A stretch of 64,000 bases of DNA from Mayamaea pseudoterrestris (GCA_027923505.1 BROI01000003.1:496001-560000); one strand, 5' to 3'. Shown: positions 1 to 64,000, counted from the stretch's first letter. Notes: generated by a model from the sequence alone, not told the origin. Translations and numbers: made by a program.

Positions 1-2201
1 GTATGACAAGAGACATTCGCATCGGTCAAAGTCTGGTCGAAAAGGGATGCATTTCGTTTGCCACGCTTGGACGGGCGCGGCGTTGCAAATACCGATGATA
101 CCTTGCTCGAGTCACTCGAGTCATTCGAGTCGGTGCTTCCGTCACAAGTCAATTCAAAGAGCGAATGTGCAGTCGACGTTGTCACGCTGGTGACCAGCAT
201 TTGCGAATCCGCCACTCCTGCATCCGGCAAGATGTTTTCAATTCCTGACATTGCCTCGGTCGCAAGCTTTGGTTGATCCATTGGACCGTGTTCCTTGGTG
301 TATATGTCGTCTGGTGCACTCGTCGCTGTACAGATGGATTCCGGAGCAGTCAGCATGCTGCTGGAGGCATTTTTTAAATCCGTCGCGTTCACCGTCATCG
401 TCAATGATAGGCTTGAATGTTTCGCAGACGGCTGTTCTAATGCCGAACGTTGCTTCTTCTGTCCGACGGGCGATTCATCCTTGGCCTCGGACATGCTTTT
501 TGTAGAAGCAGCCTTTCGATTCAGTTTGGACTTTGTCTTCTGCTTGATGGCATTGAACAAGGCACCAGCGAGACTGTTAGGTCTGTGTTTCGTCTGAACA
601 TCCGTAGGCTTGAGTGGAAGACTCTTTTTGCGGCTGCCGTAATACTCATCCATTTTGCGAGGCTTGATGAGCTCCTTGACGCGGGCTAATTGCATATCCA
701 AGTCAACAGAAGGATGAGCATTCTCGTCCGATGCGTCGACTGACTTAGTGACAAATGGCTTGCCCGCTTGGCTTTCGCTGGAGCCTACGATTTCCGTCAA
801 ATTCGCAGCCGTCTCCATGTTTGCCGTTTGCTCCAAAGTTGTCAATGCCGCCAATTGATCACCCGCATGACGTCGCATGAGAATCGACGTTCCGCGAGCA
901 TTCGCCTTGACTACATCCTCGTCATTGCCGCTATTTGCAGTAGTATCTTCAGCCGACTCGAATGACAAGGTGTGGAAATCAAGCGCGTTCTGCGTCAACG
1001 GCTGGGAAGATGCGGTGGAATCCAAACTTTCGCGACTAGGCTTGGCATCATGGACGATCCCAAAGACCAAATCCAGTCCAACCACAAGCTGCGACGTCGC
1101 TGCATTCATACCAGTCGATGCTGGTGTCGGACAAACCTGTCGCTGACGAGCAATCATGATGCGATAGTCGTACTCGTGCGTAGTTGCGGCAAGCATGCTG
1201 GCAAAGCCAAGAGGAGGTTGCTCGCATGCATCAACAACGGCTGCATCAGATTCTGGACTTGTATCGGCAGTTGAGTTTCGACTCTTGCAAGCAGAGTTGT
1301 TCTTGTCGTTCGCATCATCGTCATCAACAATTTTCGTCAAGGGAACTATGGCAGGAACGACATACTCATCGCTGGAAGCAGCGGCATGCGCCAGTTGATG
1401 CTGCTCGAGTGCGACAAACGACTGCAGCAAAACGTCGTGAGCACAAGGTGCTGCAAGCTCGTCGACAGCCACCAATGCCAATGATCCAACTAGAAACGAG
1501 AAATCATCATCGTCTTTGGCATGCTCGACTCCTTGGAGCTTTAAATCGAGCGCCCGGTGCCACCATGGCGCCAAGACGGAAATGTCAAGGTCCGTCGATG
1601 CATCATTTGTTTTGCCGCGCTCCAACATACCAAGCTTTTGATGGCTAACATGACGCAGCAAGAGTCGAACATTTCGCAAATCTTTGGAACTTTCGCGGAG
1701 CTGTTCGAATGAAGAAAGCGTCAATGGTTTCATGGTCGTTGCATTCGTCCGCTTGCTGGCATCACCAGCTCCTGGCTGCTCCTGCATGAATGATGCAATC
1801 CAAACGCCTTGCGTCATTTCAAAGGGAATCTCCAAGCAGCGTCCTCGACGCGGCAGTGCATCATAGCAATTGTTGTGAAAAACTTGGCGCGCGTAGTCGG
1901 ATAGAGCGGCTCCAGCACTGTTCTCATTGCCATTGACTTCCACCAAGCCTTCCACGATAGCCAAACAAGGTTTGTTGACAAGAAACTTTTGCTCCAGTCG
2001 ACTCGAGAAAAAATTATTGCGATTACTTCCAAAAGTCATGCGAGTACGCTTGCGCGGCCGAGGCGGAAGCATTGCTCGAGTATCTGCTGCATTTGGATTC
2101 GTGTCGGCTGGCGTGGACGAGGCGAACATGGATGAACGCTTGCGACTCGTATCGTCGGCGGCGCCTTCCTTGAAGGCACTCCAGGCGAGGCTATCGCTCA
2201 T
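1..2201 (-). CDS. Hypothetical protein, >730 aa, 3' end runs off the window
   Basis: Manual translation from ATG at 2201 (MSDSLAWSAFKEGAADD...) stays open to position 3. It is absent from the ORF track because there is no stop in the window; the short + strand ORFs here are its antisense shadows. No domain recognised. Confidence 0.75.
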   Translation of the reverse strand, partial: MSDSLAWSAFKEGAADDTSRKRSSMFASSTPADTNPNAADTRAMLPPRPRKRTRMTFGSNRNNFFSSRLEQKFLVNKPCLAIVEGLVEVNGNENSAGAALSDYARQVFHNNCYDALPRRGRCLEIPFEMTQGVWIASFMQEQPGAGDASKRTNATTMKPLTLSSFEQLRESSKDLRNVRLLLRHVSHQKLGMLERGKTNDASTDLDISVLAPWWHRALDLKLQGVEHAKDDDDFSFLVGSLALVAVDELAAPCAHDVLLQSFVALEQHQLAHAAASSDEYVVPAIVPLTKIVDDDDANDKNNSACKSRNSTADTSPESDAAVVDACEQPPLGFASMLAATTHEYDYRIMIARQRQVCPTPASTGMNAATSQLVVGLDLVFGIVHDAKPSRESLDSTASSQPLTQNALDFHTLSFESAEDTTANSGNDEDVVKANARGTSILMRRHAGDQLAALTTLEQTANMETAANLTEIVGSSESQAGKPFVTKSVDASDENAHPSVDLDMQLARVKELIKPRKMDEYYGSRKKSLPLKPTDVQTKHRPNSLAGALFNAIKQKTKSKLNRKAASTKSMSEAKDESPVGQKKQRSALEQPSAKHSSLSLTMTVNATDLKNASSSMLTAPESICTATSAPDDIYTKEHGPMDQPKLATEAMSGIENILPDAGVADSQMLVTSVTTSTAHSLFELTCDGSTDSNDSSDSSKVSSVFATPRPSKRGKRNASLFDQTLTDANVSCH

Positions 2202-2923
2202 TTCGTTGCTAGTATACTGAATAGTAATTCAGAGTATTGAGTGCTGTCAAGGATACAAGTAGAAGAGGCAGCGGCTGCAATCTCATTGTCATTTTTGTGC
2301 CGACGATGCAATGCGGCGCGGCGGCAAACATGAAGCTGCATGTCGCACCATAATTTGTAGTCGTAGCGCGTCCAGTTTGAATGTTCGATTTCTCCAGTCT
2401 TTCTTACCGCGATGCTCTACACTCTCCAAGCTGCTACCGGTGCAGCCATTTCTATCATAGTGCTGGTTGTTAGTATACATAAAGCTTTTATGCATGCATA
2501 GATGGCAGCGGCTGCAGCGGCATCGTCCATGCACAAGCTCCAGTGGCGTTTCTTCGCCATGTTGTAGTCACGTGAGGGCCTAAAAAAGAATTGTGACGCC
2601 AGGGCACCTGTAAACAACCATCAATAGATATGTCCAAATGACCTTTACTGACAATTGATACTATTCTCTTACCATTCTTTCGATAATTATACTTAATAGT
2701 GACGTTTTCGAACATCTTCAGTGTGCCTCTCAAAATGACTGTTGAAGCAGAGAAGTGACGCAAATCATCCGACATGCCTCCCTCCTCCCTCTGACCAACC
2801 GGAATTGTCTGGATCACACGGCAAGACCAACAAACGAGGCCTTAAGGAATTGAATGAATGGTTACTTGAATGTAATATAGTTCGAATAGAGTGCTTTGAA
2901 AACTCTATTGACTGTGAATCATC

Positions 2924-5900
2924 ATGCCGCTCGATCAAACTTTGAAATTACATTCCTTAGTGGCAGCGTCCGGACAAGGTGCACCTCCAGCCCCTTTTGC
3001 TTCTGCGAAGCGATGCAGAGGCAATAGAAAGAGACAAAGGGCAAGGACCACAAGCTCTTGGGTTTGGGGTGCAGCAATCTTGGCGTCTTTTGTGCAGGGA
3101 GTTGTTGCTGCGTCTTCTTCCTTGACTTGCAACAAGACTAGCGAATGTTTGAATCAAGATTTCACTTGCCAAGACTACATTTGCGTTAATCAAAGCAGCA
3201 GTAGCGACAGGAACACTTCTATCATTGAACCAAAGAATCCATTCGCCAAAGGCTGTTTACATTATCACAATGTTTCGGCGCAACAGATACGCGTCTGCAA
3301 CTCTGACGATGACATGGATCATGCAGTTAGCCAAGGAATCTGTCGACCATCTGCCTTTGACTACATGGAGATTCGCATGCTTTCAAACAATTGGGAGTCT
3401 GCCGTATTTGAGACGTGGATACTGCAAATCATTCTGAGTGAACTACTTGATGTACCGACTACAACGGAGACTGCAAAAGCCGACGCCAAGATTAACTTTT
3501 ACGACGCTGAAGCGCGCTTTGAGTTTGGTGCACCAACAGATTTGAATGCGACTAGAACGGCGAATGAAATTAAGGATTGCCGTTTGGCAAACAGGAATGC
3601 GGACCATTATGAACCATGTGCTCATGTCATTACGGAGTTATGGGAAGGTATGTAGAGTAAACTTGAACAGTAGCAAGGGAGCAGCAAGAATTGCATGCAG
3701 CAGAATACTTACTCTGTCCATTCTCGTTCATTGCTTAAAGCTCACGAAGCCTGGCAAATATCAAACGAAGGCTCTGCGGAGATACCGACCGGCCTCGGGG
3801 TACTGGGCGAGGAGGGTTGGTTCGTTCCAAAGTTTACTGGCGAAAAGGATCCCTCCTTGCTTTCCTACTTGGGCATTCAGGGACAAGACAATCGACGCAA
3901 GCTAGCGGAAACATTTAAAAGACCAACGTCATGGGCTGATTATTGTCGCATCGTGTCGAGTGACGGTTGCATGACTCCTAATAATGTCGCCAAGCGACCC
4001 CCTCGAATCGAGGAGCGCCAAATGTACCATTCTCCAGGCGTCTATACTGGTCACTTTCGAGCGACGGAAAAGAACGACTGTGACAAGTGGCCGCTTAATT
4101 GTACAGGGCACTTCGTAGAGTAAGTATATTGCATTGTTGACATGCGAGAGTTAATTTGCAGTCGTCGCTGCAGGCATCGTATCGCTCACATATTCATCTC
4201 AATCTCCTCATCTCTTCCAGCTACCCGTGCGGTTGGTCCAGTTATTCGGAGCAAATTGCTTATCATTTGGACATTGCATTTGAGAGTAACGGTCGACAAC
4301 CTGGATCTGGCGGTTATACGTACGACCAAATGGTTCAAATCTGGCTCGCAGCAAATGAAACCAAGTCGCACGTGGCTATGATGTGGTGGTCACCAGGAAC
4401 GCTCTATCAAAGCTTTGTTCGAACTGACGCTGAATTTACGAGAATCAATTTGCCTCCACCAACACAAGCGTGTGAAAATGCTCGAGTAGAGACAGATGAT
4501 CGATGCTCCGCCAGTCAAGTCACTCGCGTCGGTAATGCGGCCGGAGCCTGCGACGAAACTGTCAAGCCGCTTTACAAGATAGTCACGCGTTCCTTGTTAG
4601 CATCAACCTACGACTCGGGCATTCCTGTGCCGCTAGAAAGCCCCGCGTACGAATCTATAAAGCTGTTTCAGATATCGGGAACGCAGCTCGGTGAAATCAT
4701 GACAATGGCGATCAACAGCGAAAGTCCACGAGAAGGGGTCTGCCGGTGGTTTGTGGAGAATATGGAGTACGCGGCTCACGCGATTCCAGCTACTTATCCA
4801 CGAGTATTGCAAATAGGTGAACAATCGGACGGTTTACGAAAAGCATCCTCCATCTTCTCCGCCACTGCCACAATCCTCTCCGTCTTCAGCCTTGTGACTG
4901 TCATATGCCAGCGGAAACGACGTGTTATGGTGTTTGCGCAAGTGGAGTTTTTGTATCTGATTTTGGCGGGCCTCCTGGCCGTTTCACTGGGCGCAGTTAT
5001 GAGTGCCATTCCCCCGTCGCAAGTAACATGCATCTTAATCATTTGGTTCGTTAATCTTGGCTATTCGCTTCAACTAGTGCCTCTGATTGCAAAAGTTGGA
5101 GCCATCAATCGACTTTTAAACGCAGTAACTTCAATGAAGCGAGTGGTGGTCCGGCGCAAATCACTCTACAGTGCCGTGACCTGCATCAGTTTGCTTGTTT
5201 GCGGATTTCTGCTGGCGTGGACATTAACGGATCCACCTGTCAAGCAAAATGATTATGAACCTACCAATACGACAGTCGGTGGCAAGACGTTGGTGATTGC
5301 CACATCTTATTGCACGTCGGATCGCTCTGCCTGGATGATTGCCTCGCTCGCCTGGATGGCCATACTTCTTGTGTGTGCGACTGTGTTGGCCTTTCAGAAT
5401 CGAAACTTGCGACAGGACTTTAACGAGTCGCAGACGCTAGGATTGATGATCTACTCTCAATTTGTCTTTGTGGTGTTGCGCATCATCATGTACTTTTACT
5501 TGCCAGGTGTTATCAACGAGTCAACTTTGCGTCTGTGGTTTAGCATGTTGTTTTCGACCGATACCATCGCCACCATCATGATCTACTTCGTTCCCAAGTT
5601 TGTAGCGGCTGACGAATCGGTTACGGCAACATCTGCTCCCACTCGGCAGGGTTCGACGCCGTCGGGGACTGGATGGTGGAGCTTTCTTAGTCGCTCACAG
5701 GTCGAACAGCAACAAGACTCAGTTCTCTACAACGACCGGCGAATGCGATCGGAGCTTCCCGAGAGTGAGTTTGTCAGGGACGACGGCTCAAGGGAGCTGG
5801 GTGACGTAATATCGAGTCATGCCAATGAAGATGATGAAGTTAGTGACGGAGATTGCGAGTCCATTTCTAGTGTTGAGAAACAGCTTTCGAACTCGGGTCT

Positions 5901-5997
5901 GCGACAACGCAGAACCTGTGTCCATTGCGGGGAAGATTGCGGGGAAGACCCAGATACTGTCGATAACAGCGAAGATTCGTTCTCACCGCCGTCTTAG
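2924..5997 (+). CDS. Class C (GABA-B/glutamate-receptor-like) 7TM GPCR-like protein, 3 exons
   Basis: Three ORFs join in frame through GT-AG introns 3648-3740 (WE/A-HEAW) and 4120-4220 (FV/D-YPCGW). N-terminal hydrophobic segment, Cys-rich extracellular region, seven hydrophobic helices, and the class C motif DFNES before TM6. Confidence 0.85.
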
Positions 5998-6123
5998 GTA
6001 ACGGCGATCGCATTGTAGAATGATAAACGACGAACGTCTTCGCGCGGACAACCTAATGTATACATACAACTTTTACATGTCATCACCTATTCGATTATAT
6101 CGTCCTCTTCGCTAAATTCTTCA

Positions 6124-6931
6124 TGTTGGAAGTTAGCGTAAGCTCGTTGTTCCACTTCCCGAAACCCTGCATCAACCACTTTCCCATATGCATCAACCGA
6201 ATATACATTTACTCCACCAATATCATTCTCTGGCTCCCACTTTTGCTCCTTGTATTGTCGCGCCCATCGAAGGAGAGTCGGACCGATATGATCGTCAGTT
6301 TCTTGTCCATACAAGTCCATGGCTTCTCGGATAAACATGAGAATACCTAACAGAGACTCCTTATTCAAAGAGTGTCCATCCCTCATGCTGCTTGAGATCC
6401 AAGATGAAGGTCCGTACGGAAGTAGGGAGAAAAGACGGTTTAAACGCTAAAAGACTGGGGAAACTTTGAATCTATTGTTAGTAGATCCTCTAGAATGAGA
6501 CGAAAGTGAAGCGGTCGATTTCGCATCCAAGAGTGGCTTCTCATTCATACGTATGTGTATTGTCTACCGGTCGTGTCATTTTGTACTGGCCATCCCGTAG
6601 GCGGGATGGCTCTCGTCTGTCTACAGAATTGGCAGTATAGTCTTCACTGCTGGTAGTGTTTGCACGGCTTCGCTCTGTAGAGGCCCAACATTCGCTGTGT
6701 ACGCCGGTTCCGGTATTCGATGTACCTGTGGTAGTCTTTCTACGGTTGTCAGTCGTGAATTCTTCGGGTACGGTGAAGTGTGTAGGGTTTGGGCCAGTGG
6801 CTGACTTTCTACTCTCGCCGTCGTAGGAGTGTGGTCGTGAACGGGATGTTCCGTGTCTTGGTGCCGCTGAGACCGTGTCGATGTCCTTTTCAATGTTGCT
6901 TTGTTCGTCGGCCAAAACGGGGATCCCAGCA
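6124..6931 (-). repeat. Putative 3' LTR of Copia family B
   Basis: Starts TGCTGG right after the PPT; candidate end CCAACA at 6124 is an imperfect terminal inverted repeat. No second copy in the window confirms the end; 6078 is an alternative. Confidence 0.45.
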
Positions 6932-9900
6932 CCCTTCCCTTGGAGAGCGATGGCTTCAGGCATTGAATCCATCTTGTAGTACTCATCCTCTCCAACTAGG
7001 ATCCGTGCATGGCGATTGAAGGTAGAAAGGTCCAAGTTCTTGGTGAAGATGTCGGCAGTGTTCTTCTTGGTTTCAATGTACTTGACAAGGAGGATGCCGT
7101 GTTCTTTGAGCTCTCGAGCGAAGTTGTGGCGTACGTCAACATGGCGTGTGCGCCCTCCTGTCTTCCAGCTGTTGATGATGTCGATTGCGCCGCTGTTGTC
7201 CATTTCCAAGACCATTGGCAGTTGGACTTTGAGGCCTATTGACTGAAGAATGGCATGTGTGTGTAGCATGTCTTGTATGACGTCGGTACCTGCGGACATT
7301 TCGGACTCAGTTACTGAAAGGGAGACGTGTTTCTGTAGGCGGCAAACTTCGGCGACGGGAACGCCTTCAAGGAAGGTGATGCCACCGGAATGACTCTTGT
7401 GCTTGTCGGGATCCTTGGCGTAATCTGAATCGCTTCTGGCGCTGATGATAAAGACGTGGTTTGGGCCGGTATACTCGCGGTTTGGGAGGAAAAGTCTGCC
7501 TCTCTTTGGTGTTGCACACATGTAGCGGATGGCTCGGTACATGGCTTTCTCGTGGGCTTCTTCTCCCGTCTTCATGGCTCGGCATAAGTCATTTATGGCG
7601 TAGAGTGTCTCTGGTCGAGACCATCGGGCGAGGTAAAGTAGTTTGCCTAGGCCTTGTCGAAGGGTCGTCTGCTTGTTGTTGCTTAGGGCGGAAGGATCGC
7701 CTTCTTTGACGCATGGTAGCACAGTCCCGGGTTGAGCAGGAACGCATGCCTCTTGGCGTTTCGGCGGAGGGATTGTAAACTCGTCTTGTAAGCTTTGTAG
7801 GAGGACTGGTTGCGTCCATCGCATGTAGTTTTCGCCTCGTTCAATCTTGCAACCGATGTACTCGTCCATTGGTCCGCCGTCTTCGCCGTCAAAGTGCTGT
7901 AGAAGTTGTTTCTTAGTGTCTTCAATCATGTCCGGAGGGCCGCTTAACAGGAGATCGTCGATGTGTGAGACGATGTGCATGTGGCGGTCGCCATCTTGTT
8001 TGTAAAACAGGCAAGGGTCGGCAACGCTCCGTTCAAATCCTATTTGTCGAAGTGCTTTGACCAGTTGGTCCCAGAACGCTCGCGCAGCTTGTTTAGTTCC
8101 GTATAGCGTGCGCTTGAGTAGCCAAACGTGATTGGGTGGATAGTCGTCTTGGAAACCTTCAGGTATGTGCATGTAACACTCGTGGCCTTCGTCAAACGTG
8201 CCGTAGAGGAATGCTCCGCTTATATCGAAGATGTGTGGCTCGTATCCCATCATGATGGCAAGAGTTGTGACAATCTTGATGGACGTTGGCGATGCTACTG
8301 GAGATGAGATCTTGTTGCTGTCGTAATGGATTCCGTCTTCTTGTTCGTAGCCTCTTGCTGTGATCCGTGCTTTGTATGTGCCGTTTGACTTCTTCTTGAG
8401 CACCCACTTGCTTGTCATGCACTTTGTTCGAGGTGGTATCATGCTGCGTGAAACGACTTGGAATGTGCCGTGCTTGATGAGGTTGTCCTTCTCCTTGTGA
8501 ATTGCCTTGATCCATTCGGGACGCTCTGGACTGCCCATGGCTTGCTTGAACTTGATCGTATGCAACTCTTCTGTGTTGATGAATCCGCCTCCAATGCCTG
8601 CTCCAACGCACGCAAACTCTCCGAGTGTGGGAATGGGAGACGCGTCGTAAAAGATGCTTGCACTAGACGGCACGCTGGGCATGTCGCGGAAGAAGTATTC
8701 AAAGGTGGAATTCGTGGGCTCGTTCGGTGGTTCGCTTGTCTCGTCGAGGTTTAAATGGATTTCTGCAGGGATCAAGTCGGCGCTATGGAAGCTTTGTTGA
8801 TCTTCATGGTCGTTTTCTTGTTGGTATGGCGAATCATGGACGGATGTATGTGTGTCGTCGAGAATCGTTGAAGAGGGAACGTGTAGGAGGTCGGCCATGA
8901 TGGCAAGTTGTTCTGGCGGTAGATCGATTTGCTGGTTTGTCGACTCGTCGCTTTCGTCTTGTGTCTCGGTGACTAGTATAGATGTTTTATCTTCATGGTC
9001 ATCTGGGTTGAAACCCTTCCCGAGTTGAAGAGTCGGGCTGCAAACGTTGGAGACTCGAGTCGTGATCACTGTTTCGATAGACGCTTGAGGTGCGGCTGGT
9101 TGAGGTGCAGGACGTCCATTTGCTCGGGTGAGCTCTTCTTCATATTCATCGTCGTCTGCATTAATGTCCCACAGCTCGATTGCTTGACTGTCTCCTGCAC
9201 TGCTATGGTCGTCGGCTCTTGGGACTAAGTCGGGTATGGAATCATTTAATGATACGGAGTCGTCGTCGCGCTCGTGTGATGGCTCGTAGGCAGCTTCGTA
9301 ACGTTGATCTTGTGTAGGCAAACAGAAACTGTCTTCGTTGCCCCATAGTTCAGGAGCTTCGCTGTCACCTGCGCTGCTGTAGTCGTCATTTCGAGGTACC
9401 AGAGGAGGTATGGACCCGTTCGATGAGACTGATTCTTCGTCTTGCTGGTCGTCATATGGTCGGCGGTGGAATTCTTGCTCGTCAGACTCGCAGTACTTGT
9501 CATATTCTGATTCAGCTGATCGGTCACTGTCATAGCCGTTGTCGCATGCGTTGTATAGTGTTGTGCGATTGCCGAATCGTTCGTCGAGTGCGGCCAGTAT
9601 GGCGGCGAATGTTGCAGGGTTGGTCGGATCGAATCGAGTTGGTGTTCTTGTTTCTCGTGTAGTGCGACGCAGGCCACCAGGATTTGATCGTGTGGAGCGT
9701 GTAGATGATCTTGAGCTTTGCGATCCTCGTGAGTGATTTGATGAGAATCGAGCGATGTGTCTTTGAATTGCGTTTGCTTGGCGATCGGCGATTGTAGTAT
9801 GCGCTCTTGGAGATTGAGGCGTATTGAGAATGTCTGTTCCTTCTTCTTGCGCGCTTGTTGGTGCATTCGCATTTGGGTGGTATATTGTAAGTGCAGTTGG

Positions 9901-12900
9901 ATTGAAGGTGTCGGGCGCTGATTGGATTGAGTTTGTTGGTGAGGCTTCCGATGCTTCTGGAGTGTCATGGTCAGTCAGATCAATCAGCGAGGTAGATCGT
10001 GTCAAGATGCGCTTTGTATGGAACGTTGGTTTCTTCTTGTTCTTGTCGTCTGGAGATTTCGCGGGTGGCGGCGGCAAATTCCCATGGTGATGCGGTGAGA
10101 AAAGACTGCTGTAGTTGCTGCTGCAGGAAATGACGTCAATAAGTGGTGTAGTGACGATTTCGTGACGCGGGGGCTTAGGTTGAAAGTACGGTCGGTGAAG
10201 AAATGTGACGTCCTTGACGTCATGTACGCGATTGGTCTCGGGATTGAAGACGCGATAGCATCTGCTCGGGTGATTTTTGCTGTAGCCGACAAAGATGCCT
10301 TGGAATCCTTTTGGTGCTAGATGAGACTTTAATCCGGATATCACGACAGTGACTGCTTCGCCGTATGGATGTAGATTCTTGATGATGGGCGACTCGGTGC
10401 CGTAGAAGTGTTTGAATCGAGTTGCTAGAGTGCCCTTGTGCTCGACGATAGCAAGATTGTCCATGTCGGTTGAGTATTCGAAGGCAGACGGTGCCAAATG
10501 AAACCGAATTGAAGGTGGAATGTTTTGGGCTGTGAATATGGCGCGCGTGCGGTTGGTAAGCGTCGGGAATCCAATCTCGACAAGACTGTTCTGCTGCGGG
10601 GTGTCTCTTGCAGTCCATTCGATCTCGATTGGCAATTTCCAAGCGGAGCTCTTCATTGACTTGGCTAATGCTTGGTTCTCTCCGGCGTTGTCCATTCGAA
10701 GGTATTTGACTGTAATGCCGCGTTGGATGAGATAGTAGAGCATCTGGCATGTCGGCTCGACGATTTCCCCTTTGGTGCGGTACATGGCGCTATGCTTGTA
10801 ACCTGTCGCTTCGTCGACAATGAGTTGCCATTGTGGTTGAATGGAGGAGAATCCAAGTTCTGATTTGCTCTTCATGACTCTGAATGAAGAAAGGTCCATG
10901 TAGAGTCGCTCGCCTGGCTCTGTGGCTCGGATGCGCGGCGATATTTGAGGGACCGGTTGCTTCTTGGCTTTTCCTATTGCGCAGGCGACGCACTTGTTCT
11001 TGGACGATCCGTGAATTTCCCATCTGAAGTGCTTGGCAATTGCAAGTGTCATTTGAGGGCTCTGATGTCCGCATAGTTCGTGCATTTGTTTGTAGGAGAG
11101 ACGGCGTGTCGGAAGCAAGTTGGCTGCAATCATGGCGAACTCGTTACGAGGCGCTTGAACTAATGGCATTGGAATGACTCGTCTCAAGTACATGCAGTAA
11201 AGATGACCTCGCTTGGTAGGAATCAGCAAGTCGAAGACGATGGAGTGTTGGTTTTCTTTCTCTAGCCAAATCTTCTTGTTGCCGCTGCGGAGGTTCCATC
11301 CTGTCGCTAAACGTTGAGTGATGCTGAACAGATTGAAGGCGCAGTCGGGCGCGTAAGCAACGTTGTTGAGGACTCCTTGGTAGAGAGGATTGCCAAATCG
11401 ATCGCAGGCGTCGACTCGAAGCTTTGCCATGGTTTGAATGTCGGCGACTGTTTGATTTCCCATTGTAATGCCTTCATTTCGTATCTGTCGGGCATCGAAC
11501 AGGCCTTCTGGATGAGGTGTGCAGTCGACGGTTGCTGCAGTGTCGCCGATGAAGATTTCGGGATGCTTCAGTATATCCAAGTTGGTTGGACACGTAATGG
11601 ATTCGTGGATAGTTGCGAGGGCGAATTCGTTGTTGTTGTTGTTTCTTCGAACCGCGTAGGCATTGGCGCTTACGTTGTATCTCAATGCATTGAATGGATT
11701 TGGGCTTTCGTGTTGCAGTTGATTTGAATTGCGAGCTGGAGGCTGGTATCTGCGTGCGCGTTGCTCTGCTGCTTCGCGTGCGTCTCTTGCCTCGCGTTCT
11801 GCAAGGAGGTCTAGTAGTTCCTGTCGTTCTGCTTCTCTCTCGCTTTCTGGAAATTGATCGAGGTAGTTGAAAGTCGTTAAGTCTTTGCTGAATTCCAAGC
11901 CGACGTTGCGGAGGTCTTCTTCTAGGGTGCTGCGGGTTCGCAATGTTCCTTCGAGTGCTCGTCTTTTGACTTCCTTGGCAATTGCATGATCGATGACAAC
12001 TTTTAAACGTTCGTCAAACAGTGCTTCTTCGTCTTCTTCATTGATTTCTTCGAACCAGAAGATGAGATCCTTGAGGAAACGCCTTTGGCTGAAACGTTCT
12101 AGCATGCACAGTCGTGCGGCGCTTGCAGGGTTTGTTTCGATGTCTTGCTCATCCTTCTTTATTTGCTCAATGGTGGTTTCGTAGCGCGCTCGAGAAACGA
12201 CATGTTCAGGCGCTTGATTGCGGTGCTCCCATGCTTGAAGAAAAGCTTGATAGCCTTCGTATGTGAAGGAGTCTGATCCGTAACTTTGACTGCTTGGGTA
12301 TGCATCTGAATCGTAAGTTGCGTCGTCTGAATTGGTTTCTTCGTCGCCAGGATTGCTCATGATGATTTCGACTCGCTCTGTATCCCAGACTCGAAGACCA
12401 GTGTATTGGTAGTAGCGGTCTCGCGTTGAGTCAATTGCTTCTTGATGCGTAAAGGCGTGTGGCATGGCTATGTGCTCGAGAAAGAATTCTTGTAGATCTG
12501 CAAACATCACTTTTACGGCGTCTGACAGCTCATATAGTGGTGGATTGATGAACAGGACGCTTTGCAAGACGTGGAATGGCGGTAGATCACTCGAGTTGGC
12601 TTGTGGCGGAATGTTGTTTGAAATTCTCGGGGCAAAGGTTGGATACAAGTGCTCGACTTCTTTTAGCTCGTCTGCTGTGAGAAAGTCTTTGGGTAGCCAG
12701 TCTCCTCGCCATTGCGCAAAGCTTGTCGCTACCAGCTCTTCTACACTTTCTTCTTCTTTTAATTCGATTGAAGGACTTGTTGTTGGAGTTGAATCTTTGT
12801 CGGTGCTGCTAGTAGTGACGTTGTCGGTGCGCTCATGTGTGTCGCATTCGTTGGCGTTTGTGGCTGTTGATTCGAGATTGGTGGCTTCAGTTGTGTCGCT

Positions 12901-13290
12901 GCTCGTTGTGACGTTATTGGTGCTTTGCGTAGCGTCGTAGCCATGGTAGGAATCGTTGAGGTTGTTTGCTTGCTCTTCAATTGATGTGTGGACTTTTTGT
13001 TCTGATTTACTTGGCTCGTCTTGTTTGTGGAATGGCAGACCCTTCCCGTCTTCTTGCTTTGTTTGCTCAAGTGTTTCAATGTTTTGAATTAAAGTGCTGA
13101 AGTGTTTCTGTTCTTGCTCGGTTGGAGTCTTGCTGTTGACAAATTCGTCTTCAAAGTCGCTTTCTTCTTCATCACTTGTGCTTGGGTCGCCGCATATGGA
13201 TGCCCAACTGCGTCCATTGAGATTCGACGATGGAAGATTTGGCTTTGGCTTTGGTGACTCACTCGTTGCGGACGACTTTGTTAAAGACAC
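6541..13290 (-). CDS. Copia Pol polyprotein (PR, IN, RT, RNase H) with long N-terminal extension
   Basis: PR FIGDTAAT; IN zinc finger HELCGH..CVAC plus YMD / RMDNAGE / LVE triad; RT KARITARG, LYGTKQA, HIDD; RNase H SDSDYA, TESE, MDN, ADIFTK. The frame is open up to 13500; the listed start is GTG. Confidence 0.92.
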   Translation of the reverse strand: MSLTKSSATSESPKPKPNLPSSNLNGRSWASICGDPSTSDEEESDFEDEFVNSKTPTEQEQKHFSTLIQNIETLEQTKQEDGKGLPFHKQDEPSKSEQKVHTSIEEQANNLNDSYHGYDATQSTNNVTTSSDTTEATNLESTATNANECDTHERTDNVTTSSTDKDSTPTTSPSIELKEEESVEELVATSFAQWRGDWLPKDFLTADELKEVEHLYPTFAPRISNNIPPQANSSDLPPFHVLQSVLFINPPLYELSDAVKVMFADLQEFFLEHIAMPHAFTHQEAIDSTRDRYYQYTGLRVWDTERVEIIMSNPGDEETNSDDATYDSDAYPSSQSYGSDSFTYEGYQAFLQAWEHRNQAPEHVVSRARYETTIEQIKKDEQDIETNPASAARLCMLERFSQRRFLKDLIFWFEEINEEDEEALFDERLKVVIDHAIAKEVKRRALEGTLRTRSTLEEDLRNVGLEFSKDLTTFNYLDQFPESEREAERQELLDLLAEREARDAREAAEQRARRYQPPARNSNQLQHESPNPFNALRYNVSANAYAVRRNNNNNEFALATIHESITCPTNLDILKHPEIFIGDTAATVDCTPHPEGLFDARQIRNEGITMGNQTVADIQTMAKLRVDACDRFGNPLYQGVLNNVAYAPDCAFNLFSITQRLATGWNLRSGNKKIWLEKENQHSIVFDLLIPTKRGHLYCMYLRRVIPMPLVQAPRNEFAMIAANLLPTRRLSYKQMHELCGHQSPQMTLAIAKHFRWEIHGSSKNKCVACAIGKAKKQPVPQISPRIRATEPGERLYMDLSSFRVMKSKSELGFSSIQPQWQLIVDEATGYKHSAMYRTKGEIVEPTCQMLYYLIQRGITVKYLRMDNAGENQALAKSMKSSAWKLPIEIEWTARDTPQQNSLVEIGFPTLTNRTRAIFTAQNIPPSIRFHLAPSAFEYSTDMDNLAIVEHKGTLATRFKHFYGTESPIIKNLHPYGEAVTVVISGLKSHLAPKGFQGIFVGYSKNHPSRCYRVFNPETNRVHDVKDVTFLHRPYFQPKPPRHEIVTTPLIDVISCSSNYSSLFSPHHHGNLPPPPAKSPDDKNKKKPTFHTKRILTRSTSLIDLTDHDTPEASEASPTNSIQSAPDTFNPTALTIYHPNANAPTSAQEEGTDILNTPQSPRAHTTIADRQANAIQRHIARFSSNHSRGSQSSRSSTRSTRSNPGGLRRTTRETRTPTRFDPTNPATFAAILAALDERFGNRTTLYNACDNGYDSDRSAESEYDKYCESDEQEFHRRPYDDQQDEESVSSNGSIPPLVPRNDDYSSAGDSEAPELWGNEDSFCLPTQDQRYEAAYEPSHERDDDSVSLNDSIPDLVPRADDHSSAGDSQAIELWDINADDDEYEEELTRANGRPAPQPAAPQASIETVITTRVSNVCSPTLQLGKGFNPDDHEDKTSILVTETQDESDESTNQQIDLPPEQLAIMADLLHVPSSTILDDTHTSVHDSPYQQENDHEDQQSFHSADLIPAEIHLNLDETSEPPNEPTNSTFEYFFRDMPSVPSSASIFYDASPIPTLGEFACVGAGIGGGFINTEELHTIKFKQAMGSPERPEWIKAIHKEKDNLIKHGTFQVVSRSMIPPRTKCMTSKWVLKKKSNGTYKARITARGYEQEDGIHYDSNKISSPVASPTSIKIVTTLAIMMGYEPHIFDISGAFLYGTFDEGHECYMHIPEGFQDDYPPNHVWLLKRTLYGTKQAARAFWDQLVKALRQIGFERSVADPCLFYKQDGDRHMHIVSHIDDLLLSGPPDMIEDTKKQLLQHFDGEDGGPMDEYIGCKIERGENYMRWTQPVLLQSLQDEFTIPPPKRQEACVPAQPGTVLPCVKEGDPSALSNNKQTTLRQGLGKLLYLARWSRPETLYAINDLCRAMKTGEEAHEKAMYRAIRYMCATPKRGRLFLPNREYTGPNHVFIISARSDSDYAKDPDKHKSHSGGITFLEGVPVAEVCRLQKHVSLSVTESEMSAGTDVIQDMLHTHAILQSIGLKVQLPMVLEMDNSGAIDIINSWKTGGRTRHVDVRHNFARELKEHGILLVKYIETKKNTADIFTKNLDLSTFNRHARILVGEDEYYKMDSMPEAIALQGKGAGIPVLADEQSNIEKDIDTVSAAPRHGTSRSRPHSYDGESRKSATGPNPTHFTVPEEFTTDNRRKTTTGTSNTGTGVHSECWASTERSRANTTSSEDYTANSVDRREPSRLRDGQYKMTRPVDNTHTYE

Positions 13291-13959
13291 TAATTCGACG
13301 GCTTGCTTCTTGTTGGTGGAGCATGACGTTGGTCTTGTGCGTTTCGTTCGAGTTGTTGGTGGAGCTGGAGGCTGCTCGATTGATGAATCGTCTTCATGTC
13401 TTTTGTGGCTGTAGACCGCGCCAGTTGGTTTGTGGATATAATGGCGACGGTGTTGGTGCTGCAGGAGTGCGAGTAGGGAGTGCTGGATAAGTCTCGTCGA
13501 CTAAGTCGGCATGTATGAAGGCAAATTCGCTCCTTGAGTTTGTAGAAGGTCAGATATCCGGCGGCTTGATGGTGTTGCGAAGAACGTGCGATGGGGTCGG
13601 AGCTTCGTGCCTGTCTGCCAGTCCTTTTCAAGATGGGCGCTCCCACCCTGGACATGGTTGGCGCTCTTGGGTTTGGTGTGCCGTCGTGGGGCGTTTTCGG
13701 CGCGGTGGTCCGCCTGCCCGGGTGTCCCTCGCGTCTTTTGCACATTTGAGCTTGCCTGTCATTTGAATTACGAGGACGCTCTCTTGGTGGATTCTAAACC
13801 CCGCTCTTGTTGCTCTCGTGCTTCTTCATCTTCCAATTGACGGCGGAGGCTTCGATTGACGGTAGTATTCCATCGCCTGAGGACGACGATGGGCGTTTTC
13901 GACTCGTTCAAAGCAGTCGGCACTTCGATGATACGGTTGATGGCAAAGGTAGCATTTAT

Positions 13960-14490
13960 GGCCCATGTGTGTCAACCTCAGGCAGTCCTTTGCACCATTT
14001 GAGACTCTGCCTGTCAATGGCATACCCTGGACATGCGACTGGCTCATCGGGTGTGGGTGGCCAGGGCATGGGGCGTTTGACAGATCAGAATGTTGTGGTG
14101 TTGGCCATACCCACCGTGGAGGCACGTGCCCATGGTGTCAGCCTCCAGGATCCTTTTGCACCATTTGAGACTCTGCCTGTCAATGGCATACCCTGGACAT
14201 GTTTGCCTGCCTCATCGTGTTTTGGTGGCCAGGGCGGGGCGTTTGACGGGGTCAGTCCGCGCCCCGCGGGCACCCTGTGTCCTCCAGGCAGTCTTTTTAC
14301 CATCTGCCTGTTAGCTCCCTGGACATGTTGCCTGTTCATTGGGTATTTGGGTGGCCAGGGCATGGGGCGTTGACGACAATGCTTGTGGTGTTGGCCATAC
14401 CCACCGTGGAGGCCGTACCCATGGTGTCCCGGCCTCCGAAAGTCTTTTTCGTTTGAGACTCTGCCTGTCAATGGCATACCCTGGACATGT
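13960..14490. repeat. Short tandem array, about 4 diverged units of 130-166 bp
   Basis: GAGACTCTGCCTGTCAATGGCATACCCTGGACATG at 14001, 14167 and 14455, with a degenerate copy near 14300. TGTGGTGTTGGCCATACCCACCGTGGAGGC and GGTGGCCAGGGC also recur. Confidence 0.85.
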
Positions 14491-14519
14491 TGGCCTGACT
14501 CTACAATATTGTGCCACCA

Positions 14520-15150
14520 AATTTGAAACTCACTCCTTTAGTACGAATATGTTGCTACACCTTCAGCCACATATGCGTCATGGGAGTGAATAATCAAACA
14601 ACCAAATGGCTACACATGTATCAACATCTGTCAACTACTGGAGGGAGTTGCCATGGGCACACACTTCTCAGATACCCCTGCACTCAACAATGGCCTTCCA
14701 AGACATTTGGATGCCAAGCTGCTCAACTCTAGGTCTGCATGAAAAACCCATTGATTCACTTTTAGCCAATGCCAAACAAAGGACAAGTCACTTCAACACT
14801 CATGCAATTCATCAATGATTGCTGCGCTCCATACAGTTTGTATTCAGATGGTGCAATGAAAGAAAATAGTCTGCTGATTATAGAGATCAATCAACATTTT
14901 AGGATTTGCAAGCACTGGGACAGTGAGCCAGAAAACCAGCAGCAAAATGCAATGGAACATGTTATTGGAGATGTTGAATGCACCATCAATGTCAACATGA
15001 ATCAAACCAAAACACCTGCACCAACCTGATTGCTTCACACTCTTTACATCATGTCACTACTTGCTCTTTTGGCATGCCTCCATTCCAAAAGGTATGCACT
15101 AAGACCCAACATCTCTGCCTACAAACATCTCTGCTTACCTTAATTTTCAT
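14520..15150 (+). pseudogene. Degenerate CoDi-type Copia integrase relic
   Basis: Fragments FSDTPALNNG and QFINDCCAPYSLYSDG...SEPENQQQNAME align by eye to the family A integrase (DFIRDIGAPDLLISDN...SEPGYQNQNPAE). Stops and frameshifts; visibly CpG-poor. Confidence 0.75.
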
Positions 15151-15499
15151 TGGTAGCAGCTTGTTTTGTATATTAATCAACAAGGTAGTTGATAGTTTTA
15201 GAGAAGCCTGTTGACAGGCCGCAAGGTACTTCAGCAGACACTTGAGACAGACTTGTTCAACAATGTTGATGTGTTGCATGAAAGAGAATTTTTAGCAGTA
15301 AGCGCTAGAAGACTCTGGTTAATAGTGTGGCTGAGGGCAAAGCAATGGAATGGATAGTGGACAGAATAATGATATAGATGACTCATGGGAGGGGAATTCA
15401 TAACACACCCTCATTGCAATCCATGAGAAGAGAGTTAGTTAAGCTCTGTAGCAGCAAGGTGCTCAAAGTAATTGGGAGTGGTTGAGCTGTCATGTAAGT

Positions 15500-15800
15500 A
15501 TACAGCGCAGATATTTTTAATATTGGGAAGTAGGGTGATGCTTAGATATGTAATTGTTTTTGATCAACGTGGTCTCTTATAACAGTAGAAAGGCACACCA
15601 AATGCTTTAGAGCATTTTTGTTTGATGGTGTCATAAGCAATGCCGGTGGCCATGGTGTTGTCAGTTTAACATGGTGTAGCTGGTTGAGCATGCCCCAATT
15701 CTTCAAATAGATGACAAATGGGACAGGCTTCCTTAGTGTTGTGAAAGAGAGTGCTGAGCTCGGCTTTGGCAGCACTGCAAAGAATTCCCGCATGACTTGA
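15500..15800 (-). pseudogene. Degenerate Copia RNase H relic
   Basis: An alternative frame reads CSAAKAELSTLFHNTKEACPI..EELGHAQPATP..TDNTMATGIAYDTIKQK, the Copia RNase H SSAAEAE / TDN pattern, with stops. Confidence 0.7.
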
Positions 15801-15880
15801 CAAGGGAAGTTATTAGCACCGTAACTAGCATTTTGTAGGATAAGACACCTTAAGGATAAATCAAGGTAAAGGACTGATCA

Positions 15881-16940
15881 TGACACGATAATATCAGACG
15901 AACCTTTATTCCAGCGACTACAATGGACTCGGAGCGATCAACCTCTTCGTCCAGCGTAAAGCAAACAAACAAACTCAATTGCTAGAATAGTGCATGTTAC
16001 TCGCTACTCTACTCGTGCGCTTCTTTCTCGTTCTCACTGGGTTCACGGTCGAGGTTCACGCCTCGATCGTCAGCGATTTCACTCATGTATGTGAGGATTC
16101 GGTCACAAGTGTGACTCAACCCTGCACAGGATTAAATGCATACAAAACACAGGTAGCTAACCGTCTTGTCATAAGACGCAGGTCAACTCAACTCAATAAT
16201 ATTGTGTCATCCCCCTTGATCTAGGCTTGTGACAACGATCGGTTTGCCGTATCACCCTTCCAGAAAAGAATCGGAATGATCAGGGGTCGGAACGTGGCAT
16301 GCGGCAAGAACTTGGTAAGAACGTCGGCGACGTTCTGCTTGCCGAAGATGTGCTCAAAGTACAGAACATTGCTTGCAATGGCCTCGCGAACTCGATGGTA
16401 GGCGAGCGCATTGTGTCGCTTAGAAAGTGTGGAGTGCGGGATCGTTGACGACTTCTTGACACTTTCGTTGTCGCCGAACATCCAGGCTGGTCCACTCAAA
16501 GGAACTCCCAGCATGCGCAGGGAGTATCGGAAATCCATAATCTGTTCCGTCGCCGTCTTGGCGACGACGAACTCGGATCCGTACGTTGCAGTCTCGACAG
16601 TATCCCTTGCATTGTGAAATGCGGGACTCCCATTGCGGAGCGTCCAGTGGTGTAATCATGGTACTGGTTCGCGTCCCAAAGTGTGTGCCAGGCTTGCCCG
16701 CTCGGGATCGGCATGTTCCACGGAGCTCTTCCGGCGAGTTGCCGTCATTAATCATACTTGGTAGGTTCCCCGTGATCGGCGATCTTCTCGGAACGATCCG
16801 ATCAGGGTACTCAGCTAGGTAACCGCCAGACTCTTGGCTCGGTCAGGTCGCGGCGCGAAGCGCCAGTGAGTCGGTAAATGTCATTCTGGCACAATAGATA
16901 TCAGAATCGACATAGAGGTCACTGCCCTGGAGGGCTCAAT
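15881..16940 (-). mobile_element. 3' fragment of Copia family A: 3' LTR 15881-16209, PPT, RNase H end
   Basis: 329-bp LTR with TGACAC...GTGTCA termini. PPT AAGGGGGA at 16217-16210. ORF 16221-16538 matches the C-terminus of 34837-37188. Sequence becomes indel-rich beyond about 16600. Confidence 0.9.
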
Positions 16941-18329
16941 AGTTTTCGTCATTATTGGCGTCATCTCATGTTGCGATTGCGTTGTTGCTGCGTTGCATTG
17001 TAAAAGGGATTCGTTGGACTGTTTGTGGCAGCGTGTGCAAGGGAAGGCCAACAGGCGACATCAAATCAAGGAGAGCCGTCGTTGCATGAGTGTTTCTCGC
17101 CGTGGGAGACTGTATGGATATTGCGAGTATGGATCAATTTCTCGATTCATTCTTCCACGATGATCGATGGTGAAGCGTGACGCTGCTGCCAAATGTAAGG
17201 AATGCTCAGCGGCAGCTGCAGCATTAAGGAAAGACTGTATTGTCTCGCCCTGCTGCTGCATCTGGCATGTGGGTCCGTTGTGAAAATGTTAGTTGGTTCA
17301 ATGTTCACTGCGTCGGCCCCGCTTGCTTCATCAAGTCCATGGCTGCTGCTGCTGCCTGCGGATACATTTGCTCTGGCGGTGGTGGCGGCTGCTGCGGATA
17401 ACAGTCCATTTTATACCTAGACGGCAATACCCCTTCTGCTGGAATCAATCGTTCCATATGCAAACCATGCCTGCAGCATCGGTTTTGTGGTGCTCTCCGA
17501 TTCTGCGTGTTCGCTCGTTGGTCGCCCTCTCTCGATGGACGTCTCGTCGAAATCGGAGGAATGTTTCGACGGCGGATTGAGAATTTCCGGCGAACGTTCG
17601 TCAGGCTATATTCAATGACTCATAATTATCATTGCCTTGACGCCAGCCTACGCCAGAGCATAATAAGATTGAATCCGTCCCTTCAAATCGGGCGTCAGAT
17701 CCTATATGGATCACTGTTTCGGCAGTCCAATAAGATGAGAGCCCGACTGTCAACGATACCGCTGACTGAAACAATGATTCACATCGACGTTCCGTCCCCG
17801 ACGAATCGAAGAAACCTTCCTTCACCTGCTTGAACAACGATCGGTAGTCGGCCATGAATACTAGGAGCCGTAGTCACAAGGAGAAAGACCAATCGCATTC
17901 TCTACCTAGTCGCATGCTATCATCGGCGCAAAGGAAGTTTACAATGAACAAGATAGCGTTCAAGGAATACAGAACATTTTGCTTGGATAAGAGGTACACA
18001 TTTATATACCAACCATTTGAACAATATGATTCCATCGGCGCACCATCACTTAAACCACCATGGCTGTGTGAAACCTATGGTCTATAACAACGTAGCCATT
18101 GGTGGAGCAAACAACTTTTGTTTGCATTGAGACAGCAACAGGAAGCAATAGTAATAGATAAGCCATCGGGCAGTACCCAAATAACTTGCGAGCAACTCGC
18201 GACATTAAAAGATTTGACACCAACTGCCCTGTCAATCAGCCGCATGCGTTCGTCCGCCGTGCGCACCATTCAAATCAGCACAATATTCAAACCAGCAGGT
18301 CAGTCGACCAGCTGTTAAAGCCACCAATG

Positions 18330-19030
18330 GCAGCAAACTTGGAAGACTCAAAAGGAACAGACTTGAGCAATTTACATCGAGCTAATTCTTAGTCGGTGAT
18401 GCAAGCCCCAGTCAAACAACATGATGGAAAGGCACGCGGCATCAACCACACTGCCGGTTAGAAATTGGACATGTCCAAGGTTGCTACACGCGTACTCCCT
18501 TGCATGAAAGACAATGAAAGACAACCATGCGCTTGAGAGGGAGAAGGGCTTCAAGACCAAGTGAGAGTGCACAGTACTCAGCTTCTATAGTTAAAAGGGC
18601 TTTCTTGGTCTGTAGCTGGAATTCCTAAACAAGCGGGCAGCTACCGAGAAGAATGATGTTTCCTGTACGAGAGCGGACTGCTGTAGCAGAAGGGTCAGGT
18701 TCCTGTTTATACAAACCAGCATAGTCGGCATCAGTATAAAGATCAAGATTGAAAAAACCATTTGGCTTCATGATGGTGCCAATAGTGTGGGATCACTTGA
18801 AATAACGGACAATCGTCTTAACAGCTCTTGCATGACTCTGCTTGGGACTGTGGTTCAAACACGCCACTTGACTGACAGCATAGGTAATGCCCGGGTGGGT
18901 ATTGATGGCAAGGTATAGGAGCATGACAACAACAGAAGGGTAGGACCAGCTTTCTTGCTGCAGGAGGCAAATGCACAAAGTGAATGCACTATACAATATC
19001 CATTTGTGACTGCCCGCCAGCAAAAGATTG
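18330..19030 (-). pseudogene. Degenerate Copia RT-end/RNase H relic of another family
   Basis: WSYPSVVVMLLYLAINTHPGITYAVSQVA..PKQSHARAVKTIVRY, then DLYTDADYAGLY...SRTG...TIEAEY, with stops. Confidence 0.8.
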
Positions 19031-19206
19031 TGGAGATCCGTTTTGCTTAGTCCAGTACAGCAACTGAAGTGCTGATGAAGGCAAAGGCAAGAGGAGGGAT
19101 GGAAAACAAATTCACCAAGGAGGTATGTGTGTTTTGCTTGTAGGGGTATCTGCCACTGTAGGTTGGTGTTTGGGAGTTAAGTAACATACCAGCCACTTCC
19201 TGGATC

Positions 19207-20796
19207 TGACACCGATAATATCAGACGAACCTTATTCCAGCGACTACAATGGATCGGAAACTTCGTCCAGCGTAGCTGAAACAAAACAAAACATTGCTAG
19301 AATAGTATGTTAGTACTCTACTCGTGCGTTTGTTCTCATGGTTCACGGTCGAGGTTCACGCTGATCAAGTCAGCGAACTCATGTATGTGAGGATTCGGTC
19401 ACAAGTGTGATCAAACCCCGTACAGGAAAACAAAACATGGTAGTTAACCGTCTTGTAAGAAGGTCAACTCAACTCAATATTGTGTCATCCCCTGATCTAG
19501 GTTGTGACAACGATCGGGTTTGCCGATCACCCAGAAAAGAATCGGAATGATCAGGGGTCGCCGTGACTGGTACGTACTTGCTGTCAAGTACATTAGAACA
19601 GCCATGGAGCTTGGCGATTGCCTTGGTAGACGCGCTCCAACTCAACCACCCATGGGGATGTTGGAACGTTCTGTAGTCCTTGTAATCTCGTTTCGTCTTG
19701 ACGTTCGAGAATCGACCCTTGGCATCTGCTTCCTTTTCGGCCTTCTCAGCCTTCATAATCTCGTTTTCGAGTTGCTTGGCAAGTAGCTCGGCTTGATTCT
19801 TCTTGGACTCGAGGATGTAGCGACCTTCTTCGCGCTTCCGACCAATTTCTTGTTTGGCGAGTGTATCTTGGTACCGTTTGAGCTTGCCTAAATCAAGCGT
19901 ATACCACTTCTTGGTGTTCGGGGCTCCATTGTGCATGTTAAACCATTTGCATGCATCGAGGATAAGGTTCACGTCAACTGGTGGTAGGCATGTTTCGTAT
20001 TGCTGCACTTGGACATCAGATGCTTGTTCTTCGGCCAGTTCGTCGGCCGGTTTGTCACCCGGCTGCGCAGCGTCGGGCTGCGCCGCTTCCGGTTGCTCTT
20101 TGCCTACTGGGATAGCAGTTCTTTCGACACAGTAGGGGGCTTCAAGCTGCTCCTTGGTCAATCTCAACATCTGTGTAGTGGTGGTTACTCTCCAAAAGAA
20201 GAACGCTTCTTGGATATCGCGTCCAAAAACGTTCAGGCAGAGCATCTGCAACGCTTCCGCAGTAACCGAAGCCATGATAGTGAATACCTTGTTTTCTGCA
20301 AGTCCTTACTCAAACAACAACCACTCTCAATGCAGTCAAGCCTTATACGATCCTTTCTACGCGCTTGTGCCAAGTATTCGGCCATTGAAGCGATCTGCTC
20401 ATTAATCTCAATTCTTTCACTCTCTCTCTCCCACAGCTCTCTAGACAAGCTAGCAAGACTGTTAATCTGACATGATAATATCAGACGAACCTTTATTCCA
20501 GCGACTACAATGGACTAGGAGCGATCAACCTCTTCGTCCAGCGTAAAGCAAACAAACAAACTCAATTGCTAGAATAGTGCATGTTACTCGCTACTCTACT
20601 CGTGCTCTTCTTCGTCGTTCTCACTGGGTTCACGGTCGAGGTTCACGCCTCGATCGTCAGCAATTTCACTCATGTATGTGAGGATTCGGTCACAAGTGTC
20701 ACTCAACCCTGCACAGGATTAAATGCATACAAAACAAAGGTAGCTAACCATCTTGTCATGAGACGCAGGTCAACTCAACTCAATAATATTGTGTCA
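19207..20796 (-). mobile_element. Internally deleted Copia family A copy (5' LTR 20468-20796, PBS, partial gag, pol tail, degraded 3' LTR 19207-19487)
   Basis: Clean 329-bp 5' LTR. Gag N-terminus is fused near 19560 to the last ~70 bp of pol and the PPT. The 3' LTR carries many small deletions. No matching TSD. Confidence 0.75.
19560..20275 (-). CDS. Gag N-terminal part of Copia family A (truncated)
   Basis: ATG about 190 nt downstream of the 5' LTR. Contains KRDYKDY...W..W...A..HG..NVLDSKYVP; a homologous degraded sequence lies at 45470-45850 in the full-length copy. Confidence 0.75.
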
Positions 20797-23449
20797 GCAA
20801 AGAAGAAGTGACCAGTGGATGCAACAAGGCAGACAACTCACCGATCAAGTCAAGGTCCTTTTGCTCACCAGTATCCAAGACCGAATTAATCAAGGATACC
20901 TTGACATCACGCCAGCCATGCCGTGATGAGTCACGAACGATTGGGACTAATTGCTTGACACACCGGTCAAACTTATTCGCTTCGAGGATGCCCTTTTCGG
21001 CAGCAAACATGACTGTGCCGAGGACGATTGTCAAGTGGATGTTGTGATGTTACCTTTGCCATGAGTGTCAATACGAGTTTACGTACTAAAGAAAAGTCAT
21101 AAGTGCATGGGATTTTGATCATTGGGCTTGCCCCGCATCAGCTATACTTGAACCTAACAGTAAATCTGGTGAACCTGAAACACATTTTTTGATTTCGTTG
21201 CCGATTTCTGACCTGTGAACTGTCTTGGTTTCTTTTGGCCTGTCTACAAAACGCATCAATGCGTTACTTTCTTCAGTGTCAATGACGCAAGCATAACTAT
21301 ATTCACCATTCATGATTTACAACCGCCCAATGAAACATTACCAGGGGAGCGAGGAGCGAGATGACAGTGTCCATTCACGCCAAAAAAGTTTAAGGCGAAG
21401 GGCAGGGGAAGTGGGGAAGTGGCTGCGGAGATGTATTCTCGTTGATGTCGCAGCTCAAAACCATGCCGACGCTTTGGTTGAAACGTGTCGATGTATGGTC
21501 CAGCTCACCTGCACGTTGATGAAGCAAATGAAAAGGAACCTTTACGTTTATTTTTGCCAGCACTGAATCCTCGCCAGGATGATAAGGTTGATCTGGCAGG
21601 GACTCCAATTGACCGCCTTTTCAGTTTCAATCGGACGAGGTTGAGGGCCAGGAGATAGACCTTCGAAAAGCATCGCCAGAAACGGTCAGTTTGTCTGTTG
21701 CGGCGCCTAACTTGTTTACTTTAGGCGCCTCGTTAGGAACTGCAACTTCACAATCGATAAATGCAGCGGCCGACAAATCGACTTGTCGGGCAATGTCAAA
21801 GGGGACATGATTTGGTGTAAGAATGGCGTTAACGGATGCTTCGCTTGTACCTCAAGCGCCAAGGAATATGATCAGTGTCGAAAGTAATTGTTGTGGGCTG
21901 TACAATCGATCTCAACAATCTTACAATAGACGGGTCCTAGCATGCAACCTAGATGACAACCTTTTTAAGCGTATCTTTTTTTCATTCACGTGGCCGAGTG
22001 AGCTAAAGGACAATGCATTAGTACCAGAGTGGCGTATGGAAATCAGCTAGTTGCATGATCTTTTGCAGCATCATGTCGAGAAGAACTACATCAGTATATC
22101 AAGCATGCCAAAATGGAAGCTCATTAGGGCAATCACGCTGGACATTAGTTGCGAGCAAGCAAGGGTCGCAAACAAGTAGACAACCAAGCTCACCACAAGG
22201 CCAGACGATTTTTTTGCTGAGGTTAGTGGACCTTACGTCGTTAATAATGGAGCTATTGATTTGGATTGGTGGGTCAGTACACGGATCGAGTATGATGATG
22301 CTTTACAACCATCTCTTGCAAAATCGAAAAGCAAGACTTCCAGCAGTGGATCCACAATGGTGCCGCACGAAATGCCTTTCAAGCTTTGTTGTTTGGTCTA
22401 TAAGGCATCAACAGAGCGAGTCATTTTTTATTGCATGTAGGGTTGATAAGTGGTTTATAAAGATACCATTTGCAAGCTAAATTTTGACGCGACCAAGCAG
22501 GTGCGATTTCAATGACGATGCCTTACCAGGGAAGCGATGCATCCTTTTCTTTAATTGAGGAAGGGGTCTCTTTACCTTCACGAGTTTTACGCTTGTTATC
22601 AGTTCCAGTGATCACAGCAATTTAAAAGCATCGATTGTGGAGGAAGGCAGTACGAGGATGAATTTGTGAGCGACAAATGCGTCCGGAGGGAGGCACTATC
22701 ATAGTTAATTATTTCAAGAAAGGTTCACACGCTGCATAGCTATGGGAGAACGAATTGGCAGCAGAGAAACGCAAACGAGAGGGCGGAGGATCTTAGCAAA
22801 ATTGAAGTGCCAGCAGTCAAGACCATATATAACTTGTCCGTTGTTGACGAAAACCATTGAAGGTGAGTGTAGCGGTCTAATTTTGAAATTACTATATTGC
22901 ATGGCACTGCGCATAGTTCTTATACCAGCTCTGTGACAAAGTTTTGTGTAAGAGCTTGAAACATATGTGGCACCTCACGGATGAGTCGCGCCACTGCCGC
23001 TGAGCCTACTTCGGTCTATCTATAAATCTTTGCCCGTTCGCTTTGTGCGCCACATGTTCGTTCGAATTGCATTGAAAAAACTCCTTATCCTTACACATCC
23101 GTCCTAGCGCTTCTCGGTCAACATCATAGCAGTGTCCCATGTAGCATGCATTGCTGCTGCACACTTGATTGTGATTTTCCTTATGCTTGACGATGTGGGA
23201 ACCACTGAGGAAGGCTGTATTTAGGTTGCTTCATCGAGGTATGGTCACACACACTGCCTTGTGCTTTTCACAACGTTTTACATCTTTGCCAACTACACAA
23301 AACGCTAGTTTTAGCGACGTGGCATAGACCTTATCATATAGGGTAATGACATTGCCATGTGACGCATCGATGATGCCAGTAGTGCCCGGTACCCAGTGCC
23401 CGGAAGCTGTGCGTGCTTCTTTTGGTGGTCAGTTGTTGATTGCATGTAA

Positions 23450-26400
23450 CTATGGTGCCAACATCCTTTTTCAGTCTGCGCTACAAGATGGTTTGCCTGG
23501 TTGGTGTCTCAGTAGACTGCGATGTGACTGGTGTGATCTTCTCACCAGTCTCAGCCTGCAGAGGCCTTGACATTCAAACGCCCATAAAACATGCCATGTA
23601 TACACCCAAATCACACCAAAATTGTGCCAACATCATAATTCAGTCTGCGCTACAATATGGTATGCCTGGTTGATGTCTCAGTAGACTGCAATATGACTGG
23701 TGAGAACTTCTCACCAGTCTCAGCCCGCAGATGCCTTGACCTTCAATTGCCCCTGTAACATGCCCTGTATACGCCCAAATCACACCAGAATGGTGCCAAC
23801 ATCCTTATTCAGTCGGCGCTTCAAGATTTATTGCCTGGCGGGTGTCTCAGTAGACTGCAATAGGACTGTCATTTGGTTGCCCGTATAACATGCTGTGTAT
23901 ACACCCAAATCACACCAGAATGGTGCCAACATCATCATCAGTCTGTGGTACAACGTGGGTGCCTGGTTGGTGTCTCAGTAGACAGCAATGGGACTAGTGA
24001 CATGTTGTCACTTGGCACCAGTCTGGCCCGCAGGTGCCTTGTCATTGACTTGCCCATACAACATGCACCCAAATCACACTAAAATAGTGCCAACCTCATA
24101 TTAAAGCTGCGCTACAATATGGTATGCCTGGTGGGTGTCTCAGTAGACTGCAATGTGATTGGTGAGACCTTCTCACCAGTCTCAGTCCACAGATGCTATG
24201 ACTTTCAAACACACCTACAGCAGGCCCTGTAGGTGCCCAACTTACACCAGAATGGTGCCAACATTATTTTTCAAGCTGCGCTACAAGATGGTAAGCTTGG
24301 CTGGTGTCTCAGGGGATGACAATGTATTTGGTGACAACTTGTCACCAGTCTCAGCCCGCAGATGCCATGACATTCAAACACACCTCAGCAAGCCCTGTAG
24401 GTACCCAAATTACACCAGAATGGTGCCAACATCATTATTCAGGCTGCGCTACAAGATGGTAAGCTTGGCTGGTGTCTCGGGGGATGGCAATGTATTTGGT
24501 GACAACTTGTCACCAGTCTCAGCCCGCAGATGCCATGACATTCAAACGCCCCTACAGCAGGCCCTGTAGGTGCCCAAATTACACCAGAATGGTGCCAACA
24601 TCATTTTGAAGGCTGCGCTACAAGATGGAAAGCTTGGCTGGTGTCTCAGGGGATGGCAATGTATTTGGTGACAACTTGTCACCAGTCTCAGCCCGCAGAT
24701 GCCATGACATGCAAACGCCCCTACAGCAGGCCCTGTAGGTGCCCAAATTACGCCAGAATGGTGCCAACATCATTTTGAAGGCTGCGCTACAAGATGGAAA
24801 GCTTGGCTGGTGTCTCAGGGGATGGCAATGTATTTGGTGACAACTTGTCACCAGTCTCAGCCTGCAGATGCCATGACATGCAAACGCCCCTACAGCAGGC
24901 CCTGTAGGTGCCCAAATTACGCCAGAATGGTGCCAACATCATTTTGAAGGCTGCGCTACATGATTTCATGCCTGGTTGGTGTCTCAGTAGACTGCAATGT
25001 CTTTGGTGACAACTTGTCACCTGTCTCAGCCCGCAGATGCCATGACATTTAAACACCCCTACAGCAGGCCCTGTAGGTGCCCAACTTACACCAGAATGGT
25101 GCCAACATCATTTTGAAGGCTGCGCTACAAGATGGAAAGCTTGGCTGGTGTCTCAGGGGATGGCAATGTATTTGGTGACAACTTGTCACCAGTCTCAGCC
25201 CGCAGATGCCATGACATGCAAACGCCCCTACAGCAGGCCCTGTAGGTGCCCAAATTACACCAGAATGGTGCCAACATCATTTTGAAGGCTGCGCTACAAG
25301 ATGGTAAGCTTGGCTGGTGTCTCAGGGGATGGCAATGTATTTGGTGACAACTTGTCACTAGTCTCAGCCCGCAGATGCCATGACATTCAATTGCCCCTAT
25401 AACATGGCCTGTATGCACCCAAATCACAACAAAATGGTGCCAACATCATTATTCAGTCTACGCTACATGATTTCATGCCTGGTTGGTGTCTCAGTAGACT
25501 GCAATGTCTTTGGTGACAACTTGTCACCAGTCTCAGCCCGCAGATGCCATGACATTTAAACACCCCTACAGCAGGCCCTGTAGGTGCCCAACTTACACCA
25601 GAATGGTGCCAACATCATTGTTCAGGCTGCGCTACAAGATGGTAGGCTTGGCTGGTGTCTCAGGGGATGGCAATGTATTTTGTGACAACTTGTCACCAGT
25701 CTCAGCCCGCAGATGCCGATACATTCAAACACACCTACAGCAAGCCCTGTAGGTACCCAAATTACACCAGAATGGTGCCAACATCATTATTCAGGCTGTG
25801 CTACTAGATGGTAAGCTTGGCTGGTGTCTCAGGGGATGGTAATGTATTTGGTGACAACTTGTCACCAGTCTCAGCCCGCAGATGCCGTGACATTCAAACG
25901 CCCCTACAGTAAGCCCTGTAAGAGCCCCAGAATGGTGCCAACACCATTTTTCAGGCTGCGCTACAAGATGGTAAGCTTGGCTGGTATCTCGGGGGATGGC
26001 AATGTATTTGGTGACAACTTGTCACCAGTCTCAGCCCGCAGATGTCAGAATATTCAATTGCCCCTATAACATGCCCTGTATACGCCCAAATCCCAGCAGA
26101 ATGCTGCCAACATCATTGTTCAGGCTGCGCTACAAGATGGTAAGCTTGGCTGGTGTCTCGGGGGATGGCAATGTATTTGGTGACAACTTGACACCAGTCT
26201 CAGCCTGCAGATGCCATGACATTCAAATGCCCCTACAGCAGGCCCTGTAGGTGCCCAAATGACACCAGAATAGTGCCAACATCATTTTTCAGGCTGCGCT
26301 ACAAGATGGTAAGCTTGGCTGGTGTCTCAGGGGATGGCAATGTATTTGGTGACAACTTGTCACCAGTCTCAGCCCGCAGATGCTGTGACATTCAAACGCC

Positions 26401-29400
26401 CCTACAGTAAGCCCTGTAAGAGCCCCAGAATGGTGCCAACATCATTTTTCAGGCTGCGCTACAAGATGGTAAGCTTGGCTGGTGTCTCGGGGGATGGCAA
26501 TGTATTTGGTGACAACTTGTCACCAGTCTCAGCCCGCAGATGTCAGAATATTCAATTGCCCCTATAACATGCCGCCCTGTATACGCCCAAATCCCAGCAG
26601 AATGCTGCCAACATCATTTTTCAGGCTGCGCTACAAGATGGTAAGCTTGGCTGGTGTCTCAGGGGATGGCAATGTATTTGGTGACAACTTGTCACCAGTC
26701 TCAGCCCGCAGATGCCATGACATTCAAATGCCCCTACAGCAGGCCCTGTAGGTGCCCAAATGACACCAGAATAGTGCCAACATCATTTTGAAGGCTGCGC
26801 TACAAGATGGTAAGCTTGGCTGGTGTCTCAGGGGATGGTAATGTATTTGGTGACAACTTGTCACCAGTCTCAGCCCGCAGATGCTGTGACATTCAAACGC
26901 CCCTACAGTAAGCCCTGTAAGAGCCCCAGAATGGTGCCAACATCATTTTTCAGGCTGTGCTACAAGATGGTAAGCTTGGCTGGTGTCTCGGGGGATGGCA
27001 ATGTATTTGGTGACAACTTGTCACCAGTCTCAGCCCGCAGATGTCAGAATATTCAATTGCCCCTATAACATGCCCTGTATACGCCCAAATCCCAGCAGAA
27101 TGCTGCCAACATCATTGTTGAGGCTGCGCTACAAGATGGTAAGCTTGGCTGGTAACTCAGGGGATGGCAATGTATTTGGTGACAACTTGTCACCAGTCTC
27201 AGCCCGCAGATGCCATGACATTCAAATGCCCCTACAGCAGGCCCTGTAGGTGCCCAAATGACACCAGAATAGTGCCAACATCATTTTTCAGGCTGCGCTA
27301 CAAGATGGTAAGCTTGGCTGGTGTCTCGGGGGATGGCAATGTATTTGGTGACAACTTGTCACCAGTCTCAGCCCGCAGATGTCAGAATATTCAATTGCCC
27401 CTTTAACATGCCCTGTATACGCCCAAATCCCAGCAGAATGCTGCCAACATCATTGTTGAGGCTGCGCTACAAGATGGTAAGCTTGGCTGGTGTCTCGGGG
27501 GATGGCAATGTATTTGGTGACAACTTGTCACCAGTCTCAGCCCGCAGATGCCATGACATTCAAATGCCCCTACAGCAGGCCCTGTAGGTGCCCAAATGAC
27601 ACCAGAATAGTGTCAACATCATTTTGAAGGCTGCGCTACAAGATGGTAAGCTTGGCTGGTGTCTCAGGGGATGGCAATGTATTTGGTGACAACTTGTCAC
27701 CAGTCTCAGCCCGCAGATGCCATGACTTTCAAACACACCTACAGCAGGCCCTGTAGGTGCCCAAATAACACCAGAATGGTGCCAACATCATTATTCAGGC
27801 TGCGCTACAAGATGGTAAGCTTGGCTGGTAACTCAGGGGACGACAATGTATTTGGTGACAACTTGCACCAGTCTCAGCCCGCAGATGCCATGACATTCAA
27901 ACGCCCCTACAGCAGGCCCTGTAGGTGCCCAAATTACACCAGAATAGTGCCAACATCATTTTTCAGGCTGCGCTACAAGATGGTAAGCTTGGCTGGTGTC
28001 TCGGGGGATGGCAATGTATTTGGTGACAACTTGTCACCAGTCTCAGCCCGCAGATGCCAGAATATTCAATTGCCCCTATAACATGCCCTGTATACGCCCA
28101 AATCCCAGCAGAATGCTGCCAACATCATTGTTCAGGCTGCGCTACAAGATGGTAAGCTTGGCTGGTGTCTCGGGGGATGGCAATGTATTTGGTGACAACT
28201 TGTCACCAGTCTCAGCCTGCAGATGCCATGACATTCAAATGCCCCTACAGCAGGCCCTGTAGGTGCCCAAATTACACCAGAATAGTGCCAACATCATTTT
28301 AAAGGCTGCGCTACAAGATGGTAAGCTTGGCTGGTGTCTCAGGGGATGGCAATGTATTTTGTGACAACTTGTCACCAGTCTCAGCCCGCAGATGCCGTGA
28401 CATTCAAACACACCTACAGCAAGCCCTGTATGCACCCAAATTACACCATAATGGTGCCAACATCATTATTCAGTCTACGCTACAATATTTCATGCCTGGT
28501 TGGTGTCTCAGAAGACTGCAATGTATTTGGTGACAACTTGTCACCAGTTTCAGCCTGCAGATGCCATGACTTTCAAACAAACCTACAGCAGGCCCTGTAG
28601 GTGCCCAAACTACACCATAATGGTGCCAACATCATTATTCAGGCTGCGCTACACGATGGTACGCTTGGCTGGTGTCTCAGGGGACGACAATGTATTTGGT
28701 GACAACTTGTCACCAGTCTCAGCCCGCAGATGCCAGAATATTCAATTGCCCCTATAACATGCCCTGTATACGCCCAAATCCCAGCAGATTGCTGCCAACA
28801 TCATCATTCAGGCTGCGCTACAAGATGGTAAGCTTGGCTGGTGTCTCGGGGGATGGCAATGTATTTGGTGACAACTTGTCACCAGTCTTAGCCCACAGAT
28901 GCCATGACATTCAAATGCCCCTACAGCAGGCCCTGTAGGTGCCCAAACTACACCAGAATAGTGCCAACATCATTTTGAAGGCTGCGCTACAAGATGGTAA
29001 GCTTGGCTGGTGTCTCAGGGGATGGCAATGCATTTGGTGACAACTTGTCACCAGTCTCAGCCCGCAGATGCCATGACATTCAATTGCCCCTATAACATGG
29101 CCTGTATAAACCCAAATTACACCAAAATGGTGCCAACATTATTATTTAGTCTACGCTACAAGATTTCATGCCTGGTTGGTGTCTTAGTAGACTGCAATGT
29201 ATTTGGTGACAACTTGTCACCTGTCTCAGCCCGCAGATGCCATGACTTTCAAACAAACCTACAGCAGGCCCTGTAGGTGCCCAAACTACACCATAATGGT
29301 GCCAACATCAATATTCAGGCTGCGCTACAAGATGGTACGCTTGGCTGGTGTCCCAGGGGACAACAATGTATTTGGTGACAACTTGTCACCAGTCTCAGCC

Positions 29401-31461
29401 CGCAGATGCCAGAATATTCAATTGCCCCTATAACATGCCCTGTATACGCCCAAATCCCAGCAGATTGCTGCCAACATCATTATTCAGGCTGCGCTACAAG
29501 ATGGTAAGCTTGGCTGGTGTCTCGGGGGATGGCAATGTATTTGGTGACAACTTGTCACCAGTCTCAGCCCGCAGATGCCATGACATTCAAATGCCCCTAC
29601 AGCAGGCCCTGTAGGTGCCCAAATTACACCAGAATAGTGCCAACATCATTTTGAAGGCTGCGCTACAAGATGGTAAGCTTGGCTGGTGTCTCAGGGGATG
29701 GCAATGTATTTGGTGACAACTTGTCACCAGTCTCAGCCTTCAGATGCCATGACTTTCAAACACACCTACAGCAGGCCCTGTAGGTGCCCAAATAACACCA
29801 GAATAGTGCCAACATCATTTTTCAGGCTGCGCTACAAGATGGTAAGCTTGGCTGGTAACTCAGGGGACGACAATGTATTTGGTGACAACTTGCACCAGTC
29901 TCAGCCCGCAGATGCCATGACATTCAAACACCCCTACAGCAGGCCCTGTAGGTGCCCAAATTACACCAGAATAGTGCCAACATCATTTTGAAGGCTGCGC
30001 TACAAGATGGTAAGCTTGGCTGGTGTCTCAGGGGATGGCAAGGTATTTGGTGACAACTTGTCACCAGTCTCAGCCCGCAGATGCCATGACATTCAATTGC
30101 CCCTATAACATGGCCTGTATGCACCCAAATCACACCAAAATGGTGCCAACATCATTATTTCGTCTACGCTACAAGATTTCATGCCTGGTTGGTGTCTCAG
30201 TAGACTGCAATGTATTTGGTGACAACTTGTCACCAGTCTCAGCCCGCAGATGCCATGACTTTCAAACAAACCTACAGCAGGCCCTGTAGGTGCCCAAACT
30301 ACACCATAATGGTGCCAACATCATTATTCAGTCTGCGCTACAAGATGGTATGCTTGGCGGGTGTCTCAGGGGATGGCAATGTATTTGGTGACAACTTGTC
30401 ACCAGTCTCAGCCTTCAGATGCCATGACTTTCAAACACACCTACAGCAGGCCCTGTAGGTGCCCAAATAACACCAGAATGGTGCCAACATCATTTTGAAG
30501 GCTGCGCTACAAGATGGTAAGCTTGGCTGGTGTCTCAGGGGATGGCAATGTATTTGGTGACAACTTGTCACCAGTCTCAGCCCGCAGATGCCATGACATT
30601 CAAACACCCCTACAGCAGGCCCTGTAGGTGACCAAATTACACCAGAATGGTGCCAACATCATAAGTTGAGGCTGGGCTACAAGATGGTAAGCTTGGCTGG
30701 TGTCTCAGTAGACTGCAATGTCTTTGGTGACAACTTGTCACCAGTCTCAGCCCACAGATGCCATGACATTCAAACACCCCTACATCAGGCCCTGTAGGTG
30801 CCCAAATTACACCAGAATGGTGCCAACATCATTATTCAGGCTGCGCTACAAGATGGTAAGCTTGGCTGGTAACTCAGGGGACGACAATGTATTTGGTGAC
30901 AACTTGTCACCAGTCTCAGCCCGCAGATGCCATGACTTTCAAACACACCTACAGCAGGCCCTGTAGGTGCCCAAATAACACCAGAATGGTGCCAACATCA
31001 TTATTCAGGCTGCGCTACAAGATGGTAAGCTTGGCTGGTGTCTCAGGGGATGACAATGTATTTGGTGACAACTTGTCACCAGTCTCAGCCTTCAGATGCC
31101 GTGACATTCAAACACACCTACAGCAAGCCCTGTAGGTGCCCAAATTACACCAGAATGGTGCCAACATCATTTTTCAGGCTGCGCTACAAGATGGTAAGCT
31201 TGGCTGGTGTCTCAGGGGATGGCAATGTATTTGGTGACAACTTGTCACCAGTCTCAGCCTGCTGATGCCGTGACGTTCAAACCCCCCTTCAGCAAGCCCT
31301 GTAGGTGCCCAAAATACACAAGAATGGTGCCAACATACATATTCAGGCTGCGCTACAAGATGGTAGGCTTGGCTGGTGTCTCAGGGGATGGCAATGTATT
31401 TGGTGACAACTTGTCACCAGTCTTAGCCTGCAGATGCCATGACATTCAAACACACCTACAG
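23450..31461. repeat. 169-bp satellite array, block 1 (about 47 monomers)
   Basis: Recurring TGGTGACAACTTGTCACCAGTCTCAGCCCGCAGATGCC. The period of 169 is read from ORF-track offsets; 160-bp variants occur. The first ~700 bp are more diverged. Confidence 0.97.
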
Positions 31462-31762
31462 TGACACAATATTATTGAGTTGAGTTGACCTGACCTGCGT
31501 CTCATGACAAGATGGTTAGCTACCTGTGTTTTGTATGCATTTAATCCTGTGCAGGGTTGAGTCACACTTGTGACCAAATCCTCACGTACATGAGTGAAAT
31601 CGCTGACGATCGAGGCGTGAACCTCGACCGTGAACCCAGTGAGAACAACGAAGAAGAGCACGAGTAGAGTAGCGAGTAACATGCACTATTCTAGCAATTG
31701 AGTTTGTTTCTTTGCTTTACGGTGGACAAAGAGGTTGATCACTCCTAGTCCATTGTAGTCGC

Positions 31763-32410
31763 CCCTACTGGACCAGTCTCAGCCTGTAGATGCCTTGACA
31801 TTCTCCCTACAGCAGGCCGTTCCAAAGACGCAGAATGGTACCCAATGTATTGGGTGCAATGATATTGGTAACAACTTGTCACGCAGTCAGCGGTGACATT
31901 CAAACGCCCTCAGAACAGGCCCTTAGAGTACCCAAATGACACCAGAATGGTGCCAACATCATTATTCAGGCTGCGCTACAAGATAGTATGCGTGGCTAGT
32001 GTCTCAGGGGATGGCAATGATATTGGTGACAACTTGTCACCAGTCTCAGCCTGCAGATGCCGTGACATTAAAACGCCCCTACAGCAGGCCCTGTAGGTGC
32101 CCAAAATACACCATAATGGTGCCAACATCATTATTCAGGCTGAGCTACAAGATGATATGCCTGCTGGTGTCTCAGGGGATGGCAATCGACAACTTGTCCC
32201 AGTCTCAGCCCGCAGATGCTGCGTGACATTCAAGCCCCCCTAGCAAGCCATGTGAGGTGCTTAAATACACCAGAATGGTGCCAACTATCATTATTCAGGC
32301 TGCGCTACAAGATGGTATGCTTGGCTAGGTGTCTACAGAGGACGGTAATGTCATTGGTGACAACTTGTCACCAGTCTCACCTGCAGATGCCGTGACATTC
32401 AAGCCCCTAC
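31763..32410. repeat. 169-bp satellite, 3-4 error-rich monomers
   Basis: Same dyad and flanking motifs as block 1, with many indels. Confidence 0.8.
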
Positions 32411-33262
32411 CAGCAAAAGCTAGTGCCCATATATACATGGCTCCGACGGCTTCGGGCTGCGACGAAGAACGTTCGCGACATTAGCATTGACATCAAGAAC
32501 GGCGGATGCCCCCCGTGACGGAAGATTATGACTATCTTTTTGACATGTTGTCGCAGCAGGCTTTGCGCATCGACAACAAGAACGCCAAGTTGAACAAGGG
32601 CAAGAAGAACGCCGACCGCCAAGCGAACAACGCGAACACTTCCGGGCAAGGACGTGGTAATGGACGCGGTTCCGGCCGTGGCGGAGGACGCGGCGGCCAA
32701 GGCGGACGCGGCGCTGGATGAGACGGTGGACGTGGTCCAAGTGAGCCGCGGTTCCGAGGACAGCCTCTCCGCGCCACTACCAGCAGCCGGCACGCGCGCA
32801 TCGGGAACAATTCCCTGGCGATTATCTGAACTTTGAACAGTTGTTGCAGAACCCCTGGTCGTACATGTCGTACGAACGACTCCGGCCGACTTAACGAGAC
32901 GAATACGCTCAGCTCATGGCTCGACGCGAAGCCGTCCCAAGACCCGCCCGCCACAACAAGACGCGCGAACAATGGCAATCGCGCGAATAACCAGCAGTCA
33001 CAAGCGGCTGCATCGGTGCCTGGTACAATCATCAGAATGACGCTGTCTCGACCGCCCGACAGCCACTCAAGGGCACCGGATGACATGATTAGTCTTTGCG
33101 CGGACGCCCTTCTCGCACTCAAGTACGAATAACACCCAGCAAGAGTTTATGGGAAACGCCGGCGCGGTACCGCGCGCAATGGTATCCGTGCGCACACTGT
33201 GAACCGATCGAGCTCGCAACGAGATCGGCGAACCGGGGCGGTGGAGCTCGACTGGAAGCGAT

Positions 33263-36200
33263 ATGAGAATCTTGAGTACTACCAACCACACGTGTAACGT
33301 GACAGGTTTGAGCGACCACACGGTTCGCGACCTTCAAGTCGGAACTGGCGTCGCATTGATTGAGACTCGGACTGGACCCATTATCGGTCAGTTCAACCAG
33401 TATGCTTTGTACGACGGTGCTGAATCCATTCATGCTCCATCGCAGCTTCGTTCGTACGGACATCTGATCGACGACGTCGCTCGCTCCCAGAATGGAGCAC
33501 AAGCCATTGTCACCAGTTGTGGCAAGACCATCCCCTTGGCGATCCGCGACGGCTTGCCTCGTATGGATATGCGTCCGCCGACGGACGCAGAGTTGGAAAT
33601 GTATCCGACGGTCATTTTCTCTGCGGACACCCTTTGGGATCCGGCGGAATTGGATAATGAATGGAACGAAGAAGAACTTGAGTTTAATCGTCGCTTCGAC
33701 GAATTGGAAGAAGCCCACGGTTTCGTCGACGCCCGCATGGATGACTTCGGCGACGCCACCTACCGGAACAACATGAATTCAGTGGAACGTGTGGTGCAGT
33801 ATGTCGATCGCAATCAGGCTGATACGACGCGCCAAGCCAATGCACGACGCATAATGCCACAAGAACCTGACTACCAAGCGCTTCGACCCTACCTTGGCTA
33901 CACGCCACTTGAACGAGTCAAGCGCACCATTAAGAATACGACACAGCTTTTCCGTGCATCGGCACACACCCCATTTCGCCAACACTTTAAGTCGCGATTC
34001 CCTGCCGCCAATGTGGTTCGTTTCCATGACGATACGGCGACAGATACCTGGTTTTCCAAGGAAGCCGCCTTTAACGACGGAATCCGCGGCCATGGCGGAT
34101 GCAAGATGATGCAACTGTTCGTCGGCAAGAAGAGTCTGCTGACGAGGGGATACCCACTGAGAACCGAGAGTGACATGCCCATGGCGCTCGAAGACTTCAT
34201 TCGAGACATTGGCGCTCCCGACTTGCTCATTAGCGATAACTCGCGAGTGCAGCTCGGGAAGCAAGTTGAAACCTTGTTGCGATTCTACGCGATTCGTGAC
34301 CAACAGAGCGAGCCCGGATACCAGAACCAGAACCCTGCCGAGCGTCGCATCCAAGAAGTCAAGTCATCAGTCCAGAACATCATGAACCGTACGGGCGCAC
34401 CCGCTGGAGCCTGGCTCCTATGCGCGCTGTACGTAATCGCCTTATTCAACAATCTGGCGACCGAGTCCCTCAACTGGAAGACCCCTACTGAAGCCGCCTT
34501 CAACCGAGTACCCGACATTTCGCCGTTCCTGCAGTTCAAGTTCTGGGAACGAGTGCCTGTGAAGCTGGAGCCGACGACGCCGCCGACATTTCCTCACACC
34601 AAGGAAGCAGCAGGACGCTGGGTCGGCATTGCAGAACAAGGGTACTTCACCAGTGCCATCGAGCGACGGAATGGTGTCGCCGTTCAACGTTTTCTGGTGA
34701 CGAATCACTACGGAAGCTGAAAGCGCTGAACTCCAGTCCGAACGACCACTGTTCGCAGAACCTTGTTCGACGCGCGCGAACGAAGTCCAACAAAGCTGTC
34801 GACGAGTTTGACGATGATTATGACCTAGTCGGTCCGGTGTTTGAACACGACCTTACACCGACCCCAGCGCCTGATTCTGGGGGAACCGTGGATGAAGACG
34901 CATTCACGTTGGAAAGCGCTGCCGAGTTAGCGTTCGGTGATCCCGACGGACCCATGCCGTCCTTTACTCCGGCTGAACTGATGGGACGCACTGTCCTTCT
35001 TGACGAGGAAGACGGCTCCACGCGACGTTACAAGGTTATCGAGCAACTGAACGATCGCGATGAAGCCAACCACAAGATCATCAAGTTCCGATTGAGTCTC
35101 GGCGACGGCGACGTCGACGAGCTTATTACCTACAACGAACTAGCCGACCTGTGCGAACGGCAAGATTCTTTACGACTGGGGGACGATGACAACGACGACC
35201 AGTACTACAAGTTTGATTTCATTGACGGACATGAAGGTCCACTGACACAAGCCGACGCTACGTATCGCGGCTCATCCTACAACTTGCTCATCCAATGGGC
35301 AAATGGCGAGAAGACCTGGGAGCCACTCGCATTGATTATCAAGTCCGACCCTGTGACCGTTGCCGAGTACGGCAAGCGCAAGGGTATGCTGGACAAGGAT
35401 GGATGGAAGCGCTTGAGGCGCATGGCAGGACGCACTAAACTGTTTAACCGCATGTGCAAGGCTGCAAAGAAGAACCGTGTCCAAGAAGCGCGTTTCAAGT
35501 TTGGCGTTCAAGTTCCTAATACCTGGAAGGAAGCGAACCGCCTCGACGCTGCTAATGGAAACACCCTGTGGGCTGACGCCGTCAAGACTGAGATGGAGCA
35601 GCTACACGAGTACGACACTTTCATCGACAAGGGCATCGGTGCCTTCATGGAAAGTGACTGGAAGCGCATCAACGCGCATCTTGTTTTCGACTGCAAGAAC
35701 GATCTACGACGTAAGGCCCGACTCGTCGCCGGGGGACATTTGACCGCTCCGCCCAAGGACTCCGCCTACTCCGGCGTTGTATCTATGCGAAGCATCCGAA
35801 CCATAGCACTGTTAGCTGAACTGAACGACCTCAAGTTTTGGGCTGCCGATGTCGGTAACGCCTACCTCGAGGCCAAGACCAAGGAAAAGGTCTACATTGT
35901 TGCCGGTCCCGAGTTTGGACCATTGGAAGGCCATACCTTGGTCATCTACAAGGCACTATACGGATTGCGCACTTCTGGCGCGCGTTGGCATGAGCACTTT
36001 GCCGACACACTCCGCGACATTGGATTCTACCCAAGCTACGCGGACCCTGACGTCTGGATGAAAGACTGTGGCACTCACTACGAGTACGTCGGCGTGTTCG
36101 TCGACGATCTGGCTATGGCCATGAAAGATCCACAAGCCTTCACGGACCTCCTCAAGGAGAAGTACAAGTACAAGTTGAAGGGCGTCGGCGACATCAAGTA

Positions 36201-37188
36201 CCACCTTGGAGCCGACTTCTATCGTGATCCCGATGGAACCCTCTGCATGAGCGCGAAGACCTACGTCGGTCGCATGCTCAAGAACTACGAAACCATGTTT
36301 GGCGAGAAGCCACGCAAGCGCAAGTCACCGCTTGACGACGGGGACCACCCCGAACTTGACCTTACCGAAGAGCTGGATGCCCGTGGCATTCAACAGTACC
36401 AGTCTCTTATCGGTGCCCTCCAGTGGGCAGTGACCCTATGTCGACTTGACATTCATTGTGCCGTAATGACACTTGGCCGATTCCGCTGCGCCCCGCGCCG
36501 TGGACACCTGGACCGAGCCAAGCGAGTCTGCGGTTACCTAGCTGAGTACCCTGATGCGGCGATTCGTTTCCGGACGAAGATCGTCGATCACGGGGAACCT
36601 ACCAAGTATGATTGGTTGCAATCGGTCTACGGCAACTCAAGCGAAGAGCTTCCGTGGAACATGCCGATCCCGAAGGGCAAGCCTGTGCAACTAACTACCT
36701 TTATGGACGCGAACCTGTACCATGATTACACTACTGGACGTTCCGCAATGGGAGTCCTGCATTTCCTGAACCAGACGCCCGTCGAATGGTTCTGCAAGCG
36801 TCAGAATACTGTCGAGACTGCAACGTACGGATCCGAGTTCGTCGTCGCCAAGACCGCGACGGAACAGATTATGGATTTCCGATACTCCCTACGCATGTTG
36901 GGAGTTCCTTTGAGTGGACCAGCCTGGATGTTCGGCGACAACGAAAGTGTCAAGAAGTCGTCAACGATCCCGCACTCCACACTTTCTAAGCGACACAATG
37001 CGCTCGCCTACCACCGAGTTCGCGAGGCCATTGCAAGCAATGTTCTGTACTTTGAGCACATCTTCGGCAAGCAGAACGTCGCCGACGTTCTTACCAAGTT
37101 CTTGCCGCATGCCACGTTCCGACCCCTGATCATTCCGATTCTTTTCTGGAAGGGTGATACGGCAAACCGATCGTTGTCACAAGCCTAG
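33263..37188 (+). CDS. CoDi-type Copia Pol: PR C-terminal part, IN, chromodomain-like module, RT, RNase H (broken at ~34560-34830)
   Basis: IN ATDTWF / ISDNS / PAERRI; RT RKARLVAGGH, KALYGLRTSG, VFVDD; RNase H FMDAN, TYGSEF, FGDNES, ADVLTK. The broken segment reads through intact in the copy at 41541-44135. Confidence 0.9.
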
Positions 37189-37498
37189 ATCAAGGGGGAT
37201 GACACAATATTATTGAGTTGAGTTGACCTGCGTCTCATGACAAGACGGTTAGCTACCTGTGTTTTGTATGCATTTAATCCTGTGCAGGGTTGAGTCACAC
37301 TTGTGACCGAATCCTCACATACATGAGTGAAATCGCTGACGATCGAGGCGTGAACCTCGACCGTGAACCCAGTGAGAACGAGAAAGAAGCGCACGAGTAG
37401 AGTAGCGAGTAACATGCACTATTCTAGCAATTGAGTTTGTTTGTTTGCTTTACGCTGGACGAAGAGGTTGATCGCTCCGAGTCCATTGTAGTCGCTGG

Positions 37499-39790
37499 CT
37501 GCGCTACAAGATGGTAGGCTTGGCTGGTGTCTCAGGGGATGGCAATGTATTTGGTGACAACTTGTCACCAGTCTCAGCCCGCAGATGCCATGACATTCAA
37601 ACACCCCTACAGCAGGCCTTGTAGGTGCCCAAACAACACCAGAATGGTGCCAACATCATTATTCAGGCTACGCTACAAGATGGTAAGCTTGGCTGGTGTC
37701 TCAGGGGACGACAATGTATTTGGTGACAACTTGTCACCAGTCTCAGCCTTCAGATGCCATGACTTTCAAACACACCTACAGCAGGCCCTGTAGGTGCCCA
37801 AATAACACCAGAATAGTGCCAACATCATTATTCAGGCTGCGCTACAAGATGGTAGGCTTGGCTGGTGTCTCAGAGGATGGCAATGTATTTGGTGACAACT
37901 TGTCACCAGTCTCAGCCCGCAGATGCCGTGACATTCAAACCCCCCTACAGCAAGCCCTGTAGGTGCCCAAATTACACCAGAATGGTGCCAACATCATTAT
38001 TCAGGCTGCGCTACAAGATGGTAGGCTTGGCTGGTGTCTCAGGGGATGGCAATGTATTTGGTGACAACTTGTCACCAGTCTCAGCCCTCAAATGCCATGC
38101 ATTCAATTGCCCCTATAACATGCCCTGTAACCACCCAAATCACAACGGAATGCTGCCAACATCATTACTCAGGCTGCGCTACAAGATGGTAGGCTTGTGT
38201 GTTGTCTCAGGGGATGGCAATGTATTTGGTGACAACTTGTCACCAGTCTCAGCCCGCAGATGCCATGACATTCAAACGCACCTACAGCAAGCCCTGTAGG
38301 TGCCCAAATTACACCAGAATGGTGCCAACATCATTTTTCAGGCTGCGCTACAAGATAGTAAGCTTGGCTGGTGTCTCAGGGGACGACAATGTATTTGGTG
38401 ACAACTTGTCACCAGTCTCAGCCCGCAGATGCCATGACATTCAAACGCCCCTACAGCAAGCCCTGTAGGTGCCCAAATTACACCAGAATGGTGCCAACAT
38501 CATTATTCAGGCTGCGCTACAAGATGGTAGGCTTGGCTGGTGTCTCAGGGGATGGCAATGTATTTGGTGACAACTTGTCACCAGTCTCAGCCCGCAGATG
38601 CCGTGACATTCAAACGCACCTACAGCAAGCCCTGTAGGTGCCCAAATTACACCAGAATGGTGCCAACATCATATTCCGGCTGCGCTACAAGATGGTAAGC
38701 TTGGCTGGTGTCTCAGGGGATGGCAATGTATTTGGTGACAACTTGTCACCAGTCTCAGCCCGCAGATGCCGTGACATTCAAACGCCCCTACAGCAAGCCC
38801 TGTAGGTGCCCAAATTACACCAGAATGGTGCCAACATCATTTTTCAGGCTGCGCTACAAGATGGTAAGCTTGGCTGGTGTCTCAGGGGATGGCAATGTAT
38901 TTGGTGACAACTTGTCACCAGTCTCAGCCCGCAGATGCCATGACTTTAAAACACACCTACAGCAGGCCTTGTAGGTGCCCAAACAACACCAGAATGGTGC
39001 CAACATCATTATTCAGGCTACGCTACAAGATGGTATGCTTGGCTGGTGTCTCAGGGGATGGCAATGTATTTGGTGACAACTTGTCACCAGTCTCAGCCCG
39101 CAGATGCCGTGACATTCAGACACACCTACAGCAGGCCCTGTAGGTGCCCAAATTACACGAGAATGGTGCCAACATCCGTTTTGAGGCTATGCTTCAAGAT
39201 GGTATGCTTGGCTGGTGTCTCAGGGGATGGCAATGTATTTGGTGACAACTTGTCACCAGTCTCAGCCCGCAGATGCCATGACATTCAAACACATCTAAAG
39301 CAAGCCCGGTAGGTGCCCAAATTACACGAGAATGGTGCCAACATCATTTTTGAGGCTGCGCTACAAGATGGTAAGCTTGGCTGGTGTCTCAGGGGATGGC
39401 AATGTATTTGGTGACAACTTGTCACCAGTCTCAGCCCGCAGATGCCGTGACATTCAAACGCCCCTACAGCAAGCCCTGTAGGTGCCCAAATTACACCAGA
39501 ATGGTGCCAACATCATTTTTCAGGCTGCGCTACAAGATGGTAAGCTTGGCTGGTGTCTCAGGGGATGGCAATGTATTTTGTGACAACTTGTCACCAGTCT
39601 CAGCCCGCAGATGCCAGAATATTCAATTGCCCCTATAACATGCCCTGTATACGCCCAAATCACACCAAAATGGTGCCAACATCATTATTCACTCTGCGCT
39701 ACAAGATTTTATGCCTGGTGGGTGTCTCAGAAAACTGCGATGTGATTGGTGACAAGGTATCACCGTTCTTGGTCCATATATGCCATGGTT
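37499..39790. repeat. 169-bp satellite array, block 2 (about 13 monomers)
   Basis: ORF starts at 37527, 37696 and 37865 give a period of 169. Same orientation as block 1; the last monomer is diverged. Confidence 0.97.
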
Positions 39791-40072
39791 TTCAACAGCT
39801 CATTCTCAAGCTCTGCCACTTCCTGCTTTCAATGAAACAAAGTAAATGTCAACAACAGCAAGTATTATGAAATGTTCTGCAAAAGGCTTATTTGGTAGCC
39901 AAACGCCAGTGGATCAGGCACCGTTTCAAGGGATTTGCATGTTTGGCACCGTTTTTTGGCCAAAAAAGAGTCTTTCACCACCATTCTTGACAAAATAAAG
40001 ATGTATACTTCTCTAATGCAAAAGGATTCCGATACGGGGACTGCCATTTTTGTCACCGTTCACTCATTCACC

Positions 40073-43000
40073 ATGGCAGCCAACCAAGACGAAACAGACT
40101 GGGCATACAGCCACGCCAAGCAGCTTCTCGAAGAAGACTTGGTGAATGGCATCATTCCACTTGATTCAAAGCTAATTGACACGATAATATCAGACGAACC
40201 TTTATTCCAGCGACTACAATGGACTCGGAGCGATCAACCTCTTCGTCCAGCGTAAAGCAAACAAACAAACTCAATTGCTAGAATAGTGCATGTTACTCGC
40301 TACTCTACTCGTGCGCTTCCTTCTCGTTCTCACTGGGTTCACGGTCGAGGTTCACGCCTCGATCGTCAGCGATTTCACTCATGTATGTGAGGATTCGGTC
40401 ACAAGTGTGACTCAACCCTGCACAGGATTAAATGCATACAAAACACAGGTAGCTAACCGTCTTGTCATGAGACGCAGGTCAACTCAACTCAATAATATTG
40501 TGTCAATTTGGTGACAACTTGTCACCAGTCTCAGCCCGCAGATGCCGTGACATTCAAACGCCCCTACAGCAAGCCCTGTAGGTGCCCAAATTACACCAGA
40601 ATGATGCCAACATCATTATTCAGGCTGCGCTACAAGATGGTAGGCTTGGCTGCTGTCTCAGGGGATGGCAGTGTATTAAGTGACAACTTGTCACCAGTCT
40701 CAGCCCGTTGACCGCTTTCTTGACACTTTCTTGCCGAACATCCAGGCTGGTCCACTCAAAGAACTCCCAACATGCGTAGGGAGTATCGGAAATCCATAAT
40801 CTGTTCCGTCCGGTCTTGGCGACGACACTCGGATCCATACGTTGCAGTCTCGACAGTATTGTGACGCTTGCAGAACCATTCGACGGGCGTCTGGTTCAGG
40901 AAATGCAGGACCTCCCATTGCGGAACGTCCAGTAGTGATCATGGTACAGGTTCGCGTCCATAAAGGTTAGTTAGTTGCACAGGCTTGCCCTTCGGGATCG
41001 GCATGTTCCACGGAAGCTCTCGGTCCGTAGTCGCGTGACAACTTGTCACCAGTCTCGCCCGCAGGATCGCCGACTCAGGTACACAGCTAACCGCAGCCCG
41101 TAGGTAGCCCGGTGCGCCTGGAAGGGCGCCCAAGTGTAATTACGCTCAATGAATGTCAAGTCGACATAGAGTCACTGCCCACTGGGGGGCACCGATAAGA
41201 GACTGGTACTGTTGAATGCCCGGGCATCCAGCTCTTCGGTACGGTCAAGTTTGGTGCTGTCAGGTGACTTGCGCTTGCGTGGCTTCTCGCCAAACATGGT
41301 CTCGTAGTTCTTGAGCATGCGACCGACGTAGGTCTTTGCGCTCATGCAGAGGGTTCCATCGGGATCACGATAGAAGTCGGCTCCAAGGTGATACTTGATG
41401 TCGCCGACGCCCTTCAACTTGTACTTGTACTTGTCCTTGAGGAGGTCCGTGAAGGCTTGTGGATCTTTCATGGCCATAGCCAGATCGTCGATGAACGCGC
41501 GACGTACTCGTAGTGAGTGCCACAGTCTTTCATCCAGACGTCAGGATCCGCGTAGCTTGAGAAATCCAATGTCGCGGAGTGTGTCGGCAAAGTGCTCATG
41601 CCAACGCGCGCCAGAAGTGCGCAATCCGTATAGTGCCTTGTAGATGACCAAGGTATGGCCTTCCAATGGTCCAAACTCGGGACCGGCAACAATGTAGACC
41701 TTTTCCTTGGTCTTGGCCTCGAGGTAAGCGTTACCGACATCGGCAGCCCAAAACTTGAGGTCGTTCAGTTCAGCTAACAGTGCTATGGTTCGAATGCTTC
41801 GCATAGATACAACGCCGGAGTAGGCGGAGTCCTTGGGCGGAGCGGTCAGATGTCCCCCGGCGACGAGTCGGGCCTTACGTCGTAGATCGTTCTTGCAGTC
41901 GAAAACAAGATGCGCGTTGATGCGCTTCCAATCACTTTCCATGAAGGCACCGATGCCCTTGTCGATGAAAGTGTCGTACTCGTGTAGCTGCTCCATCTCA
42001 GTCTTGACGGCGTCAGCCCACAGGGTGTTTCCATTAGCAGCGTCGAGGCGGTTCGCTTCCTTCCAGGTATTAGGAACTTGAACGCCAAACTTGAAACGCG
42101 CTTCTTGGACACGGTTCTTCTTTGCAGCCTTGCACATGCGGTTAAACAATTTAGTGCGTCCTGCCATGCGCTTCAAACGCTTCCATCCATCCTTGTCCAG
42201 CATGCCCTTGCGCTTGCCATACTCGGCAACGGTCACAGGGTCGGACTTGATAATCAATGCGAGTGGCTCCCAGGTCTTCTCGCCATTTGCCCATTGGATG
42301 AGCAAGTTGTAGGATGAGCCGCGATACGTAGCGTCGGCTTGTGTCAGTGGACCTTCATGTCCGTCAATGAAATCAAACTTGTAGTACTGATCGTCGTTGT
42401 CATCGTCCCCCAGTCGTAAAGAATCTTGCCGCTCGCACAGGTCGGCTAGTTCGTTGTAGGTGATAAGCTCGTCGACGTCGCCGTCTCCGAGACTCAATCG
42501 GAACTTGATGATCTTGTGGTTGGCTTCATCGCGATCGTTCAGTTGCTCGATAACCTTGTAACGTCGCGTTGAGCCGTCTTCCTCGTCAAGAAGGACAGTG
42601 CGTCCCATCAGTTCAGCCGGAGTAAAGGACGGCATGGGTCCGTCGGGATCCAGACCGGCTAACTCGGCAGCGCTTTCCAACGTGAATGCGTCTTCATCCA
42701 CGGTTCCCCCAGAATCAGGCGCTGGGGTCGGTGTAAGGTCGTGTTCAAACACCGGACCGACTAGGTCATACTCATCGTCAAACTCGTCGACAGTTTCGAC
42801 TTGGACTCGTTCACGCGCGGGGCGCGCGTCGAAGACAGGTTCCGCGAACAGTGGTCGTTCGGACTCGGGTTCAGGAGCGCTTTCAGCTTCGGCGCGCAGG
42901 TTATGTCCTTTGGAGAAGGGACGAACGTTGGATCGGACGACAACCATTCCAGTCCGATCGGATCGGACTTGGTACGTGAGGATGTCACCCTTGTTCTCTG

Positions 43001-46000
43001 CAATGCCAACCCAGCGTCCTGCTGCTTCCTTAGTGTGGGGAAATGTCGGCGTCTCATCGGCTCCAGCTTCGTACAGGACTCGTTCCCAGAACTTGAACTG
43101 CAGGAACGGCGAAATGTCGGGTACTCGGTTGAAGGCGGCTTCAGTAGGGGTCTTCCAGTTGAGGGACTCGGTCGCCAGATTGTTGAATAAGGCGATTACG
43201 TACAGTGCGCATAGGAGCCAGGCTCCAGCGGGTGCACCCGTACGGTTCATGATGTTCTGGACTGATGACTTGACTTCTTGGATGCGACGCTCGGCAGGGT
43301 TCTGGTTCTGGTATCCGGGCTCGCTCTGTTGGTCACGAATTGCGTAGAATCGCAACAAGGTTTCAACTTGCTTCCCGAGCTGCACTCGCGAGTTATCGCT
43401 AATGAGCAAGTCGGGAGCGCCAATGTCTCGAATGAAGTCTTCGAGCGCCATGGGCATGTCACTCTCGGTTCTCAGTGGGTATCCCCTCGTCAGCAGACTC
43501 TTCTTGCCGACGAACAGTTGCATCATCTTGCATCCGCCATGGCCGCGGATTCCGTCGTTAAAGGCAGCTTCCTTGGAAAACCAGGTATCTGTCGCCGTAT
43601 CGTCATGGAAACGAACCACATTGGCGGCAGGGAATCGCGACTTAAAGTGTTGGCGAAATGGGGTGTGTGCCGTGCGCCGAAAAAGCTGTGTCGTATTCTT
43701 AATGGTGCGCTTGACTCGTTCAAGTGGCGTGTAGCCAAGGTAGGGTCGAAGCGCTTGGTAGTCAGGTTCTTGTGGCATTATGCGTCGTGCATTGGCTTGG
43801 CGCGTCGTATCAGCCTGATTGCGATCGACATACTGCACCACACGTTCCACTGAATTCATGTTGTTCCGGTAGGTGGCGTCGCCGAAGTCATCCATGCGGG
43901 CGTCGACGAAACCATGGGTTTCTTCCAATTCGTCGAGGTGACGATTAAACTCAAGTTCTTCTTCGTTCCATTCATTGTCCAAGTCCGCCGGATCCCAAAG
44001 GGTGTCCGCAGAGAAAATGACCGTCGGATACATTTCCAACTCTGCGTTTTCGAGGCAAACCGTCGCGGATCGCCAAGGGGATGGTCTTGCCACAACTGGT
44101 GACAATGGCTTGTGTTCCATTCTGGGAGCGAGCAACGTCGTCGATCAGATGGCCGAACGAACGAAGCTGCGATGGTGCATGAATGGATTCAGCACCGTCG
44201 TGCAAAGCATACTGGTTGAACTGACCGATAATGGGTCCAGTCTGAGTCTCAATCAATGCGACGCCAGTTCCGACTTCGGAAGTGCACCGTGTGGTCGCTC
44301 AACCTGTCACGTTACACGTGTGGTTGGTAGTACTCAAGATTCTATGCCTTCCGCGAGTCCACACGTTCGCACCGCCGTCAATCAGCGATCCTTGGCGGGT
44401 CGTGTTGCTCGAGCTCGATTCACAATACGTAACGCACGATACCATCCTTCGGTATGCGCGTTCCTTCTTCCCTAAACTCTTGCTGGGTGTTTTCGCGCTT
44501 GGTGCAGACGACGCAGCGTTCCAGGAAGATCTAATCATATCATCCGGTGCACCTTGGTGGCTGTCGTCGAAGCCGTCGAGGGCCGGCATCATTCTGTCTT
44601 GTGCCAGGCACCGAGGCGGCCGCTTGCTGCTGGTTTTCGCGGTTGCCATTGTTCCCTTGGCGTCTTGTGGCTGTCTTGGACGGCTTCGCGTCGGCCATGA
44701 GCTGGCGTTTCGTCCTCGTTAAGTCGCGAGTGCGTTCGTGCGACGTTGCGACCAGGGTTCTGCAGCAACTGTTCAAAGTTCAGATAATCACCAGAGTGCG
44801 TTCCCGATGCGCTTGCGTACCGGCTGCTGGTAGTGGCGGCGGAAGAGCCTGGTCCTCGGAATCCGCGGCTCCTTGGGACCTCGTCGTCCCCGCGCGTCCG
44901 CCTTGGCCTGTCTCCGCCCCGCGGAACCGCGTCCTTCCGTCTTGTCCGGGTTCGCGTTGTTACGCGGCGGTCGGCGTTCTTCTTCTTGCCCTTATTCAAC
45001 TTGGCGTTCTTGTTGTCGTGCGCGGGCCTGCTGCGGCACATGTCGAAAAAGCAGTCATAATCTTCGTCCGGCGGCGTCTGGGTCACCATTGCACTGATGA
45101 TGCGTCGTCGTTCCAATTGCGCGTGGTCGAGCGTCGTGCTGTGGGGCGAGTTCGTCGCCTTCTTCGGGCCAGTGTACTTTCTTGTCATCCGTCCTCCGGG
45201 CCGGAACTCTTGAATTCTTCGAGCTGTTCGTGTGTTTAGGACCTTGTAGTGTCTTTCGTCCGTCAAATCCGGCTTGCGGTTCGTTCGCTTGAGGTGCTAA
45301 CTTCTTTCGCCGGAACCAAACTTGGTCCGAGTTAGCGATAAACGTCAGCGTCAGACTTGTCGCCGTACTTCATCAGGGCGGCTGGTGTCCGGGGGCTTCG
45401 AGACAATTGCGAAAGCGCGGTGTACCCGAAGACTTGCTGATTCTCGAATTCTAATTTCTCTTCTTCCGTGACTGTGCGTCTTGCTGCCGAGCACGTTTGA
45501 ACAGCCATGGAGCTTAAACGTTGTGGTGCGCTCCAACTACCCGTGGGGATGTTGGGAGCGTTTTGTGGTCCTTATCGTCTCGTTTCGTCTTGGGTTCGGC
45601 GACCCAGCATCTTCTTCCTTTTTCGCTTCTCAGCCTTGATGGTCTCATTTTCCAGTTTGCTGGCGGTCCGGCTGCTTCTTCTTGGACTCGAGTACATAGT
45701 ATCCTTCTTACGCTTCCGCGCGATTTCTTGTTTCCGCGAGACGCTTGGTTCGCTCGCTTGCCCTCAAGCACGCCCCTTTTGTGTTCGGGGTCGTCGTGTG
45801 GTAAACCATTCCGTCATCGGAGGACAAGGTTCCGTGGACTGCTGTTGTTTCGTCCCGCGGTCCTCTGCTGGGGCTAGTTGCTCCTTTTGTTAAGTACGCC
45901 TCCAGCGCTCTCCGTCGCCGTTGCTCTTTCTTCCCTCTCTTCCTGCTCTCGGTCAAGCAGCTAGCAAGACTGTTAATCTGACACGATAATATCAGACGAA

Positions 46001-46450
46001 CCTTTATTCCAGCGACTACAATGGACTCGGAGCGATCAACCTCTTCGTCCAGCGTAAAGCAAACAAACAAACTCAATTGCTAGAATAGTGCATGTTACTC
46101 GCTACTCTACTCGTGCGCTTCCTTCTCGTTCTCACTGGGTTCACGGTCGAGGTTCACGCCTCGATCGTCAGCGATTTCACTCATGTATGTGAGGATTCGG
46201 TCACAAGTGTGACTCAACCCTGCACAGGATTAAATGCATACAAAACACAGGTAGCTAACCGTCTTGTCATGAGACGCAGGTCAACTCAACTCAATAATAT
46301 TGTGTCACTAATGAAGCCAAAAGAGGCGTACCAAATGCGTCCCGAATATCAAGCAACGGACTACAAGCGGTTTGCAGGTCGTTTGCGTTCAATGCGACAG
46401 AGACTCTTTAGCCAGCAAGAGAGAGCTCTTTCAGATACAGAAGCGCTTGG
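40073..46450 (+). pseudogene. Small ORF split by the Copia insertion (40073-40176 joined to 46313-~46450)
   Basis: Removing the element and one CTAAT restores MAANQDETDWAYSHAKQLLEEDLVNGIIPLDSKL-MKPKEAYQMRPEYQATDYKRFAGRLRSMRQR in frame. Confidence 0.65.
40177..46307 (-). mobile_element. Full-length Copia family A element, 6131 bp, TSD CTAAT
   Basis: LTRs 40177-40505 and 45979-46307 (329 bp, no differences seen by eye). CTAAT at 40172-40176 and 46308-46312. PBS at 45978-45968, PR motif LIDGGAN near 44370, IN-chromo-RT ORF 41541-44135. The gag and RNase H regions are scrambled. Confidence 0.93.
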
Positions 46451-46466
46451 ATGTAAAGGCAAAAAG

Positions 46467-46539
46467 TTCCGATACAGGGATTCGAACCCTGGTTTCCTGC
46501 GTGAAAGGCAAGTATGATAACCACCTACATTATATCGGA
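46467..46539 (-). tRNA. tRNA-Glu (TTC)
   Basis: TCCGATA/TATCGGA acceptor stem, anticodon arm CTTGC-CTTTCAC-GCAGG, T arm CAGGG-TTCGAAT-CCCTG, followed by a T5 Pol III terminator. Confidence 0.96.
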
Positions 46540-47233
46540 AGCACACGCGCCATCTTGTGCTACAGCAGTGGGCGCACTAATGCAACTAAAACGCAAATGT
46601 ATTTGTTATAGCAATCTCTGTGGACTCTCGATTAAGATAGATGTAGTGAAATTAACCATCTACTGTCAATCATCACAAAATGTATCATTGATAGATGTGA
46701 GGCCCACACATATCTCATGGCAGGAAGGACAGCTCACATGTGTAGGAGTATCAACTGCCTTTCATTACTAATCTTGCCCAGATTTAAATTGGCTTCACAT
46801 AAGTATGACAAATCATTTGGGGTATGCCCTTGAGCTTGAAACAAGTAAATAATGGGTCCCAGTCTGGTTGGAGGTAGATAACTAAATGGCATCCTTGTAG
46901 CTGCCCTAGCATCATCCAAGATTTTCACCACCTCTTTGCTCATCCCACGCTACCAGTAGTTGGCGGCGTGAACCATCACATCCTCATACAAATCCTATTA
47001 AGAGCAGTCAGTACAGTTACAGTTTTAATATCAGACTGGTCCATTATGTCGTACGAGTAAATCAGCTCTGAGAGACACGGTACGACATCCGTTTCTCTCG
47101 ATTCTCCAAAAGCAACAAGATCCAAGCCAAACGTGAGACGAGGCACGCATGGTTCCGAGTCAATTTCAAAGCAGTGTTACTGTATCATATACAAGTTGCG
47201 CACAACGTCGTAAGTCTAGTAGACTACAAAATC

Positions 47234-48958
47234 ATGGTAGGCTTGAAGAAGAACACCACCAAGATCAACGTGCAGCAAGCCATGAAGGAGCTCAAGGAAG
47301 CCGAGCAGATCGCTTTCATGGCGTCGCTCAAAGGATTAACGCCGGCGGAAAAGCATGCCAAGCGTCAGGCCCGCCGTAGCGTGTTGAAGGAACGCAGGGA
47401 GCGCCAGCAGGCTGAGCGTCGCGTCTTTGAGGAGTCGTTGGAACGTCTTGCTCCGGCCGAGAAGAAAGCCAAGCGCCAGGAACGCCAACTCGTCAAGTTG
47501 GAGCAGTGTGCGATGGCACAGGTCGCTCTCCAACAGACGGCGCGTGAGTCATTCACGTCAGCATTAGAAGGATTGTCGGAGGAGGAACGCGAAATCAAGT
47601 GGTTGGAGGGTCGCGCTATAATGCAGAAGCGCATGACCGAGCGCAAGGCTGCTCGTCGCGTCGTTGAGAGCGATTTGGAGAAATCTGTCGGTGAGAAACA
47701 TTTGAGAGGTGGCACCAATATGAAGTTTTATGATGATGAGGAACTCGCAAAGTTCCAGGCAACTCTCAAGGGTCTTGGTCCTCGTGCCAAGCAGATCAAG
47801 TGGCAGCTCCGCATCAAGAAACTTCGTGCGGACATTCAGCTCAATGGAGGTGGCAGTGGAATTCGCAAGGCACTCCGCCATGCGCGCAAACAGAGGGACT
47901 TGATGGCGCGTCGAGCTGCAATGCAGGATTTCAAGCTCGCTAAGGACTTTGCTGGCGTTGCCATTGCCGAACAGGTGGACATGAGCAAGAAGAAGGAGAT
48001 TGTTTGTGACTCGATGCAAAAGAATGCCAAGTATGGGGACGAGGAGCTTGCGGTGTTTCATGCCTCCCTCGAAGGTTTGTTGGTGGCAGAGCTTAAGCAA
48101 AAGTGGCAGACTCGCATCAAGGAACTCCGATCTGACATCGAAGCCAATGGACCTGGAGGGGGTAATCGCAAGGCACTCCGTCTGGCTCGTCTTGAGATGG
48201 ATAAGCTTGTCAAGGCAGAGCAGGTGACACGCAAAAATAAGCTTGTCGCTGAACAGGAGGATGTCGTTCCTGGAAAGACATTGACGGACAGTAAAATTCA
48301 GCAGGCATACACCGACGAAGAGTTTGCCGCGTTCCGTGCATCCCTCGAGGGCTTGCCGCAGGCAGAGATTAAGCAAAAATGGCAGACTCGTATGAAGAAA
48401 CATCGTGCTGAAATTCAGGCGAATGGACCTGGGGGCGGTAATCGCAAGGCGCTCCGCTTGGCTCGTCAGGAGTTGGACAAGCTTGCCAATTGTGAGCAGG
48501 TGCCCCGTAAGAACAAATTTGTGGATGCAGCCACTCAATACAAGGACGTTTCGGGAGGTGAATCTGTCGGCAATGGAAAGAAGATGAAGTCTAACGTCGA
48601 GGAACTTGCCTCGTTTGAAGCGTCGCTCAAGGGAATGTCGCCTGCTGCGAAGAAGTTGAAGTGGCAGGCTCGTATTAAGGAGCTCCGTGCCGACATTATG
48701 ACGCATGGGCTCGGTGGTGGCAACGGCAAGGCCTTAGAGTTGGCTCGCAACGAAAAGGCAAAGGTTGCGAGAGAGGCTCTTTTGGTTTGGTTGGAACATA
48801 ATCTGTCGCATGAGGAAAAGCTGCGCCTCGTCGAAACGCACGAAGGTGGAGCGAGGAATATGAAGGTAGTTGATGCTGACAATATGGAGGACGACGATGA
48901 TATTGTCATTGTTAGCGACTCGGACTTTACGGATGTTTCCATCAAGATGGATGCGTAA
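47234..48958 (+). CDS. Basic helical tandem-repeat protein of unknown function
   Basis: Uninterrupted ORF, first ATG at 47234. Four ~92-101 aa repeats (EELAxFxASLxGL...KWQxRIKELRADI..NG.GGGNRKALRLAR) plus three shorter upstream half-repeats. Confidence 0.85.
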   Translation: MVGLKKNTTKINVQQAMKELKEAEQIAFMASLKGLTPAEKHAKRQARRSVLKERRERQQAERRVFEESLERLAPAEKKAKRQERQLVKLEQCAMAQVALQQTARESFTSALEGLSEEEREIKWLEGRAIMQKRMTERKAARRVVESDLEKSVGEKHLRGGTNMKFYDDEELAKFQATLKGLGPRAKQIKWQLRIKKLRADIQLNGGGSGIRKALRHARKQRDLMARRAAMQDFKLAKDFAGVAIAEQVDMSKKKEIVCDSMQKNAKYGDEELAVFHASLEGLLVAELKQKWQTRIKELRSDIEANGPGGGNRKALRLARLEMDKLVKAEQVTRKNKLVAEQEDVVPGKTLTDSKIQQAYTDEEFAAFRASLEGLPQAEIKQKWQTRMKKHRAEIQANGPGGGNRKALRLARQELDKLANCEQVPRKNKFVDAATQYKDVSGGESVGNGKKMKSNVEELASFEASLKGMSPAAKKLKWQARIKELRADIMTHGLGGGNGKALELARNEKAKVAREALLVWLEHNLSHEEKLRLVETHEGGARNMKVVDADNMEDDDDIVIVSDSDFTDVSIKMDA

Positions 48959-49211
48959 ATTGCATTATGGTTGTTGTCTCTTCGGAAGTGTGCGTTATGA
49001 TCGTTGTCTACGGTGACGACATAGTGAAGTCGACTGCATACGTTACGAATAACATCAGTCACTAGCTGGTCAAATCCTTTACTGCTAAACCTCGTTTATT
49101 ATAATAGACTAGAGTAATGGCAGGCCGAAGAGTGTGAATACATGCACGGGCATGGAAAGTGGATTGGCAATGTTATAGTCAACCAAAACGTTGTTTCTTT
49201 TTTTAGCAGCA

Positions 49212-49995
49212 CTAAATAATGTCAGTCATTTCGTCGTCGTCCACATTGACGTCTTGAAAAACCTCCACACTATCCGTTAGTTTAATTTCGTTGTCGTCGT
49301 CTTCATCAAGCTTGTTCTGCGGCGGCAAGTTGGCATTACCATCGACGCTAAGGTCCATGTCCGTCGCTTGCTTGGAAGGCCCAATGGCGTGCTGCGACCA
49401 AAACAATGTACGTCGCCGACGACAGACAAAGAGACCTGCAATAGCAGCAACAATCACGGCGAGTCCAATGACAATAAAGGCAACGCCAACGGCTCCCGTC
49501 GAGTTGGACGATGTCGAGTTGCTCACACTTCCGGTTGCTGGACCATAATCGTCCGGCACAGTTTGACCCTTGACGTACTCGCAAAACTGTGAACGGATGC
49601 AGGCATTTAATGAGTCAATCGATGTAGCGCGTAAACTAATAAAATTGGAGAATATGCACCTTCAGCCGACCGTCTCTACTTACATTTCCAGTGTACTTTG
49701 GCCGACAAGTGCATCCGGCATGCGCGTCATCATCTGCATCCGCCAAGAGCTGCTTGCACTTGCCTCCATTGGCGCAGAAGGAAAGGTCGTTTGGTGAATT
49801 GTCCTCGTTGCAAAAGACGGTCGCCTTGTATTCACAGAAGAGTCCAGCAAAGACGGCGTTTTTGCTTGGTGAGGTCGAGCAGTCGCAGTAGAAGGAGCCT
49901 TCCTCGGTACCTTCCTTACATGAGCCACCGTTTTGGCAGGTAGTTCCATCGAGGCATGTCATGGTGTCCGCGTCGTCGTCATTTCGGTTCGACAT
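49212..49995 (-). CDS. EGF-like domain single-pass membrane protein, 2 exons
   Basis: Two EGF-type Cys patterns (CQNGGSC..CDC..FAGLFCE; CANGGKC..CTC..YTGN/FCE). Intron 49683-49587 joins them in frame. TM helix followed by RRRR. Start uncertain. Confidence 0.85.
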
Positions 49996-50454
49996 GGTTG
50001 CAATTTCTTGTACTATTGATGATCGTCGTCTTGTTGCTTGGCAAATAAAGTACTGGCTAGAAAAGTACGGAGCGGTGCAGGGCGCTTGACTATTGGGACT
50101 TGTTTCTCTTGATGAATCAACTGAATACTCGACTTTGATTGTCCTTTCTCTAGCAGGAACGACTGGCAATCAAAAACAGACGGCTTTTACAAGAGCGAAG
50201 AATGATCCGGCCAATCCTTGCCGCTAAAGCTGTTTTTGTGCGCGCGTTTCGCTTCCGCCAATGTGGCTTGTCGCACCATCAATAGATGATGCGGTAGTGA
50301 AAAGATATTCTCACTGCACCGCACGCAGCGAAGGAACGCAACAACGAGCATCATCGCAGTCATTGTTGTGTAGCAGTACGCGAGGACAGCCAACACGACC
50401 TGGCCGTTCGCTTGGAGTTGTTGTGCGCATCATAGTTCTGTCAAAATTGTTATC

Positions 50455-51177
50455 ATGAGGCAATTTCAAATCCTAATTGTGCTTTCTTGGCTCGCCGTTG
50501 TGTGGGGAGCGGACGAACAATCATCACGACTGTTGCGAGGGCGAATCTCGTCCTCTACGTTATTTGCAGGAACAGCAGCTGAACAAGAGCTACAAACACA
50601 TGAACTACGAAATCCGATAAAAGAATCAACTCGTTTGCTTGCCGATGAGACCCTAGATTCTTTAGTGAAGTCTGCGCGAGAAGGCGAGACCAATGCAGTC
50701 GAAGAGTCTGCGGCTGCCACGGAATCGTCGGGAACGACCGAAACAACTGCTCGAGCACAAGAGTCAGCAGAAGCAGACGACAATTTACCAAACAAGAAAG
50801 ACAAGAACCAACAGAAGAATGATGACAATGCTACAAAACAGCCAGCGAAGGATGCATCGACAACGAAAAACGACGAGGACGACTTGGCCTCCATCAAGGA
50901 GGAACTGCAGGAGGAGGAGCGCATGGTGCGCGAGGTTGGTGGCTATGGGGCCGTCTTGGCCATGATTGCCATGATTTTCACTGCTTGGCAAATGAATGAC
51001 AATCCCGATGGCATTTTTGCAACCATGTGTCGACTGGTCATTACTATTTGCGGACTGTTCATCGGTCTCTTGCTTACGCCCTGTCGGAGATGTATAGGAC
51101 CTTCAAGAGCAAGTAGCCACACGTATGGGCATGTTCCAGTGGCGCCTACGAATTTGGAGTTTGGTTTCACATCATAA
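50455..51177 (+). CDS. Signal-peptide membrane protein of unknown function
   Basis: N-terminal signal peptide, acidic low-complexity middle region, two C-terminal hydrophobic segments. Confidence 0.8.
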   Translation: MRQFQILIVLSWLAVVWGADEQSSRLLRGRISSSTLFAGTAAEQELQTHELRNPIKESTRLLADETLDSLVKSAREGETNAVEESAAATESSGTTETTARAQESAEADDNLPNKKDKNQQKNDDNATKQPAKDASTTKNDEDDLASIKEELQEEERMVREVGGYGAVLAMIAMIFTAWQMNDNPDGIFATMCRLVITICGLFIGLLLTPCRRCIGPSRASSHTYGHVPVAPTNLEFGFTS

Positions 51178-51331
51178 CGTCTAGAATCATCCTAGAATGA
51201 ATGATTGAATGAACGAACGAACGAACGAACTAGTTTGCAGTCAACGAACTGTATATCTAATGACGGCAGACTTTACTGCTTGTTAAACGAAATTAAATTG
51301 CAGCATTAATTTAGACTTTTTACTGCTCCGG

Positions 51332-52405
51332 TCAATTCTCTAAACTATTGTATCGCTGGAAGCCCTCGTAGCCTCGATCCTTTGGTGCAGATGGGTCCTT
51401 TCGTTTCCATGCGCCTTTGGACGGCGAAATGCGGTTTCCCTTCTTCTCCGACCAAGATGCAGTCGCACTTGTGGTAGCATCAGGTTGTTTCGACTGCCGG
51501 TTGCGTTCCATTTTGATGCCACTCTTCTTGGCAATGGCGGAAACTTGTGCCTGTCGCAACGTCCAAATACGCTTGTCGGATTCCAACCCCGGAACAACTG
51601 CATCCACTCTCACAATGTCATTCAATGATGCGTCTTTGGCTACTTCCGTCTCACTGTCACCAATCCAATACAAGAGCTCGCCAGTCTTTGGTTCCAGCAA
51701 ATGATGCATCCATGTGCAGACGTTGGGAAGCGCCGAAACACTCCGACTTGTTGCTACATCGAACAGCGAGTGTGACCCATTCTGTTCCACTAAACCCTTG
51801 TATGCTTCTGCTCGCCCATGATGCGTCTGCACATTGGTGAGCTCGAGTTGCTCCGCCATGTTTTGGACGGCAATGAGCTTCTTTCCGACCGAATCAAGCA
51901 AGCAAAACCTTGATTCAGGACAGGCAATGGCCAATGGTAGACCAGGAAAGCCGCCACCCGTTCCAACGTCAATAATTTTCATTGTTAGTGGGTTTTCGTT
52001 GTCTTTGGTGTGCTGGCGTAGGCAGGCCAGAGCCGCTAGACTCGGTAGAATATGTTTTTCCCACACGACGGATGGTTCGGCATGTTGTCGCGAGACGAGA
52101 TTAATCTTTTGGTTCCAATCCAGCACCAGTGCACATAAGTGATCAAGCTTGGAATACTTCTCTTCCGTGAGACCGAGTGACTCTGTAACGATGGAATGAT
52201 AGTCAAGGTGTTGTGAAGGCGGCGGCACTAATATTGGTGATGATGCGTCGAACAATAATGACGATCTTGTCGCTGCTCGTTTTCTATGATGGCTCGTGGT
52301 AACAAAGCAGCTTGATTCCGTATGTCTTATGCCTTGTATAAGCAGTAGCAGTAGCGAGAGTAAAAACCCCGTGGACCTCGACATCCCGTCGTTGTTGTTC
52401 ATCAT
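51332..52405 (-). CDS. rsmG: 16S rRNA m7G527 methyltransferase RsmG/GidB, probably plastid-targeted
   Basis: WNQKINLVS, HILPSL, IIDVGTGGGFPGLPLAI, LLDSVGKK and RAE motifs. N-terminal signal peptide followed by ..SSC-FV. Confidence 0.92.
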   Translation of the reverse strand: MMNNNDGMSRSTGFLLSLLLLLIQGIRHTESSCFVTTSHHRKRAATRSSLLFDASSPILVPPPSQHLDYHSIVTESLGLTEEKYSKLDHLCALVLDWNQKINLVSRQHAEPSVVWEKHILPSLAALACLRQHTKDNENPLTMKIIDVGTGGGFPGLPLAIACPESRFCLLDSVGKKLIAVQNMAEQLELTNVQTHHGRAEAYKGLVEQNGSHSLFDVATSRSVSALPNVCTWMHHLLEPKTGELLYWIGDSETEVAKDASLNDIVRVDAVVPGLESDKRIWTLRQAQVSAIAKKSGIKMERNRQSKQPDATTSATASWSEKKGNRISPSKGAWKRKDPSAPKDRGYEGFQRYNSLEN

Positions 52406-52861
52406 GGTGCACCCGATGAATGTGATGTGACGACGAATCGATTGGTGCTGTCAATTATTATTGTCGTGTCGCACAGAAATCCGGTGACTCGCCCGGCGCG
52501 AATCCAGATTCTCGATCGTTGAAACGACTGAAGATACTTTATATTATATTCTACATCGATATAAATAAACCGAATGATGGCTTAATAAGAAATGCCGCGC
52601 CCAACGCATTGGAGAAACCTTTGATTGTGTGACCGCATCCGAGTTGACCATCGATGAAAGGCGCCGGTCAATCTTGTTGCCTCTTGCTGCGAAGGAATCT
52701 GCACTTTGTCACGGCAAACGAAGAACATTGCCGCTATAGGGTGTCAATTTCGATTTAGTTGTAGTCTTTGCAGCTTTAAGGAGACTTGATATTTTGCAGA
52801 GAACCGGAACGCTTCTAGCAATTCTTTGACAGCCACACTACCAACGCACCTATCATACGGC

Positions 52862-55800
52862 ATGACTGCAATCGAGGTGCGGGCGGAGTTTGCCCGCCGC
52901 GGAAAGCATCGGAGCGACTCCTCGGACCGACTAATCGACCATGAGGACGAGGATCCCTGGGACCATCAGCGTCGGTCGACGGACGACTGGGTTGCATCTG
53001 CGACGGACGACGAAGACGACGACGAGGAATTATCGCCACTGCCTGGTGACTCAACGTTCTTTGACATTGTCGAGACAGAAGACAGTTTGGAGGACGGCGA
53101 TCTGCCAGCCTTGACTAAAAGTGGTGTTGGAGGTCGCGTCGTGAACGGACGACGTACGACGGCACGACCCATTCAGCCTCCAAGTCTAGCTGGACTTGTG
53201 TCGCCGTCGTCTGCTGCAGAGAATTCTTTGCCATCCAACAATCCCAGAATGCAGCAGCAACATCGACAGTTTTGGGCGCAGTTGGAGGATGACGACGATG
53301 ACGAAGATCCTGCCATGGCAGAACGAGAGCAAAGGTCTTACCATCAGAATCAAACTGGAGTCTCCATGAACGAGTCGGACGATGGTCCAGACGATGAAAT
53401 GAATGATCGACGCTCCAACTGGCTCGACACTTCCCCTCGGCGGCGCGACGAAACGGAGGAATATTATGACAACCTGCAAACTTCATCGACTGATCCGGAT
53501 ACTGATTTCTGTGCGGCAGCCTTTACGGCGATTGGAAGCATGTGCGGAGCTGGATTTGCTGTTGCTCCTGCATCAGCAGCACGTAGTAAGAGCAAGTCAT
53601 TCATTCAAGAATCACCCGGCCGAACGAGGAGGCCGATCATGGCGGAAAAACAGGAGGAGCATACGGCTATTGAAGTCGAGTTTGTCGATCCGACACCAGC
53701 GCAAACAAATACAATGAAAAAGTCGGCACTCTTGGCTGCCATGCAACGAAAGGCCAAGGAGGAGACGGCACGACGTAAAGAGGAAAGAAACGTATCTGCT
53801 TTAACCTTTGAGGATGAAGAAGTTCCGCCACTGAATGATTCTGGCTTTGATGACGAGGAAGATGATGAAGAAGGAGACGGGGAACCGGCACAATTCGAGG
53901 TATCATCCAAAGCGGCGGCTGGAAGTGACTTGTACAACGGCTTTTCGACATCGGACAAGCGCAAATTTGTCAAGCTTTTAAATAGTGGTGTTTCACCTGC
54001 GGATGCGTCTGCTCGCGTCATTTTGGATCGCAACAAGGACGCTACCAACAAGAACAAGCCGTCTAACAAGGTCATGGCCAAGCTTGCCTTTTGGAAAAAG
54101 ACGATTGCGTTGCAGCAACAACAGCAAGAAGCGTCGACTCGATCAATTAAGCCGGTTCCTCAAGATGCAGAACCAGCAAATGCTGAGTTGGAAGAGGAAG
54201 AGGTAATGCAGCCAGGACAGCAGAAAGATGGACGAGCAGAAGACGAAAGAGAAGAAGCAGAAGACGAGGAGGATGTGATGGCTCTTGCTCAAAGTTCGAC
54301 TGACCCATTCGATGAAATTGAACTCGTTGAATCCGAAGTAAAGTCTCCTAATTATGCGGAAGAAAAGAAGATAGATTTCACCCCACCACGCTTGGTGACC
54401 CCTGCTCCTGTTGTCGCTGAGACTGCAATGTCAACGCCTGCCAGCAATGCCTCGTCGGAAGGGCGACCATTCGCCAAGAGCGGAATTGACTACTACGACG
54501 GGGTGCGGCCACAGCCCGAGCACGAAAATGACGATGACACTGAAGCTCAAATGCTCGCTAGCAATCTATCGGGTATTCGGAAACAGGGGGCATTGCGTGC
54601 GCCGAGGTCGTTCGTGAAGTTGGCGGAACGTTCCAAGAGTGCACCTCGCACTCGGCTTGGCGATGAGGATGAGGATGACTCTATTGATAAACAAATCTCG
54701 GTGCATTCACAGGCGCTGAAAGATGCAGAATCATTTAGTGCGGGTATTTTGGCAAAATCAGAGGCACAGCGACAGCGTGATATGCCAATAGTTTTGCCGC
54801 AATCGCAAGACAAGTACGCGCGAAAGCTAGATGGCAGGCAATCGCGGATTAACAAAGACTTGTATCCAAAAAAGGACAGAAATCCAGCGCGATTTGTATC
54901 AACAGATATCCCTCTGTCCCCTCGTGCGCAATCCGTAAGTCTTCCCTTAGTTTCTCCTGATGTTTCTCAGTCGGTGCAAAAAAGCTTTAGCGAAAGAGGA
55001 GACTACGCAATATCGCCTGTTTCAACTGCAAGCTTCGATGGGTTACATCGAATTAATTCGGCTGATCATACGCGACCTGAACCTGTCATCTTAAGCGCAA
55101 GTATGGATCGTACAGCGACTGCAGATCGCTTTGAACCTGTCGCGTTGAAGCCATCAGGACGACATGCCATTCGGCTCGACTCATTGGATGTCAACATGAG
55201 CACTTATATGCACGCATCTGAAGCATATAATACACCGACAGGTATGAATGTTGGAGGTCACCAACATGATAACGTTTCCGTGTACACCATTGGCACCAAC
55301 ATGACTGGAACGACCCTAATGACGACCTCAACTCGGACACGTCGGCCGGGTGCTGCACGAAGTCGGATTGAACAAGAAAAGCGCGCGCAGTTAGTAAACG
55401 GTCATAAGAAAGGCTGGCACGAGACGATGAAGGCCGTTTCTGCTTCAACCAATAGACATTGGGATCCAGTAAGGGGCTGGGTGGATTTTGAAGAGGACAG
55501 GAACATCAACAGTGCTTCATTGCCCGACACACCTTCTGGAAAGATTCATTTAAATCTTGAAAAAAGCATTCCGCATAAGAAGCACGAGTCAAGAACAGAA
55601 TTGGTCAGTCAAGAAGCTAATCCAGTTTCTATACCATTCCCTGAAAAGTGGGAGAAGGAAAGGCGCATGATGGTCGAGGGCGCTGTTGCGCAAAGTAGAG
55701 GCGCGGCGGTAACTCCTGATCGCAGGCGAGCGCGCTCCGCGAGCCCCGGCCCCAGTGGGTGGATAGAATCAATGAAAGAGGCTAGCGCTGCCTTAGCGTC

Positions 55801-58186
55801 TGAAGGAAAGCATTGGAATCCCCAAACCGGTTGGAGCGACAGGTCGATTGGCTTACACGCGGCAAATAATGATGCCATGACGCTTGAAGGAGGGCGATCA
55901 CAAGATGACCTGGACATGAGGGTTGCATCACCTCCGATAGAGCCAAAAGGTAATCGCGCCATCAATGCGAATCTTCAAACAGACAGTAATGCCAATAGCC
56001 TTCCTCAAAAGCGTGAGACAAAGGTGGATGATTGCGTGCCGACGCATGAATTAAAGCAGGACCTGAAAAACACTGATAAATCTCCCGCTCAAAGCTCGGC
56101 GGGGGCAGTGCCGCAAGTCGCCAGCGAAGAGCAGATTGGCTCCAACAGTTCAGCTCAACAGAATGCGCCAACACCACGATTCTCGCCGATGTCACAAGCA
56201 ACAAGCCCTGTTTTCAATCTTCATTCAAATGTGCAGGAGTACGAGAGGGAAGCGCCTGCTGCTCCTTTGTCCAACTCCGGTTCTTTTCCGTCGATTGATA
56301 TGCAAACTAGTCCAGAAATTGTATCGCCCGTCACGACGAAGGTGGTCAAACAAAAGATCGGTGCCGAGGATTTTGATTTATTTCCCGACGACAGTGCGCA
56401 TCTCTCGCAGCGTCGCGAGGCGGATCACACCACTGCCTTCAACCAAGAAGATGACAATTTGAACACCTCCGCGTCGCGGCGAAGCGTTAATCCAATCGAC
56501 ATCGACGAAATTGTTGACCCGACTTGGGATGAAGACGATGAGGACGAGCTCATAATTCCAGTGCGCTGGGAAGGAAAGAACCGCGATCCACCTGGTGACA
56601 GCGGCGACTTAGGACCTATCGTCGCATCTTCAAGTTCCTCCTCAAGGAAGATACCGAAACTAAGGAGCAGCAAGCGCGACACTTCTCCGGTGAGCAACCG
56701 AAGGAGCGGCAACACGGCAAGTATCTCATCGATGTCAGTCTTGGGAAGCCATATAAGTACGCGGAGAGAGGCAATGAGGCCAGATGATCATAGTCGAGGA
56801 CAACATACCGGTGTTCAAGTTGATTCATCTTTTGAGCAGTTGCTGGAAGTCAACGACCTTGAGGACGCTCGATTGTTTGATCCGGCAACGGCAAGTCCTG
56901 ACGCTATTGCTAGGGAGGAACATCTGGTTAAGCAACGGTTGAAACAATGGGAATCTCGGGCGGCGCTAGTCGACCGAGGCACATCGGAGAATGCGCTTGC
57001 TTCACAAGAATGGAAATCATTCCTGGGTGGTAAGACTGCCAATCAGCGGGAAGCTTTATTGGCTCATGGTGTAGACGTAGGGAGTCTCTCTCGCTCGTAC
57101 GACAAAAACGCAGACCCAGTAGGTATGCAAGCGCAGCCTACGAGAGCAGACAACTCTATTTCTGATAATCTTCCCGAGAGAAACATATACCGCAGTCGAG
57201 GGGGACAAGAGAGCCGCACGTCTTTCTTGGATGTGTCATCAGTTGCGAAACAGGAAAAGATTAGTGACTTTGAGCAAGCCACATCAGAGTATGGACCTGC
57301 ACCTGGAGAAGGTAATAGAAGTTCATTTTTCAAGCGCTTTGTCGAGTGTACTGCTCCGATCCGAGCTGAATGCCATACCATGGGCGCCAACGTGCAGACT
57401 AGCGTAAATGAGACAATGCAAGAAATGAGGGAAAATGATTCAATGCCAATGGCACATCTTGCCTTTCTACGTTCAAATGCACATGCGCAAGGTGGGCACA
57501 GCAAGGCTGGTCGATTTGTTCCTCCGACATTTTGTGGACGCCAAGACAACGTTGTAGTCGAGGATGATAACGAAGATAACGATAGCGATGCAAAGGAGGA
57601 AGACCATGACGTGAAGGCTTCACCGCCGGCTAGGATGGTGGCATCAAATCATGTACGACCAATGAGACCACAATCAACGCCAAGAGAAGCGCCAAGGTCT
57701 CGCGGAATTCATTCCCTTGGTTCGACTGCCAGCAGCGTCGTGTCAGCGGACGGTTTTGGAGCAAAAACCGCATACCTTGAAGCTTTAGCATTGAAGGGAG
57801 CAGTCGCCGGGTCAAAGCGTAGCTCGAGCAGACCCCGAGGTTCGAGGTCAACCGTCTCAGGTGTCAGCGGCACTTCGTATGCATCATCCGCTCATAGCGA
57901 AAAATGGAAGTCGTTTTTGGAAAAGAAGAAGCTGCGGTCGGGTGTAAGCCCTGGTAGGTCGATAGCTAACGAGTCGGATGTATCGAGAGCTGCTGGACGG
58001 TATGCATCAGCAAAATTGGAGGAAATGATGTCGAAAAACATTCAGACGAAGCCAGGAATTCGTGCAATGGACTCCGTTGAGAATCACATGTCTCTTCAAC
58101 CTGCTGATGAGCTTGCTGCTGCGCGGGTTGAGGCCATGATGACCACTCTGACAAGTACGCATCATCTGGACGAAGCCGAGATATAA
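52862..58186 (+). CDS. Large, mostly low-complexity or disordered protein (~1770 aa)
   Basis: Single uninterrupted ORF, first ATG at 52862; rich in D/E/S; no recognisable domain. Confidence 0.85.
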   Translation: MTAIEVRAEFARRGKHRSDSSDRLIDHEDEDPWDHQRRSTDDWVASATDDEDDDEELSPLPGDSTFFDIVETEDSLEDGDLPALTKSGVGGRVVNGRRTTARPIQPPSLAGLVSPSSAAENSLPSNNPRMQQQHRQFWAQLEDDDDDEDPAMAEREQRSYHQNQTGVSMNESDDGPDDEMNDRRSNWLDTSPRRRDETEEYYDNLQTSSTDPDTDFCAAAFTAIGSMCGAGFAVAPASAARSKSKSFIQESPGRTRRPIMAEKQEEHTAIEVEFVDPTPAQTNTMKKSALLAAMQRKAKEETARRKEERNVSALTFEDEEVPPLNDSGFDDEEDDEEGDGEPAQFEVSSKAAAGSDLYNGFSTSDKRKFVKLLNSGVSPADASARVILDRNKDATNKNKPSNKVMAKLAFWKKTIALQQQQQEASTRSIKPVPQDAEPANAELEEEEVMQPGQQKDGRAEDEREEAEDEEDVMALAQSSTDPFDEIELVESEVKSPNYAEEKKIDFTPPRLVTPAPVVAETAMSTPASNASSEGRPFAKSGIDYYDGVRPQPEHENDDDTEAQMLASNLSGIRKQGALRAPRSFVKLAERSKSAPRTRLGDEDEDDSIDKQISVHSQALKDAESFSAGILAKSEAQRQRDMPIVLPQSQDKYARKLDGRQSRINKDLYPKKDRNPARFVSTDIPLSPRAQSVSLPLVSPDVSQSVQKSFSERGDYAISPVSTASFDGLHRINSADHTRPEPVILSASMDRTATADRFEPVALKPSGRHAIRLDSLDVNMSTYMHASEAYNTPTGMNVGGHQHDNVSVYTIGTNMTGTTLMTTSTRTRRPGAARSRIEQEKRAQLVNGHKKGWHETMKAVSASTNRHWDPVRGWVDFEEDRNINSASLPDTPSGKIHLNLEKSIPHKKHESRTELVSQEANPVSIPFPEKWEKERRMMVEGAVAQSRGAAVTPDRRRARSASPGPSGWIESMKEASAALASEGKHWNPQTGWSDRSIGLHAANNDAMTLEGGRSQDDLDMRVASPPIEPKGNRAINANLQTDSNANSLPQKRETKVDDCVPTHELKQDLKNTDKSPAQSSAGAVPQVASEEQIGSNSSAQQNAPTPRFSPMSQATSPVFNLHSNVQEYEREAPAAPLSNSGSFPSIDMQTSPEIVSPVTTKVVKQKIGAEDFDLFPDDSAHLSQRREADHTTAFNQEDDNLNTSASRRSVNPIDIDEIVDPTWDEDDEDELIIPVRWEGKNRDPPGDSGDLGPIVASSSSSSRKIPKLRSSKRDTSPVSNRRSGNTASISSMSVLGSHISTRREAMRPDDHSRGQHTGVQVDSSFEQLLEVNDLEDARLFDPATASPDAIAREEHLVKQRLKQWESRAALVDRGTSENALASQEWKSFLGGKTANQREALLAHGVDVGSLSRSYDKNADPVGMQAQPTRADNSISDNLPERNIYRSRGGQESRTSFLDVSSVAKQEKISDFEQATSEYGPAPGEGNRSSFFKRFVECTAPIRAECHTMGANVQTSVNETMQEMRENDSMPMAHLAFLRSNAHAQGGHSKAGRFVPPTFCGRQDNVVVEDDNEDNDSDAKEEDHDVKASPPARMVASNHVRPMRPQSTPREAPRSRGIHSLGSTASSVVSADGFGAKTAYLEALALKGAVAGSKRSSSRPRGSRSTVSGVSGTSYASSAHSEKWKSFLEKKKLRSGVSPGRSIANESDVSRAAGRYASAKLEEMMSKNIQTKPGIRAMDSVENHMSLQPADELAAARVEAMMTTLTSTHHLDEAEI

Positions 58187-58226
58187 TCTACAGTAATTGT
58201 CAAAGTTAATTAATGTTAAAACATTT

Positions 58227-60801
58227 TTATCTATCAAACGTGGCAATCTGCGTCATCTGGTCACAAAGTTGCTTTTGAGACCAGTCGAGAATCATTTCCT
58301 TTTCAACTACGACCGTGCCACTAGCAAGTCGAGGAACGTTGCATAAGATTGGCGGATCGAATTCGCTGCTCAGGAGTTCCTGAACAAATTCTCTCAACGA
58401 GGGATGATTTTCATCATGATTTCGACCCACACCAGTAATGAAAATCAGGTCTTCTATATCGGCACCTGACCGACTCATTCTTGCAGTCCTTTGAAGTATA
58501 AAACGACATGCTGCTCTTGCTAGGCTAAGCGTCATTTTCGTCAAATCGATTTCCCAGCTGGTATCAAAGCAATTGGCGTCGAAAATGATGCCTCGCCGCA
58601 CAGCTTCAGCAAATACGATGTCAGCACTTTCAAAAGCACCAACGCGGGTAATTGCCCCAATGACTTCCTGCACTGTTATGAAGTCGGGAATCGGTTCGAG
58701 TTTCGATATCGTCTTAGCTGCTGAGTTTGAGCCAATCATTTCGTTCCAAAAGTCGAACGCCAGCTTGCCTTGTCCGGCAACTCGAAGCGCAGTAAAAAGA
58801 GCATTGTAAGCAATGTTATCGGGAGGAATTCCCGCATCTTTCATTTCATGGAAAAGGCGAATAGCGTGTTCATATTTGCCCGCTTTTGCGCAAGTCGAAA
58901 TGACCGCAGTATAAGCGATTTCTGCGCAAGAAAGGAATATGCTGAGTTAGTCGACGAATAACGCTCTATTTAGCAGTCACATGCAACGGAAACGTACTGT
59001 TTGGCTGTGTCCGAATTCCGCCAGCCTGCATTGCTTCAAATAGCTCTAATGCCTCCTTCCATTTGCCGTATGCTCCGCAACAGGATATAGCAGACGTGAA
59101 TGAAAAGCCGTCAGGTTCTATTCCGTCAACCCTCATTCGTTGGAGCAGCTGTAGCGATATTTTCCATAGCTCCTTGCTTTCATACCCACTCTTGCCTAGT
59201 TTTGCGCCTTTGGCCAGCGCCGCGATGGCTGATTGCGAGCAGATAACAATTGATCAGTAGCCATAGCGCAAACGTACAAGATATCTCGCCGGACAACGAA
59301 CGCAAACACTCTGCTTAATCTTACCAGCATTGTAAGTTATGATGCGTATCTTCATCTTCTTCTCGGACATAAGATTGAGCAAATCTAAAGCCTTCTCCCA
59401 ATTTCCTCCGTTGCCACAGGCACTGATTGTCACACTGTAGGTTACTTCAGTGGGAATAATACCAAGTCGTTCCATGGTTTCTAGTAACTCTAACGCCTTT
59501 TTCCACATCTTGACCTTGGCGCACGCCTCAATGGCTGCCGTATAGCAGTACGCATCCACTGGCAGCTTTGTATCCTCAGCCACTTGTAAGAGGGAAAGAG
59601 CTCGATCGGCCTTGCCGCCTTTGGCGCACGCTCGAATGGCATTTGTGAAAGTGTAAATGTCGGGCGATACGCCTGGCTCACGAAGACACTGATCAAACAC
59701 CAAAAGAGCATCCTTCCAATACCGAACATTGGCGCATGCGGAAATGACAGAGTTGTAGGAAAGTGTGGTAGGACGAAGGCCTTCCCGCTTCATACGTTGC
59801 AGCAAGCTCTTTGCCTGTATCGACTCGCTAGACTTGGCCATTGCAACAAGCATGCTATTGTGCAGAGGTAACGTTTTTGGCAGCTTCATCTCATCCATCA
59901 TATCAACAAGCTGCATGGCTTTACGCCATTGCAGTCGTCTTGAAAGGCCAGCAATGACTTGCTCAAAAAGATGAATTGTTGGTGTTACACCTTGCCGAAC
60001 GCAGGCGACGAGAAGTTGTCCCGCTTGCTCTGGTTGATTGCAATATAAACAGGATTCAATGACAATTGTATACGTCGAGAGCGCTGGCTTCGTCTGTCCG
60101 TCCTGCATTTGTCGCAGAACTCGCACTGATTCCTTCCATAATCCGTCGTATGCGATGCATGCGAGGTAGGCATCGTAGGCCTGCAGCTCCAAGTCACCAT
60201 TAAGTCGAATAAAGTCTGTCGCATTTCTCCAAATACCACGGTCTATACTATTTGCTCGACATATTGATTTGACTACTAGCGAATTGTCGTGTGCATCTTG
60301 CTCAACTTTCGCCTTCAGCATGGCCGAGTGTATCGTTGTTGCGCCTGCAGCGTTCGCCGCCTCATAGCACCATTCGAGGCAAGTCTGAAAAGCTCCTTTC
60401 ACTCGTTGGGGATCTTCTTGCTGCTGAATCAAGGTTAAAACCTGATCAAGTTCATTCGTTGTCTTTGAAGAAGCTAGTAGCATGCCATACATAGCTTGCG
60501 CAAGCCCTTCCCCAGCATCAATGGAGGCACGAGCTTGCTTGAGAAGGACAAGAAACTGACTATCTTTCGGCGTCTCGACAAATGCTTTAACATCATCGAG
60601 AGATAACCTTTTCTTCTTGTTTCGTTGCTTTGGACGACTTGCTGCTTTTGCTTGGAAAATGTGTGACAATTTACTGCGTCGCCGGTTTATTGTTGGCACA
60701 ACAAATGCGTCGACGATGCTCCTCTTCTGCGAGCAGCATTTCTGGGACAAAATTAGCAGCAACACCAGATATCTGACCTGACAGCTTATTATATAGGTCA
60801 T
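58227..60801 (-). CDS. Pentatricopeptide-repeat protein with C-terminal SMR domain, 3 exons
   Basis: Tandem 35-aa PPR motifs (e.g. PTTLSYNSVISAC, PDIYTFTNAIRAC). Introns 59324-59229 and 58997-58922 keep the frame. SMR-like IDL..M....A...LIFITGVG. Confidence 0.9.
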
Positions 60802-60931
60802 CGTGTATGTTTATTTTGGTTTGGAGAGTGAAGCCTTTTAAGAGTAGAGGTCGACGAGATGATTGTTCAAAATGAAGGGAAGATGTCGTGAGCAAGACTA
60901 ACGGTACGACACGAATTGTGATTGAATTATC

Positions 60932-63900
60932 TGTATGACAGAATACTCTAGGTGAAAATTGTGACTACTATGATTGAATTAAGTTCCCTCCGTTTGTTGC
61001 TGGCGAGGCTCGGAGGCACTTCGCCAGTCTCGCTGGTTGCTCGCCGTCAGCGAACTTGGCCCGCCCTGCTCACAGGAGCGGGTCCGGCGCTGCCGTTGGG
61101 CTGGCTTACGTGCGGGATACCACACCCTCACCAACTTGAGAGCGAACCATGGAGATAGAGATGAAACTGACAGCGGCCTTCCACTTGCTGAACAAGTGGG
61201 TGCGACTATCCAGTGAAGACGGTCACCAGGGGAAGCTGTTGCAAACCCTCGCAGTCCCTGTAGGGTTTGATGCGCCGAATATTGATACGGTCGGTCACCA
61301 TGGCGCAAAGCCGTAGTGTGATTGTCCGTTGGTGCACTTGGTCAATAGTATATGGACCCGCCACTTTGGGCTCAAGCTTGTCGGGTTGGTAAACCTTGAC
61401 AAGCACTTGATCGGCGACCTTATAGTCATGCGTCAAGCGTGCTTGGTTGGCCTTGAGCAACCGGCTGTTAACTAGCACCTCACGCTTAGCCGTAATCGCC
61501 ATGATGTCGGCAATCAAGGGAATATCCATGAACATGTCGCGCTGAAATACCAGTGCTCCTGGAGACCAATCGTCCAACGCCGCACTAGCTGTTACTCGTG
61601 TAGCGTGCATCGCCGTAGCAAAGCATTGATCCACAATATCGTCAACATCTTGTAGACCTTGCAGCGGATGCGCACGAACCATGGTCCGTAGCACATTGCC
61701 AATCGTCAGATGGACTCTTTCACAGATTGCATTGGCGGTTGGATTCTTGACTGCTGCAGAATGGAAGCGAATTCCTTGTCGTTGCAAGATGGTTCCAAAG
61801 GCACCCTTAAATTCGGATCCTTGATCAGCAACAACACGCATGGGACGAGGATAGCGTGCGAGCCAGCAGTTTTCAAACAGACGTCCAATGTAATCAGCTG
61901 ATTTGTTCTGATAACGGACGATTTCAAGTAGGTTAGTAACCGGGTCAATCATTGTTAACGCTTTGAAAGTACAATCAATTCCATTCACTGATACTTTCCA
62001 AGGGCCAATGAGATCCATATGCACTTCATACCACGGCGCAATACGAACGTCTCGAACTGGGAGTTCGCCGTACTGTCGCCCGCCGGCTTTGCTGCGTTGG
62101 CATGCATCACAGCTCCCCACTAGCAATTCGACTCGTTGCTTTAGCAAGGGATGGTAGAAGTGTTGCTTGATCGTCGTCGTAAGACGCGTCATACCCACAT
62201 GTGCCATTGACTGGTGGTACCAGAGGATCAAACGATCCAGAATGGCGCTAGGGATACAGATCCTCCAACGGTCTGCTTCTTGGTATACCACAACTTGATC
62301 GTCACCGAGCTGTTCGTACCGAACATGAGCCATTTCCTGATTCTGGATGGCGGCCATGAGTCCAATATCTTGTTGTTGGTACTCGGCAATAGTCGTAAAC
62401 GATAAGGGATATCGTCCTTGATCGTCAAACTCCGGATGGAGGAGGAAGCACTCGGCTAACTCTGGGTCCGTCTCCAATAGACTGGTACCTTGTAAATCAT
62501 TGGTTGGAAGGAGACGGCCATTTCCTGATGATCTTGAGCTTCAATGTCGCTTAACAGCTTGCTTTGGTAAGCAGCGGGGCCCTCCCCCGACAAAGAAGTT
62601 TCCCTCAATGTGGGAACGCGGGACAGCGCATCCGCAACAGTGTTGAGTTCGCCCTTGAGGTAGCAAAACACTGGACCATATTCTTCAAGATACAAGCGCC
62701 AGCGAAGGACGCGTTGTGTCTGGAAGGCGGTAAGCTCATGGGTGAGATTTTTATGGTCAGTATGAATTTCAATACGCGCACCGAGAAGCATTGAGCGAAA
62801 CGTTTTTAGCGTCTCGACTATACTTAGCACTTCTTTTTCAATGGTGGTGTAGTTTTTCTGAGCATCATTGAGCTTGCGAGAAAAATACGCAACCGGAATG
62901 CCGTTTTGCAGGATCACGGCTCCCAACTGATAGTCTGACGCATCAGTTTTAATGATAAATGGCAGATTATGGTCAGGATAGCGCAGGAGAACGTCACTAG
63001 CAGCGACTGCTTTCATTTCCTCAAAGGCTTGTTGTTGCTCAGGCCCCCAGAAGAATTTCTTCTTGCCAACAAGTTTTGTCAAAGGCGCAAGCATATGCGA
63101 GCGACGAGGCCACATAGTCCGATAGTAAGTTACAAGACCCAGGAAAGAACGCAGCTGCTTGATGGTTGTAGGCGCTTGCATGTCCACGATGGCTTGAACC
63201 TTCTTCGGCCATGGTTTTAACCCAGTAGGCGTTAACCAGTACCCCAACCAATCGGTTTCCTTGACTGCCCATTCGCATTTTAAAGGGTTGATGGTAAAAC
63301 CATTATCTTCAAGACGTTTCAAAACGTTTTGTAAGAGTCGCAGATGTGATTTCCAATCGTCGCTGAAGCAACCGACATCGTCGAGATACTTTTCTACATC
63401 CGCCAAGCCTTCCAACACTTTTTCCATAACTTCTTGAGCAATGTCAGGTGCTTGATTGACTCCCATCGGGAGGCGCAGGTATCGATAAAGACCAAAGGGA
63501 GTAGCGATGGTGCAAAGCTCACTGCTTTCGCGATCCAGTTGAAACGTGTAGTAGTGCATGGAAATATCGAGCTTGGTAAAGAACTCGTATCCTTTGCGCC
63601 GCGCTAACAACTCATGAATCCGAGGCATTGGAAACGTCTTGCGCTTAATGACTTTGTTCAACGCACGAAAATCGGAAACAAATCGTACAGTTCGATCCTT
63701 TTTGGGGATGATGAACGTTGGTGCTGCCCATTCGCTTCGTCCACACTGCTCCAAGACACCGATTGAGACCAGTCGGTCAAGCTCTTCTTTGAAAGTGGCT
63801 TCATGCACTCGCGGAACAGGATAGTGTCGTTTATGGACTGGCTTGGCGTTGCGTTCAACGTCAATGTGGACCAATTCGTGCGGATATTTTCCCAGTTTGC

Positions 63901-64000
63901 CTGAAAACAAAGCAGGGAATTGTCGTAAGAGTTTCTTTAAATCGTCACGCTGAGCATCAGTTAAATGCTTTGCCGCTGCTGCCGCATCATCCGTGGACAC
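60932..64000 (-). mobile_element. Ty3/Gypsy LTR retrotransposon, 3' part (RT, RNase H, IN, putative 3' LTR ~60932-61243)
   Basis: RT DFRALN, LPMG, YLDD; RNase [52 protein letters not shown] order. One frame change at ~62456-62540. LTR limits are tentative. Confidence 0.9.

Follow-up and report, generated by a model that had tools for sequence, protein, structure and literature searches.

A probable Copia primer-binding site that reads as the complement of a tRNA-Asn anticodon arm, in an alga-type lineage

Directly behind the 5' LTR of a Copia retrotransposon family lies a 15-nt site that is probably its minus-strand primer-binding site, pairing with nt 26/27-40 of nuclear tRNA-Asn(GUU), with a 5' half of that tRNA, cut in the anticodon stem, as the primer. 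The reading of the site as a tRNA-Asn arm draws on the self-complementarity of the stem, on conservation of the core in distant relatives, and on a fitting nuclear-type gene in sequencing runs that contain DNA of the window. Cleavage of the tRNA-Asn and the priming itself we infer by analogy with copia and Ty5. Half-tRNA sites for elongator tRNAs are rare but already known; the present one is, to judge from the sequence, another case, of Asn type and found in a whole alga-like lineage.

Two copies carrying the site lie in the window, by which we mean the whole 64,000-nt stretch of DNA that was analysed. Copy 1 is a bona fide insertion of a Ty1/copia-type retrotransposon, with direct LTRs, TG..CA ends and a 5-bp target duplication; because ATTAG is found on both flanks, the LTR ends are known to the base. 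The features are as follows.

46308..46312, minus strand, target-site duplication ATTAG, 5' side of copy 1
45979..46307, minus strand, 5' LTR of copy 1, 329 bp, TGACAC..GTGTCA, last bases ..CGTGTCA
45964..45978, minus strand, putative primer-binding site of copy 1, 15 nt, GATTAACAGTCTTGC, complement of tRNA-Asn(GUU) nt 26-40
41541..44144, minus strand, pol frame of copy 1, 867 codons, RVT_2 at residues 737-862
40177..40505, minus strand, 3' LTR of copy 1, 329 bp, 100% identical to the 5' LTR
40172..40176, minus strand, target-site duplication ATTAG, 3' side of copy 1
20468..20796, minus strand, 5' LTR of copy 2, 97% identical to copy 1, ending ..CATGTCA
20453..20467, minus strand, putative primer-binding site of copy 2, 15 nt identical to copy 1, GATTAACAGTCTTGC

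The pol frame of copy 1 encodes a Copia-type reverse transcriptase (RT; Pfam PF07727, RVT_2, E 2.3e-12, score 47.5 bits where the cut-off is 31.6), which runs on in a second frame (41540-41172, minus strand) in a part that scores below the Pfam cut-off. Since the RT is split over two frames, pol is broken, and as a polypurine tract is also absent ahead of the 3' LTR (other copies have one), copy 1 is not autonomous. Pfam detects no rve domain in the frame. Proteins that align with the part ahead of RVT_2, over 86-96% of the query, include P0007 and P0066, which bear PF00665; the N-terminal part of the frame is homologous to integrase-bearing Copia polyproteins. At E <= 0.001 the frame has 93 relatives, nearly all of them metagenome contigs, the best at 51% identity; the named relatives include one row, from the diatom Cylindrotheca closterium. 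Among the Atlas clusters that neighbour the Copia frame, the few with a recorded taxon are mostly Bacillariophyta. These taxa are weak evidence of a diatom affinity and the only hints of a place among the CoDi lineages, and we call the Copia lineage alga-type and the DNA diatom-like. The sole Rfam match in the window is a tRNA-Glu(UUC) gene (46466-46539, minus strand) 158 bp upstream of the copy 1 5' LTR and on the same strand; as a single case it gives no evidence for tRNA-gene targeting.

Copy 2 has undergone rearrangement, for the flanks of its 5' LTR and of the 3' LTR at 16209-15881 (TTTGC versus TGATC) do not form a target duplication. It has a composite structure (15881-20796, minus strand) of 5' LTR and site, a leader of about 1 kb, an inner 3' LTR, more internal sequence, and an outer 3' LTR; the inner 3' LTR (19487-19207) is 80% identical and has its own polypurine tract. 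Arrays of a 169-bp satellite occupy 23374-31461 (about 60 units) and 37497-39795, adjoining plus-strand LTRs of the same family at 31462-31762 and 37200-37498. About 1.2 satellite units also lie inside copy 1 (40506-40707), between the pol remnant and the 3' LTR, where they replace the segment that elsewhere bears the polypurine tract (AAGGGGGA at 16217-16210). A possible origin of the satellite is the 3' untranslated region of this Copia family, which it may alternatively have invaded. The window further holds an unrelated second Copia frame (6541-12507, minus strand; 1988 codons without stops; RVT_2, SH3_retrovirus and Pol_BBD), for which LTRs and a primer site were sought and none found, and frames for a Gypsy-type RT/RNase H and integrase (61206-63628, minus strand).

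Similarity between the copies ends shortly behind the LTR: 20448-20796 aligns to 45959-46307 and stops 20 nt past the LTR. These shared 20 nt, GATTAACAGTCTTGCTAGCT, start right past the last A of the 5' LTR, and the earlier note was right that the site directly abuts the LTR in both copies (from 45978 and from 20467, minus strand). The LTR end that it gave, ..GTGTCA, fits copy 1 (..CGTGTCA) but not copy 2 (..CATGTCA). It had also remarked that the usual TGG.. match to a tRNA 3' CCA end is missing, and indeed there is no TGG in the 34 nt after either 5' LTR, so that pairing with a CCA end is impossible there; priming from a tRNA 3' CCA end is ruled out on this ground. The window contains CAGATTAACAGTC at two places only, 45968-45980 and 20457-20469, each time on the minus strand; shuffled sequences give an expectation of 0.06, and 0 of 100 shuffles reach two. 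With LTRs 97% identical, the two copies represent one family and are not independent of each other.

The form of the site fits an anticodon arm. Nucleotides 10-11 of the site (TC) have their reverse complement, GA, at its very start, as the stem of such an arm demands. The full reverse complement begins, after a G, with the 5-nt stem strand CAAGA, continues with the 7-nt loop C-U-GUU-A-A and closes with UC, which pairs with the final two stem bases. In the tRNA the paired stretch would take in the 5' strand of the stem, all of the anticodon loop and two nucleotides at the start of the 3' strand, and Asn(GUU) is the sole reading with U33 and a purine at position 37. The earlier note's identification of the tRNA-Asn(GTT) arm stands, given this stem logic together with the conservation and the fitting gene described below; its range, positions 30-40, does not, the match being to 26/27-40.

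To see how far the site extends beyond this family we turned to 51 Copia-related loci (199,034 nt in total) from a collection of prokaryote genomes. An exact 13-mer consisting of CA plus the 11-nt core GATTAACAGTC is found in six of them (L003, L004, L005, L020, L023 and L026), always on the pol strand (about 0.006 expected by our own arithmetic). It lies 2.1-2.8 kb upstream of the integrase match, or else directly follows an LTR where the contig ends. Searching the five bins with the 11-mer gave 15 places, versus two for the reversed control: the six known junctions, four new ones (L062, L063, L065 and L066, with L062 and L065 following ..TATAA rather than CA), three bacterial-type tRNA-Asn genes (L052, L061 and L064), and two places outside any LTR context (L055 and L058). 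The core thus stands at the LTR end in 10 further junctions beyond the window, in relatives whose pol is only 36-45% identical, and so is conserved in distant relatives of the family. No LTR-leader junction was found in 39 of the 51 related loci, mainly owing to the shortness of the contigs. A longer block of 14 nt (GATTAACAGTCTTG), corresponding to 45978-45965 of copy 1, is common to nine of the 12 exact junctions, window included, with a 15th base that may be C, G, T or A; L004, L020 and L023 diverge from the 12th base on, beyond the 11-nt core. No relative with a clear CCA-end site was seen in a search with one published 12-mer, and a viral contig collection scanned with the protein and with alignment A1 yielded no Copia relative.

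A possible objection is that the resemblance arose by chance within one young family, which the mutual dependence of the window copies would allow. The survey refutes this, as the core recurs at the LTR end in many diverged elements of different assemblies, and we regard the chance of it as negligible. A second objection is that the block is a conserved cis element with some other role (packaging, dimerisation, or an integrase end signal), its likeness to tRNA-Asn being incidental, and that the element primes itself or uses a site further downstream. In favour of a downstream site, L003, L005 and L026 do have a TGG 12 nt past the LTR, and the TGG-type 12-mer of L026 is two substitutions away from the iMet 3'-end site of PMC5445492; this TGG is missing, however, from the window copies and from L004, L009, L020, L023, L063 and L066. 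The cis-element explanation would moreover need the stem self-complementarity, the register shared with copia and Ty5, the Ile-type site of a sister clade and the match to a host tRNA all to be coincidence, which makes it very improbable. We rejected both of the specific mechanisms that it might call on: for self-priming of the Tf1 type, the longest LTR stretch complementary to the 20-nt site is 7 nt, a length that 179 of 1000 shuffles equal or beat, and the downstream TGG-type site is confined to those three relatives and not conserved.

Several further features of the surveyed loci were recorded. L001-L051 sit in bins labelled bacteria, many of them in one Sphingobacteriaceae-labelled bin, and encode eukaryote-type Copia polyproteins while the tRNAs of the bins are bacterial; this has the look of eukaryotic contamination in the metagenome bins. 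The Asn-type core at L009:5492 and L022:4227 has one extra base (A or T) after GATTAAC, opposite the U33/G34 step, and these may be dead copies or show a tolerated bulge. On the minus strand of L066, at 674-745 and about 235 nt from the Asn-type LTR junction at 980-990, there is a tRNA-like gene whose anticodon loop is odd; ARAGORN calls it Asn and puts the anticodon at position 33.

Some relatives carry a related but different site. At the corresponding place in L034:311, L036:2638, L040:1283 and L043:2997 we found GTTTATCAGACC(C), in three of these after ..CA. Its complement again gives a stem, a loop (C-U-N-A-U-A-A) and two nucleotides that pair back, in the same register as the Asn-type site. 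The loop can be read as that of tRNA-Ile, with C facing position 34, which makes the sequence a candidate half tRNA-Ile site. An RT tree was built from 34 loci and the window, leaving out loci with a match of fewer than 200 residues (L019, L026, L030, L031, L032, L042, L048, L049 and L050) or with a stop in the match (L018, L029 and L036). All eight Asn-labelled rows fall in one RT clade (99/95) and all three Ile-labelled rows in its sister clade (99/99); as most rows of the tree are unlabelled, this shows that the labels are bound to clades and not that every member possesses the site. In the alga-type Copia lineage, the two sister clades would then each have a primer type of their own, Asn and Ile respectively, as a clade character.

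The site predicts a specific arm in the tRNA, CAAGA-CUGUUAA-UCUUG (the 17-mer CAAGACTGTTAATCTTG). A metagenome scan with this 17-mer found at least 120 stretches, from which 79 loci with 80 matches were examined; of these 80 matches, 44 belong to tRNA genes, of which 43 are called Asn(gtt) and the other is miscalled Ala, while the remaining 36 fall outside any such gene. Many of the matches lie in low-GC tRNA clusters of viral look. For the host itself we relied on five sequencing runs (X1-X5, from two studies), which share 0.97, 0.97, 0.71, 0.54 and 0.53, respectively, of the words of the unique window segment 46310-49300. X1, X2, X4 and X5 were compared with the Asn gene L089:1475-1547 as reference, which had itself been chosen by the predicted arm, making this test partly circular. 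From each of X1 and X2 came a single 418-nt contig that agrees with L089:1494-1540 at 46 of 47 positions. As the one mismatch is unplaced, it may fall within the pairing stretch, and in that worst case 14 of its 15 positions are confirmed. X4 and X5 gave no match to this reference.

Outside the aligned part the contig completes a gene. Its 5' loose end reads ..GCACCAT-TAGCTCAGTAGG, and on the 3' side the last aligned A is followed by TGGTGC, then G, then CACCCTTTT, which includes a T run. The 7-bp acceptor stem (GCACCAT / ATGGTGC), G73, lack of an encoded CCA and Pol III-type terminator mark it as a nuclear-type tRNA-Asn(GUU) gene. We assume that the contig belongs to the host; it could come from another eukaryote of the same culture. 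Aligning this gene to the site, as the earlier note had proposed doing with the host tRNA-Asn, gives a fit over nt 26-40: as the gene matches the arm-bearing reference, the site should pair over these 15 nt, with a mismatch at nt 25. Further, L067 carries two tandem eukaryote-style tRNA-Asn genes, each followed by a T run, whose D arm and anticodon arm equal those of the host loose end. L067 and L089 differ in the variable or T region, and the unplaced mismatch is therefore likelier to lie there. The bins G001-G005 yielded bacterial-type tRNAs only, with Asn genes that match the site over 11 nt, and no nuclear tRNA-Asn was found in them.

With half-tRNA priming the events would run as follows. 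The host nuclear tRNA-Asn, predicted to bear GCAAGACUGUUAAUC, would be cut on the 3' side of its anticodon stem, as in copia and Ty5, leaving a 5' fragment that ends at C40. This fragment would anneal by nt 27-40 (26-40 in the window family), and the element's RT would extend the 3'-OH at C40 through U5 and R into minus-strand strong-stop DNA. An end at nt 40 is the sole register that fits all junctions, because the nt 41 implied in L020 and L023 would be unpaired with the LTR-terminal A. The same point bears on a different account in which the site is a true primer-binding site but the primer is no pre-cut half. Either a whole tRNA-Asn or some other RNA with this arm (an organellar tRNA-Asn, for instance) would anneal through its internal part and be cut where it sits, by the element RNase H or a host nuclease, or priming would start from nt 41. 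Such an arrangement is compatible with the evidence in that this consists of complementarity alone; the U41 of a CAAGA-type arm could pair with the LTR-terminal A, and the 11-nt core is present in the bacterial-type or organelle-like tRNA-Asn genes L052, L061 and L064. Bacterial-type genes match over 11 nt only, however, against 15 for the nuclear-type gene, and the G implied at position 41 in L020 and L023 is unable to pair with that A. We hold this account unlikely and prefer a nuclear tRNA-Asn 5' half as the primer, from which small-RNA data are predicted to contain 5' fragments of tRNA-Asn with their end at nt 40.

In retroviral-type replication, plus-strand strong-stop synthesis renews the site by copying the primer, as far as the first modification that blocks the copying. 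If position 26 were a dimethyl-G, the copying would stop there in each cycle, and we suggest that such a stop could explain an invariant block of 14 nt with a free 15th base. tRNA halves increase under nutrient stress in diatoms, as described in PMC4247016, and PMC2806351 describes diatom Copia elements activated by nitrate starvation, so the supply of Asn halves could link transposition to nitrogen stress. The fullest form of the model, in which a deep alga-type Copia clade depends on tRNA-Asn 5' halves and its sister clade on tRNA-Ile halves, the site is rewritten each cycle up to a modified G26, and the supply of Asn halves couples transposition to nitrogen stress, is one that we consider quite improbable taken as a whole.

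The earlier note knew of no description of a tRNA-Asn half site for diatom CoDi elements, and we likewise found no description of the primer-binding site of diatom Copia/CoDi elements in the main text of openly accessible papers; in the CoDi paper (PMC2806351) the word 'tRNA' is absent and 'PBS' appears only as a buffer. Its broader proposal, that half-tRNA priming had moved to the elongator tRNA-Asn, is supported as a reading of the site, but as a kind of switch it is already in print for Ile, Arg-UCU, Lys, Tyr, Asp and Asn-GTT, in the sources compared below. The short list of elongator half-tRNA sites gains a well-supported case, in which the LTR boundary is exact, conservation runs deep and a tRNA gene of the presumed host matches the site. 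There is also a practical side, since pipelines that demand a match to a tRNA 3' end would drop such elements, and diatom Copia content may be under-counted; an LTRdigest filter requiring a tRNA-3'-end site is described for a diatom genome in PMC7466962.

The closest mechanistic models are Drosophila copia and yeast Ty5, for which PMC5371799 and PMC10886601 describe as primer a tRNA-iMet fragment arising from an internal cut. Like these, the elements studied here belong to the Copia superfamily and have a site that adjoins the LTR and would pair with an anticodon stem-loop instead of a CCA end; unlike them, the tRNA is not the initiator Met but, to judge from the sequence, the elongator Asn(GUU).

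Rust-fungus Copia/Helenus elements are described as using Tyr, Ile, Asp and iMet loops as primers (Kojima 2024, PMC10886601). A rule that half-tRNA primers all read ANN codons was dropped in view of the Tyr and Asp loops of this list. In the same account a tRNA-Asn-GTT anticodon-loop primer was chosen once by fungal Helenus, and the Asn-GTT site proposed here is likewise read from sequence. Helenus elements are, however, non-autonomous and fungal, whereas the present ones form an autonomous-type Copia clade with deep RT branches in diatom-like DNA.

Plant Bianca elements are given in PMC6317226 as using a half tRNA-Ile with I34, and Osser, Bryco and Gymco-II a half tRNA-Met. Bianca resembles our sister clade in having a lineage-specific elongator half-tRNA, the ..TTATCAG.. 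core of that clade fitting Ile with C opposite position 34; the sister-clade elements come from a different host kingdom, and their Ile fit is read from the site itself. Finally, the fungal Copia FunCo1 has the site ATTAAGAGTCT, assigned in PMC5445492 to an internal region of tRNA-Lys, and PMC4139406 reports an internal tRNA-Arg(UCU) for Candida gamma/whio, with iMet also found in Candida. These share with the present elements a site for an internal region of an elongator tRNA, theirs being Lys or Arg in fungal hosts, and the FunCo1 core differs from the tRNA-Asn core described here by one base, the one opposite nt 34.
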